A stretch of DNA of 64,000 nt, from assembly GCA_004431415.1 (NCBI GenBank), contig QPMI01000289.1:1-64000 (forward strand). The letters run 5' to 3'. The notes beneath the pieces were generated by a model that ran no database searches, had not been told where the DNA came from, and saw nothing but the letters and a program-made list of their open reading frames with translations. Position numbers and translations under genes: made by a program. The first letter of the stretch is position 1, and each line of letters starts with the position of its first letter. The DNA comes from Cyanophora paradoxa CCMP329. Taxonomy: Eukaryota; Plantae; Glaucophyta. This document shows, piece after piece, positions 1 to 64,000 of this stretch.

Positions 1-1084
1 CGCGGGCCCGCTGGCTCGCCCTGCTCCGAGGCTCCCAAGTCAGCGCCGAGCGCGTGCGGAGCAGTGTGCGCGGTCCCGGCAGTGCGCACTCAGAGAAGCG
101 TTACGGATGGACTTCAAAGCGGAGACCGCGGGCACGCCCCGTCCAGCTTTGCTGGCCTTGCCGCAACTTCGCGCAAAGCTGGGGCTGCGGGCTTCCTGTC
201 CTTCCGGAATCCCGGCGTCGGCCGCGGGCTTCCTGTCCTTGCCGCTGACGCCTTCAAATTCGCTGCTGGCCTCGAGCTCCGCCGAGTACTAGTCGCGCCG
301 CATGAGCGCCGCATGCACTGCACTCGATCGCGCGCGCGCGCGGTTTGCCCCCGGCCTGCTGCTGGTGCTAGTACCGTGCTAGTACGGTGCTACCGTACGC
401 GTAGACTAGTGCGGCGTAGTACGCTTAGATTACTACGCTATAGCCTATAGCTAGTAGCTACGACCGCCAGTCTACCGCGTAGGCTTGCGGCGTACGCCAA
501 GCCAACGGACTAGCCGGCTAGGCTAGACGTGGACTACGCCGGCTTCCGAAGTGGACTAGTCGGCTAGCCTTGCCGGGCTATAGCTAGTCAACCAGGAGAC
601 TAGCCAAGAGGCTAGCCCGAGAGCGCTAGCCGCGAAAAGCCGCGAAAAAAGCTTTTTTAAGCGGCCAGGGGGGATAAAAAACAGCGATTGTTTCGACTTG
701 GCAAAGTTGGCATCAAGCTATAGCTAAGACTCAAAACAAGCAATTGCAATTTGCAAATAAACGACAATTGCAAAGCTTTGAAGCAAGCAAGTAGCCTAGT
801 AGGAGCGGGCTAGTCGTCGTCGACTCGTCGAACTGCTTGTATGGGCTAGTGATTACGGCTAGTTAGCCAGCTAGCTAGCGGCTAGTCTCCGGGCGGGACT
901 AGCCAACTAGCTAGCGGCGTTAGCCGCAGAACCGGCTGGCTAGGCTTGGCGTGAGCCGAGGGGCTCCCAGCCTAGCCGCAAGCCTACTACCGCGGCAGTA
1001 CGTATACCGCCAGACTACCGGCCGCGGTTGGGGACTCCGGGAGTCCGCGGGACTCGAAGGGGAGACTCTCGAGACTACCCGAAG

Positions 1085-1621
1085 CAGTGATGGAATTACT
1101 AATAACCTGGAAAATGGACTATTAATATTTATATAATGTTAATAATATATTATTATAATGTTACTAATAACGTTATTAATAACGTCCCATACAAACCCGT
1201 TCGAGGCAGTTTGAGGGCGTTTGAGGGCGTTCTTCGGTGGAAGATGGAGCGGAAACACTCTCCAATAAAGCAGTCACAGCATGGACGAGTGCATGCTTAC
1301 TGCTTGCATGAAATAAGACGTCGACCCGTCCCTTGCAGATCTAGAGGGGTACCAGATGCAACGTCGACAACGTCTCCGGGCGCTGCCACAACATCCCCGA
1401 AACAGCTAGGAATGCTTCTACATCGCTCCCAGATCATTGCGCAGCTCGCAGATTCGTAGCAGCGCGAAGCAAAGTGGAAATATGGTCAAATGCTAGGTAC
1501 CCCCCTAATAAATAACTTGTTATTAATAAGAATGGCTGAACTGGGGACCATTATATAATGTATTACTAACGTATTACTAATGGAATTAATAAAATCCTTA
1601 TTAATTACATTCCCATCACTG
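1085..1621. mobile_element. Non-autonomous hAT-type DNA transposon (MITE), 537 bp
   Basis: Imperfect TIRs CAGTGATGGAA...TTCCCATCACTG, AT-rich subterminal repeats, and an exact 8-bp direct duplication ACCCGAAG at 1077-1084 and 1622-1629. An 8-bp TSD with CAG termini is typical of hAT. Confidence 0.85.
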
Positions 1622-1916
1622 ACCCGAAGTAGTCTTTAATTTAGTCTTGGGACCCAGCCAGAAATACGCGTACCCACAGCTTGTTTTTTGCATTTAAGAG
1701 AAACTTGAAGCTTCGGAGCCTTCGCGATCGCCCCAGGCCCTTCGGTCCCCTTTTTTGCCAAAGTGTCATACTCGGTACGCTGTATATGAACAGTTGAGCG
1801 AATCGTTTTTCACCTTTTAGAAACTTCACAATTGTGGAACGTTAACACTCTCAGGAGCGCCTCCGAGACTCTCCGGCCGAGTCCGCAGGACCGCAGCTCG
1901 AAACTTCGAGTCGAAA

Positions 1917-2157
1917 CACAGCTCGTTTTTTTTACCGGTCGACCCGACACGGCCAAATATCCGGTTTCGTTAAATTCCCCTCGGGTTTTCGGAATTCCCC
2001 GGCTTTAGCTAGTGCAATCTACCCGGTAGCATGCCGGCTACAAGCTGTTGCGAGGAGACTAGCCGTTTTGCGGCGGGTGAAAAGTTATCGCGATCGCCGG
2101 CTACCCTTGCCCATATCCGGGCCGTGTTGGGTCGATTAGGAAAAAAAACGAGCTGTG
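1917..2157. mobile_element. 241-bp MITE with CAC termini (CMC/CACTA-like)
   Basis: About 38-bp imperfect TIRs CACAGCTCGTTTTTTTTACCGGTCGACCCGACACGGCC / GGCCGTGTTGGGTCGATTAGGAAAAAAAACGAGCTGTG, flanked on both sides by AAA (possible 3-bp TSD). Confidence 0.7.
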
Positions 2158-2594
2158 AAAGTACACCTCCGAGTCGAGAGTCCGCACTTCCAAATTCCAA
2201 TACCGAGATATTCGGCGAGAATCCGGTCCGAGATTAGTCTCAATCCTTCGAATTCATTTTCTGTGCAAGAAGTCAAAAGCATATATGAATCGATGATATG
2301 ATATAGTTAAGCATCTTTGAGTTCATGTTAAACCATAATAAACATGTTACAAATTGCAATCGCAATAATTGCAACATTCAATGCCTAACGTTGCCTGTTC
2401 ATGTGAACGTGCAAGTGTACATGTGCACGAAGTTACCACGAACTCGATCATGACTCACACTAATTATTTTGGGGTCGACGACTCGACGTCTTATACAATT
2501 ATATATACGGTTTTTATACCGTAGTACTGTACTAGTACATGCATACGCGTACGTACACACTATACCGTAGAACACGATATTAAGGTCTGTACTT

Positions 2595-2669
2595 TATTAT
2601 GTCGTCCCGAAATTATGTCGCCTCGGACGTCGACGGGACAAAACGACATAATTTGTGGACGTCATAATA
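2595..2669. repeat. Imperfect inverted repeat (hairpin), about 26-bp arms
   Basis: TATTATGTCGTCCCGAAATTATGTCG pairs with CGACATAATTTGTGGACGTCATAATA. Confidence 0.65.
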
Positions 2670-3014
2670 CGGGCTCGCTAAGTCGCCCTATACAGTACCC
2701 CCCAAAATTACTGAATAAGAATACTGGATCTTTATACTAGCAGACCGCGCCCGGCCCTGTGCAAGTGCGGCAAGTGCGGGCCGCGCGCGGAGGTGCAAGG
2801 GGGGGTACTGGTACACATTGCAGGGTACTTGGGGGGGAGGCGGGGGGCGCAGGGGAGGGGGGCGGAGGGGGCAGCTAGAGAGGCAAGGCGGGCGGCTGGG
2901 CGAGGCGGGCGGGGTGGCGAGGCGGGTAGGTGGGGTGGCGACGCGGGCGGCGGCACCAGGTGGGCGGGCAGGCGAGGGCGGTGGCGGGCGGAAAAGCGGC
3001 ATCCGAGGAGAGAA

Positions 3015-3400
3015 AGGTGGCGCCGGGCCCTGCGCGTAGCCTGCGCATGCGCAGAACCGAGGCGTCAGCTCGCCCCGGACAGCGGCCGTGTGGGGGCGGG
3101 GCCCAGCGGAGGCGGCCGGGTCAGGTGCTAAGCAGCAGCGGGGTGAACCAGCGGCGGGGCGAACCTGGAGTCGACGAAGCTGAAGCAGCCGGCGGGGCGG
3201 CGGGCGAGAAAGCGGGCGGAGCGACAGGTGGCGCCGAGCCCTGCGCATAGCCTGCGCAGAACCGAGGCGTCAGCTCGCCCCGGACAGCCGCGGCGCCGGC
3301 GCGGGGCCCAGTGAGGTCGGCCGGGTGACGCGCGCGGCGCCGGCAGCAGCGGCGCCGGCGGGGCGAACCTGGAGTCGACAAAGCTGAAACAGCGGGCGGG
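3015..3400. repeat. Degenerate tandem duplication, about 211-bp period
   Basis: The blocks AGGTGGCGCC...GCAGAACCGAGGCGTCAGCTCGCCCCGGACAGC and GGGGCGAACCTGGAGTCGAC each occur twice. Confidence 0.75.
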
Positions 3401-3535
3401 GCGACGGGCGCCTAGGCCTAGGGAGCAGCTGCTGAAGCAGCGGGCGCGCGGAGCAGCTGGGAGCAGCGGGCAGGGAAGCAGCCCGGCGCGGCGTACTAGG
3501 AGCAGCTGCGAATACTGCGACGCCGCCACCCTCCG

Positions 3536-4288
3536 CTACCGTAGTACAGCTAGTGCGGAGCGCCGGCCGCGGGTCAAGCCACGCATCCAGTCCGGCGCCC
3601 CGGCCGCGGGCCGAGGCGTGCGAGTGGTGATCCGCCCCGTGCTTGCGCTTGAAGGGCTTGACATCGCCGAGCTGAAGTCCGCCTGAACCGGAGTCCGGCA
3701 AGATCTGCACCCGACCGTACCGGCCTTGTCAGAGCCGTCGTCGAATGTGCACGCCCAGCTTGGGATTGCCGGGCGGCGCGCGAGATCACCTAGGCCTTCC
3801 ATCTGGCAAGAGTGTGGCATGTTTGAAGAGATCGGAATCGCCGAGCTTGAATCTGCTGACGGCGGGCGCGGGGCACTCAGAACCATCGGCGCACACTCGT
3901 CCAAGCGGCGCGCACCGAAACGCGGCGTCGCGGGCGCCTTCTTCCTGCACTGGCGAACGTGCTTATACAGGTTGTCCTGCCGAGTGAAGTGCTTCCCGCA
4001 GCGAGTGCATTTGCCGCCCGGATGGCAGCCGCGCGGGTCGGAGCAAGGCTGCAAGCTCGAGCAAAGCTCAACTTCGCTTGCGACTACGTCTGTCGGCCGC
4101 GGACCCGGGCGAAGGGCCATGACGCAGGAGAACGAAGTACGGGTACGGCAACACGATCTCCTCCAACTCTCAGGAGCGCTTTTTTTCGGCGTCCGGTACA
4201 ACAGGTGCTTGAGGCGGCCTAGCGCGCCACGCGCCACTTCTCGAGCCCGGGCATGTATGACAGAATTTGTAGAGCGCATTGAGAGCAT
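3536..4288 (-). CDS. Possible C2H2/C2HC zinc-finger protein or fragment (boundaries uncertain)
   Basis: The ORF contains CTRCGKHFTRQDNLYKHVRQC, a classical zinc-finger pattern. The rest of the ORF is unrecognised. Confidence 0.4.
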   Translation of the reverse strand: MLSMRSTNSVIHARAREVARGALGRLKHLLYRTPKKSAPESWRRSCCRTRTSFSCVMALRPGPRPTDVVASEVELCSSLQPCSDPRGCHPGGKCTRCGKHFTRQDNLYKHVRQCRKKAPATPRFGARRLDECAPMVLSAPRPPSADSSSAIPISSNMPHSCQMEGLGDLARRPAIPSWACTFDDGSDKAGTVGCRSCRTPVQADFSSAMSSPSSASTGRITTRTPRPAAGAPDWMRGLTRGRRSALAVLR

Positions 4289-5343
4289 TCAGGAGCACGT
4301 GGTCTGGCGCATATAGCGATAGCAGGTGAGGCGCGACCTCGACATGTTTGCGCAGCCCCGCCCTTGCATTGTTTTTCGCCGCTCGCAGCGGCTACGATGC
4401 GATCACACCTATACGAGAGCGCATGCAAAGAATCGCATCTTACAAAAATTGCTAACACAGAAAGTACGCCGCACCAACTCACCAGGGGAGCAAGGGAGGG
4501 GGTACCCCCCCTTGCAATATAGTATACGTATGCCAATTGCAATATACCAAAGTTTTGAGGCCCGACTACTAATTATAAAGTTTTATCGTATACTAAACGT
4601 TAACCTGAGGTGCTGGGGGGGGGGGAGGGGAGGGGGGAGGGGGGGGGAGGGGGGGAGGGGGTGGGTTCGTAGCGCAGCCGTAGATGCAGCGCGGGAGAAG
4701 CTAGCTAGCGCTGTGGTGCGAGGGGGCTCCCGCCAGCCACCAGCTACATGTACAGTGACGGCACAGCTGCAGTCTCACAGTGCACGTGGGAATCGATTAT
4801 CGATATCATCATATTATCATGGCATCACCGTGGCACAGAGTCATGGCATGCCGCAGTGCAGGTCACCGGGTGCTGATAATCGGATTTCGAATTCGAAACT
4901 GTGCACGTGTCGACGTACGTCAACTAAGTACTGTTTCCGAAGTTCGGACCCGGGAAAGTACGTATACGTATATATAGATCGATTTAAAATACCGAATAGA
5001 GAGACGCGTAATTATAATCTGCTACAATTGCAATCTATGCATATGCGCAGGGTCTACATTTAAATCTCTATGTACGGATATGCGAAAAAGAAGAGCCGCA
5101 CGATCATGAATCGCGGCACGATCCTGAACTCGAGTCCTATGACTCTCAGTGAGCGACGTAGTATCTTTTCCTGCGGGGCCTCAGGGCCTGAAATTCTCTG
5201 CACACATATAAAGCTTTAGAAGCGCTAAAGTCCGAGAAGCGAAATCCCATGGCCAGCGACGTTTTCGGCTGAAGCTGAGTACTGCTGTACAGGGGCGTAC
5301 TGCGCTAATTATAAGGCACGGGGCAAGGGGTGGGGGCGGGGGG

Positions 5344-8300
5344 TCAGGGGGTGGGCGGGGCGTGGGGCTGGCCGCGGTCGCGGGCGGCCTGCTCGCGGGC
5401 GCGGGCCTGCCAGGCGGCGAGGTTGGAGCGGAGGCAGGCGAGCGGGGCCTGCATGACTTGCGGGATCAGCCCGTTGAGCGCCTCCAGCATCTGCCCCCGC
5501 CCCGCTCGGCCCCCCGCCCGCCCCCACGCGGCGCGCGCGGGGCGCACCGGCAGGGCGAATCCCGTGAGGAAGGCCACCTGGCCCGAGGCGCAGCTGCGGG
5601 GCCGGGCCCGGGGCGGTCGGGCGGGGGCGGGGGGAGGGCGGGGCCGGGGCGGGGCGGGGGGTGCACCCCATGTCGGGCTCGTCCTTGGCGACGAGGTGGG
5701 CGGGCACCTCGGCCCCGATCTCCTGCCGCAGCCGCCCCTCCTCCAGCTGCTCCTGCTGCAGCAGCTGCGCCCTGCCCCGCCCTCAGCGCGCCCCGGGCCC
5801 CCGAGGCCGCCCCGGCCCCGCCCCGCCGCACCAGTGGTGGCTGTTCTCGAACGTCCGCAGCGTGTTCGCGAGGTCTGCGCGCCGCGGTCCGTCGGCAGGC
5901 GGCGGGGCGCCGGCGCCTTGCCCGGCGTGCTCGCACCGGCGGTTTTCAGCAAGATTGCATTGAGGAGGACCCAGTCGGGCATCAGGTCGGCCCCGGCCCC
6001 CAGCCGCGTCGGCGGCGCGGCGGCCGGCAGAGGCGCCGCCCTCCCCTCGCCCCCGAACCGCCGCGCAAACGCTTCCATGTACTCCTCGTGGTGCGTCATG
6101 TCTGCGGCGAGGCGTCGGAGGGGAGGGGAGGAGGGTACGGCGGGGGCGGGGGCGGGGGTACCGGTGGCGAGGATGCAGGCGACGACGCTCTGCATGAAGC
6201 GCTTCTTCTCCTCGGGGCTCAGGCCCGCCAGGATCCCGAGGGACTGCACACAAGAGGGGGTACCCTAAGGTCGGGGGGGAAGGGGGGGAGAGGGACAGGA
6301 GGGAGGGGAGGGGAGGAGAGCACCTTCTGCTCAAGGAGCGTCACGCAGCGGGAGGCGTGGTGCCGCTCCAGGGGGCTCTGCGCGGGGGTGGTGTCAGGCG
6401 GCGCGGCCGTGGGGGACTCCAAGCGCAGCAGAAAGGGCGGGCCTGGTCGGCGTAGAGGACGGCGAGCGGGGCGCGCGAGACGATGAGGTACGAGCTCGAG
6501 ACCCCGGGGTGGTCCAGGTCTGTCCCACCCGCCCCCGTCGAGGAGGGCCCCGGCGCGGGCGCGGGCGACGCGCGGGGGGTACCGTGACACAGTGCGGCGA
6601 CCATGAGGGCGAAACGGTCGACGGCGCTGACGAAAGGGCGCCCCTCGGCCCCCTCCGCCTGCGGGGGAGGAGGCTCGACGGGGTACCGAGCTCGAGGCCG
6701 AGAAGCGGCCGCGGGCTCGGGGGCTACCTTCGCCGCCGGGTTGGGGAACGGCTCGTCGACGTCGCTGGGGAGGGACTTGAGCATGAGGTAAGTCTGCGGA
6801 GGGGGCACGGCGTCTCGGCGACATTGGGAGGGGGGGGGGGGGGGGGGGGGGGGGGAACATGTGCGGAGGGCGAGGGCGGCGCACGAAGTGGCAGGCGTCC
6901 AGCGCGTGGACGGCGTTGTGGAAGGGAACGTTCCTTCGGTGAGACCGGGAGAGGTCAGATCAGATACCGGGTAAGGAGGGGGGGGGACGGGTTGCGGGGG
7001 TACCGGTAGGCGGCGACGGCGGCGTTGACGAAGGCGGCGAGCTCGCGCTCGCGTATCTTGAAGCGCCGCACCAGCTGCCGCGCCGCGCTCGCGATCAGCC
7101 GCCCGTGCGACGGCAGGCGCGCGGGAGGGCGTGGAGGGGCGGGCGGCCTGGCACCCCCAGGCGGGCGCAGAGCTCCTTGAAGAGGGCGGGTAGTCCCGCG
7201 CCGGCACCTGCGCCGCCCCGGGGCGCCCGCGTCAGGCGCCGAGGGGGGAGTGGGGGGGGGGGGGGGGGGGGGGGGAGGGCGGGCGGGCCTGCCAGAGGGC
7301 GAAGTCGTGGCGGTCGAGGCGGGAGGGTCCCGCATGAACTCCGGCTCCCCGGGCCCTTAGGCGTCCCCTCGAACGACCCCGGCCGCCCCGCCCCCGCCGC
7401 CCCGCCCCCGCCCGCCGCGGCCGCCGCCGCCGCGGCCGCCGCGGCCGCCGCGTCGCCCGGGCGCTGCACGCCGAGCAGGATGTACGTGTGCATCTCTGCG
7501 GGGCGGAGCGTGGGTGTGTGAAGAGGGATAGAGGCGCGGGGGCGGACCGCCCTTGCCCTTGACGTAGACCTTGCCGCGGTCCTCGAAGGAGAAGCGCCCC
7601 CGCAGGCGCTCGTACGCGTCCTTCGACACCTGGCCCCGCCCCGCCCCGCCCCGCCCCCGTCAGAGCGGCGGGGCGGGAGGGAGGGGGGGCGCCGCCCGCG
7701 CCCGCCCCGGACCTGCGTGCGGCCGGGCACGCCGCTGCTCTCCATGCGGCTCGCCACGTTGACCGCGTCGCCCCTGCGCCCCGCGGTCTCAGCGAGCGCT
7801 CGGTCGCTCGCGCAAGCGCGGGGGGCGGTGCGGGGCGGGCGGGCCAGAGGTCGTAGAGGTACTTCTTCTTGCCGATGACGCCGGCGACGACGGTGCCGAC
7901 GTGGAGGCCGACGCGGATGCGGAAGGGGCGCCCGTCGAAGCCCCGGTACTGGCTCACCACCTCGTGCATCCCCAGCGCCATTTTCTGCGTGCGCAGCGCT
8001 CCCTTTTTCGCCGGGGCGGGGCGGGGCGGGGCGGGGCGGGGGCGGACGGCCATGCGGTCGAGCGGGGGCTCGACGCCCGGGGGCCGGGGCTCGTCGCCCT
8101 GCTCGAGGACGCCGGCGGCGCACATGAAGGCGTCCCCCAGCGTCTTGATCTTCTCCACCCGGTACTCCTCCGCCAGCGAGTCGAACTGCGAGAAGATCTC
8201 TGCCCCCCAGCCCCCGTCAGCGCCCCGCCCCGGCCCCTCCACAGCGCCGGGGCCGGGGGCGGGGGCGGACCGTTGAGGAGGCGGACGAGGTCGGCGGCGT

Positions 8301-10652
8301 CCATGGAGCCGGCCAGCGGCGTGAACTCCACTGCGCCCCGCCCCGAGCTCAGCCCGCCCCGCCGGCCACGAGGAGGCGGCGGGCACCGATGTCGGCGAAG
8401 AGGATGGCGACGCCGTCGCAGCGGTCGGCGATGCACTCCTGGGGCGCCTCCATCAGCCGCCGCGCGATCCTGCCGCGCGGGGCCCCCTTCAGCGCCCCCA
8501 GCCCGCCGCGCCCCGGCCGCGGGGCCGGCCGGAGCGGTGTGGCGCACGACGGGGGCAGCATGTTGGCGAGCAGCTGCTCGGTCCTGGGGGGCGGCTCAGC
8601 GGTGCGGCTGGGGCGGGGCGGGGCGGGGCGGGGCGTGCTTGAGGCGCTGGGCGGCGAGGGCGGCCTCCATCTCCTTGCGGGCGGTGATGTCCCGGATCAT
8701 CCCCACGAAGAAGTGCTCCCGCCCGATCACCATCTCCCTGCGCCCCCGCCCCGCCCCGCTCGCCCCGCGCCCCGTGCTCCGCACATCGCGCGGCGCCGGG
8801 CGGGGCGGGGCGGACGACATGGAGAGCTCGATGGGGAACTCGGAGCCGTCGGCGCGCTTGCCGACGACCTCGCGGATCGTCCCCACCACCATGCTCTTCT
8901 TCGTCTCCAGGTACCGCCGCAGGTACTCGTCGTGGTTCCGCGCGTACCGCTCCGGCATCAAGATGTCCACCTTGTTCCCTGCCGCGAGGACGGAGCGTCA
9001 GGCGGGCGGGGGCGGCGGGGCGTCCGGGGCGGGGCACCGAGCATGGTGGAGAGGGGGGTGCCGAAGATCTCGCAGAGGCGCTGGTTCCCGCTCAGGATGA
9101 TCGAGCGCGCGTCGATCAGGCAGATCCCGTCGTTTGCCTGCGGGCAGGGGGGGGGGGGGGGGGGGGGGGAACGATCAGCGGGGAGGGGGGCGAGAGGGCG
9201 GGGCCACGGGGCGCGCCGTGGCCATGATCTGCTTGGAGCGGTACTCCTCGAGGGCCGCCTTCTGCCGCGAGTCCTCCAGCCGCCGCGTCACCTGCCTCGG
9301 CGCTCGGCGCCCGCGCCCAGCCCCGGCCCCGCCCCGCCCCGCCGGGCCCCGCCCCGCGCACCGTCATGATGCGGTTCGCCATCCGCGAGTAGGAGGCCTC
9401 GATGTAGCCTGCCGGGCCGTCGCGGGGCGGGCGGGGGCGGGGGCGGGGGCGGGCGAGGGGAGCGGGGGCACCGGCCTCGAGGTACTGGCGGATGGGGGCG
9501 CCCTCGGGGGGCTCCTCGAAGGCGGGGAGGGCCCCCAGGCCGCCCTTCCTCGAGCTGTTCTCGTCGAAGAAGCGGTCCATCCGCGCGCACAGCTGCTCCC
9601 CGCGTTCACCGCGTTTCAGCGGGGGGGTGGGGGGCGGGGGCGGGGGCGGACGGCGTGGAGGGGCCGGGAGATGCGGCGGGAGAGGGCGAGGGCGAGGAGG
9701 AGGGTGGCGAGGACGTCGACCCCCGCGATGGCCGCCGCCGCCGCCACCGCCTGCCCCGCCCCCTCAGCCCGCGGCGCCGGGCGAGGGGCGCGGGGCGCGG
9801 GGCGGGCACGGGGCGGGGGCGTCGGGGGCGGGGAGGGGCGGGGCCGGCGTAGAGGATGCCGGCGACGGCCGCCACGACGGCGACCGTCAGCAGCTTCGGC
9901 AGCAGCGCGTGCACCTGCGGGGGGGGGGGGGGGCCGCTCGGCCGCCCCGTACGAGTCGGGCCGGCGGGGTGCGGGCGGGGCGGACGAGGATGAGGGTGCG
10001 GGCGCTGGCCCAGTCGCCGGAGATGGCGGCCCGGAAGCTGGCGAGGCTCTCCCGCCGCGTCTGCGCCCTCGGCTCGAAGCTCGGCACCTCCGACGACCTG
10101 CCCCCCGCCCCCGGTCGCCCCCGACGTCGATCCGCTGCCGGCCGCGCGGGGCGGGATGGTGGCGGCGCGCACGACAGGTCGGCCTTGAGGCGCTCCTGCA
10201 GCGCCTCGGCGTGCGCCCCTTGCACCTGCGCCCCCGTCGCAGGCGGTCCGGGGCCGGGCGGGGCGGGGCGGGACGGGCGGGCGGGCCTGGGAGAGGTCCG
10301 AGCCGCCGTGGAAGAGCTTGCCGCCCTGCTCGGGGTCGAGCTCGAAGAGGCCCCGGTTGACGACGACGGCCCGCTCCCCCGCGGGCCCCGTGCTGCTCCC
10401 CTTCCGCGAGGCCGCCTCCTCCCCGTCCAGGAACTTGATGTTCGCATCCGAGCGCGTCCCGTAGCCGCCGCCGGCGCCACTCGCCCTGCGCGCCCCCGCC
10501 CGGCGGCCGGCGTGTTCAGCCGGCGCAGCTGCAGGGCGAGGCAGGGGGCGGCCCCCCCGCGGCCGAGCGCACCTCGCCGCGCCAGGCTTCACACCGTCTG
10601 TGGCCGCCGGCTGCGGGTGCACACGCGCATCTTGGGCGGGGGGAAGCGCCAT
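5344..10652 (-). CDS. Multi-exon membrane PAS-adenylate cyclase-phosphodiesterase protein
   Basis: Successive exons give hydrophobic segments (LLTVAVVAAVAGILY); PAS (ILMPERYARNHDEYLRRYLET...GKRADGSEFPIELS...FFVGMIRDIT); cyclase ([80 protein letters not shown]); then PDE motifs (PFHNAVHALD, LCHDLDHPG, SPLERHH, ILATDM, LKTADLAN, GQVAF). Confidence 0.85.
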
Positions 10653-11946
10653 GACGCCCCTCGGAGGGCGCGATGGCCGCGGCTGCTGCTGCGCGCCAGC
10701 GGCTGCGCTCGCCCTGCGCGAGTTCACGGCGCTGTCGTGACCCTCGCGGCCTTCCTCGCCCCGATCCAGCTCAATTAATCAGTCCTCCGAGCTCGAGGGT
10801 CGCTCTTGTGCCCGATCGACCTCGACGAGTCGCATGCGCATGCCGCGCTGCTCCGAGGCTCCCGCAGTAATACTCGAATAGTGGCGCGCGGCCAGTACGC
10901 TTAGGCGCGGCTAGCCTAGTAGTAGCGCCGGCTACTCTACAGTCACGGTAGCCTGCAGGCTGCAGGGCCAGTGCAGGCTGCACGCGTGCGGTACACTGTG
11001 ACACGTACGTATACGCGTGGCGTCGCGTGCACTGCGCGGCCGCCGGGCAGCTTTTCTACTAGGCTAGTCACTGCACTGATCAGAGTACGATATCGCGATC
11101 GGCCCAGCGACCCTTCCGAGAGTCCGAAGTTCCTAACTAAGTAAGTTACGTATACGAATGCGCTGCGCATGCGGCATGCGGCATGCCAGTGATGCCACAG
11201 TGGCAGACAGTGCTGCGTACTCAGTATAACAGTGCGTATGCAGGGCATTGCAGGCTCTTAGACCTTTGTTCGAGCCTCGGAGTCGACGTCGGTTCCGACT
11301 CAACTTCCGAGTACCCTGGCTGCTGTTGCTGCGGAGGTTGGGAGGGGAAGAAGCGGCGATCTCGACTCTTGAGTCACGGCCGTTGCTCAAAGATCACGTC
11401 GTGTACCCTAAAAGCCAATTTCCGTGTACCCCGGAGGCCCGGCCGCCCAATTTAATTTCCGGCCAATTTCCAGCTGGTGAACTTCCGCTTGGATCATGAT
11501 CATGATCAGGTCCGATTCCGTCTGAAGACTCCGGAACTTGGCAAACGCCGCGCCTGATCCAATCTGGATCGATCATCTTGGATCGATACAGTATCAAGTA
11601 CTTGGTTACGTATACGCGGGCCCAACGCGGCGCGTACGGTCAATTTGCAAATTGGATGCTACCGTGTGCTACGCGTACGTGAGCTTCGAAATTCCGCGTC
11701 GACCGTCGCCGGTCCGTCGGTCCGGCGTCGGACGTCAATCGCGAGCTCGAGCCGCACAATCGCAAGTACTACGGTAGTAGCCAGTTTACGGTGCGAGGTG
11801 CGAGACCGTGCGACACCGTGCGAGTCGGTGCGACTAGCAGCAGCTGCAGGCAGCAGTATACGTAGATCTTGATACAAACCGGCGCGAGCCGCGCGGAGCG
11901 CGAGCTCTGAAGCACTTGTGGTCGCAGACTACCGGTAGTACTCGCA

Positions 11947-14900
11947 ATGAAGGTCGACAACGTCCTCGGCGCCATCGGTGCGTTTCCCTTGCCACACCGC
12001 CGCCACCCATGGCGCCGGCCAGGCCTAGGCCTGCGACGTTTATATATTTAGGCACGTCGGCGGCGGTGTCGCCCCGCGGCCGCGGCGCACGCGCTTGAAT
12101 TTAAAGCGTTTGCACTATCATGATTCGCTGACATGTACATATGCATTGCGCGCCGCTGCGGCAGGCAACACGCCGCATGTGCGTATGAGCCGGCTCTACA
12201 AGGAGGCCGAGGAGCGCGACGTGAGCCACCCCGGCCCGGGGCCAGCCTAGGCCTGCCGGCCGCGGCCTATGAGCCGCCGCGCTCGTCGCGGGCTATAGCT
12301 ACGCGCGCTCTAGATCTTGAATAAATCTAATTAAAATTCGAGTGCCTTGCCAACATCGATAACTCACCCTTCGGTTCGGTTTTGCACTCGCGATCGCCAG
12401 ATCAAAGTGTACTGCAAGCTTGAGCGCTCGAACCCAGGTGCGGCTTCCCGTGCACCTGTCCCAGCCCAGCGCTAGCCCGGCCCGGCCTCGAGCTCATGAT
12501 CATGGGGTTGCGCGCGCACGCGCAGGCGGGTCGATCAAGGACCGTATCGCCCTCAAGATGTCAGTCCGCCGCCCCTGGGCCTGGGCCTGCCTCCTGCTCG
12601 CCGTCCCCGGGGCGCGATGCTCAAGCCAGCGGCCGGGCCGGCGCCCGGCGCCCGCAGGCTCGAGGACGCCGAGGAGCGCGGGGTACTCAAGAAGGGCATG
12701 GAGGTGCGCTGCACCCGGCCCGCCCGAGCCTACGGCCTGATGGCGAACCCCCCCGCGCCGCGGCCGCCCCCGCCCGGAACCCCGGGCCCGCCTTCCCCGC
12801 CCGCGTGCTGCTCTGAGCCTGATCATGACGCCTGCCGGATGTCGGCGAATTTAAAGGTCATTGAGCCGACGAGCGGGAACACCGGCATCGGTGCGCGGCG
12901 TGCTGCCTAAGCTTATATTTATACGCCCCACGTGCACCGGTACCCCGCGAGCCTGATCGATACCGTACGCGTCATGCAGGCCTGGCCATGGTTTGCGCAA
13001 TCAAGGGGTGCGTCCGCGCGATCCCTCCCTGCCTGCCTGCTCGATCCCTACGATCGACTTCGAATATTAATTCAAACTCTCGCGGGCACGCGCGCAGATA
13101 TCCTCTCACGCTCGTGCTCCCGGAGTGCGCCTACCCCATTCTCGCCCCTGTACCCCCGCGTCGCCCCACCCGACAGGCCCCCCACCCTCCCCTCTCAGGA
13201 CCGTTTCCCTCGAGCGCCGCCGCCTTATCGCTGCATACGGGTACGGGCACAGATTTAGCTCCAGAGCGCCGAGGAGCATATATATAGGCATAGACAAGAC
13301 CAAGCGAAGATTCCGAGGTTCCGAGGGCGCGCACCCCGCAGGGCCAAGGTGATCCTCACCCCGCGGACGATGAATTTGCAGATGGTCATCAGGTACACCC
13401 AGGATCTGGTACCCGGCCTTCGCCCCCCCCCCCCTTCCCCCCGCCCAGGCCCGGCCCCGGCCCGGGGCCCGGGGGCCGGGGCTCTTCTAAAATGTTAGCC
13501 TCAATATATATATTATGATCTGTGACCGTTGAACGTCCTCTTCCGCGCCAGGCCGCGGCGAACCCGAACTACTTCATGCCGGCTCAGTTCGAGAACGAGG
13601 CCAACATCCGCGCGCGTACCCCTGCACCCCAACGATCCCTGTACCCCCTTCGCGATTGACGTTTCGGGGCAGGCGCACGTCGAGACGACTTCCGAGGAGA
13701 TCGCCGCCGATTTCCCCGAGGGCAAGTCGTACCCCGCGGCCTAGAAAATGATATTACTTGGAATTTAATGGCCTGAGCCGGGCCGGGGGTCCCGCAGGGA
13801 TTGACTACATCATTACTGGCGTTGGCACTGGCGGGTGCGCCGGCGCCCTCGCGATTAATATAGTTTCGGGGCCTCTAGATCTGCCCAGCCCTTTGAATTT
13901 AGATCTCATGATCAAGATCCGATCCCGGAGAGAGCTTGCCGCCTTCTCCGCGCACCTTATAATTAAGCTTCCTCCCCGTTGACGTTGCCTATCGTGATCG
14001 CCGCATGCTCAGGCACCTCTCCGGATGCGCCATGGCCCTCAAGCAGCGCTGGTCTAAGCTGAAGGGTCCGATCCGCCCCCATCCCATATCCTATCTGATT
14101 CGCCGGTTGCAATTGCAATTGACGTCTAACGGCCGCTGGCTGCACGATGAATATATTTCGATCGTATACGTATACACGTACTTCGTCTTTCGCTCCTGCT
14201 GCGCTCAGTGACTGATCATTCCGGCGTGCGCGCCCGCAGTCTTCGGCGTTGAGCCCGCCGACTCTGCCGTCCTCTCCGGCGGTCCGCCCCCGCCCCCGAT
14301 CGCGAGCGAGGCCTAGGTTTGAGCCGGGCACTCTGCCCCTCACGCCCCCGCGCCAGGCAAGCCCGGCCCGCACAAGATCCAGGGCATCGGGGGCGGCTTC
14401 ATCGTCAAAACCTGCCGCGTCGAGGCGCGCGCGCCGCTCCCCTCTGGCGCAGCCGCTGCGTCCGGCGCCGCGCGGCTGATGCACGAGGCGGCCGGGGGCG
14501 CAGCTGATGGACGGCGTCGTCACCGTCACCAACGAGGAGGCCTACGGCCCGCCCCGCCCCGCCCCCCGCCCCCGCCCCCGCCCCCCGCTGAAGCCGCCCC
14601 GCTGATCACGAGCGGGGGCCGCAGAGTACGCGAAGCGGTCGGCCCGCGAGGAGGGCGTCTTCCTCGGCATCAGGTGCACGTGCCCCGCCCCGGGCCCGTC
14701 CCGCCGCGCCCCCGCCGGGCCCGGGAAGCTAAGCACAAGGCTTGGGGGCCGGGGGCAGCTCGGGGGCCTCGCTGGCGGCGGTCGCCAAGAAGCTCCCCGA
14801 CATCCCCGCCGGCTCCACCGGTGCCCGCGCCTTGCCCCCGCCCCCCGTCGAGCTCCCCTCCCGAGGCCGGGGCTCGCCGGCAGTGCTCACCTTCTGCTAC

Positions 14901-15140
14901 GACACGGGCGAGCGCTACCTCTCCGTCGACGGCCTCTTCGAGGTCCCCGCGCCCCGGCCCTGCTCGCGCGCCTAAATTAAAGCTAGCTCGATCTATATAT
15001 AGCGAGCTACAGATCGGGACCCCTCAGATGAGAGCTGCAGGCTCGGCCCCTTGCAATTGACCAGGACGGGGGGCGCAGGTCCAGCCGGGGCAGTTCACCT
15101 TCCTCCCCGGCTGCTCCGCCGACCCCATGGCCACCGGCGC
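11947..15140 (+). CDS. cysK: Cysteine synthase (O-acetylserine (thiol)-lyase), about 18 short exons; 3' end approximate
   Basis: Spliced translation [14 protein letters not shown]...[16 protein letters not shown] (PLP lysine)...[13 protein letters not shown]...PETVSLERR...QFENEAN...GVGTGG...[10 protein letters not shown]...[14 protein letters not shown]...DTGERYLS. Confidence 0.95.
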
Positions 15141-16744
15141 CCCCGCCCCCCCTCCCGCCCCGGCCCCCGCCCCGGCCCCGGCCCCGGCCCCCGCCGCCGC
15201 CCCGGCCCCGGCCCGTTAAGCCTCCCTTCGGGATCCCCGGCGCCCGGCCGCGCGCGGCCTCCAGCCCGTAGCCCGCTCGCTCGCGATCGTCGCAGCTGCA
15301 CCGAGCTCGAGGCAGTATACGTATACATATTCAAGCTCTTCAACATTACGAGGCTTGGAGCAGAAATTCTTGTACATGCATACTCCTGAAGAATTTTGAA
15401 ACGATCAAATGTATCGATATCGATATCGATATCTAGGCCTAGGCCTGCAGCTGCCTGAAAGATATCGATCTGCAGCTGAATTTCGAAAGCACCTGCAGCT
15501 GCGTGATCTGAACGCGCCTGGGCCGGAGAAAATTTGCCTAATTTCTATAGCTACGAAAACATGCATGCAAACGTACATGTACAGCAGCAGCTGCAGGTAC
15601 GCGATCGGCTGCGCTGCAGCGGGCGCGGCTGGTCGCGGCCGGCGCATGCACGTGGCCGTGGCCATATGCACGGCCACGGTCAGCTCTTGTCGAACCGCGA
15701 GTCCAGCGCGTACGCCCGCCCGCCCCGCCGCGGCCGCGCCGGGCCTTCGAATCTAGCTGCAGCTGCAGATGCCTCCTCCGGGTCCGCTCCCACCGGCTCC
15801 TTGTCGGAGGCGCACTCGTCCGAATCTGCTGAAGAGCCGCTGCCCGCCCCGCGCCCGCGCCCGCGCCCGCTCCCGCGCGCTCCAGAACTCCCGCGGCCGT
15901 CACTCGCAAGTCGCAGGCCAGCGCGGCCGGCCGCGTTTCCCATGCGGGAGCTGTCCCAGCTACAAGCTTCAAGCCCTAGGCCTGAAGTACTAGTACTAGT
16001 ACTGATGCTCTCGAATGCTGCGCGCGCGGGGCGCTGCCGCGGCGTCCTCCTAGCTAATAGGCCTATGCCTCTAGATCCAGACCGCGGCGCGCGTCCACGT
16101 CCTCCTTCTAGATCCAGATCTGCTGCCGCTGGCAAACTGTACTGCGCGCATGTAGCTGGCAGTTGCGCCAGCAGGGGCGATGAGCATCCGCGCGCGCCGT
16201 ACGAGGCCTATAGCTAGGCCGTCATATGCATGATGGCGCGCGCCGGCGCGCGCGCCGGTTCACATTCGAATTCCTGGGGAGTACCGGTCCACTTCCAAGG
16301 TCGCCAGGCGAGAAGCTGCAGCTTGCTGTCGCTGTACTCGCGTCAGCTTACGATGTAGCTATAGGTGCGCCTGGCGACGAGCCGCGCCATTTTGCGGGGG
16401 GAGGGTCTGATCCCAGCCGGGTACGGCGTTTACAATCGCGAGCACCCGCGAGGCCGGCACGCTCCGCCTGCCCGCAAGGTCGTCGCCTCGAGCTCAAGCA
16501 GTGGCAGCGCCTCGTCGGTGCGCCCAACTCCCAGGCTCGCCGTCATCGCGCGCGCCATCAAATCCTGACGTTTCGAATTCGTCGCTTCAATTCTCGGGTG
16601 CGCGCCCAGGCTTCACAAGCATGTTCGTCTTCGATCTTCGAGCGAGCGCGCGGCGTCACTCGCTCGCCTGCTGCTCGTTTTTGGGCCCGGGCCGTGCGTG
16701 CTTAACCGGCTTGTCCAGAGAAAAGCTGCAGCCGAGCGAGAAGC

Positions 16745-19700
16745 ATGGGCGGCGTGTGCTGCAAGAAGAGCCCACAGCCGCTCACCGTGCACCTTGATGG
16801 ACCCTTCGCGCCGATCAAGCCGAAGAGCAGCACGCCGGCGTCCAGCGAGGAGGGCGTGCTGACGATCAGCAACGGCGAGAAGAAGGTCGCGAGCGCAGCG
16901 CCAGCGGCGCCAGCAGCGCCCGAGAAGCAGCACCAGGAGCAGCTGCAGAAGCCGGCCCCGATGTGCGATGACGCGCCGCCCGCGAAGGGCGAGAAGCCTC
17001 CGGCCGCGGCAGCCGCGCTGGAGGTCGCGGACGTGTCGCTGGAGCTCGAGTTCGGCGGCGGAGCGTCGGCCGGCGCCGGCGGCATCGACGGCGTATGCGA
17101 AGCGGCGGCGCTGCGGGCGCTGGGCGGGGCGTGGGAGGCGCGGAGCCTGGCGCAGCTGGCCGCGCTGTACCGCCTCGCGCACGAGGCGGACGCGGCGGAG
17201 TCGATGCCGCTCGTTCGCGACGGGTTCGGCGGGGACGCGGCGGCCGCTCGCGCGAGCCTGCGGCGTCTCTGCGAGAAGGGTGCGCACGTCCAATCCCCTG
17301 CGCTCGGCCCCGCCCGACGCGCGCGGCCGCACGCAGCGCTCTCTGTGTTCGCGAGCGAGGGTGCGCCGACGGAGGAGCAGCTCGCGGACATCTGCGGCCT
17401 CGTCGCCTCCGGCGACGCCGAACTGTGCCGCAGGGCGCGCCCGCCGCCCGCTGCCCGCTCGCGCGCTCGGCTCTGATGCGGGGCCGGCAGCTGGCGGACG
17501 CGCTGCTGAAGAAGGCGGGCGGGTCGCAGCTGGCGGACCCGCGGCTGCTGGGCGCCGTCGCCCGCACGCTGGAGCGCCTCCCGCCGGGCACCTTCTCCTC
17601 CTCCGACTGGGGCAGCGTCACCGGCTTCTGCGCCGCCCAGGTGGCCCCCGCCCGCCCGCCCGCCGAGGCCCGCCGCGCCCCTGATCCCGCCCGCGCAGCT
17701 CGACCCCGCGGTCTTCAAGGCAGGCCCCGCCCGCCCGCGCCGGGGCGCCGGGGCGCCGGGGCTGAGGGGCGCGGGGCAGGGGGCGGCGCCGCAGGACGCG
17801 GACTCGCACGCGCGCCTCGAGCTCGTCGCTGCCGTCCTCGCCGCCCTCGAGGCCGCCGGCGACGGTGCGCCCGCCCCCTGCCCCCGCCGCGGCGCGGGGC
17901 TGACGGGGCGGGCAGCGGGGACGCGCGGGCGCGGGTGGGGCACGAGGACCTGGTGCGGCCGCTGAACGGACGGCTGGACGAGATCGCGCGGCAGGCGCGG
18001 GGGGAGGGCTGGTGGCGCGCCGAGGCGGCGGCGCGGCTCGCGCAGCAGGCGCTCGTCGCCGCGCGCTCCGACTTCGACCGCTTCGGCGACGCCGTGCGCC
18101 GCGCGAAGGCCGCCGGTGCGCCCGCCCCGCCGCGCGCCGGTGCGTGTCGGGGCTGACGGGGCGGGCCAGGGCGGGTGGCGGTGGTGCTCTTCCGCGCCGG
18201 CCGCCTCGTGGCCGAGGGCGTCGCTACCTGCGGCGCCGCCACCGTGCGCCCTTGCCCCCCGCCCCCCTGCCCCCCCCCCCCCCTACCCCCTACCCCCTCC
18301 CTCCCCATCCCCTCCTCCAAACAGCCCCCACCCCTCCCTCCCCTACCCTTCCCTCCCCTCCGCCCCCCTCCGTCCCTCAACCCCCCCCCCCCCTCCCCCT
18401 CCTCTCCTCTCCCCGCCCCCGCCGAAAAGCTCCCCCCTTCCCTCCTCTTCTCCCTCCCAACCCCCTCCCCGCTACACCGCCCGCCCCTCCGCCTTCGCCG
18501 GCCGCGCCGCCGCCGATGCCGGCGCAGGTGATCGACATCGTTCTGCTGTGCGCGGAGCACCGGAACGACGCGGCCGAGCTCCTCCGCGAGGTGCGGCGCG
18601 CCCCCGGCGGCCGGCCGGCCCCGCCAGAGCGGACGCCGCCACAGATCGATTCGTTCACGCTGCCGAACCCCGGCTGCCTTTCGCGCCGCTCATCCGCGGG
18701 GGCCGCAGGTGTGGGGCGCGGCGAGGGTGGTGGCGGGGGCGGACCAGCCTGCGAGCCGGCAGCGCTGGTTCGCGCGGGCGCGGCTGCTGGGGACGCTGGC
18801 GGCGCGCGGGCCGGGGACGAGCTGGAGGCGCTGCTGGAGGAGGCGGACGGGGCGGCCCTGGCGGAGGCGGCCGCCTGCCGCGAGCTCGCCCTGGCGCTCT
18901 GCGCCGCCCTCTTCCGCCTCGCCGGCGCCGGCTGGCCGCGGGCCGCCGCGCACGTCTACATGCTCGCCCGCCGCGCCGTCGAGGCCGGCGACGCCGGCGC
19001 GGGCCGCTGGAGGCGGCGGCGGGGCCCTCGCCTCGCTCGCCGCCCTCGAGGGGGCGGCCCGGTCGCCGAGGAGGCCCTCACCTGGCTCCGCCGCCTCGCC
19101 GCCTCCAAGAGCAGCAGCGCCGCCGCCGCCGCCGCCCGCGCCGCCGCGAAGCGGACCCTCCGCCTCGACCCCGCCGCCCTCGCGGCCGCCGACTCGTGCA
19201 AGGCCCTCCCCTGCCCGCGCCTCGCGCCGGTGCCGCCGGCCGCCCCCGTCGCTCCCCTCCCTGGTGGCGGCCCGTCGGAGCTGCTGCGGGTGGCGCGCGC
19301 GGCGGCGCCGGCGGAGGAGCGGCTCGCCGAGGCGCTGCAGCAGGCGCGGGCGGCCGCGCTGGCCAAGTACGAGGCGGAGGAGGCCGAGCTGGCGAGGAAA
19401 GCACTGGAGGAGGCGGCGCACCTGCTCGTGTACGTGCCGGCGAAGGCGACGGCGGAGGCGGAGACGCGCGCCGCGCCGGACGCGCCCCGCTTCGACCTCG
19501 AGGAGGCGCTCGCGGCGTTCGCGGAGCGGGGCGAGGGGCCGGCCGGCCGGGGGCCCTACCGCAGCCTCCTCCTCTCCGGCGACTCGGGCTGCAGCAAGAC
19601 GACCGTCCTGCGCCGCCTCCACCGCCGCCTGCTCGCCGCGTGGCGCCCCGGGCGGCCCTTCCCCGTCTTCCTCTCCCTCCCCTCGCTCGGGCCCCACCGC

Positions 19701-22700
19701 CGCCTGGCCGACGCGCTGCTGCTGTCGGCCGGCCTCCCCGCGGACCAGTCCTCTCTGATCGCCGAGCTCCCCAAACGGTGCCTCCGTGTCACCCGCCGCC
19801 GCCCGCCTCCTCTGATCATCCCTCCTGCAGCGGCGGCCTTCTCGTTCTTTTGGACTCATATGACGAATCAGCCGATGGGAGGGAGGGCAAGGCGCCGTAC
19901 GCGATGGACGCTGATCTGCCGCGGCTCGCGGCGCGCCTCGTCGTCGCCTGCCGCGCCACCTTCATCCCCTGCCTCGGCGCCCGCTACCGCGTGCGGCCCG
20001 GTCGACCCAGGGCCCTTCTCGAATGGAGCGCTCACGCGCGCCTGCGCCGCAGGAGCGGTTTGCGCTGGACGAGGCGTCGGGCGCCCGCTCCGTGTGCGAG
20101 GCGTGGACCTGCCCCTTCTCTCCCGAGCAGGCTCGCCGCCCCAGCCGCGCCCCGCCGCGCCCCGCCGCTCCCGCCTCGCGCGAGCCCCTTCGCAGATCGA
20201 GGAGTACGTCGACCTGTGGGTCAAGGAGGCCCGGCCCGACGGCGACGCCAAGTGGTGCGCAGCTTGCATTGTTGATCTGTCTGTTCTGAACGTATCGTAC
20301 TCTGAGCGCGCCGCATGCACAGGCACATGGAGACGCTGCGGGAGGTGCACGGTCTGCTGGACGTCATCCGCACGCCCTTCGTGCTCTCCATCGCCCTCCG
20401 CGCCCTCCCCAAGATCAAGGCCAACTCGGCGGGCGGCGCCGGGGGGCGCCTCAGAGAGGGCGACCGCGTGCTCCTGCGCGACGTGTACGACGCGTTCGTG
20501 GCGGGCTGGCTCGAGCGGGAGGAGGACCGGTGGGCCCCGCGGGGCGGCTCGGCGGCCCTGGCCGACGAGTGCCGCCGCCTCTGCATCGAGATCGCGCGGC
20601 TGATGGACCGCGCCCGCACGACCGCCTTCTCGGTGCCCCTCGCCAAGTCGACTGGTCTCGGGCAACAGCTCGCCCTCGAACCGCTTTCCGAACCCGAGCG
20701 CGCAACGCGGCTCGCCTCCGAGATCCTCAAGAGGCTTCAGGCACGCCGCGGCCCGCCACTGTCTGTACTTGCGACTCCGCCGCTGACCGCGCCCCGCGCA
20801 GCGCTCGAAGGAGGCGGTGCTGGACGCCGCGCCGTTCCACCGCGAGGTCTGCTCCGCCGACGCCGGCGCTCGCGGCCAGGAGATCCTCTACCGCTTCCTT
20901 CACGGCGCGTGCCCCGGCCTCTCGCTCGCGGTCGTGCCGCGGTTCGAATTCTGATCGCGGGTCGCGCAGCGTCGCTGAAGGAGTACTTCATTGCGGACGG
21001 CATCCACCGCCTCCGAGGCGAGGAGGCCATCGCGGAGCTCGGCCGCCGGTGCGAATCGGCAGAGCCTCCCCTGTACTGCAATTGCGAATTGCCTAACAAC
21101 GTTGCGCACGGCCCGACTGCAGGTCGTACGTCGATGACTCCGCAATCGTGCGGTTCCTGGCGGAGCGCGCGCGCCGCGAGCCTTCCTTCCGCGAGATGCT
21201 TTGGGGCATCGTCCGCCTCTCGCGCGACGTTCCCTGCAACTCGCCCAAAGCCATCGCCGCGTGCAACGCGCTCACGGTGCTGAACGCCGCCGGCGAGTCG
21301 TTCGCGGGGGCCGACCTGCGCGGCGTGCGCGCCCCGGGGGCCGACCTGTACCGCATGGAGGCCGCCGGCGCCGACCTGCGCGAGGCCGACCTCAGCGGGG
21401 CCTGCCTCCAGGAGGCGAACCTGTCGGGGGCGGACCTGCGCGGCGCTGTACTCGAGAACGTCCGCACGGGCCTGCAGGTGCTAATGATAATAATTCGAAA
21501 GGCATAATCGTATTTGCACGCATGTTGCCGACACTCTCCGTGTCGCAGCCGCTGTACAGGCTCAAGAAACCCGATGGCAAGCTCCCTTCCGGGGAAGCCT
21601 CAATCGCGAGCAAGCACGACAGGCCCGCCATCAACGCCGTCAACGCCGTCGCCTTCTCTCCGCTGAAGGAGAACGGCCTCGTCGCGACGGGCTGGGAGGA
21701 CGGGACGCTCGCGCTCCTGCGCGCCGGCACGACAGAGGAGTTTCTGGTGGTCGACACGGGCGTCAGTATTGCTCGCATCATATTTACGCCCGTGCGTCTT
21801 GCAGCTGCCATGTCTTTGTTTGCGCCCCGCGTGACCGGCTGCGTGCGCGAGCAGAGTGGCGGGGCGCTCTACGTGGCAGGGGCCGATGGGTTCGTGCGGC
21901 TGCGCTCCTCCATGGACGGGTCGGTCATTCGCGAGTGGAAGGCGCACGAAGGACCCGCGCTTGCGATGGCCCTCTCCAAAGCGCGTGCACTGCAACCCGC
22001 ACCGATTGCAGGTTATATTACTCTCGTGGGCTGAGCGTTCGTCAGGATGGGGTGTATTTGGCAACGGGCAGCACAGACGGGACGGTGCGGGTCTGGAGGG
22101 CGGCGGACGGGCAGCTGCAGCAGACATATGACGGCCATGCCGGCCGTGTTTTCGCTCTCGCGTTCTCGCCGACGGATGCGGCGCTGGTGGCTTCTGGCGG
22201 GGAGGATGGGAGCGTGCGGCTGTGGCGAGACGGCGAGGAGGTCGGCGTGCTGCGCGGCTTTGCAAAGGCCGTCAAAGCCGTCGCGTTCTCGCCAGTGCGC
22301 CCCCTCTGTTAACGTTGCGACCGTCGGCGGTCTTCCATCCGCCCCCGCTGAGGGCGAGGCTGCGCAGGACGGGACGCTGCTGGCGTCGGGCGGGTTCGAC
22401 AAGAACGTGCGCCTCTGGAGCGTCGAGGACGGGAGCCTCGTGCAGGAGTTGGCGGGGCACTTGTTTTGGGTCGAGGGGCTCGTCTTCTCCCACGTGCGTT
22501 CGTTCTCCGCCCTGTTCGACGCGGCACGTGCACGTGCACGGCCCGATGGATCCCTTGCATGTGCAGGACGGCTCATTCCTTGCTTCGGCCAGCTGGGACA
22601 AGACTGTGCGTTTTCGTCCTTGTGTGTGCAGTTCTCGCTCATCTGCGATTCCTAATCATGACAATTTGGCTCTCTCGCCGCGCGCAGATTCGCGTGTGGG

Positions 22701-24523
22701 GCCTGCCGGACGGAGCCCAGCAGGCGGTCATCAGCGGGCACACGGACAACATCTACGCCCTCGCCCTCTCGCCCGTGCGCACCACGCTTGCATATGCATG
22801 CGCATGGAACAGAGTCTCCCGCGTGCGATGCGATATCGATGGGTGGCGCGCAGGACGGAACGCTCTTCGTGTCGGGATCGCGGGACAGAACGGTGCGGCT
22901 GTCGGCTGCGGCGACGGTGACGGGCGAGCGGCGGGAGCTGGAGCCGAACGGGTCGACGCGGCGCGTGCCCAGCCTGGCGGTCGCGGCAGCGGAGGGGGCG
23001 ATGCGCTTCGCGGCGGGGAGCTACGACGGCAGCGTCCGCATCCGCTCCGCGGCCGACGGGGCGCTCCTCCGCCTGATGAAGAACCCGCCCGTGGACGGCT
23101 CCGACGCCTTCCCCGCCGCCGTCGCCGAGTCCTCCGCCGCCGCCGAGGTCAACGCCGTCGCCATCTCCGCCGTCCGTTCTGCCCGTACCTCAATATTAAT
23201 GGCGCTAGTGCCGAATTCTTGCTAATCATTATATGCCGGCAGGAGGGGGATTTGGTGGCTTCCGCCGGGACTGACCGCTGGCTGAGCCTGTGGAAAGCGG
23301 ACGGGTCTCTTCTCAGCCACTGGCATGCGCATCACGACGCCATTTGGGGTCTCTCCATGTCGCGGGTACGATGGACCGCGATATTCTAGGCCCCAGGTCG
23401 GCGCTCATTATAAACCTTCCGGGCAGGACGGGAACACACTGGCGTCGTGTTCGGCGGACGGGACAGTGCGGGTGTGGAGGGCGGCGGGCGGTTTCCTGCT
23501 GCGGGAGTACAAGGGCCACGAGGGTCGCGTCTTCGCCGTCGCGGTCTCGCCGAAGGACGCGGCGCTGGTGGCGTCGGGCGGCGAGGACGGGAGCGTGCGG
23601 CTGTGGCAGAACGGCGAGGAGGTGGCCGCGCTGCGGGCCAGCGCCGAGCCCGTCAAGGCCGTCGCCTTCTCGCCGGTCGGCCCCTCCCCGTGCCATGACC
23701 ATCCATCCCCCTCCGCTGATCGCTGGCTGCGCAGGACGGGGCGCTGGTGGCGGCGGCGGGCTGCGACAACACTGTGCGCCTGTGGGGCGTCGCGGACGGG
23801 CGGCTGCGCTGGTCGGCCTCGGGCCACAGCTGGTGGATCACCTCGCTCGCCTTCTCGCCGGTGCGGGCCGCGTGGCGCGCCCATCCCGCAGCGCCCGCCC
23901 TGACGCCGCCCATGGCCAACAGGATGGTTCGAAGATCGCGTCGAGCAGCTTCGACCGCAGCGTGCGCACGGCCCCAACCGTGGCGGCGCCTCGCGTCCCG
24001 TGCGCTCTGCTGAGCCCGGCCCGGCCGCAGGTTCGGGTGTGGGGTGCAGAGGACGGCGCGCCGCTGTGGACCCTGCGGGGCCACACGAGCTGGGTCTTCA
24101 CAGTCGCGTTTACGCCGGTGCGCCAGCTGCTCGAGCGCGCCCGCGCCTGCGCCGCCTGAAATGCAGCGCAGGACGGCAAGCACGTGCTCTCGAGCGGGGT
24201 CGGCGGCAGCATTCGATTCTGGCGCCTCGGGGAGGGGCCGGGGGCGGACGGGGCCTGCGTCCGCCGCGTGGGGCTCACCCAGCAGCTCGAGGCCGTCGCC
24301 ACCCACGTCAGTGCTTCTACTTGCGCATTACATGGCTTCGCCCCCTCCGATTGCGAGTCCTTCGCTCACGCGCCTTTGGATTCCCGCGCTGCAGGTGGAC
24401 GAGACGACGAAGGCGGGGGAGGTGCTGCGGCGGGTCCTGGCGGACCGGGCCGCCCCTCCGCCTGTCGGCTACCCGCGCTCGGATCCCATCGATCCGGCAG
24501 CCGGCTTTTTCGTTTCGAAATGA
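16745..24523 (+). CDS. NACHT (STAND NTPase)-pentapeptide repeat-WD40 protein, copy A
   Basis: Starts MGGVCCKK, then a helical N-terminal region; Walker A-like LLLSGDSGCSKTT, Walker B LLVLLDSYDE, VVACR, PFSPEQIEEYV, RTPFVLSI, YRFLH-SLKEYF, AACNALTVLN; pentapeptides GADLREADLSGACLQEANLSGADL; about 14 WD40 repeats. Some frameshifts occur in G runs. Confidence 0.88.
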
Positions 24524-24619
24524 GCCATGGCCATGGGCAATCGCGACGGGCCGGGATTGAAATCCGACCACCATCATATGCATGCATATGCTGTACAATT
24601 TCTGTATAGCCACTTGATC

Positions 24620-24740
24620 GTGATCATGATCATGATATCGATGTTATCGATGATATCGATGATATCGATGATATCGATGACATCGCACGTTTTTCGAATT
24701 CGGAACGATATCTGAAATCCAGATATCGATATCGATCCGA
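24620..24740. repeat. Simple repeat of palindromic words (GATATC/ATCGAT/TCATGA)
   Basis: ATCATGATCATGATATCGATG...ATATCGATGATATCGATG. Confidence 0.8.
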
Positions 24741-25570
24741 TCCGGCCGCGGATCAGTACGTCGTGCCGGCCTAGCTAGCATCGAAAGTATATATAAGCTC
24801 GAGCTTGAGCTCGCCACGCCGGCAAGCTGAAGGTTTGAGTTCGAGACTCTGAATCAGTGAGATCTGCACATCGCACGGATCCATGAGCCTGCCAGCTGCG
24901 ACCTTCGAATTCGGAACGTTCGATAACGGTATCGATATCGATACTACTTCTAACGTGACGCGTACGCCGTTAGCAGGGCTAGCTGTAGCTGTAGATTATT
25001 TTTATCGCGAAGAGGTGTTAAGCTTCGAAACGTTAATGTTGTACAATTACATGCATGAGCCGGGGTATACGTACCGGTACCCTTGACAGTGAGTGTCGAA
25101 CTCGACTTGCAAATTGAGTACTAGTGCACGTGCACAGGTGCATGGCATATGCATATGCAGATCATCGGATATCGCTGCACTTTAATGCTTGTCAAGATGG
25201 CTTAAGCTTAATGTACAGCGCAAGCTACAGCGCTAGCGACGTACATGATGCTGGGAACGGAGAATTCGATATGATAATGAAAGATTGCAAATTGCAGCCC
25301 CGCGGCGCCTGTCTGTAACAGCTGAAGTGCATGAAAACCTTTTCCTCCATAAGCTTACTGTTTAGAAATTTAATTTACTGTGACCTCAACCTACGAGATT
25401 TCGAAGTATTGAAAGCCCAGCTGCAGAGGCTCCTGAATGAGGCCTTTGATCATGACTTCGAAATACAACAACTTCATTTCAAGCGAACTGATTGGATCGA
25501 ACGAAGACATTCTTACGTATACATTCTTCTTAGCAATAGTCTCTTATAACGTTAGCTACAGGAGAGAGGC

Positions 25571-28500
25571 CTAGGCGTCGCGCAGGAACGCGAGGGCCGA
25601 CTCGAGATGGGGCGGGGGCGTCATCCCGGCCGCCGGGTCGAGCCGCCCCGAGCGCAGGAAGCCCAGCGGGGGCGGCTCCGCCCGATCCGCCAGGACCCGC
25701 CGCAGCACCTCCCCCGCCTTCGTCGTCTCGTCCACCTGCAGCGCGGGAAGAATTCAAAGGCGCGCGAGCGACCACATTTCAGAAATTAGATATTAATGGG
25801 GGCGAAGGGTGGTGTAAAACAAGAAGCCGACGCACGCGGGCACCCACGGCCTCGAGCTGTTGCCCGAGCCCCACGCGGCGGACGCAGGCCCCCTCCGCAC
25901 TCGGCCCCTCCCCGAGGCGCCAAAAGCGGAAAATGTTGCCGTTTCCGCTCGAGATGACGCGCGTCCCGTCCTGCACTTTACGTCAGAGCCCGGGCAGGCC
26001 GATATCGATTAATTCTAAATCTAGGCTTCAGGAGAATTCACGCACGGGAGTGAAGCCGACTGCGAAGACCCAGCTGATGTGGCCCCGCAGCGTCCAAAGC
26101 GGCGCGCCGTCCTCTGCACCCCACACCCGAACCTGCGGCCAGGCCGGGCTCAGCGGGGCGCGCGGGAAGCGAGACGCCGCCACGGTTGGGGCCGCGCGCA
26201 CGCTGCGGTCGAAGCTGCTCGACGCGATCTTCGAACCATCCTGTTGGCCATGGGCGGCGTCAGGGCGGGCGCTGCGGGATGGGCGCGCCACGCGGCCCGC
26301 ACCGGCGAGAAGGCGAGCGAGGTGATCCACCAGCTGTGGCCCGAGGTCGACCAGCGCAGCCGCCCGTCCGCGACGCCCCACAGGCGCACAGTGTTGTCGC
26401 AGCCCGCCGCCGCCACCAGCGCCCCGTCCTGCGCAGCCAGCGATCAGCGGAGGGGGATGGATGGTCATGGCAAGGGGAGGGGCCGACCGGCGAGAAGGCG
26501 ACGGCCTTGACGGGCTCGGCGCTGGCCCGCAGCGCGGCCACCTCCTCGCCGTTCTGCCACAGCCGCACGCTCCCGTCCTCGCCGCCCGACGCCACCAGCG
26601 CCGCGTCCTTCGGCGAGACCGCGACGGCGAAGACGCGACCCTCGTGGCCCTTGTACTCCCGCAGCAGGAAACCGCCCGCCGCCCTCCACACCCGCACTGT
26701 CCCGTCCGCCGAACACGACGCCAGTGTGTTCCCGTCCTGCCCGGAAGGTTTATAATCAGCGCCGACCTGGGGCCTAGAATATCGCGCGCGGTTCATCGTA
26801 CCCGCGACATGGAGAGACCCCAAATGGCGTCGCGATGCGCATGCCAGTGGCTGAGAACTGTGCCGTCGCCCTTCCACAGGCAAATCCAGCGGCTTGTGCC
26901 GGCGACCGCCACCAAATCCCCCTCCTGCTCAGTAGTTAGCAATTGCGAGCGCCTCACGAGGTCGCCGGTCAGGCTGAACGAACGGCGGAGATGGCGACTG
27001 CGTTGACTTCGAGCGGAGCGGACGAGGCGCCGACGGCCGCAGGAAGCTTCTCAGCCCCTTCCACGGCCGGGCTCCTCAGCAGACGAAGGGCAGTCCCGTC
27101 GATAGCAGAGCGGATGCGGACGTTGCCGTCGTAGCTCCCCGCCGCGAAGCAGGCACCCTCGGCCGCGACCGCCAGGCAGGTCACGCGGCGCGTCGTACCG
27201 TTCGGCTCCAGCTCCCGCCGCTCGCCGGCACTCGTCGCCGTGCCCCACAGCCGAACTGTCTTGTCGAGGGCCCCTGATACGATATGCGATCCGTCCTGCG
27301 CTGTGCATCACCGCGGTTCACCACGCCCAGAGAAGCGAGGGTGCACGCACGGGCGATACATCAAGTCCCAAAATGTTGGCGGTGTGCCCGCTGAGAACCG
27401 CCTGCAGAGCTCCCTCTGGAAGCCTCCAGACCCGGATCTGTGCGTGGCAAGAGAGCCAGATCATCAGAAATAGCGAACGTGCAAGAGCCAGACACGCGTA
27501 AAACAACGAAGGCGTGCACCGTCTTGTCCCAGCTGCCGGACGCGAGGAACGAGCCGTCCTGCGCATGCAGTAGCTCCTTAAATTAAAGCCGCATCGCGTC
27601 CATCTAAATCAAGAGGCGCACGGGAGCGAAGGCCAGCGCCTCGATCCAGTAGTGATGCCCCCGCATCTCCCGTACGAGCCTGCCGTCCTGAACGCTCCAC
27701 AGGCGCACAGTGTTGTCGCAGCCCGCCGCCGCCACCAGCACCCCGTCCTGCGCAGCCAGCGATCAGCGGAGGGGGGTTGACGGTCATGGCAAGGGGAGGG
27801 GCCGACCGGCGAGAAGGCGACGGCCTTGACGGGCTCGGCGCTGCCGCGCAGCGCGGCCACCTCCTCGCCGTTCTGCCACAGCCGCACGCTCCCGTCCTCG
27901 CCGCCCGACGCCACCAGCGCCGCGTCCTTCGGCGAGACCGCGACGGCGAAGACGCGACCCTCGTGGCCCTTGTACGTCTCCTGCAGCCGCATGTCCGTTG
28001 TCATCCACACGCGCACTGTTCCATTCTCACTGCCCGTCACCAACAGCTTCCCGTCCTGGCGAAAAAGCTAAGGACGAGATTGGTCCGCGCTCCTGACCGA
28101 GCGAAAACGCACTTTGGCCAGCGCAATTGCGAGCACGGGTGCGTTGTGCGCCCTCCACTCACGGACGACGGACCCGTCGGAGGCGGAGCGCAACCGCACG
28201 AATCCGTCCGCTCCGGCCGCGTACAGGGCATCCCCGCTCTGCGCGCACGTGTTCATGATCGTTCTTTGCAAACGCCCACGCGGGCATTGTTCATGCACAT
28301 GATCGTTCGCGGTGCGACGGCAAGCGTGGAGCGACGCACCGGAGTGAAGGCAACGCCTGTGATGCTGACGCCCGTGTCGACCACCAGAAACTCTTCCGCC
28401 GTGCCGGCGCGCAGGAGCGCGAGCGTCCCGTCCTCCCAGCCCGTCGCGACGAGGCCGTTCTCCTTCAGCGGAGAGAAGGCGACGGCGTTGACGGCGTTCG

Positions 28501-31500
28501 TAGAGGACTTCGAAGCGGTTTCGCCGTCGCGTCTCGTGTACAGCGGCTGCGCGCGGGTCGCGTTATTGTCGGCAAATTTGTGGAGATCTAGATTGAAATG
28601 CGAACGCGTAGGTTGGGCAGCTGCGCGCACCAACAAGCCTGTGCGGACGTTCTCGAGTACGGCGCCGCGCAGGTCCGCCCCCGACAGGTTCGCCTCCTGG
28701 AGGCAGGCCCCGCTGAGGTCGGCCTCACGCAGGTCGGCGCCGGCGGCCTCCATGCGGTACAGGTCGGCCCCCGGGGCGCGCACGCCGCGCAGGTCGGCCC
28801 CCGCGAACGACTCGCCGGCAGCGTTCAGCACCGTGAGCGCGTTGCACGCGGCAATGGCATGATGTGAGTCGATGGCGACCCCAACGTCCCGCGACCGGCG
28901 GACGACCTCCCACAGCACCTCGCGGAACTCGGGCGTGCGGCGCGCGCGCTCCGCCAGGAACCGCACGATCGCCGAGTCGTCCACATACGACCTGCAGTCG
29001 AGCCCCCCACGGCGTTAACGTGCGATTCGCATTCTAAGGATACGTGATCATGAGGCTCTTCAGGTGTGAAGCGCACCGGCGGCCAAGCTCCGTGATGACC
29101 TCGATTCCCTTGAGGCGTTCGATGCCGTTCGCGATGAAGTACTCCTTGAGCGACGCTGCGCGGCCCGCGATCAGAACCGCGGCACGACCCCGAGCAAGGG
29201 GGACTCGCCGTGAAGGAAGCGGTAGAGGATCTCCTGGCCGCGAGCGCCGGCGTCGGCGGAGCGTTCAGCATCCAACGGCGCGGCTAACAGCGCCGCCTCC
29301 TTTGAGCGCTGCGAGGATGTGGTTAGGTCGGGGCAGCGGTATATAGCTAGCGGGCCGCGGCGTGCCTGAAGCTTCTTCAGTATCTCGGAGGCGCGCCGCA
29401 TGGAGCGCTCGGGATCCGGCAGGGCCTCGATGGCTTCGAGGGAGATAGGCTGCCCGAGACCAGTCGACTTGGCGAGGGGCACCGAGAAGGCAGTGGTGCG
29501 AGCGCGGTCCATCAGCCGCGCGATCTCAATGCAGAGGCGGCGGCACTCGTCGGCCAAGGCCGCCGAACCGCCCTGTGAGGCCCAACGCTTCTCCTCCCGC
29601 TCGAGCCAGCCGGCCACGAACGCGTCGTACACGTCGCGCAGGAGCACGCGGTCGCCCTCCGTGAGGCGCCGCCCGGCGCCGCCCGCCGAGTTGGCCTTGA
29701 TCTTGGGAAGAGCGCGGAGGGCGATGGAGAGCACGAAGGGCGTGCGGATGACGTCCAGCAGGCCGTGCACCTCCCGCAGCGTCTCCATGTGCCTGCCGCG
29801 CGCTTCGAGTAAGATACGTTCAGAACAGACAGATCAGCAATGCAAGCTGCGCACCACTTGGCGTCGCCGTCGGGCCGCGCCTCCTTGACCCACAGGTCGA
29901 CGTACTCCTTGATCTGCAAAGGGATTCGCGCGAGGCGGGAGCGGCGGGGCGCGGCTGGGGCCGCCGGGCGCGCCTGCTCGGGGGAGAAGGGGCAGGTCCA
30001 CGCCTCGCACACGGAGCGGGCGCCCGACGCCTCGTCCAGCGCGAACCGCTCCTGCGGCACCGGCGCGCGTGAGCGCTCCATTCGAGACTCGCCTGGGGTC
30101 GACCGGGCCGCACCCGGTAGCGGGCCCCGAGGCAGGGGACGAAGGTGGCGCGGCAGGCGACGACGAGGCGCGCCGCGAGCCGCGGCAGATCAGCGTCCAT
30201 CGCGTACGGCGGCTGCCGTCACATCAGCGCGCCCCGCCGCACGGAAGGAGGAGAGCGACACACCTTGCCCTCCCGCCCATCGGTCCCCTCGTCGTACGCA
30301 TCCAGAAGAACGAGGAGGCCGCCGCTGCATGAGTGGTGAGTGGAGCAGGCGGGCAGCGGCGGGTGACACGGAGGCACCGTTTGGGGAGTTCGGCGACCGG
30401 AGAGGACTGGTCCGCGGGGAGGCCGGCCGACAGCAGCAGCGCGTCGGCCAGGCGGCGGTGGGGCCCGATCGAGGGGAGGGAGAGGAAGACGGGGAAGGGC
30501 CGCCCGGGCCGCCATGCGGCGAGCAGGCGGCGGTGGAGGCGGCGGAGGACGGTCGTCTTGCTGCAGCCCGAGTCGCCGGAGAGGAGGAGGCTGCGGTAGG
30601 GCCCCCGGCCGGCCGGCCCCTCGCCCCGCTCCGCGAACGCCGCGAGCGCCTCCTCGAGGTCGAAGCGGGGCGCGTCCGGCGCGGCGCGCGTCTCCGCCTC
30701 CGCCGTCGCCTTCGCCGGCACGTACACGAGCAGGTGCGCCGCCTCCTCCACTGCTTTCCTCGCCAGCTCGGCCTCCTCCGCCTCGTACTTGGCCAGCGCG
30801 GCCGCCCGCGCCTGCTGCAGCGCCTCGGCGAGCCGCTCCTCCGCCGGCGCCGCCGCGCGCGCCATGCGCAGCAGCTCCGACGGGCCGCCGCCCGCGAGGG
30901 GCGCGACGGGGGCGGCCGGCGGCACCGGCGCGAGGCGCGGGCAGGGGAGGGCCTTGCACGAGTCGGCGGCCGCGAGGGCGGCGGGGTCGAGGCGGAGGGT
31001 CCGCTTCGCGGCGGCGCGGGCGGCGGCGGCGGCGGCGCTGCTGCTCTTCGAGGCGGCGAGGCGGCGGAGCCAGGTGAGGGCCTCCTCGGCGACCGGGCCG
31101 CCCCCTCGAGGGCGGCGAGCGAGGCGAGGGCCCCGCCGCCGCCTCCAGCGGCCCCGCGCCGGCGTCGCCGGCCTCGACGGCGCGGCGGGCGAGCATGTAG
31201 ACGTGCGCCGCGGCCCGCGGCCAGCCGGCGCCCGCGAGGCGGAAGAGGGCGGCGCAGAGCGCCAGGGCGAGCTCGCGGCAGGCGGCCGCCTCCGCCAGGG
31301 CCGCCCCGTCCGCCTCCTCCAGCAGCGCCTCCAGCTCGTCCCCGGCCCCGCGCGCCGCCAGCGTCCCCAGCAGCCGCGCCCGCGCGAACCAGCGCTGCTT
31401 GCTGGGCGGCTGATCCGCCCCCGCCACCACCCTCGCGGCGCCCCACACCTGCGGACCCGCGGGTGAGCGGCGAGAAAGGCAGCCAGGGTTCGGCAGCGTG

Positions 31501-33267
31501 AACAAATCGATCCGTGGCGGCGAGCGCTCTGGCGGGGCCGGGCGGCCGCCGGGGGCGCGCCGCACCTCGCGGAGGAGCTCGGCCGCGTCGTTCCGGTGCT
31601 CCGCGCACAGCAGAACGATGTCGATCACCTGCGCCGGCATCGGCGGCGGCGGCGGCGTGGCCGGTGGTGGCAGAGGGGCGGGCGGTGTAGGGCGGAGGGG
31701 GGAAGAAGGGGGGGGGGGGGTAGAAGAGGGGGGCGGGGGGCAAGGGCGCACGGTGGCGGCGCCGCAGGTGGCGACGCCCTCGGCCACGAGGCGGCCGGCG
31801 CGGAAGAGCACCACCGCCACCCGCCCTGGCCCGCCCCGTCAGCCCCGACACGCACCGCCGCGCGCGGGGCGGGCGCACCGGCGGCCTTCGCGCGGCGCAC
31901 GGCGTCGCCGAAGCGGTCGAAGTCGGAGCGCGCGGCGACGAGCGCCTGCTGCGCGAGCCGCGCCGCCGCCTCGGCCCGCCACCAGCCCTCCCCCGCGCCT
32001 GCCGCGCGATCTCGTCCAGCCGCCCGCTCAGCGGCCGCACCAGGTCCTCGTGCCCCACCCGCGCCCGCGCGTCCCCGCTGCCCGCCCCGTCAGCCCCGGG
32101 CCGCGGCGGGGGGCGGGGGCGGGCGCACCGTCGCCGGCGGCCTCGAGGGCGGCGAGGACGGCAGAGACGAGCTCGAGGCGCGCGTGCGAGTCCGCGTCCT
32201 GCGGCGCCGCCCCCTGCCCCCGCGCCCCTCAGCCGCGGCGCCCCGGCGCGGCGGCGCGGGCGGGCGGGGCCTGCCTTGAAGACCGCGGGGTCGAGCTGCG
32301 CGGGGGCGGCCTCAGGGGCGCGGCGGGCCTCGGCGGGCGGGCGGGCGGGGGGCCACCTGGGCGGCGCAGAAGCCGGTGACGCTGCCCCAGTCGGAGGAGG
32401 AGAAGGTGCCCGGCGGGAGGCGCTCCAGCGTCCGGGCGACGGCGCCCAGCAGCCGCGGGTCCGCCAGCTGCGACCCGCCCGCCTTCTTCAGCAGCGCGTC
32501 CGCCAGCTGCCGGCCCCGCATCAGAGCCGAGCGCGGGAGTGGGAAGCGGGCGGCGGGCGCGCCCTGCGGCACAGTTCGGCGTCGCCGGAGGCGACGAGGC
32601 CGCAGATGTCCGCGAGCTGCTCCTCCGTCGGCGCCCCCTCGCTCGCGAACACAGAGAGCGCTGCGCGCGGCCGCGCGCGTCGGGCGGGGCCGAGCGCGGG
32701 GGACTGGACGGGCGCACCCTTCTCGCAGAGACGCCGCAGGCTCGCGCGAGCGGCCGCCGCGTCGCCGCCGAACCCGTCGCGAACGAGCGGCATCGACTCC
32801 GCCGCGTCCGCCTCGTGCGCGAGGCGGTACAGGGCGGCCAGCTGCGCCAGGCTCCGCGCCTCCCACGCCCCGCCCAGCGCCCGCAGCGCCGCCGCTTCGC
32901 ATACGCCGTCGATGCCGCCGGCGCCAGCCGACGCTCCGCCGCCGAACTCGAGCTCCAGCGACACGTCCGCGACCTCCAGCGCGGCTGCCGCGGCGGGAGG
33001 CTTCTCGCCCTTCGCGGGCGGCGCGTCATCGCACATCGGGGCCGGCTTCTGCGGCTGCTCCTGGCGCTGCTTCTCGGGCGCTGCTGGCGCCGCTGGCGCT
33101 GCGCTCGCGACCTTCTTCTCGCCGCTGCTGATCGTCAGCACGCCCTCCTCGCTGGACGCCGGCGCGCTGCTCTTCGGCTTGACCGGTGCGCACGCAAATG
33201 GCAGCCCATTGCAATCGAGGTGCACGGTGAGCGGCTGTGGGCTCTTCTTGCAGCACACGCCGCCCAT
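25571..33267 (-). CDS. NACHT-pentapeptide repeat-WD40 protein, copy B (inverted paralog)
   Basis: Same exon order and motifs as copy A on the opposite strand (MGGVCCKK, GDSGCSKTT, LLVLLDAYDE, pentapeptides, WD40s), ending ...ALAFLRDA*. Confidence 0.88.
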
Positions 33268-34271
33268 GCTTCTCGCTCGGCTGCAGCTGTTCTCTGGATC
33301 AGCGGGTTAAGCACGCACGGCCCGGGCCCAAAAACGAGCAGCAGGCGAGCGAGTGACGCCGCGCGCTCGCTCGAAGATCGAAGACGAACATGCTTGTGAA
33401 GCCTGGGCGCGCACCCGAGAATTGAAGCGACGAATGCGAAACGTCAGGATTTGATGGCGCGCGCGATGACGGCGGGCCTGGGAGTTGGGCGCACCGACGA
33501 GGCGCTGCCACTGCTTGAGCTCGAGGCGTCAACCTTGCGGGCAGGCGGAGCGTGACTGCCTCACGGGTGCTCGCGATTGGAAACGCTGTACCCGGCTGGG
33601 GTCGGACCCTCCCCCCTCAAAAGTGGATGGCGCGGCTCGTCGCCGGGCGCACCTTTAGCTAAATCGTAAGCTGACGCGAGTACAGCGAGTCAGCGACAGC
33701 TTCGCGCCTGGCGACCTTGGAAGTGGAAGTGGAAGTGGACATTGGACGTTGTACCCGGCGCGAAGAAACCCCCCCTCCAAAAAAGTGGAGCTGTTCAGAC
33801 AAGCTGAGACAACTCGCGCTGGACGCGCCTAGATCATGAGCTGACGCGAGCACAGCTGCAGCACGTGCGCAGAACTCGCGGCAGGAGACGTCCAACACGC
33901 TTTGACGAACCACGTCGACGTCAGCGGGACGTCACGGCGCGTTGCTAACCTCCGGCCAGCAGCCGCAATCGATCGATCTGGCTCTACTCTATGCGTGGAG
34001 CGATGTGCGACAGCATGAGCAGCATCAACGACGAATAGTCGAAGATCGCTCGAGCTCGGAACCTGCGTGCAGCCGACCACGTAGTCTCCGCAAAGTTGGT
34101 TTGCTTTCGCGTGCAGGATTGCTTTAGCTGCAGTCGGCCGCGGTGAACCACTTTCCGTGCGGCGCAGCGCTAGCTGTAGCGGCCGCGGGCGCCGCGTGCG
34201 CCTTCGCTGAATATACGTACCTCGAGCTCTGAGGCCTAGCAGGGCTCGAGGTTGGAGGCGGCAGCGGGGGG

Positions 34272-37200
34272 ATGAATACGCAGACGATCGCGACCGCGGC
34301 CCCGAGCGCTTTCGAGCGGCTCCAGGCTCTCGTCGCCAGCTCGCCGTCGCCTTCGCCGTCGACGTCCCCGGGCGCGGAGCGCCCGTCGCAGTCCTGCGCG
34401 AGCGCCACGTGCGCGGCCCCTCGCCTCTCTGTATCTCTTTCACTGTCTGGCGCCTGCTCGCCCCGGCTGTTAACACATCGTGCAGGTGCTTCGGCAGGCT
34501 CGCCTCCCGCTCGCCGTCGCTCGGCCAGCTGCACGAGCCGGCTGCGCTCGCCGTCGCCTGCTTCCACGAGGCGCGCCACGCACACGGCGCGCACCCGCTC
34601 GCGCACGCGGCGAGGCCACCGGCGAGCTGCTCGCGCCTCGCACCGTGCGCCACAGCGAACCCTCCTCGAGCGCGCCGGCGCCGCGCTTCATGCCGTCTCG
34701 AGCTCCGCCCTGACTCCATCCACGCGCAGGCCGTCGCCCTTGGGCGCCGACGAGCGAGCGGGCGGGGGGCGTCGCAGCGTCAGCCCCCTGCGCCCGCTCG
34801 CGCACCCGCGGTCGTGCTCGGAGGGCCTCGGCCTGGGGCTCGGCTCCCTCCAAGAGCAGATCGCGGGAGCGCCGTATCGGCCCCTCTCCCCCTTCCGCGA
34901 CGCCTTTGCCGCGCTCTCCCCTACCCCCTTGCGCGGCCCGCCCCTCGGGACCCACAGCAGCTCCGTTCCCCCCGGCTCGCTCAGCAGCCCGCGGGGCGGC
35001 CGGCGGGGCTCGCGGGAGGGCGAGGGCGAGGGCCACAGCGGGGGCCGCCTGAGGGAGCGGCTTTCGCCGCTGGAGCTCCCCGGCGACGGCCTCTCGCCCC
35101 TCTGCCTCCCGCTGCTCGAGGCCGACGCCGCCGTGCCGGGCTCCCCCGCCCCCTCCGCCCCCGCCGCCTCCTGCGGCGAGGTGCCCCCCCTCAACCTCGC
35201 CGGCTTCGGCGCCGGCGCCGGCCTCCCCCTGCCTCGCCGCGCTGGCCGGGGTACGCCTCCACGATCTCCACCTCGAGGCCCCGGGGCCCGAGGCCCGGCC
35301 CGGGGCGGCGGCGGGGCGGCGGCGGGCGGGGAGGCGGGGGCGGCGGGGAGGCAGGCGGCAAAGGTGCGGTCGACGCGGGACGAGTGGATGGCGCGGGCGT
35401 GGACGGGCGCGATGCAGCCCGAGCCCGAGCCCGAGCCCGAGCCAGACGCGGAGGCCGAGCCCGAGCCCGAGGCGGGGCCGGAGGAGCGGGAGGGGACCCA
35501 GCCCCACGCCGGCCCCGCCGGCGACGACTTCCACGACGCCCTCGAGAAGTCCCTCGGCGAGATCGGTGCGCCGCCGGGCGCCGGGGCTCCCGTTTAGCTG
35601 AGGCCGGGGCGGGCAGAGCGGCGCTCGGCGTCGGCGGCGGCGGCGGCCGCGCACGCCTCCAAGTTCGCGTCCCTGCACGGCCTCCCCCGCACGAGGCCGA
35701 CGCCCGCGGGGCCGCCGCGGCCCCCGGGCCTCCGCGGGGGCGCCCCGGGCCTCGCCGCGCGCCGGGGCGGCCTCGAAGGGCCCGCGGGCCGCCAGGGCGC
35801 CACCAGTCCCGGGTCCCGCCCCGCCCGCTGGCCGCCTGCTCGGCCCTCGTCCGCCGCCGAGCATCTGCGTGCGCGGCCCCAGGGCCCGCCCCGAGGAGGC
35901 CCCGGCCCCCGCGGCCGTGGACTTTGCGCCGGGGCAGCGCGTGCACGTGCAGCTGGGGGAGCGCCCCGCCCTCCTCCGCCTCGCGCTGCCCCGTGCCCCG
36001 ACCGCGGCCCCGTGCGCGAGACTGTCGCCCGCCCCGGCCCTCGATGCTCGCCGCCGACCTCGCATGCACCTCTCCGTGCGCCAGGTCGTCGTCTCCGTCT
36101 TCCCCGCCGGCGTCGCCGAGGTCTTCGCCTCCGCGTCCCCCCAGGCCCCGCCCCGGCCCGAGGCCGCCCCCGGCACCCCGGCGCCGCTGGTGCGGAGCCC
36201 CCCACCCAGCCCCGCCCCCACGCGGCCTGACGGGCGGGGGCGGGGGCGCCGCGGCGCGGGGGCAGGGGGAGCGGCTGCGGCTGGAGCAGTTCCGGTCGGA
36301 GCAGAGCGGGCTGGGCGTCTTCGGGGTCTGCCTGGGGCCCTCCGACGCCTCCCCCAAGCCCGCCCCCAGGCACCTCCACCTCGGTGCGCGCCCCCGCAGC
36401 AGCCCCGAGCGAGCGGGCCGGGCGCGTTTGGATCAGCCAATCTGCGCGTGTGACGGGCCCGGCGCTGCAGCGGTCTCCGGGGCGAGCGAGGGGCACTGCA
36501 CGCTCCAGGCGCACGTGCACCCCCTGGAGCGCCTCGCGCTGGGCCGGTGCCGGCTGCCGCCCCTCCCACCCCCCGGCACCGCTGCGCGCGAGCCGACCTC
36601 CCGCCGCCGCGCAGGCAGAGGCAGGGCCTCCTCGTGTTCCGCGGCACCCCGGAGGGCGAGGAGGAGGCCGTGCCCGCCCAGTTCTTCGAGGTGCGGCGCC
36701 CCGCTCCCCGCCGCCGGCGCCCGTCCCGATTGGCCGCGCGCCCCGAGCGCCGAGTGCCAACCGCGAGAGCCGCGGGGTGCAGGTGCACCTGCCGCGCATG
36801 CGGGCCGGCCAGAGCCTTCTCCTCTCTCTCTCCGCCCCCTCCTTCGTCACCGCCTACTCCTCCCTCTCCCACCCGTACCCCGGCGAGGGCGCGCCCCCGG
36901 CCCCGGCCTCCGCGCGCCCTTTACCGGCCCCGGCCCGCCTCACCGCGTCAATTTGCTGCAGACCACTTCGGGGCGCGGGCGAACGCGGACCGGGCGCAGG
37001 TCGAGATCCCCTTCTCGCCGGCGGCGGCCGGCTCGCGCCTCTACGTCGCTGTGACGCCCTCGCCGGGGTTCGACCCCGCGGACCTCGCGTCCTCCCCGGG
37101 CCCCGAGTCCAGCCGCTCGGGGGCGATCCGCGGCGCCGGCGGGGCTGCCGAGGGCGGGAGCCCGGGCCCGGCCGAGGGCGGCGTGCCCCGGGCGGCCTCC

Positions 37201-37635
37201 GGGGCGGGGCCCCCGTGCGCGTCGACGTCCCTCCCCTTCACCGTCTCCGTCAGCGTCGACCGCGGTGCGCGCCTCTCGTGCCCGCCCCCGCGCCCGCCGG
37301 CGCTCTCCCCGGCGCTCGGCCTCAGGCGACCGATGACGAGGGTGCGCGGGGGCAGACCTCGGCCTCTCCTCCGTCTCGGCGCACCTCTCCCGCGGGCAGT
37401 TCGCGCACGCCGCGGCCTGCCTCTCCACCCGCCTCGCCGCCTGCTCCGGCTCCGCGCCCCCGCCCTCCCCTCGCATCTCACCCGCGCCTCCCCCGCGGCG
37501 CCGGCGGGGCGCCGCCCCGCATCGGGGCCACTCTCGCCCTGCGCCGGCGACGGCGGGGGCGGCGGGGGCTGCAGCTCCCTCGACTCCAGCGTCCGCGGCG
37601 CCGGCCCGCAGAGCTCTCCGAGCGCTGCAGCCTGA
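34272..37635 (+). CDS. Multi-exon protein of unknown function (low-complexity N-terminus, beta-rich C-terminal exons)
   Basis: Long first ORF, then coding-like blocks bounded by GT/GC...CAG introns (DDFHDALEKSLGEI; LSVRQVVVSVFPAGVAEVFAS; GHCTLQAHVHPLE; SRLYVAVTPSPGFD). No family recognised. Confidence 0.55.
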
Positions 37636-37800
37636 CACGAGAAGCTTTAAGCAGCCCGCCATATCGATTTCCAAGCAAACTTGAAAGAGATATCTTGGGC
37701 CGGGCCCAGGCCCCAGGCTGCCCGCCCACTGGCGCCAGCGGCCCGGCAGCGGCAGCGGGGCGCCGGTCCCGGACTCCCGCCCGGGGGCCCGGCGGGGGCG

Positions 37801-37802
<2 letters not shown>

Positions 37803-37857
<55 letters not shown>
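37803..37857. repeat. Poly-G tract (about 55 nt)
   Basis: Uninterrupted G run. Confidence 0.9.
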
Positions 37858-37863
<6 letters not shown>

Positions 37864-39019
37864 GGCTACTAGGTAGCTGGCTCAGCCTGGCTGATCAACT
37901 TGCTGGCAATACCGTAGAACACTTGAATATAAGCAGTACTGGTGTCTAGACTCTAAACTCTAGATCTAGACTCTAGAGACTGTGGCCGGTAATTCACCAA
38001 AAAACAAAAACTTAGTAAAGTAATGCGCGCGTGCACTAAATATTTAATAAGGCCCAATTTAAGGGGCGGCCCGGCCCGCCCACGGGCGAGCCACCCCGCC
38101 GCCCGCCGCGCCTCCGCCAGTACTAGTCCCGCGAGCCGCCCCGCGGCCCGTCGCGCCTCCGCCACGTCCCGCGACTCGGGCGCGGCCGCGGCCCGCGAGC
38201 CGCCCCGCCGCCCGCCGCCCGCGGCCGCGGCGCCGCGCCTCCGGCGCCCTCCGCCCGTGGCCTGAGCTGGCGGCCGGGCGGGGCGGGGAATCGCCGCGGC
38301 GCCGGGGATTCCCGGCAATTTCCCGCCGGGGATCCGGAAGTTGGACCGGAACCAACTTGCTGCCTGGGCCCTCCTCAAATAATAGTCGCGCCTAGGGCAA
38401 CGTACCGAGGACCCCTGAGCCGCCACCGGACGCACGGGCTTGCGGATCTTCTCCGTCATCGGAGCGACCTGCGGACGCATGTCATTTAGCAGCCGGGCGG
38501 GTACAGCACCCCCGCCGGCCGGCCATAAGAAAAATTAATTGAAAAATTCGAGATTTTTGCTTTGGAAAATGCACTCCAAAACATGATGGCTGAGAGGAGG
38601 GTACAGCAACAGTGGCGAACCTTGGGCGTCTGCAGGCTCCACCTCGGAAGCCGGCCTCGTCTGGGGCCTGCACGTGCGTGCCTCCTAGTATGAGCCACGC
38701 GTACGCTTGCGCTAGACGCTGTAGCTAGCTATAGCGATAGCGCTGGCATGGAGCAGGGTAATGGCTTGCAAATTGCTGCCGCACCTAGAGCTCGAGCTCG
38801 ATACCGCGGCCGGTGCTCCTGCGCTGGCCGCCGGGCCCGGGGCGCCAGGCCGCCGCATGCGCAGTGTCTCAGGGTCTGTCGCCGGCGAGCGAGCAGCTCC
38901 AGCGCTAGCTATATATAGCTAGCTAGCCTAGCTATAGTAGCCTATAGCTAGTAGTGCCGGCAGCTGCGCATGCAGCGCTAGCTATAGCCTAGTAGCGCTC
39001 GCTCTCTAGCTATAGCACT

Positions 39020-39301
39020 TGTCGGATGGGAGGATTCCCACCCGATTGGGCACCCGCGCAGTACTGCGCGGGGCCGGCTCCCTGTGCTGGAGCAGCTGTA
39101 GATGCAGGCTGGTGTATTCACTGTGTACCCGGAAGACTACTGACTCTGTACCCCTAAGACAGGTAGAGGCAGGCCAGCGTAGGCTACCGAGAGGTAAGCC
39201 TACAGGAAGAGAGACTATGCTAAGCCACTCAGGCTACGTCAGGCACCAACTAGCTCTAGTCACTAAGTCACCGCAAGGCCAGGGAATCGAGCCAGGCGAC
39301 A
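39020..39301 (-). repeat. 3' LTR (282 bp)
   Basis: TG...CA ends; matches 50977-51259 apart from a single-base indel by eye. Confidence 0.92.
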
Positions 39302-42300
39302 ACTCCTCTTCCGCTGACGTCGCGTCCGCGCGACGTAGCAAGTCAAACCGTGACTCTCGTCGGCATAACCGCAAGAGGGCGTCCCCAACTCCGCCGATGG
39401 GTGCACCGCTCGAGGGCACCGACAGGCCCCAAGACGAGGAACCTGAGCCACAGCCCGAGGACAGGAATGCAGACAGCTGCAGGCCAGGTAGAAGGCCAGG
39501 TAGCTGTAGATCGATCCAGTCCAGGTCGTACGCTGGGCATGGCTGGTGGGGGGCAAATGCGTGCATGCGGGAAAGCTCGAAAGAGAAAAGCATAAAAACT
39601 CGAAAGGTGTAAACGCTGGCCCAAACTCACTCCAAACGGCGAGGGCCGCTGGAGAGTGGCACGGATGGGAAGTTTCACCGCCTCGGGAAGAAACCAGCGA
39701 GGAGGTATTCGGGCCACCCATCAAGCCCAACGAAAGGACAGGGCACGTCCAGGTGCCCCTACTCGCAAGCGCCCAGTCCCCCCAAGAGACTCGCACGCGC
39801 CCAGCAGGCCAACACCTGGACACTCTCCACGAGCGCCGGGCCCATGTCCCAGAAAAGTGAACGAAAGACCCAGATGGCGCCCGCGAACGGTCCCCCAACC
39901 GAATCGCGTCCCACCTCGCAAGTCAGGGTTGAGGCAAAGCTGGCAAAGAAATCTGCCCTGCGTCCGTCTCTTCTCATCTCTAGCGTCGCCCTCGGCGTCC
40001 CACACAGGAACCCTCGGCGCCGACGTATGGGGCAAGGTATAGATTTGGTTCGGGACGTTTGGTTGGGAGTAGGGTCTGCTGAGGCTCGTAGGAGGTCCGT
40101 TTCGCACGTCAAGAAGACGGGATTTGCGACTGCACATGCAGGCTTCCGATCCACAGCCAGCTGCAGCGTGCAGCTGCGTCGAGCGGAATATTTGAATCCG
40201 AGCTCAGACGGCGTTGGCGCAGCTGATGTGGATTTATGAAGCGTGCAGTCGACGTCGATGTGAGCGGCGACCTTGTATGCACTTGCACGTGCGTCTCGAG
40301 CTCGAGCTCGCGACCAGGTGCACGCGATAAAGGTACGAGCCCTTGAGCCGCACATCATCGAAGAGTAGAAATGCTTCGACGATCCCGTGACTGCGTTGGC
40401 GCTCCTGTCGAGGTCGCGCAGCTTGCAGTGCAGGGTCCAATCCGCGCGGCTCCCGGTTCTGATCGCTGGGACCACAGGGTGCACAGCTCAGCAGCTGCAC
40501 CCTCGTGGTTGGATCACGAGGCCGACGGGCGAGTTGCCGAGCTCAACGCCTCAGCTGATCGCGGGCGAGCAGCCCTTCGCGACTGTCGGTGGGAGCATGC
40601 AAGGTTGGAGCTCGTGAAGCATACGCCAGGCCGTCAAGCACGCGCTACGGCGTGATCATGAGGGCTGCAGTGTACGCGTGTACGTAGAGCCGCGGCGCGG
40701 GATTCCCTGGAGGAGGTCCGGGTCCCTTGGCGGACGTACATCAGTGTACGCTGGTACTGGCGCTGTGTGTGGCCTGGGGCGAGAGATGGGGCGAGGACCC
40801 GAGACCGAGCCCTCGCGTTCGCGACGTGCGTGACATCGCAGCGCTCAGCTGCTGGCGATGAAGCCAGGTGCCGACGCTCCAGCTAGACGCGGCCGTCAAT
40901 CGAAGGCGCGCGTGCTGGCCGCGAATCCCATCAGTCGTTCCCTCGGCCTGGTCTTCCTGGGATCCGGCCGCAGCCAGGCTCGTTGGCGAGCTTGGCGGGT
41001 CATGATCACGGGAAGGGGTTCTGCAGCGATCCGCGAGACTGCATATTCGCGGTGCCGAGACCCTCGGATTTGCGACCGATTCGCCAGCCTTCGCCGTGGG
41101 CTCGTTTCGATCGCATCCCAATACCAGGCGATCAGGCGAAGCTGACGAACGGCGAATCCTTCAGAGACTCAGATCTCTTGATCGGGGATCCGAATTCGTG
41201 TTCTGTGCGTAGCCAGACCGCGACACGGCGTGCAGTCGGCTGCTGAGATCCGATTCCGATCCTTAGGAGGCCGCATCGGTGAGTAGTGCGAGCGAGTGCA
41301 CTGGCCGTAGCTGGGCTCTCAAGCTCTGTCGAAACAGCACTTGCCAGTCCGTTCCGGACACGGTCACGGGCTGTGCACGTAACAACAGGGCCTGAGGGCC
41401 ATCAGCCCCAGTAGCATCGCCACCGATGGGTTTCCGAGGCGGAATGTGGTTCGCCAACGGCGAGACCTGGATCCCGGCGAGCCGCCGCGTGAGGAGACCT
41501 CAAGGCGGTTGGCTAGGTTCGCTCGCTTGTGCTCGATCAGCCTGCAGACGGCAGCGCGCGCTGGGGCGTACTGCTCCACAGCAGGTCTAGGCGCGACGTC
41601 GACTGCATGCTCGAGTCTGATCATGATCCCGACTCCTCTTCCGCTGAAGAGGGGAAGTCGGGGCGTGGCAGGCATACGCCGATCGGGGCTCAGGCGTCGG
41701 GCCAAGAGGCAGCCTTCGGCTCGAGCGCTTGTGCGCGTACTCCTCTTCCGCTGAAGAGCGGAAGCCGTAGCACGGCAAACTGCCTCCGATGCCACTCCCT
41801 CTTCGGTTAAGCACCGTCCCCGGTGCTCCACCGTACGCGTCTTCCGCGAAAATTTGGGCACGCTGAGGCCGCTGGGCCCGGGGATCCGTGATTGGATCGG
41901 GACAGCATGGCCGTGGTGAAGAAATTCGCGAGTGTGGGTGGAAAGAACGGAGAGGCGTGATCGTACACGACCGTATCCGTCTTTCTTTCGTTGTATTCCA
42001 TGGCGTCCCGGGCCGCTTTGCTCTCGATTCGGGCTCAATCGAGCTCGAGGGGCAAGCGTGAGCCGCGGGGCCAGAGCGAGGTTGAATGGATGCTGGCTTC
42101 GATTTGAATTGAGTTGTGGGCAACTGAGCAATTGCGTCGGCCGGCCACGATTGTGCCGGTCGCGAGTCAATCGCACTGCAGTGCTCGCCGTTCGAATTTC
42201 GCGATTCGATCGGACGCCAGTCGTGTCGGGCACGAGGGCATCGAGCCTCGGAGCTTCGAGTCTCGATCGGTCGTCGATCAGCTCAAGGCCTGGGCCGAGC

Positions 42301-45300
42301 TTCCGAAACACGATTTTGCATATATAGCGCTCGGCTGTGTATGCTCGTGTCTGTTGGCCCGTGTTGCCGCTTTTCGCGGTTTTTAGGCCAGGCGCCGGGG
42401 CGCCATGCCAGCACCCAGATTTATGGGAGCGGCCTCAGTGAATGAAGCTGGTGACGGTGGGTGCGCCACTGCCGGGAATAAGATCCCGGGTCGCCACCGC
42501 CCAGCGCGAAACGAATTTGACAGCTATGTCGAACTCGTTCGCTCGCAGGAGCGCCAGCTGCATGCAGCCGGGCCCGCGTGACTTGGTACGTGCAAACGTC
42601 CGATGGTCCGGGTTGCGGGGCAGAATTTGAGAAAATCCGCGCCGCTGCTCGGGACGAGAGCCCGGCCGGCGGGTCGCCAGAGAAAATCGACGACTTTCGC
42701 CATGCTGGGCCCTCGCGAAATTTCGCGAGCCGAGAGGTACGAAATCGGCCGTGCGTGCGCGGTCCGACGGTCTGGCCTTCTCGAGCGGGCCGCGTACGCG
42801 TAGCCTACATCTCGGTTCCGAGCCGCGCGCGGCGTCGGGGCGGAATCGCGAGATCGAGGTCAACCGTCGGACTCGGGTGAGTCGCGAGAGCCGTGACCGC
42901 TTTAGTAAGCGTCAGAACCAGGCTCAGCGGCTGGTCTGAGGCTGAGGATGATGCATATGCTTGGCCGAAGGGCCGTGCAATGGCCGGGCCACTTGGCATG
43001 GCCACGCACACGTGGGCGCGAAATTAAATTGCCGCACTCTGGTGCTGCAAACTTTTCGTGGCGTCGCGAAGTGATTCGCATGCACAGATCTAGAGGGCCC
43101 GGGAAACGTCCGGCGCGAAGATTGTGCACGCGGGCGCCCTCACGTCCGCTGGCGTGCGCCGTGACGGCCTCGCCACCGCAGCAGCCGGCCACGGGCGTGC
43201 ACTGCGGCCGCCGGGCACAAGTGCGTGTGCAGGGCGCGGCTGCGCATGCCGTGGTATTGATGGCTGGGCGCCAGCCGCCGTACGTAGTGTAGCAGCACCA
43301 CAGGGATCGGCAGGTGGGCGCCGCGGCGTGCAACCGACGCGATTGGTTCCCAGCTGCAGGAGCGGGACCGGTAGCGGCCGGTTGCAGGAGCCGTGCTCGT
43401 GCATACGAGCGTCAATATCGTGCCGACGATATCATGCACGATCGCAAGCGTTCCCTTAGCGGACCGGGGGCCGGGCCCCGGTGCTCTCGAGAGAACTGAC
43501 GATAGAGCTCTCGCTCGCTGTCTCGCAGTGGGCCGTGGCGGCTTTTGAGAGAGCAGACGATGAAGCTCAGCGGCTTTTGCTCGCTGTCTCTCGTTGGCCG
43601 TGGCGGGTGTTCCGGAGTGTGAAGCCGGCAGATTCCACCAGCTAGGCTGGAACGGCTTTCCGAAAATTGGATACCGTACGCGTGGCTTGCGCACTGGCCA
43701 GCCACTAGGGCTCGCTGCCGCGCAGATCGAGAACCGTTGAACGGGCTGGGGATCATCGGATCCGGCGCCGCGCCCACGGTCCCGAATCATTGAATTCCGA
43801 ATTCGAATTGCGATGCTTTCGAATTTGGGTGCCGCAGTGCGGTACCGGTCGACAGGTTCGCTTCGCTCGGTAGCGAATTACGATTTCTGCAGCTCATGCA
43901 GTCTTCCCTGCCTCATCCTCTCTCCCACCGCGTTTTAGCGGGAGGTCGAGGCATGAACGTGCCGCAAAGCGGGTTGGGCTGAAGGCCGCGTGCGCAGGCT
44001 TGGCGGCGAGCGGCCGTGCCGAGGCCTGGGCCTGCCGCCGTGCGTTCACGTGTAAATTTCGCGGGCCGGGCTGCGAGCCCTGAAGGCTGCGCTACGGTGC
44101 GAAAAATGCCTGCAGCCAGCACCAGCTGCAGCATCGCCGGGTTTGGCGAAGTGGTGCACAGGTTCCGGCTCAGCTGCAGTGCTCGCGCGAATGTATGCCG
44201 CTGCAAATCGCGACCGTACATTCGATGGCTGGATCGGCGCTCTGTAGCACGGCGCTCCATTACAGCGCCTCATCAGCGCTCGCCGAGCGGCGTGCCGGCG
44301 TTGGCAGAGAGAGCCGGGCGCTGTTCAGCGCAGCCGATCGTCCGTTCGCGATCGTTTCGCGAGTCGGTCCGGTGCCACGGCCGTAACAGCGAGGAGCCCG
44401 AGCCGCGGGGCCGTGTGCGCAGCCTCTTTGAGAAAGCTACCGCATAAGTGCTCAGGCTTCGAATTTTTCGCGGCGCTCAGCGCGGCTGCTCAGCGGCTGC
44501 ATCCGATATCCGGTCGCGATATCGATGCATACTATGATATGCTGTGGGCCTGGCCGGGGCTGAGACCCGCGCCTGCAACACACACGTGCACGTGCACGCG
44601 GTTTATGCAAGGTAGGGCTAGCCGTTTAGTTTTGTTTAACGGTTGCAGCCTTTATTCCCGCTGGCCATGGTGGCTGCGGCTTGAATATTTGTGGCGCTCG
44701 CGATCGGTGTCCGCGTCCGCGGCCACGCGATTGCACGTGCAAAGAGTCGTGCACGGCTCGACAAGCGGCTCTGGGGCCCGCTGTACGTTGTAGCGCTGGC
44801 CCACGCGTGGGAGCCCGACAGTCGATTCCAGTCGCTAGCTTGACGCTCGCAATTGGCCTCGGTCTCCCTGGGACTCGGGAGGACGAGTCGAGCCCGTTGC
44901 GAGCTTCGATATCGATTCGCGTTTGGGCCGGGGGCCACAATCCGCGTTCTCGTAGGGGCGAGGCCCTAATTCACAGCTTTGCGACGTCCAGCGATCGAGC
45001 GTGATCGTGGATTCGCGACGCGGATATTCGCGGGGCCTAGGCTCGCCGCGAATTTCGCTGGGCTCGTGGCCGTGCCGGTTTTCGCAGGGCAGGCCGGTGC
45101 GGCCCGGTGGGGCTGGAATTCCGATGCGGGTCGCCACAGGCGCTTACGAGGAGGCCCTGGGGCGAGAGGCTCGCGAGGGGACATGCCAGGCGAGGGCTGA
45201 GGGCGGCCTGAAATTGCGACTACTCCGATCTCAGGCCTCGCAATTGCGCGGGCTCGAATGTGACGGGCCGTCCGTCAGATACGGGCTGGCCGGGCACTCC

Positions 45301-48300
45301 GAGGCTCGGAATATTCGATCGCGAATCTTTAGTCCGGTCCCGATTATCGGATTTTCGCGATATCGATATCGGACGGGCACGGCTTCCGCAGTGCCGGCCC
45401 GGCGGTGGGGACAGTCTGGCAGGAGAGAGCCGGAGCTGCGAGCCCGGGCAACCTCAGACCTCAAAAGGGCCGAGGGCCGCCTGCGATCGCGGCTGCTCCA
45501 AATCCGATCGCGAGGCTCGCGATAGTCGTTCCTTGCGATCCAAATTCGCAGGCCGGAACCCTGAATCGGGGCAACGATTGCGAATTGACGGATCTCGATT
45601 ATCAGATTCTCGCGGGTCATCGGACCCCATACGCATGGCCAGGCACGTGCACGGCAGCCACGGGCGGGCTGGAGCGCGTGCAGCGGGCTCTGGGTTTAAA
45701 TCCGAGCGAGCTAGCGTAACTTTGATCGTGAGCTCGAGCTCGCCTTGGCCAGAGGCGGCTCGGGACGACTTCGAAGCGCAGTGCCCGAGCTCCGAGGCTC
45801 GTTCACTGGCCGGGCTCGGAATTGGCGTAATTGAACCGTTCAACGGTGGGCAACGAGACCACCGTGGCACGATGTCGGCGATCGCGAGGCGCCAGCGCAT
45901 CGGGGCGCCAGGCGCATTGGACGTTTCGGCGCGGGGCGCGGGTGCCGCTGTCAGCTTCGGGCCCTGCCAGGCTGAGGGCAGGGCCTCCGGGACGCAGCCG
46001 CCAGCTGTTCGCAGGCAATTGCAAGCGCCGATCGCGGGCTAAGCCCGTCCTCTGGATTCGAGGCCAGGGACCGCAGCTACTACTGCGGGTAGCTGCAGAG
46101 GACTTCCAGGGCTCAGCGGCAAGCTGGCCGTGGACTGCGGGGCCTCGGGCCGAGGGGCGAGGGCCGTATACGCATCGGCTTGAATATTTACAGGCGTTCG
46201 CATGGCCGTGCGATCACGATCTGCGCCCACCAGCCGCCGCGGTGCGGGTGGGGGGCAGAGCCAATATGCCATGATGCCTGGGGCCGGGCCGGGTGCCTCC
46301 GCCTCTGAGAGAGGGCGAGACTCAACGGGCTCAGCGGCTCCGAGGCTCGAGTTCGAGGTCACGAGGCAGGCGGTCGCGACGTCGACGTCGACAGCGGGCC
46401 GGCGCCGTGCCGCGTGCACGGCGCTGTCGTAAGCGTGTACGTACACGTGACCAGCTTCGATCTCGAGCCGAGGGCGATCCCACGTTCACCGATCGGAGGC
46501 CGAGGCCGGGTTGGAACTTCGGAATTCGAAGTTCGAATTCAAGGCCCGCGATTTTGCGATCGGTCACCCGGGTCGGCGTAGGGCTGTGACCCGGCTTTGC
46601 AGCGCTCCTTGCTCGCAGCGGCGCGAGAGACGCTGTTCTCAGGCCTCTGGAGGCTCGTAGCGGCGCGAGATACAGGGCCGAGGCCTGGGGACCGTCGGAC
46701 CGGGTACCGCAGGCCGACCGTGAGGCACGGCATTTTGCATGCGGGAACTCGACGGATCCCGAAGTCGCAGCACGCGAGATCAGCCATGGGCTCGATCCGT
46801 GCGCTGTGATAAGCGCCCTTGGTCCGGGCGTGCTGCGCAGCTTCGCAATCGCTCCTCTGACCATGGGGCCGGGGCCCGGCCGGCTCGAACGGCAGCTCGG
46901 TGATGCGAACGGCAGCTCGGCGGTCGCGATCCCTGACCGCGAAGGCGAGGGCAACCGCGAGGGCGAGTCGCTGATCGTAATTCGATGGGGCCCGGCGGCC
47001 GAGACCGCGACCGACGGGTGTCGGCGGCCGAGACCGGAACGGCTTCGAATTTGTGCCTGGCGAAGCTCCAGACTCAGTTCATAAATTGAAACCGGGCCTT
47101 GGCACTGCCAGTCGCTCGCAGGCCTAGGGCTCAGCGGCTGTGGAGCCTCGGAGGCCTAGGCTGGGCAGCTCTGAGCCGTGGTGCACGTGCACGTGCTCGT
47201 GCACATGACTTCCGGCCCTCAGCTCGCGGCTGAGCTCGAGCTGTACCCGCTGGCCCATGGCACGTGCACGCAGCGGCAACGTTAACGGCGGGAGCCGAAC
47301 TCGCAGTGCCAGCAGGTCCTGATCATGAGAGCCGAAATCGACTCGTAACCGGATCCAGGGCTCGGAAGCGAGCTCGAGCTCGATCGCGAGGCGCCGGGCC
47401 GGGCGGGCCGCCGGGCGTTTGAGCTGGCACAGTGGCGGCTTGCTCCGAGGCTTAGTCAACCGGGGCCCAGAGCGTCGACGTCTCGCTCGAAAAGCAAGCG
47501 TGAGCTTCGGGGTCCGGCCCGGCAGATCCGGGTCTCGGCCTGACAGCTTCCAGTCCGGATCGGAGAGCCTCGGGATCCGGAGTTGAGAGCTTGCATCGAG
47601 CAGGCCATGGCCAGGCCAGGTGCTGGCTCGCAGTGAGAGGTGCGCCGCGCGGCGCCCTCAATCTTGGGCCAGGCCCGACTGCGCATGCGGGGCGTCTTGC
47701 GCTTTTTGCGACAGCTGTAGGCAGAGAGCCTCAGCAACTCGGGTCCCTTTCGAGCCTGGGGCTCGTGACGGCGTGATTACGGTTTGAGCCGCGGGCCGGA
47801 GCTCGCCTCTCGAGCTCGAATCCGCAGTTGATATCGCCGTCGGCGCTAGCGCTAGCGCTAGGCTCGAGCTCGAGCTCTCGAGGACCATGGGGCCCATGCT
47901 AGGTAGCCAGGTGAACCTCGAGCTCGGGGCCGCATGGGCCGGCTGTGCGTGAAACGCGCCACTCTCCGAGGCTCGACGAGCCTCAGAAGTGCAGGCCGGG
48001 CCTCTAGCTCCGGGCCTGGTCGGGTAGCGGCTCGAATTCGAGCATCAAGGCCTCAGGATGCCGACCGGCGCTCCCGAATGCAGCACGCAGTGCTGCGGGA
48101 AGACCGTCGGACAGGCCTAGGGGCCGGTTGCGAGGCCTGGCGGCCCTGATCCGAGCTTGAAGCTCGTGCGGGGTAAATTTCCAATTTCGCAGTCAAGGCC
48201 CCGAAGGAGCTTGCTGCGAAACCTAAACGCTCAGCCTGGCTCTCGATCGCGACTGCAGTCGAGCAGCCTGGCAGCTTCGAGGCAGGCAGTCGCAATCGCG

Positions 48301-49849
48301 ATGGGGTTCGCCGGTCGTGCGTGGGCCCGGCATCAGGGCATCAGCTCTGGCCCTCTCGAGCGTCTGGCGCGCACCCTTGAGCTCGAGCTCTGAGCTCGAG
48401 GCTAGGGGCTCTAGCCGCCGGTCGCAAAGCCGGCTGGTAGCTCGATATGCGGTTCAGCACTAGCGGATTCCAAAGCGGCGATAGCGGCCGGATTGGAGCC
48501 GGATGCCAGTTGCAATCAGCCGGGGCCGACATTAGAGCTTAGCTCTGCGGCCCAAATTACAGCTGGAGCCGGAAGCCGGAAGTGGGCCCAAATTACAGCT
48601 GGCCGCTGGGCGTTCGAGGCGGCCGATGCCGCCCGACCCAGAGCTTACTTAGTGGAACTCAGTGTCCGGTGCCATGTGCATGGCGCCGGCCATGGGCTGG
48701 CCTGGCACGGCAGACCCCGGAACTCCGGCTTCGAATTCCACCCGATGCGGATATCGATCGGGAGTCAGCCGGTCCTCGGGATCGGCCGGCGAGCGCCAGT
48801 GGCGCGTGTTGTACTCGTCCCAGGGCTGCCACCTCAGGGCAGGGTCGCGGGGAAAGATCTCGTCAGGGTGCAGGGGCCGCGGCTCGGCGAACCCTCGAGC
48901 GCCCCACCGACGAGGTCCAGTCTCTGAGCGCTTTGGGACTTCCTCGGCAAGCGCGAGGGGAAAGTCGTTGGCGTCACAGGCGTCCGGCGGGGCGGGCCCA
49001 CCAGGCGGCGACTCGTCGCCGGCCTTGCCCGGAGCGTCCCCGGCCGGGGTCGTCGGGCATCCCCTCGTCAGAGGGAATTTCGCGCTCCTCAGCGGCGGGG
49101 GCCCGGCCGGGCCCGGCTCTCGTTGCTTCGGAGCTTGAGGCGGCGGGGCTGGCCCAGGCACCGTCGGCGAGAGAAGGTGTCACGGTGTGCCAGGTACCGG
49201 CTAGCTGCAGCTGCCGCAAGCTTGAGCTCGAGGCAGACGGCTAGCGCATAGCTAGTGCACAGCGGAATGCGAAAGATAAAGCGGCTCGAGCCCCTGAGGG
49301 CCGCGCTATCGATATCGATATCGCTTCGCGGCTCAAGCTCTTGATCATGAAGTGAGCTCGAGACCGCGTCTCATAGCTAGGCCTTCAGCTTATAATTGAT
49401 CAAGCTTGAGCCTTGCGTCGACGTTCGATGTGTGTGCCGCTGGCGCCGAGTGCATCACCGTCACCGCGGCGTTGCGTCGGATCCGAGGCCATGGCCAGCG
49501 TGCAGGCGCTCATGATCATGATCAAGAGTTGAGGCCGAGAGAAGCATCAGCCGAGGGAAGGCTAATGCTCTCAAGCTCGAGATCTTGGCCATGGCGGGGC
49601 AAGAGGGCCCTGCCTGCAGGCAAGGCAGCAGGTGGGTCCGCTCTGCAGTCGGTGCCCTTGAGCTCCAGGTCTTGAGGGCATTCTCAGGTCAAGCGACGGC
49701 GTAAAGCCACGCTAGTCCATGAGATAATGTGCCTCACTCGAGATCCGAGGCCGTCGTGGTCCACAGCAGCGGCGAGCAAGCTCGGCTGCGGCGATTCTGG
49801 AGACAGCTCGGGCGCGCACGCCTCAGCCATCGATCCGATCGCTCTTCCT

Positions 49850-50100
49850 CTCGCCCGGAAGGAACTCGGGCGCGCGGCCTCAGTTCTCAATCCGGTCCAC
49901 TCGCCGGAAGGAACTCGGGCGCGCGGCCTCAGTTCTCGATCCGGTCCACTCGAGCTTGTCCAGCACGATCGCAGCAGCCGTAGAGGGCTGGCGTCGCGGC
50001 GAGTGACTGGCGACCGACCGGGAATAGCACCCTCGGGCTCGCACGGCAGCTCGCGCAGGCGGCGTCGACGAATCCGACCGGGAATAGCACCCTCGGGTAT
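49850..50100. repeat. Short tandem duplications inside the LTR element
   Basis: CCGGAAGGAACTCGGGCGCGCGGCCTCAGTTCTC x2 and CCGACCGGGAATAGCACCCTCGGG x2. Confidence 0.75.
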
Positions 50101-50976
50101 TCGCGCGCGGGCCTGGCTTCCACAGGACTAAGTTCTGGCCGTCGTAACCGCGCTGAGCCAGAACCTCAGCCCGCGGCCGTGGGCGCCAGGCTAAGCCACG
50201 CGGCTGCCCCCATGTCTCCTCCAGATCCGCTGAAGGATCTGCGGGCGAGCGGCTCGCCTGGCTCTCTATAGCTGGCCAGCGACCGCCCGCGCTTTGTGGG
50301 GCGCGCGCGGCGCAGGCGAGGTCCGAGCCCGTACGCGTCCAGTGCCAGGATCAAATCTGCCGACCCCAGCAGATCAAATCCCAAGGGCGAGGGCCAGGCG
50401 CGCACCCCGAGGGCCGTGCGCGTGCGCTGCGCCAGCACAGGCCGTGAAGAACTCCGGCGCGAAGCGCTGGGCTCGGAGTGCAAGGCTAGCGAGAGCCAGC
50501 ACAGCCGATCGACCAGACTCATGCACGCCTCGGTCCAGGGCGAGGCTCGCCAGTCGCCGGTCGTCGTAAAGGTCTTCTTTTATCTGCTCGAGGCCGTACG
50601 CGCGGCGCTGCGCGGCGGGGCGCGCGTACGGGCATGGGCGTCGAGGTTGTCCCTCGGGGATCTGGACAAGATCTGCGGCGTCCGTCGGCGAGGGCGACGG
50701 GAGGGCGCGTCCGACCGCATTTATCGGTTCTCCAGAGCTAGTTCTACGTTTCCGGTGCGCTGACGGAGAGCCTGGCGGCTCGCTGAGGCTGATCGCTGTG
50801 TGCGTATCGATCGCACGCCGATCCGGGCCCGCCGGTGCGCGGGGGTCGCCGATCGGCACTGAAACGATGTTTCTAGAGCTACTAGCGATGCGTGCGCATC
50901 GCTGATGGTCGCCGAAGATGACGGGCTGATGCTGTCGGAGGCTGCCCACGGGCCCAGTTCCGTGAGCAGTGGCGCC

Positions 50977-51259
50977 TGTCGGATGGGAGGTATTCCCACC
51001 CGATTGGGCACCCGCGCAGTACTGCGCGGGGCCGGCTCCCTGTGCTGGAGCAGCTGTAGATGCAGGCTGGTGTATTCACTGTGTACCCGGAAGACTACTG
51101 ACTCTGTACCCCTAAGACAGGTAGAGGCAGGCCAGCGTAGGCTACCGAGAGGTAAGCCTACAGGAAGAGAGACTATGCTAAGCCACTCAGGCTACGTCAG
51201 GCACCAACTAGCTCTAGTCACTAAGTCACCGCAAGGCCAGGGAATCGAGCCAGGCGACA
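50977..51259 (-). repeat. 5' LTR (283 bp)
   Basis: TG...CA ends; direct repeat of 39020-39301. Confidence 0.92.
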
Positions 51260-52903
51260 GCGCTAGCTAGATCTAGCGTGCGCTAGCGTTAGCTAGCTGT
51301 CTGATCATGAAAGCTTGATGCAGCGCTATATATATACATAGCTAGCTAGCACCGTGGCACTATATATATATTGAAGGATCGGAGTAGTGCGCAAGCACCG
51401 CTTTATATTCTTTCAATTAAAAACGCAGCAAAAATGTTTATGCATCCGTTCCCGGTTTTTTGTATGGGCCAGTTCGCAACATTATTGGGCAGCCGCCATA
51501 GTAAAAACCGGGAAAATTCCCGGTTTTTTTGGTAACAGGTTCGATTCCGAGTAAGCCAGTTTGACTTAGCGAATTCGAGCCGTTCTTGAGCTCGATACAG
51601 TCATCCTATCCATGGAGTCTACCTCCCACACCACACATCGATCTAGTCGACGTCTCTACGTCACCTTCGCACTAACCTGCGTACCTCTATCGAACTAGCC
51701 TGCCAGCTGAGAGTGCCGCGGAGCCTGCGCGCGGGGTGATCCTCAGAAAGGGCTGCTGCTGGGCGCAAGGAATTCGAAAGAGAGGGAGGCAGAGGCATCC
51801 GAGGGGCGCAGCAGGGCGCAGGGCGATGAGCTTCGGCTGGCGGCGGTCAGCACGACAAAGAGAAGCGAGGCAGGGGCGTGGTGCCCCCAGCAGCCTCTGC
51901 CCCAGGAGGCCCCTGCACGGCCTGAGACGCCGGCGTGCCCTGCCAGGAGGAGGTGGGGGTCCGGGGGGGGGGGGGGGGGGTCCGGGGGGGGAGGAGAGGG
52001 CGGGGGAAGGGGGAGGGGGGGGGCGCACGGCGGATCCGAGCACGGCGTAGGGACCAGGGCTGCGGGGCCAGGGCCTGGACCGGAGAAGGGGCGGGCGTTG
52101 GGGAGGGCGGAGAGGGAGGCGGGGCGTGGGGGGCCCGTGGGGCGCCCGCGGTGGCGTGGCGTGCGGGCGTGGGATAGTGAGCGCGCGTCGCGGGGCGGGG
52201 CGTGAGCGTGCCGGCTGCCGTGCCCGGCCGCACCCCCGGCGGAGAAGGCGAGCGGCGCCGGCGCCGGGATCGCGATCGGAACGCCGGGTGGAGGGTAGGG
52301 ACGGCGGCGGCGCCCAGGCCGCTGCAGCGGCAGGGGCGGGGTTCGGGGCCGCCGGTGAGGAGGTAGGCGGGGTCGGGGGCGGGGCCCGAGAGAAGCGCAA
52401 GGGGTGCACCCGCCGGGGCAAGCGGGGGCGGGGCGCAGGGCGTACCCCTCGTAGCAGGCACATAGGGGTACCTGCACAACGAGGCTTGACGGGGTACGTG
52501 TTCACGATGAGGACCAACGGCGTGACGGGTGACGTGCTATGCCCAGCCGCGCCTTGGCTTGAGGACAGCCGATTCGGGCGTTATGCGAGGCTCCTCGCAA
52601 CCGGGGCCCTTAATTTCCAATAAAAGACTTGATAAAAGAATTTGATCGCCGAATTCTTTAAGGGTTTTTTGTAAGAGCCTTTCTCATGCTATGCAAGGAC
52701 CTTAATTCCGCCAGTTAAGCGGTATTGCTAATATCATAAGCGTTCCGAAATGCAAGTAAAAATTAAGCAAGTCGCAGGGCGCGACTACGTTTTGAGGAGG
52801 GCCCAGACGCACTGATTCATAGCAAGCAGGCAGAGATAGCGAACCGTTATCTGCGGCTTTCAGTCAGCGTGTTCTACCTCGAGCGTGCAGCCGGCCGGCC
52901 AGC

Positions 52904-55200
52904 CTGGGCCCTCCTCAAATAATAGTCGCGCCTAGGGCAACGTACCGAGGACCCCTGAGCCGCCACCGGACGCACGGGCTTGCGGATCTTCTCCGTCATC
53001 GGAGCGACCTGCGGACGCATGTCATTTAGCAGCCGGGCGGGTACAGCACCCCCGCCGGCCGGCCATAAGAAAAATTAATTGAAAAATTCGAGATTTTTGC
53101 TTTGGAAAATGCACTCCAAAACATGATGGCTGAGAGGAGGGTACAGCAACAGTGGCGAACCTTGGGCGTCTGCAGGCTCCACCTCGGAAGCCGGCCTCGT
53201 CTGGGGCCTGCACGTGCGTGCCTCCTAGTATGAGCCACGCGTACGCTTGCGCTAGACGCTGTAGCTAGCTATAGCGATAGCGCTGGCATGGAGCAGGGTA
53301 ATGGCTTGCAAATTGCTGCCGCACCTAGAGCTCGAGCTCGATACCGCGGCCGGTGCTCCTGCGCTGGCCGCCGGGCCCGGGGCGCCAGGCCGCCGCATGC
53401 GCAGTGTCTCAGGGTCTGTCGCCGGCGAGCGAGCAGCTCCAGCGCTAGCTATATATAGCTAGCTAGCCTAGCTATAGTAGCCTATAGCTAGTAGTGCCGG
53501 CAGCTGCGCATGCAGCGCTAGCTATAGCCTAGTAGCGCTCGCTCTCTAGCTATAGCGCTAGCTAGATCTAGCGTGCGCTAGCGTTAGCTAGCTGTCTGAT
53601 CATGAAAGCTTGATGCAGCGCTATATATATACATAGCTAGCTAGCACCGTGGCACTATATATATATTGAAGGATCGGAGTAGTGCGCAAGCACCGCTTTA
53701 TATTCTTTCAATTAAAAACGCAGCAAAAATGTTTATGCATCCGTTCCCGGTTTTTTGTATGGGCCAGTTCGCAACATTATTGGGCAGCCGCCATAGTAAA
53801 AACCGGGAAAATTCCCGGTTTTTTTGGTAACAGGTTCGATTCCGAGTAAGCCAGTTTGACTTAGCGAATTCGAGCCGTTCTTGAGCTCGATACAGTCATC
53901 CTATCCATGGAGTCTACCTCCCACACCACACATCGATCTAGTCGACGTCTCTACGTCACCTTCGCACTAACCTGCGTACCTCTATCGAACTAGCCTGCCA
54001 GCTGAGAGTGCCGCGGAGCCTGCGCGCGGGGTGATCCTCAGAAAGGGCTGCTGCTGGGCGCAAGGAATTCGAAAGAGAGGGAGGCAGAGGCATCCGAGGG
54101 GCGCAGCAGGGCGCAGGGCGATGAGCTTCGGCTGGCGGCGGTCAGCACGACAAAGAGAAGCGAGGCAGGGGCGTGGTGCCCCCAGCAGCCTCTGCCCCAG
54201 GAGGCCCTGCACGGCCTGAGACGCCGGCGTGCCCTGCCAGGAGGAGGTGGGGGTCCGGGGGGGGGGGGGGGTCCGGGGGGGGAGGGAGAGGGCGGGGGAA
54301 GGGGGGAGGGGGGGGGCGCACGGCGGATCCGAGCACGGCGTAGGGACCAGGGCTGCGGGGGCCAGGGCCTGGACCGGAGAAGGGGCGGGCGTTGGGGAGG
54401 GCGGAGAGGGAGGGCGGGGCGTGGGGGCCCGTGGGGCGCCCGCGGTGGCGTGGCGTGCGGGCGTGGGGATAGTGAGCGCGCGTCGCGGGGCGGGGGCGTG
54501 AGCGTGCCGGCTGCCGTGCCCGGCCGCACCCCCGGCGGAGAAGGCGAGCGGCGCCGGCGCCGGGATCGCGATCGGAACGCCGGGTGGAGGGGTAGGGACG
54601 GCGGCGGCGCCCAGGCCGCTGCAGCGGCAGGGGCGGGGTTCGGGGCCGCCGGTGAGGAGGTAGGCGGGGTCGGGGGCGGGGCCCGAGAGAAGCGCAAGGG
54701 GTGCACCCGCCGGGGCAAGCGGGGGCGGGGCGCAGGGCGTACCCCTCGTAGCAGGCACATAGGGGTACCTGCACAACGAGGTTTGACGGGGTACGTGTTC
54801 ACGATGAGGACCAACGGCGTGACGGGTGACGTGCTATGCCCAGCCGCGCCTTGGCTTGAGGACAGCCGATTCGGGCGTTATGCGAGGCTCCTCGCAACCG
54901 GGGCCCTTAATTTCCAATAAAAGACTTGATAAAAGAATTTGATCGCCGAATTCTTTAAGGGTTTTTTGTAAGAGCCTTTCTCATGCTATGCAAGGACCTT
55001 AATTCCGCCAGTTAAGCGGTATTGCTAATATCATAAGCGTTCCGAAATGCAAGTAAAAATTAAGCAAGTCGCAGGGCGCGACTACGTTTTGAGGAGGGCC
55101 CAGACGCACTGATTCATAGCAAGCAGGCAGAGATAGCGAACCGTTATCTGCGGCTTTCAGTCAGCGTGTTCTACCTCGAGCGTGCAGCCGGCCGGCCAGC
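52904..55200. mobile_element. Array unit 2: intact 2297-bp non-coding element with asymmetric inverted repeats
   Basis: Starts CTGGGCCCTCCTCAAATAATAGTCGCGCC; the inverted copy GGCGCGACTACGTTTTGAGGAGGGCCCAG ends at 55103 and is followed by a 97-bp tail. Confidence 0.8.
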
Positions 55201-55689
55201 CTGGGCCCTCCTCAAATAATAGTCGCGCCTAGGGCAACGTACCGAGGACCCCTGAGCCGCCACCGGACGCACGGGCTTGCGGATCTTCTCCGTCATCGGA
55301 GCGACCTGCGGACGCATGTCATTTAGCAGCCGGGCGGGTACAGCACCCCCGCCGGCCGGCCATAAGAAAAATTAATTGAAAAATTCGAGATTTTTGCTTT
55401 GGAAAATGCACTCCAAAACATGATGGCTGAGAGGAGGGTACAGCAACAGTGGCGAACCTTGGGCGTCTGCAGGCTCCACCTCGGAAGCCGGCCTCGTCTG
55501 GGGCCTGCACGTGCGTGCCTCCTAGTATGAGCCACGCGTACGCTTACGCTAGACGCTGTAGCTAGCTATAGCGATAGCGCTGGCATGGAGCAGGGTAATG
55601 GCTTGCAAATTGCTGCCGCACCTAGAGCTCGAGCTCGATACCGCGGCCGGTGCTCCTGCGCTGGCCGCCGGGCGCCAGGCCGCCGCAGG

Positions 55690-56880
55690 TTTAGTTTCTG
55701 CCGTCGCCATGAGGGGGCGAGGCGGGCGCCTCGGGCGTACGGGGACGTGGCGGGGGGGGGGGGGGGGGGGGGGGGGGGGACGGGGGGGGGCGGGGGGGGC
55801 GGGGGGGGCGGGGAGGGGGGGGGGGGCGGGGGCGGCGGCGGGGGTACGGGGACGTACCGTCGTCGGAGTTGGCGGGGGTCCACTCGTACCCCGCTAGAAG
55901 CGAGAAATAGGATCGCGGGGCCCGTCACCCCCACCACCTCAATCCGGCCTGCGAGGCGCGCCCCCCCCCCCCCCCCCGTGAGGGGGCGAGGCGGGCGCCT
56001 CGGTTGGGGCGGTGGGGGGTACGGGGACGTACCATCGCGTCGGAGTCGGCGGTGCTGCCCCCGCTAAGAGGCCGCCGGTCCGGGAGGGGCGGGGGCGGGG
56101 GCGGGGCGGGGGCGGACGGCGAGGTCGCGCTCGAGGCGGTGTGGTCGCGGGTGAGGCCGTCGTGCGACCGCGCCGCCTCCCCAGGGCCCCTTGGCCGCCC
56201 GCGCCTCCTTCTCGGCCGCCCGCAGCCGCCCCTCCAGCTCCTCCTTCTCCCGCCGAGCCCCATCCAGCTTCGTGATCAGCCCGGCCGCCTGCAGCTCCAC
56301 GTCCCGCACCCGCCCCTCCGCCTCCCGCAGCTGCCCCTCCAGGCCCCGGTTGCGCGCCTCAACTTGGCAACGCCCTCCAGCGCTCGAGCGCGGGGCGCCG
56401 CGGGGGCGGGGCTAGCCGGGGATCCAGAGCTGGTGGCTGGCAAAGTAGGCCCGCTCCTCCTCCACTGACGGCACGCACACGCACCCGTCCACGTCCACCT
56501 GCCCCGCGCTCGCCGCCCGTGCCCGGGGCGGGTGGGGTGGGCAGGGCGGGGACGTACCGTCGTTGGGGTCGGCGGGGGCCCACTCGTACCGTCGTCAGGG
56601 TCGGCGGGGGGCGCCGCGGCTCCCGGCCCCCCAGCCGCTCCCGCACCGCCGCCACCGCCCGCCCCTGCTTCACCACCACCCCGCTCACCCGTGCCTGGCC
56701 AGCGGCGTGCCCGGCTCAGTTCAGAAAGCGTGCGGCGGGCGGCAGGCGGCGGGCAGGCGGGTGGGCGGGCGGACCGGCTCGGCCTCGAGGCGGGCGATGG
56801 CGGCCTCGGAGACGCGGGCGGCGGCGTCCACGCCCTCCACGCGCCCCGCGAGCGCCTCGAGCCGCGTCCGGTACGCCCCG
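55690..56880 (-). pseudogene. Coiled-coil gene fragment with introns carried inside unit 3
   Basis: Exon-like LEGQLREAEGRVRDVELQAAGLITKLDGARREKEELEGRLRAAEKEARAAK; repeated GTACGTCCCC donor-like sites followed by C runs. Confidence 0.45.
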
Positions 56881-57240
56881 CAAGATCTGTGGCCACGGAT
56901 CAGCGAGGATCGCGCGGCGGCCGGGCAAGCAGGCCTCGGCGAGGATCGCGCGGCGGCAAGCAGCCGTCCGGGAGGAGCTCGTACCTAGTCCTCCGGAATT
57001 CATCGAGGATCGCGACCGTCGGACACCTGGCGCACTCGGCTGCAGGCCTGCAGGCCGGTGCACGCCTCGATGCACGCAAGATCTGTGGCCGCGGATCAGC
57101 GAGGATCGCGCGGCGGCCGGGCAAGCAGGCCTCGGCGAGGATCGCGCGGCGGCAAGCAGCCGTCCGGGAGGAGCTCGTACCTAGACCTCCGGAATCCATC
57201 GAGGATCGCGACGCCTGGCGCACTGCGGCACTCGGCTGCA
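56881..57240. repeat. Tandem duplication, about 196-bp period
   Basis: CAAGATCTGTGGCC...GAGGAGCTCGTACCTAG at 56881 and 57077. Confidence 0.85.
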
Positions 57241-57914
57241 GCTGCAGGCCTGCAGTTGCGCATGCTCGTCGCTCGGCGAATCGCTCGGTGGTTGCAGTCG
57301 CCGAGGCAAGTCGCTCGGCCTGCAGTTGCACTCGCAGAGGAAGTCGCGGAGGCGAATATACTGATACCCCCGGAGCCCAGCATAGTTAGGAAATCAACTT
57401 TTTAAGCGCCGATAGTGGTGCCGAGATCGGCGCCTAATTCCCGCAAGAAAAAAAGATCTGGCGCGCCTAACGATGAGGACCAACGGCGTGACGGGTGACG
57501 TGCTATGCCCAGCCGCGCCTTGGCTTGAGGACAGCCGATTCGGGCGTTATGCGAGGCTCCTCGCAACCGGGGCCCTTAATTTCCAATAAAAGACTTGATA
57601 AAAGAATTTGATCGCCGAATTCTTTAAGGGTTTTTTGTAAGAGCCTTTCTCATGCTATGCAAGGACCTTAATTCCGCCAGTTAAGCGGTATTGCTAATAT
57701 CATAAGCGTTCCGAAATGCAAGTAAAAATTAAGCAAGTCGCAGGGCGCGACTACGTTTTGAGGAGGGCCCAGACGCACTGATTCATAGCAAGCAGGCAGA
57801 GATAGCGAACCGTTATCTGCGGCTTTCAGTCAGCGTGTTCTACCTCGAGCGTGCAGCCGGCCGGCCAGCCAGGTACCTAGCCTAGTTGCTTCCAGGCTAC
57901 TAGTAGCGCTCGGA

Positions 57915-58075
57915 CAGTCCGGACTCCCGGGAGTCCGGATCCGGAGTCCGGACTCCGGATCCGGATTCCGGATCTGGACGACTCCAGGATCCGGATTGGA
58001 ATTGCGGATCCGGATCCAGCTGGCATGGATCATCCTGCAGCGCATGTGCATTCGAATTCGGAATTTCGAATTCGG
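57915..58075. repeat. Simple repeat of TCCGGA/GGATCC/GAATTC palindromes
   Basis: CCGGATCCGGAGTCCGGACTCCGGATCCGGATTCCGG. Confidence 0.8.
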
Positions 58076-59136
58076 CCCCGGCCCCCGGATCGTACACATG
58101 GACCGTATATATACACTGGTACTAGTACATGGCAGTATGTATTACATGCACATGTTAACGTTGGGGTGGGGCTTGCGCGCATGCGGTCAAGCCCTTAATC
58201 CAGTTGCAATTGCAAGGTAAGGCCTCAAGTCCGCGCCCCGCGCGCGGCTCACTAGCTATAGGTCAATTGCAAGCCCTTGCCCCGCAGGGCTCAAGCCCTT
58301 CACCACCCTATGCACATGCACATGTTTATCGATCATGACTCAGTGATCCCGATCATGATCATGCGCATGCACATGCTTATAAGAAGTTAAGGCTTGCGCA
58401 AGGCTTGACGTACGTGCACCGTTAATTCGAAATCATTCTTTTTTCACACACGCAATTTACATGTATAGATGTTTTTTCACAAGTAATTAAGACATGAAAT
58501 TAAGACATGTCAAAAGATCATCGAAGAGATCTATATACGGAGCCCCGACTCTCGAAGAGTTTCGCGACCAATGTTTCTGCGTGTACGGTGTACCGTACGC
58601 GTGTACGGTACGGTGTACGGCGCGGCGGCGTAACGGCGCCAACGGGGCTGCGGATTTCGCATACCCAGGTGACGGAAAAAAGCCCAAGCGACCGAGAGGC
58701 TACTCGGGCGAGCGGCGAGCGCGCGCTAAGCCTAGGAGATCGCCTCGGCGAGCATATCAGCTAGTTATAAGTTATAACTGCAGCCTGCCGCCGCCACGCG
58801 TACGGCTCGTCGGCGCCGGCACCGTACCGTACCGGCCAGCGCCGCGGTCCCCGCGGCGAGAGCAGCTGGCCTTCGCAAACTCGACTCTTCGACTCTTTGC
58901 GACCTTGGAGTTTCTAGGGATAGGCACTGACGCGCCGAGCCGACCTCGCGAAGTCAGCACGGCCTTGAGCTTCTTCGAATTCCCGAAGAATACGCTGGCG
59001 ACGGGTCTCTCGCCGCCGAGTCGCCAGATAGTCGGCGGCAGCCGGTTCAGCCCAGCATCAAATTGGCACGTCTGATCGCGCATTAAGCACCGCGCGGGCG
59101 CCAGTCGCGCTGTGTCTCGGTTGCCCGCGGCCAGCG

Positions 59137-60407
59137 ATGGACGCCAGCCTTGCGGCGGCTGCGGGTTTAGGCGACCGTAACATGCCGATCGAGCAAGGAG
59201 ACGAGACACACATCGACGAGCGCGGAGCGCCGGTGCATCGAGCACCGCTGGCGCGTCCGAAGCTGGAGCGCTGCGCCTTCGTACTCCTGGACCGTGGGCG
59301 AAACTCCGGTGCGAGCCCCGTGGGGTCTCTGTGCCTGCAAACTCGCGCGTTTACGAAAACGCCGCGTGCGATGTCCTGTTCGGCAGGCTTCCAGCCGGCG
59401 GCGACGGCGGCGGAGGAGGAGGCGTGCCTGGCGTACCACATTATCTCGTACCGGCAGCTGAAGCTGCAGCCGCGGGACCCCGAGGAGGCGGCGCTCTGGG
59501 CCAACCGGAGCATCCGCGTCTCCCTCGCCTACGCAGGTGCGAGCGCAGCGCCGACCCCCCCCCCCCCCCCCCCCCCCCCGGCCGACGGAAGCCTGCAGAC
59601 GACGGGAGCCCGGTACTGCACGGGAGCGGCGTGCAGAGCCGGATGGAGGAAGGGGCGGCGTGCACGGACCTGCCCCTCCGCCACTACTCCGCCCCGCGCC
59701 ACTTCGAGCGCGCCGCCGCCGTGCGCGCCTTCGAGCGTCGGGCGCCTGCGTCCTTTTGACAGCGGGGCGCGCGCAGTGCACGATGCCGCTGGACGAGACC
59801 GGCACATCGCTCCACAGCTTCTCCATCATCGCCGCCTCCGTGCGCCCCGCCCCGCCCCGCCCCGCCTCCGTCGCGGGCGGCGCCTGACATGGCCGACGGT
59901 GTGCAGCACCGCCACGCGGGCCGAGTCTTCCAGCTCCACCTCGTCGACGCCGACTCGGGCGCTCCTGTTCCCGGCCGCATCCTCATCCACACGCGCTCGC
60001 ACGGTGCGCCCGCCGCCCGCCCGCTTGCCGCCGCCCCCGCCGGGCGGCGAGCGGGCGCGCGGCTGCAGCCTCGTGCTCGCCGGGCATCGTGGAGCTGCTG
60101 CACAGGACGTCGATCGCCTTCGCGGCGGCGCACGGGGCGGCGCCGCGTGCGCGCGGGGAAGCGGCGCTGCGGCAAGGCCGGCCGGCATCGGCGCGTGCGG
60201 GCGCACTCCTTCTCCTCGGACTCCTCCAGCTCCTCCCGCTCGGACACCGACGCCGAGGCCGACGCCGAGGGCGAGGGCGGGGGCGAGGGCGAGGGCGGGG
60301 GCGAGGGCGAGGGCGGGGGCGAGGGCGACTCGGTGCGCGGCCCAGACCGCCGCCGTGGTGGGGGAGGCCTGACGCGGGGGAAGGGTGCAGAGGGGGCGGC
60401 GGCGGGG
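59137..60407 (+). CDS. Host multi-exon gene of unknown function, interrupted by the AT-rich insertion
   Basis: Exon-like blocks (LAYHIISYRQLKLQP...IRVSLAYA|DGSPV; TMPLDETGTSLHSFSIIAAS; HRHAGRVFQLHLVD) are separated by typical introns. The last intron GTGCGC...CTGAC...GTGCAG is followed by only about 17 nt before the insertion. Confidence 0.55.
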
Positions 60408-60693
60408 CACACATAGTAAAATGCGGAGTTTTAACCCTCGGCTTAATCTTAATTGATTTTGTTGATATATCTCGTATATTCTATTTCAATCAATCGATAA
60501 TCTGTGTATATCTTATCGAATATTCATTTATTTCGATTATTTTGTATTCTTTTCGATATTTTATCGTAAATTTCTCTTATTTTCCGATTAGTCTTACTGA
60601 GTCTATCGATAATCTGTATATATTTCCGAATAATATAACTGAATCTCAATTAGATCTTGCCTCTGGTTAAAACTCCGCATTTTACTATGTGTG
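60408..60693. repeat. Perfect 29-bp inverted repeat bracketing a 286-bp segment
   Basis: CACACATAGTAAAATGCGGAGTTTTAACC (60408-60436) and GGTTAAAACTCCGCATTTTACTATGTGTG (60665-60693). Confidence 0.92.
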
Positions 60694-60945
60694 ATTGGTC
60701 TAAAAGTTAATTGATTTAATCGATATTATATTCATGTACTTTCTCGATTAAATTTAATTAAATTTAATTCATTTAATCGGAAATATATCGCTTAACTCGA
60801 TTAAGATCCATAAATGATTCATTTGTTTAATAAAACAAATAGATCTCTTATTGAATCCAATCGTAATTATACATGAAACTTATATGATTTTATCATTGTT
60901 TTATTGAGTCTAAGGGGGGACCCTTAGGATTTTTGAAATAATTGG

Positions 60946-61265
60946 GTGTCACAGGTGTCACAGGTCCATCCCAAACTTTTGAAAATTCACTCTTTATAGG
61001 AGAAACTTTGGGATAAACCTGTGACACCTGTGACACATACCATATTTAGTAAGGATCTCTTTTATAATGAAAAACTCAGTAATAATCTTATCTATGTATT
61101 TCTAATTAAATGAATAAATGATTTAATCGAGTGTCACAGGTGTCACAGGTCCATCCCAAACTTTTGAAAATTCACTCTTTATAGGAGAAACTTTGGGATA
61201 AACCTGTGACACCTGTGACACATACCATATTCAGTAAGGACCTCTTATATTGTGAAAATCTCAGT
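60946..61265. repeat. Two direct copies (185-bp period) of a 91-bp palindromic unit
   Basis: GTGTCACAGGTGTCACAGGTCCATCCCAAA...TTTGGGATAAACCTGTGACACCTGTGACAC at 60946-61036 and 61131-61221, with about 45 bp of further similarity. Confidence 0.92.
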
Positions 61266-61661
61266 GTTAGTTGGTGTAGTTGATTCAAAAAATGCATTTT
61301 ATACTCTGATTCATTGTTATTTCCTGTGAAATTTGAGTCAACTCAACCCACTTAGTCAACCCTTGCATTGAATTCGTAACAAAATCCATATACTATCGAT
61401 TAATATGAGTCAACCTTGAGTCCACTTTAATATAAATATTATATAATAGGGGGAATCAAGGGGAATGTTGAGTTTTACTGTAATGAAATCGAATAGTATT
61501 CCAATTACTTACAATAGAATTCTATCGTAAAAAATGTCCGGAATCCGGAAAATAAACATTGTAGAAAGCTACTGTAGGAAAAGGATATATTATATCTTTT
61601 TGTAACAGTTGCTATTGTAAAACAAAAGGTAAATTACCTTGATTATCATTATAGAAACCCA

Positions 61662-62060
61662 TCAAAACGGGAATCTATCATGTTTATGTCTCTCAGTCTT
61701 CTCAAATGTGAGGAAATTCATTGTTTTATCGATCTCATCTGCAACTGCTTGTGTTTTATGCTGAGCTTCTTTACCACAACTGAATATATCAATTGCTAAC
61801 ATGCCTTCATTGGAATAACAATGAGCTGTGCAATGGCTTTCATCTAATAGCAGAACCAATGCAAAACCAGGAGGTGATACTTTGCCATCAAATATTTCAC
61901 AATGTTTATGAACAATCCTAATACCTTGTCTCAATACTGCTTGTTCAAGGGTTCCCATAATCCAATTACCTAGGAAGCTAACATGCTCATAACCTGTTGC
62001 TATAGCTGATTTAGCCTTGTAATCAAGCATAACATGAAAGCCTCTGTATTTAGTCTCCAT
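61662..62060 (-). CDS. speD: S-adenosylmethionine decarboxylase proenzyme, short prokaryotic/viral type
   Basis: GFHVMLD, PPGFALVLLLDESHCTAH (E|SH pyruvoyl autocleavage site), AIDIFSCG; 132 aa. Confidence 0.9.
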   Translation of the reverse strand: METKYRGFHVMLDYKAKSAIATGYEHVSFLGNWIMGTLEQAVLRQGIRIVHKHCEIFDGKVSPPGFALVLLLDESHCTAHCYSNEGMLAIDIFSCGKEAQHKTQAVADEIDKTMNFLTFEKTERHKHDRFPF

Positions 62061-62089
62061 TAAGAATACCTTAGAAAAATTAATTACAC

Positions 62090-62362
62090 CTAATCGAACC
62101 TAATGCAAACATCCCTATATTCCACAGTGATTGATGAAGTAGCCCTTTTCCTATAAGCCTGAGAATGCTTTTTGTTGCATTCCCTACATCCTGATCCCTT
62201 CACATGATTAAATGGATATGTAAGGATCACCTTATTACACTGCAAACATCTAACAGATACTTTCTCTTGAGCTTTGATGTAATGTGTCTCACTGTAATCG
62301 AATTTATCTTTACCATGGACTGTCATAGCAGCATCAATAAACTTTTTTGTTTTACTATCCAT
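62090..62362 (-). CDS. Small zinc-ribbon DNA-binding protein (repeat unit of viral/homing endonucleases, DUF723-like)
   Basis: FI..A..VHG.DKFDYS...Y.....KV.V.CxxC......P.NH..GSGCxxC pattern. Confidence 0.7.
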   Translation of the reverse strand: MDSKTKKFIDAAMTVHGKDKFDYSETHYIKAQEKVSVRCLQCNKVILTYPFNHVKGSGCRECNKKHSQAYRKRATSSITVEYRDVCIRFD

Positions 62363-62384
62363 ACTCTATATATAACCAATATTC

Positions 62385-63218
62385 TTATGGAGCAGTATCC
62401 TGCCCAAAAATGGGGAAATATCGATTTGTCCCATAGTATTCAGCATAGGTATTCTGCTTTGCAATAAAATCGGTTCTCTCTGCAAACATCACACACTTGT
62501 AGATACCAAACTTGGTGGCTCTCACAAGAAACTGATAGTCTTCCAAACCGAAATTGACTCCATGATAAGCAATTCCGAAATTATCATATGGGGTGATCAC
62601 AACTGCAAAGTTGGGAGTTCCACCTTCAACTTGGCAAACAGCATATACATCTGGTGGGATATCAACAACCACCTTGTAGTGATCACCAATCTCAACAAGA
62701 GAGTCAACTACTGCTGTTTGTTCATTCACAACAATGGGGAATATCTTGATTATATAGGGGGCATTCATGCTGGGGACATAGGTTCGAATTCTTGTGTTGG
62801 GATCAATAGGATTGGGTTGATCATTCACAAATAGAGGCGCTCCAACAGCCCCACCAACCCTAAGACCATCACCAATATAAGCTCCCCCCGATTTGCAGTT
62901 AATAGCTCCCGACCTAGATTCAAAAGAATAAGTAGACAGAGGATCTCCATAGCTATCTGGGTCTCCATAATGAGCAGAAAAGTTTGCATTTGTGACAAGT
63001 AGCTTAGTTGTCTTAACTATTCCATTATTTTTATCACATCTGAGTTCCTGTAATCTCAGCTTGTGGGTGGAACCAAATGTATTCATTGTAGGTTGGACCT
63101 CTGTGGATTGGAGACCTTCCACATCATCAAAGGTAGCATGCTGTAAAACATGGTTTGCTGGTGCAGCTAATGAAAGCTGAGGTGTAATAATTCGTTCAAG
63201 TGGGGGTTGCTCAGCCAT
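62385..63218 (-). CDS. Putative virion fibre/spike-like protein
   Basis: Gly-rich beta segment (SGGAYIGDGLRVGG) and a C-terminal pattern (NPIDPNTRIR...VVDIPPDVY...VVITP...VMFAERTD) reminiscent of phage tail-fibre C-termini; paralogous to the adjacent ORF. Confidence 0.5.
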   Translation of the reverse strand: MAEQPPLERIITPQLSLAAPANHVLQHATFDDVEGLQSTEVQPTMNTFGSTHKLRLQELRCDKNNGIVKTTKLLVTNANFSAHYGDPDSYGDPLSTYSFESRSGAINCKSGGAYIGDGLRVGGAVGAPLFVNDQPNPIDPNTRIRTYVPSMNAPYIIKIFPIVVNEQTAVVDSLVEIGDHYKVVVDIPPDVYAVCQVEGGTPNFAVVITPYDNFGIAYHGVNFGLEDYQFLVRATKFGIYKCVMFAERTDFIAKQNTYAEYYGTNRYFPIFGQDTAP

Positions 63219-63241
63219 TTTACATTAAAGGGATATATCTT

Positions 63242-64000
63242 TTATGGGGTGGGGTCATCGATTATATCTGGTTCCGAATAAAATCCTGTTGTGAATATAT
63301 CAGCAACATTTACACCACGAAGTGCTGATACAGCTGCTATATCTGTTCTCAGTCCCATAATCATAGTATTGTATACTCCCACCTCAGTGACAAACAGATC
63401 ATAGGTAAATGTCAAATTGTTATAAACACAATATCCTCTGCCAAAATGGTTCGAAGCTTGAACAAAGAATAAGTAGTTGTGACCTGGTTGATTATTATTG
63501 GCTCTACACATGGAAAGCATTGAAGTGGGAAGAGGAATATTTCTTCTTACTCGATCAGTTCCTGTAATGGAAACTAATTCCGAATTCTCAAGAGTTACAG
63601 AGGATGCAACATAGAAATGCAAAAAAGGTTGCTGTGCAACAGGTGTGTAGAAACGAATTCGTTGTGGGTTCTCAGCATTTTGCTCTAGAGTATCTGGGAC
63701 ATCATTATACGAAATTGAGGATGAAAGTTGACCTGAAACTCTGCAGCCACCACCAATAAAAGCTCCTCCTGATCTCACAGTTACAGCAGCAGTGTTTTTA
63801 TCATAATCAAGGGCTTTCAGATCAACACTGTAAGCATCTGGACCCCCATTAGTAGGTTGGAAGAAATTAGCATTAGTTACAAGGAGTCGAGTTGTTTTCA
63901 CCACACCAGAATTCTTATCAGCTCTCAGCTCTTTAACTCGAATAATCGAATTTTTGTCAAATGAGTTACCATTGGAATTGGGTCTCTCTGTGGATTCTAA
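63242..64000 (-). CDS. Paralogous putative fibre/spike-like protein, 5' end outside the window
   Basis: The frame stays open to 64000 (LESTERPNS...RVKELRADKNSGVVKTTRLLVTNANF) and aligns with the neighbour's LQSTE...RLQELRCDKNNGIVKTTKLLVTNANF; shared SGGA(F/Y)IG and (L/E)RTD. Confidence 0.6.
   Translation of the reverse strand, partial: LESTERPNSNGNSFDKNSIIRVKELRADKNSGVVKTTRLLVTNANFFQPTNGGPDAYSVDLKALDYDKNTAAVTVRSGGAFIGGGCRVSGQLSSSISYNDVPDTLEQNAENPQRIRFYTPVAQQPFLHFYVASSVTLENSELVSITGTDRVRRNIPLPTSMLSMCRANNNQPGHNYLFFVQASNHFGRGYCVYNNLTFTYDLFVTEVGVYNTMIMGLRTDIAAVSALRGVNVADIFTTGFYSEPDIIDDPTP

What the first reader, a model, noticed from the sequence alone, without database searches (positions are those of the whole stretch)
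60408..64000. AT-rich virus-like element inserted into an exon of a GC-rich host gene
Seen: a base-sharp compositional boundary shortly after a 3' splice site, a structured non-coding end, then intronless packed ORFs. Known: protist genomes carry endogenous Polinton-like viruses and virophages that stand out as low-GC islands. Inference: a recent, possibly intact endogenous virus. No capsid, packaging ATPase, polymerase or integrase is visible in this window, so the class cannot be assigned.
Basis: partly seen in the sequence, partly recalled or inferred. Interest (0 to 1): 0.8.

Follow-up and report, generated by a model that had tools for sequence, protein, structure and literature searches.

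The report
Algal endogenous virus splits host gene
This is one end of a low-GC element found in many copies in an algal genome (likely Cyanophora paradoxa), likely a polinton-like virus of an already catalogued set; it cuts a predicted host gene short and carries a SAM-decarboxylase-type gene, two predicted fibre genes and a fold-back tip that would likely prime its own copying.

Summary
GC falls from 75% to 36% at 60408, 17 bases into the seventh predicted exon of a 295-codon open host frame. One unbranched contig crosses the junction in 4 of 4 DNA runs laid (27 letters on the element side). Element contigs are 18-71 times deeper than host contigs, and the same tip joins other flanks, so this is a multi-copy family with a defined end. 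The tip folds into a perfect 29-bp stem around a 228-nt loop. Four intronless ORFs follow: a class 1b SAM decarboxylase, a DUF723-like protein and two paralogs predicted to be trimeric fibres. Capsid, ATPase, integrase, far end and TSD are outside the window and untested. The host is likely Cyanophora paradoxa, where 66 of 156 catalogued glaucophyte PLV-type elements carry this decarboxylase (PMC12220804, Table S6). So it is a new member of a known kind. Added here: the large-loop terminal fold-back, and CpG depletion of the genes beside a CpG-rich loop. The scan had not noted this element, but had noted another PLV with fold-back ends in this genome.

The parts
59137..60407 (+). Predicted host gene, 5' part: exons 59137-59308, 59387-59536, 59599-59720, 59777-59839, 59907-60003, 60069-60332, 60391-60407; function unidentified
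   Evidence: Six introns of 56-78 nt, all GTGCG...CAG; 295 codons without a stop up to the junction; GC3 0.85 as assembled, 0.91 with two read-supported one-base insertions. No Pfam or homolog hit; no spliced RNA contig seen.
60391..60407 (+). 17-nt stub of predicted exon 7, cut by the element; its last 5-6 bases are the candidate target-site duplication (untested)
   Evidence: Acceptor ends at 60390, branch-like motif at 60369; junction contig 60299-60434.
60408..60693 (.). Terminal fold-back: perfect 29-bp arms (60408-60436, 60665-60693) around a 228-nt AT-rich loop with CpG cores mostly 20-22 nt apart
   Evidence: Loop CpG observed/expected 2.6; spacings 22, 22, 17, 20, 11, 20, 22, 20 over 60473-60627.
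60934..61265 (.). Two 147-nt direct repeats (60934-61080, 61119-61265), each holding the same 91-nt hairpin
   Evidence: 137 of 147 alike, cores identical; z -8.4 and -8.8. Rfam matches are generic hairpins far below gathering scores.
60408..61661 (.). Non-coding end, likely all or part of a terminal inverted repeat (mirror copy not visible)
   Evidence: 1,254 nt to the first stop codon.
61662..62060 (-). Class 1b S-adenosylmethionine decarboxylase-type proenzyme, 132 aa, self-cleavage motif E74-S75-H76 intact
   Evidence: PF02675, E 2.8e-11, 44.1 bits against a cut-off of 25; invariant residues; TIGR03330 44.4 bits, below its cut-off of 75.65.
62090..62362 (-). 90-aa DUF723-like zinc-finger protein, possibly an endonuclease remnant (that link is recalled)
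   Evidence: Atlas first hit DUF723 cluster, score 0.96, 204 of 256 features shared; weak PF14311, E 0.0096.
62385..63218 (-). ORF3, 277 aa, predicted trimeric fibre: shared N-terminal module plus beta-sandwich head
   Evidence: Three-copy model score 0.80, best control 0.00; N-terminal ~125 aa shared with 5 distant proteins, 3 of which end in a C1q-like head.
63242..64000 (-). ORF4, more than 252 aa (start outside the window), paralog of ORF3
   Evidence: 32% identity over 227 aa, E 2e-33.

Best explanation
The stretch from 60408 is one end of a multi-copy, low-GC element that interrupts a predicted host gene, and it is likely an endogenous polinton-like virus (PLV) of Cyanophora paradoxa from the catalogued SAM-decarboxylase-bearing set. 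Shown: defined terminus, fixed junction, many diverged copies, the terminal fold-back, the four ORFs. Inferred: a 15-30 kb genome continues to the right with capsid, A32 ATPase and replication genes; it was inserted by an rve-type integrase, leaving a 5-6 bp duplication; the host frame now ends at a stop supplied by the element; copies are held silent by host CpG methylation, which over many cycles eroded CpG in the genes. On excision the 3' end would fold back so that its last base pairs flush at 60693 and primes synthesis into the genome, with the spaced CpG motifs and twin hairpins as protein-binding sites. The two fibres would attach the virion to cells, and the decarboxylase would most likely feed polyamine synthesis.
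For: Junction contig 60299-60434 with 0 differences in X1, X7, X14, X2 at depth 78, 75, 72, 57, beside host contigs at 85, 79, 76, 64. Single element contigs at 1,726-6,482 against 92-98 for a unique host contig. Tip joined to other sequence in X15 (3 contigs), X21 and X24. Named relatives of the fibre family are C. paradoxa gene models, 6 records on 6 contigs (ORF3 vs P0017 30% over 136 aa, E 6e-10). PMC12220804 Table S6: of 156 glaucophyte elements listed under 'PLV and Mixed', 66 have AdoMet_dc, 139 an A32 ATPase, 85 rve, 0 a tyrosine recombinase, 49 pPolB. PMC10120064 Tables S1/S4: 366 capsid hits in C. paradoxa. Trimer model 0.80 vs best control 0.00; the mark was reached by 21 of 30 proteins solved as pairs and 0 of 23 single chains, calibration was on two copies, runs agree in at least 74% of contacts, pLDDT at least 59. 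ORF CpG observed/expected 0.15-0.41, codon-junction CpG 7 vs mean 38.5, 0 of 2,000 shuffles as low; the 30 two-kb bins left of 60001 are 0.94-1.27. C. paradoxa methylates 32% of CpG and its viral genes are enriched among methylated genes (PMC12344493). Terminal-hairpin priming is proposed for PLVs and virophages in bioRxiv 10.64898/2026.07.28.741278.
Against: No hallmark gene, far end or TSD could be examined; no genome is held. The junction contig has 27 letters on the element side, under the tool's 31-letter rule. The host species rests on distant fibre relatives, run size (96-124 million letters, against 99.9 Mb) and unchecked scan notes. Table S6 gives group totals, so this locus is not shown to be among the 66. 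The closest decarboxylases with context (52% and 49%) lie in giant-virus contigs, and only 2 of the 156 glaucophyte elements match the paper's polinton capsid profile; their capsids resemble NCLDV capsids. Depth ratios are blurred by GC bias and possible free copies. At several places every laid contig differs from the window, so this copy's private bases or assembly errors cannot be told apart.
Confidence: 0.7

Rival explanations
1. It is the end of an integrated dwarf relative of giant viruses (mriyavirus/Gamadviridae-like), which would replicate by an HUH-initiated rolling mechanism using the terminal hairpins as origin.
For: The decarboxylase's nearest context is NCLDV (L002 with PF04451 capsid, E 9e-64). 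Cyanophora element capsids hit NCLDV capsids by HHpred and 15 of 156 have an NCLDV-type minor capsid. Unchecked scan notes report multi-copy mriyavirus-like proviruses in this genome.
Against: The main text of PMC11253617 has 0 occurrences of 'decarboxylase', 'fiber', 'integrat' or 'endogenous'. No sequence look-alike of this element among the scan's notes. 66 decarboxylase-bearing elements exceed the 15 with NCLDV-type minor capsid.
Confidence: 0.14
2. It is a capsid-less satellite or large DNA transposon derived from a PLV, moved in trans; or the 286-nt fold-back is a separate MITE-like element with 29-bp terminal repeats sitting at the edge.
For: The unit begins CAC and ends GTG, as some cut-and-paste transposons do (recalled). 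X21 and X24 contigs hold the tip but stop inside the unit, at 60676 and 60641. Scan notes describe capsid-less elements in this genome.
Against: In X15 and X17 the unit runs on into 60694 and beyond; summed depth over the unit is not higher than over the genes (rough); two predicted fibres imply a virion.
Confidence: 0.09
3. It is the edge of a giant endogenous viral element (GEVE) of a nucleocytovirus.
For: Class 1b decarboxylases are carried by Algavirales (PMC9992855); GEVEs are reported in C. paradoxa (PMC12344493 section 9).
Against: Tens of copies with one shared terminus do not fit a 100-Mb genome if each were hundreds of kb (inference). The tree clade with the NCLDV homologs is 87/89, not starred.
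Confidence: 0.05
4. The join is an assembly chimera with contaminant or organelle DNA.
For: The assembly has one-base errors nearby: reads add bases at 60033, 60052, 60133, 60154 and lack one at 60445. The bridging contig has only 27 letters on one side.
Against: The same mismatch-free junction contig at host depth in 4 of 4 DNA runs from 4 samples; no relative of ORF3 among 24 candidate stretches in prokaryote genomes.
Confidence: 0.02

Closest known systems
Glaucophyte (Cyanophora paradoxa) endogenous PLV-type elements of Bellas et al. 2023 (PMC10120064) and Bulzu et al. 2025 (PMC12220804, Table S6)
   Same: Likely the same host; low-GC multi-copy insertion; AdoMet_dc gene (66 of 156); phage-like fibre genes.
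   Different: This locus is not shown to be in their lists. The passages and tables I read do not describe the terminal fold-back, the CpG pattern or this fibre family, and the decarboxylase has 0 mentions in the Bulzu main text.
Halocafeteria seosinensis virophages and PLV subtype 4 with terminal palindromes (bioRxiv 10.64898/2026.07.28.741278)
   Same: Inverted repeat flush with the element end; proposed hairpin priming in elements without pPolB.
   Different: Theirs are tight palindromes (52 nt in subtype 5) found with a gap limit of 10; here 29-bp arms enclose a 228-nt loop that such a search would miss, followed by twin 91-nt hairpins.
Class 1b AdoMetDC of Algavirales and phages (PMC9992855)
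   Same: Small self-cleaving bacterial-type enzyme with intact E-S-H motif; nearest homologs with context are in giant-virus contigs.
   Different: Substrate untested; some viral homologs are arginine or ornithine decarboxylases. No spermidine synthase in the visible part.
Mriyaviricetes / Gamadviridae (PMC11253617)
   Same: Small eukaryotic dsDNA virus with NCLDV-derived genes.
   Different: Defining genes (VLTF2, VLTF3, HUH) not visible; no decarboxylase or fibre in that paper's main text.

Membership tests
Polinton-like virus (endogenous) | Double-jelly-roll major capsid, minor capsid and A32 packaging ATPase | not testable with these tools
   Only 3.6 kb is in the window; no genome held; no related locus with the fibre genes was found.
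Polinton-like virus (endogenous) | Terminal inverted repeats at both ends, 14-40 kb apart | tested here: inconclusive
   One defined end shown; the mirror copy is outside the window.
Polinton-like virus (endogenous) | rve integrase with 5-6 bp TSD, or tyrosine recombinase without | not testable with these tools
   Right junction unavailable. Prior: rve 85 of 156, tyrosine recombinase 0 of 156.
Polinton-like virus (endogenous) | Integrated in host DNA at many sites, GC-contrasting, intronless packed genes | tested here: met
Polinton-like virus (endogenous) | Phage-like trimeric fibre genes (common, not defining) | tested here: inconclusive
   Trimer model passes, 0.80 vs 0.00; monomer model pLDDT 39.6, best fold match Z 5.1, rmsd 2.5, 69 aligned, within noise.
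Mriyaviricetes | NCLDV-type capsid, VLTF2, VLTF3, HUH endonuclease | not testable with these tools
   Would lie outside the window.
Class 1b AdoMetDC (PF02675) | Pfam gathering score and intact self-cleavage serine | tested here: met
   44.1 bits vs 25; E74-S75-H76, H80, C95 invariant in 11 of 11 aligned.
Class 1b AdoMetDC (TIGR03330 equivalog, SAM as substrate) | Equivalog cut-off score | tested here: not met
   44.4 bits vs 75.65; substrate therefore not assigned.

The most novel reading that the evidence does not exclude
The decarboxylase is an anti-silencing gene: on reactivation it drains SAM and makes decarboxylated SAM, starving the host's CpG methyltransferases in the way phage SAM-lyases starve restriction-modification (both analogies recalled), while the element keeps a spaced CpG array in its fold-back origin as a methylation-sensitive switch although its genes have lost most CpG. 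This would be a metabolic counter-defence against epigenetic silencing in an endogenous eukaryotic virus.
Probability: 0.1. Interest if true: 0.78.

Novelty: new member of a known kind. Interest (0 to 1): 0.33.

Why it matters
As a class it is expected: hundreds of such elements are catalogued in this alga. Its value is in details that can be tested across tens of copies in a culturable host with a published methylome: whether a large-loop terminal fold-back primes PLV replication, why 42% of glaucophyte elements keep a SAM decarboxylase that 15 of 19 host groups lack, and whether insertion really knocks out a host gene in a lineage where no empty allele is visible.

Tried and rejected
No whole genome held, so the far end, TSD and hallmark genes were not examined. 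Viral-contig scans: ORF3 no match, terminal 21-mer 0 matches, decarboxylase 0 of 4 candidates, its alignment 1 of 38. Metagenome scan with the fibre alignment 0 of 141; prokaryote genomes 0 of 24; GenBank phages no match for either protein. Exact look-up of three element proteins: 0 of 3 in the collection. Atlas for ORF3: recognition 2156, below the 2300 mark, hits are unnamed viral clusters. Fold searches on the low-confidence monomer gave only weak fibre and tailspike matches; PDB sequence hits of the fibre alignment come from the C1q heads of relatives, not from ORF3. Host gene: my recalled guess of TAF2 had no support; 0 of 26 candidates for exon 2, 0 of 6 exon pieces in Pfam. A window-wide count of intron-like patterns did not exceed shuffles (25 vs mean 21.4, max 32), so it is not used; the exon coordinates were off by 1-2 bases and were corrected. 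No RNA holder listed; the four runs guessed to be RNA (X15, X17, X21, X24) show no contig joining the host exons, which is no evidence on expression. Flip-flop inversion of the loop: the two listed contigs that link loop and interior (X15, X17) have the window's orientation; tables were cut and short contigs cannot show it, so untested. The regular CpG spacing (59 of 20,000 random placements) was measured on a stretch chosen after looking. Sigma-70 promoter scan at chance level, 16 vs 16.4. Rfam: 6 sub-threshold miRNA hairpin matches, rejected. Literature: 'Cyanophora'+'mriyavir' 0 papers, 'Cyanophora'+'Polisuviri' 0; some searches returned only PMC12220804; preprint 10.64898/2026.10.13.758929 has 0 mentions of the host or the enzyme. 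bioRxiv supplements and the per-element sequence sets of the two PLV surveys were not seen and may list this locus.
Full report
Observation. The best GC change point between 59800 and 61000 is 60408. GC is 0.75 over 59000-60407 and 0.36 from there to the end. The element's first 29 bases are a perfect inverted repeat of 60665-60693; the 286-nt unit folds with z = -10.7 and 0 of 200 shuffles as stable. Two 147-nt direct repeats follow, each with the same 91-nt hairpin. After 1,254 non-coding bases come four minus-strand ORFs separated by 29, 22 and 23 nt.

Is the junction real? Of 24 runs listed, 14 DNA runs of one organism hold 0.67-0.70 of the words. I laid 4 of the 14. In each, one 136-nt contig spans 60299-60434 without a difference, at depth 78 (X1), 75 (X7), 72 (X14) and 57 (X2), next to host contigs at 85, 79, 76 and 64. 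It carries 109 host and 27 element letters, which is short of the tool's 31-letter rule; it stops where the many-copy sequence begins. Because it does not branch at 60407, no common empty allele is visible in these runs (inference; contigs drop rare variants). Single element contigs have depths of 1,726-6,482 against 92-98 for the unique host contig, 18 to 71 times higher. GC bias or free copies could inflate this, so 'tens of copies' is the safe reading. The same tip is joined to other sequence in X15 (1 contig from 60408, 2 from 60409), X21 and X24 (from 60408), so the terminus is defined to within one base. Variants differ by several percent (X15: 117 differences over about 1,800 nt), and X2 and X7 show a subfamily with a changed outer arm.

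The host gene. Seven predicted exons joined across six GTGCG...CAG introns of 56-78 nt give 295 codons without a stop up to the junction; GC3 is 0.85 as assembled and 0.91 once two one-base insertions seen in the reads are applied. The first in-frame stop lies inside the element. The gene has no Pfam or homolog match and no spliced RNA contig was seen, so it is a prediction, and its fate after the insertion is unknown.

The element's genes. 61662-62060 is a class 1b SAM-decarboxylase-type protein (PF02675) with an intact self-cleavage motif, below the equivalog cut-off. In metagenomes 13 of 68 candidate stretches (12 loci) encode relatives; the closest, L002 (52%) and L003 (49%), lie among giant-virus genes, L002 beside an NCLDV capsid. 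A tree puts it with these at 87/89, not a starred branch. A 16-kb viral contig, L001, has a more distant homolog beside a D5 primase-helicase and a collagen fibre. 62090-62362 is DUF723-like. ORF3 and ORF4 are paralogs. ORF3 has 2 full-length relatives at 63% and shares its first 125 residues with 5 distant proteins, 3 of which end in C1q-like heads. A three-copy model scores 0.80 against a best control of 0.00; that mark was reached by 21 of 30 proteins solved as pairs and 0 of 23 single chains, on a two-copy calibration; runs agree in at least 74% of contacts at pLDDT 59 or more. A constant N-terminal module with exchangeable trimeric heads is what a virion fibre looks like (inference). The monomer model and fold searches were weak.

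Host and class. Two of the distant fibre relatives, with four further cluster members, are Cyanophora paradoxa gene models. Unchecked scan notes name the same species for this genome. Bellas et al. (PMC10120064; I saw searched passages, section 6 and searched rows of Tables S1, S2, S4) count 366 capsid hits in that genome. Bulzu et al. (PMC12220804; searched passages, section 10, Table S6) list 156 glaucophyte elements under 'PLV and Mixed': 66 with AdoMet_dc, 139 with A32 ATPase, 85 with rve, 0 with tyrosine recombinase, 49 with pPolB; AdoMet_dc is also in 3 cryptophyte groups and absent from 15 of 19 host groups. The table gives totals only, so membership of this locus is inferred, not shown. 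No defining PLV gene could be tested.

Mechanism. Shown: a defined, multi-copy end fused to host DNA. Inferred from the family: rve-mediated insertion with a short duplication, and virion formation. The ORFs are strongly CpG-poor (0.15-0.41; junction CpG 7 vs mean 38.5, 0 of 2,000 shuffles) with TpG/CpA excess, while host-side bins are 0.94-1.27 and the loop is 2.6. C. paradoxa methylates 32% of CpG and its viral genes are enriched among methylated genes (PMC12344493; passages and section 9), so long residence under methylation is the likely cause. The decarboxylase most likely supports polyamine supply, as shown for Algavirales homologs, though some viral homologs act on arginine or ornithine (PMC9992855, passages).

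Rivals. A mriyavirus-like provirus (0.14) fits the NCLDV-like capsids of Cyanophora elements and scan notes, but PMC11253617 (passages) mentions neither decarboxylase nor fibres. A capsid-less satellite or MITE (0.09), a giant-virus edge (0.05) and a chimera (0.02) fit worse.

Verdict. A real insertion and most likely a new member of a catalogued kind. The fold-back geometry, the CpG contrast and the undiscussed decarboxylase are worthwhile, testable details. Interest 0.33.

Noticed in passing
window 60033, 60052, 60133, 60154, 60445: Reads add one base at four GC-rich host positions and lack one at 60445, so the assembly has indel errors; two of them shift the frame of predicted exon 6.
   Followed up: yes
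window 16288-24504 and 25626-33727: Large inverted duplicate: about 6.2 kb at 82% and 2.1 kb at 95% identity; one ORF at 17904-20603 has a weak AAA/NTPase match.
   Followed up: no
window 51259-55687, 38362-39301, 57470-57873: Tandem pair of about 2.3-kb units at 99% identity, with near-identical pieces at 38362-39301 and 57470-57873; may be the long terminal repeats of an element spanning 38-56 kb, but 0 of 10 ORFs tested there matched Pfam.
   Followed up: partly
window 60416-60445 (X2, X7 loose ends): A subfamily with 5 substitutions in the outer arm of the terminal stem; whether the inner arm compensates was not testable.
   Followed up: no
L001:27-13176: 16-kb viral contig with a D5 primase-helicase, SAM decarboxylase, collagen fibre and deoxynucleoside kinase: a free small virus carrying the same enzyme family.
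   Followed up: partly
L002:1907-13890: Freshly fetched giant-virus-like contig (62% GC) with NCLDV capsid, ABC1 kinase, RNase III, D5 helicase and the closest decarboxylase with context; L003 has the same gene order around the enzyme.
   Followed up: partly
P0016, P0017, P0033-P0036: C. paradoxa gene models that share ORF3's N-terminal module but carry different C-terminal parts, suggesting head swapping among this alga's viruses.
   Followed up: partly
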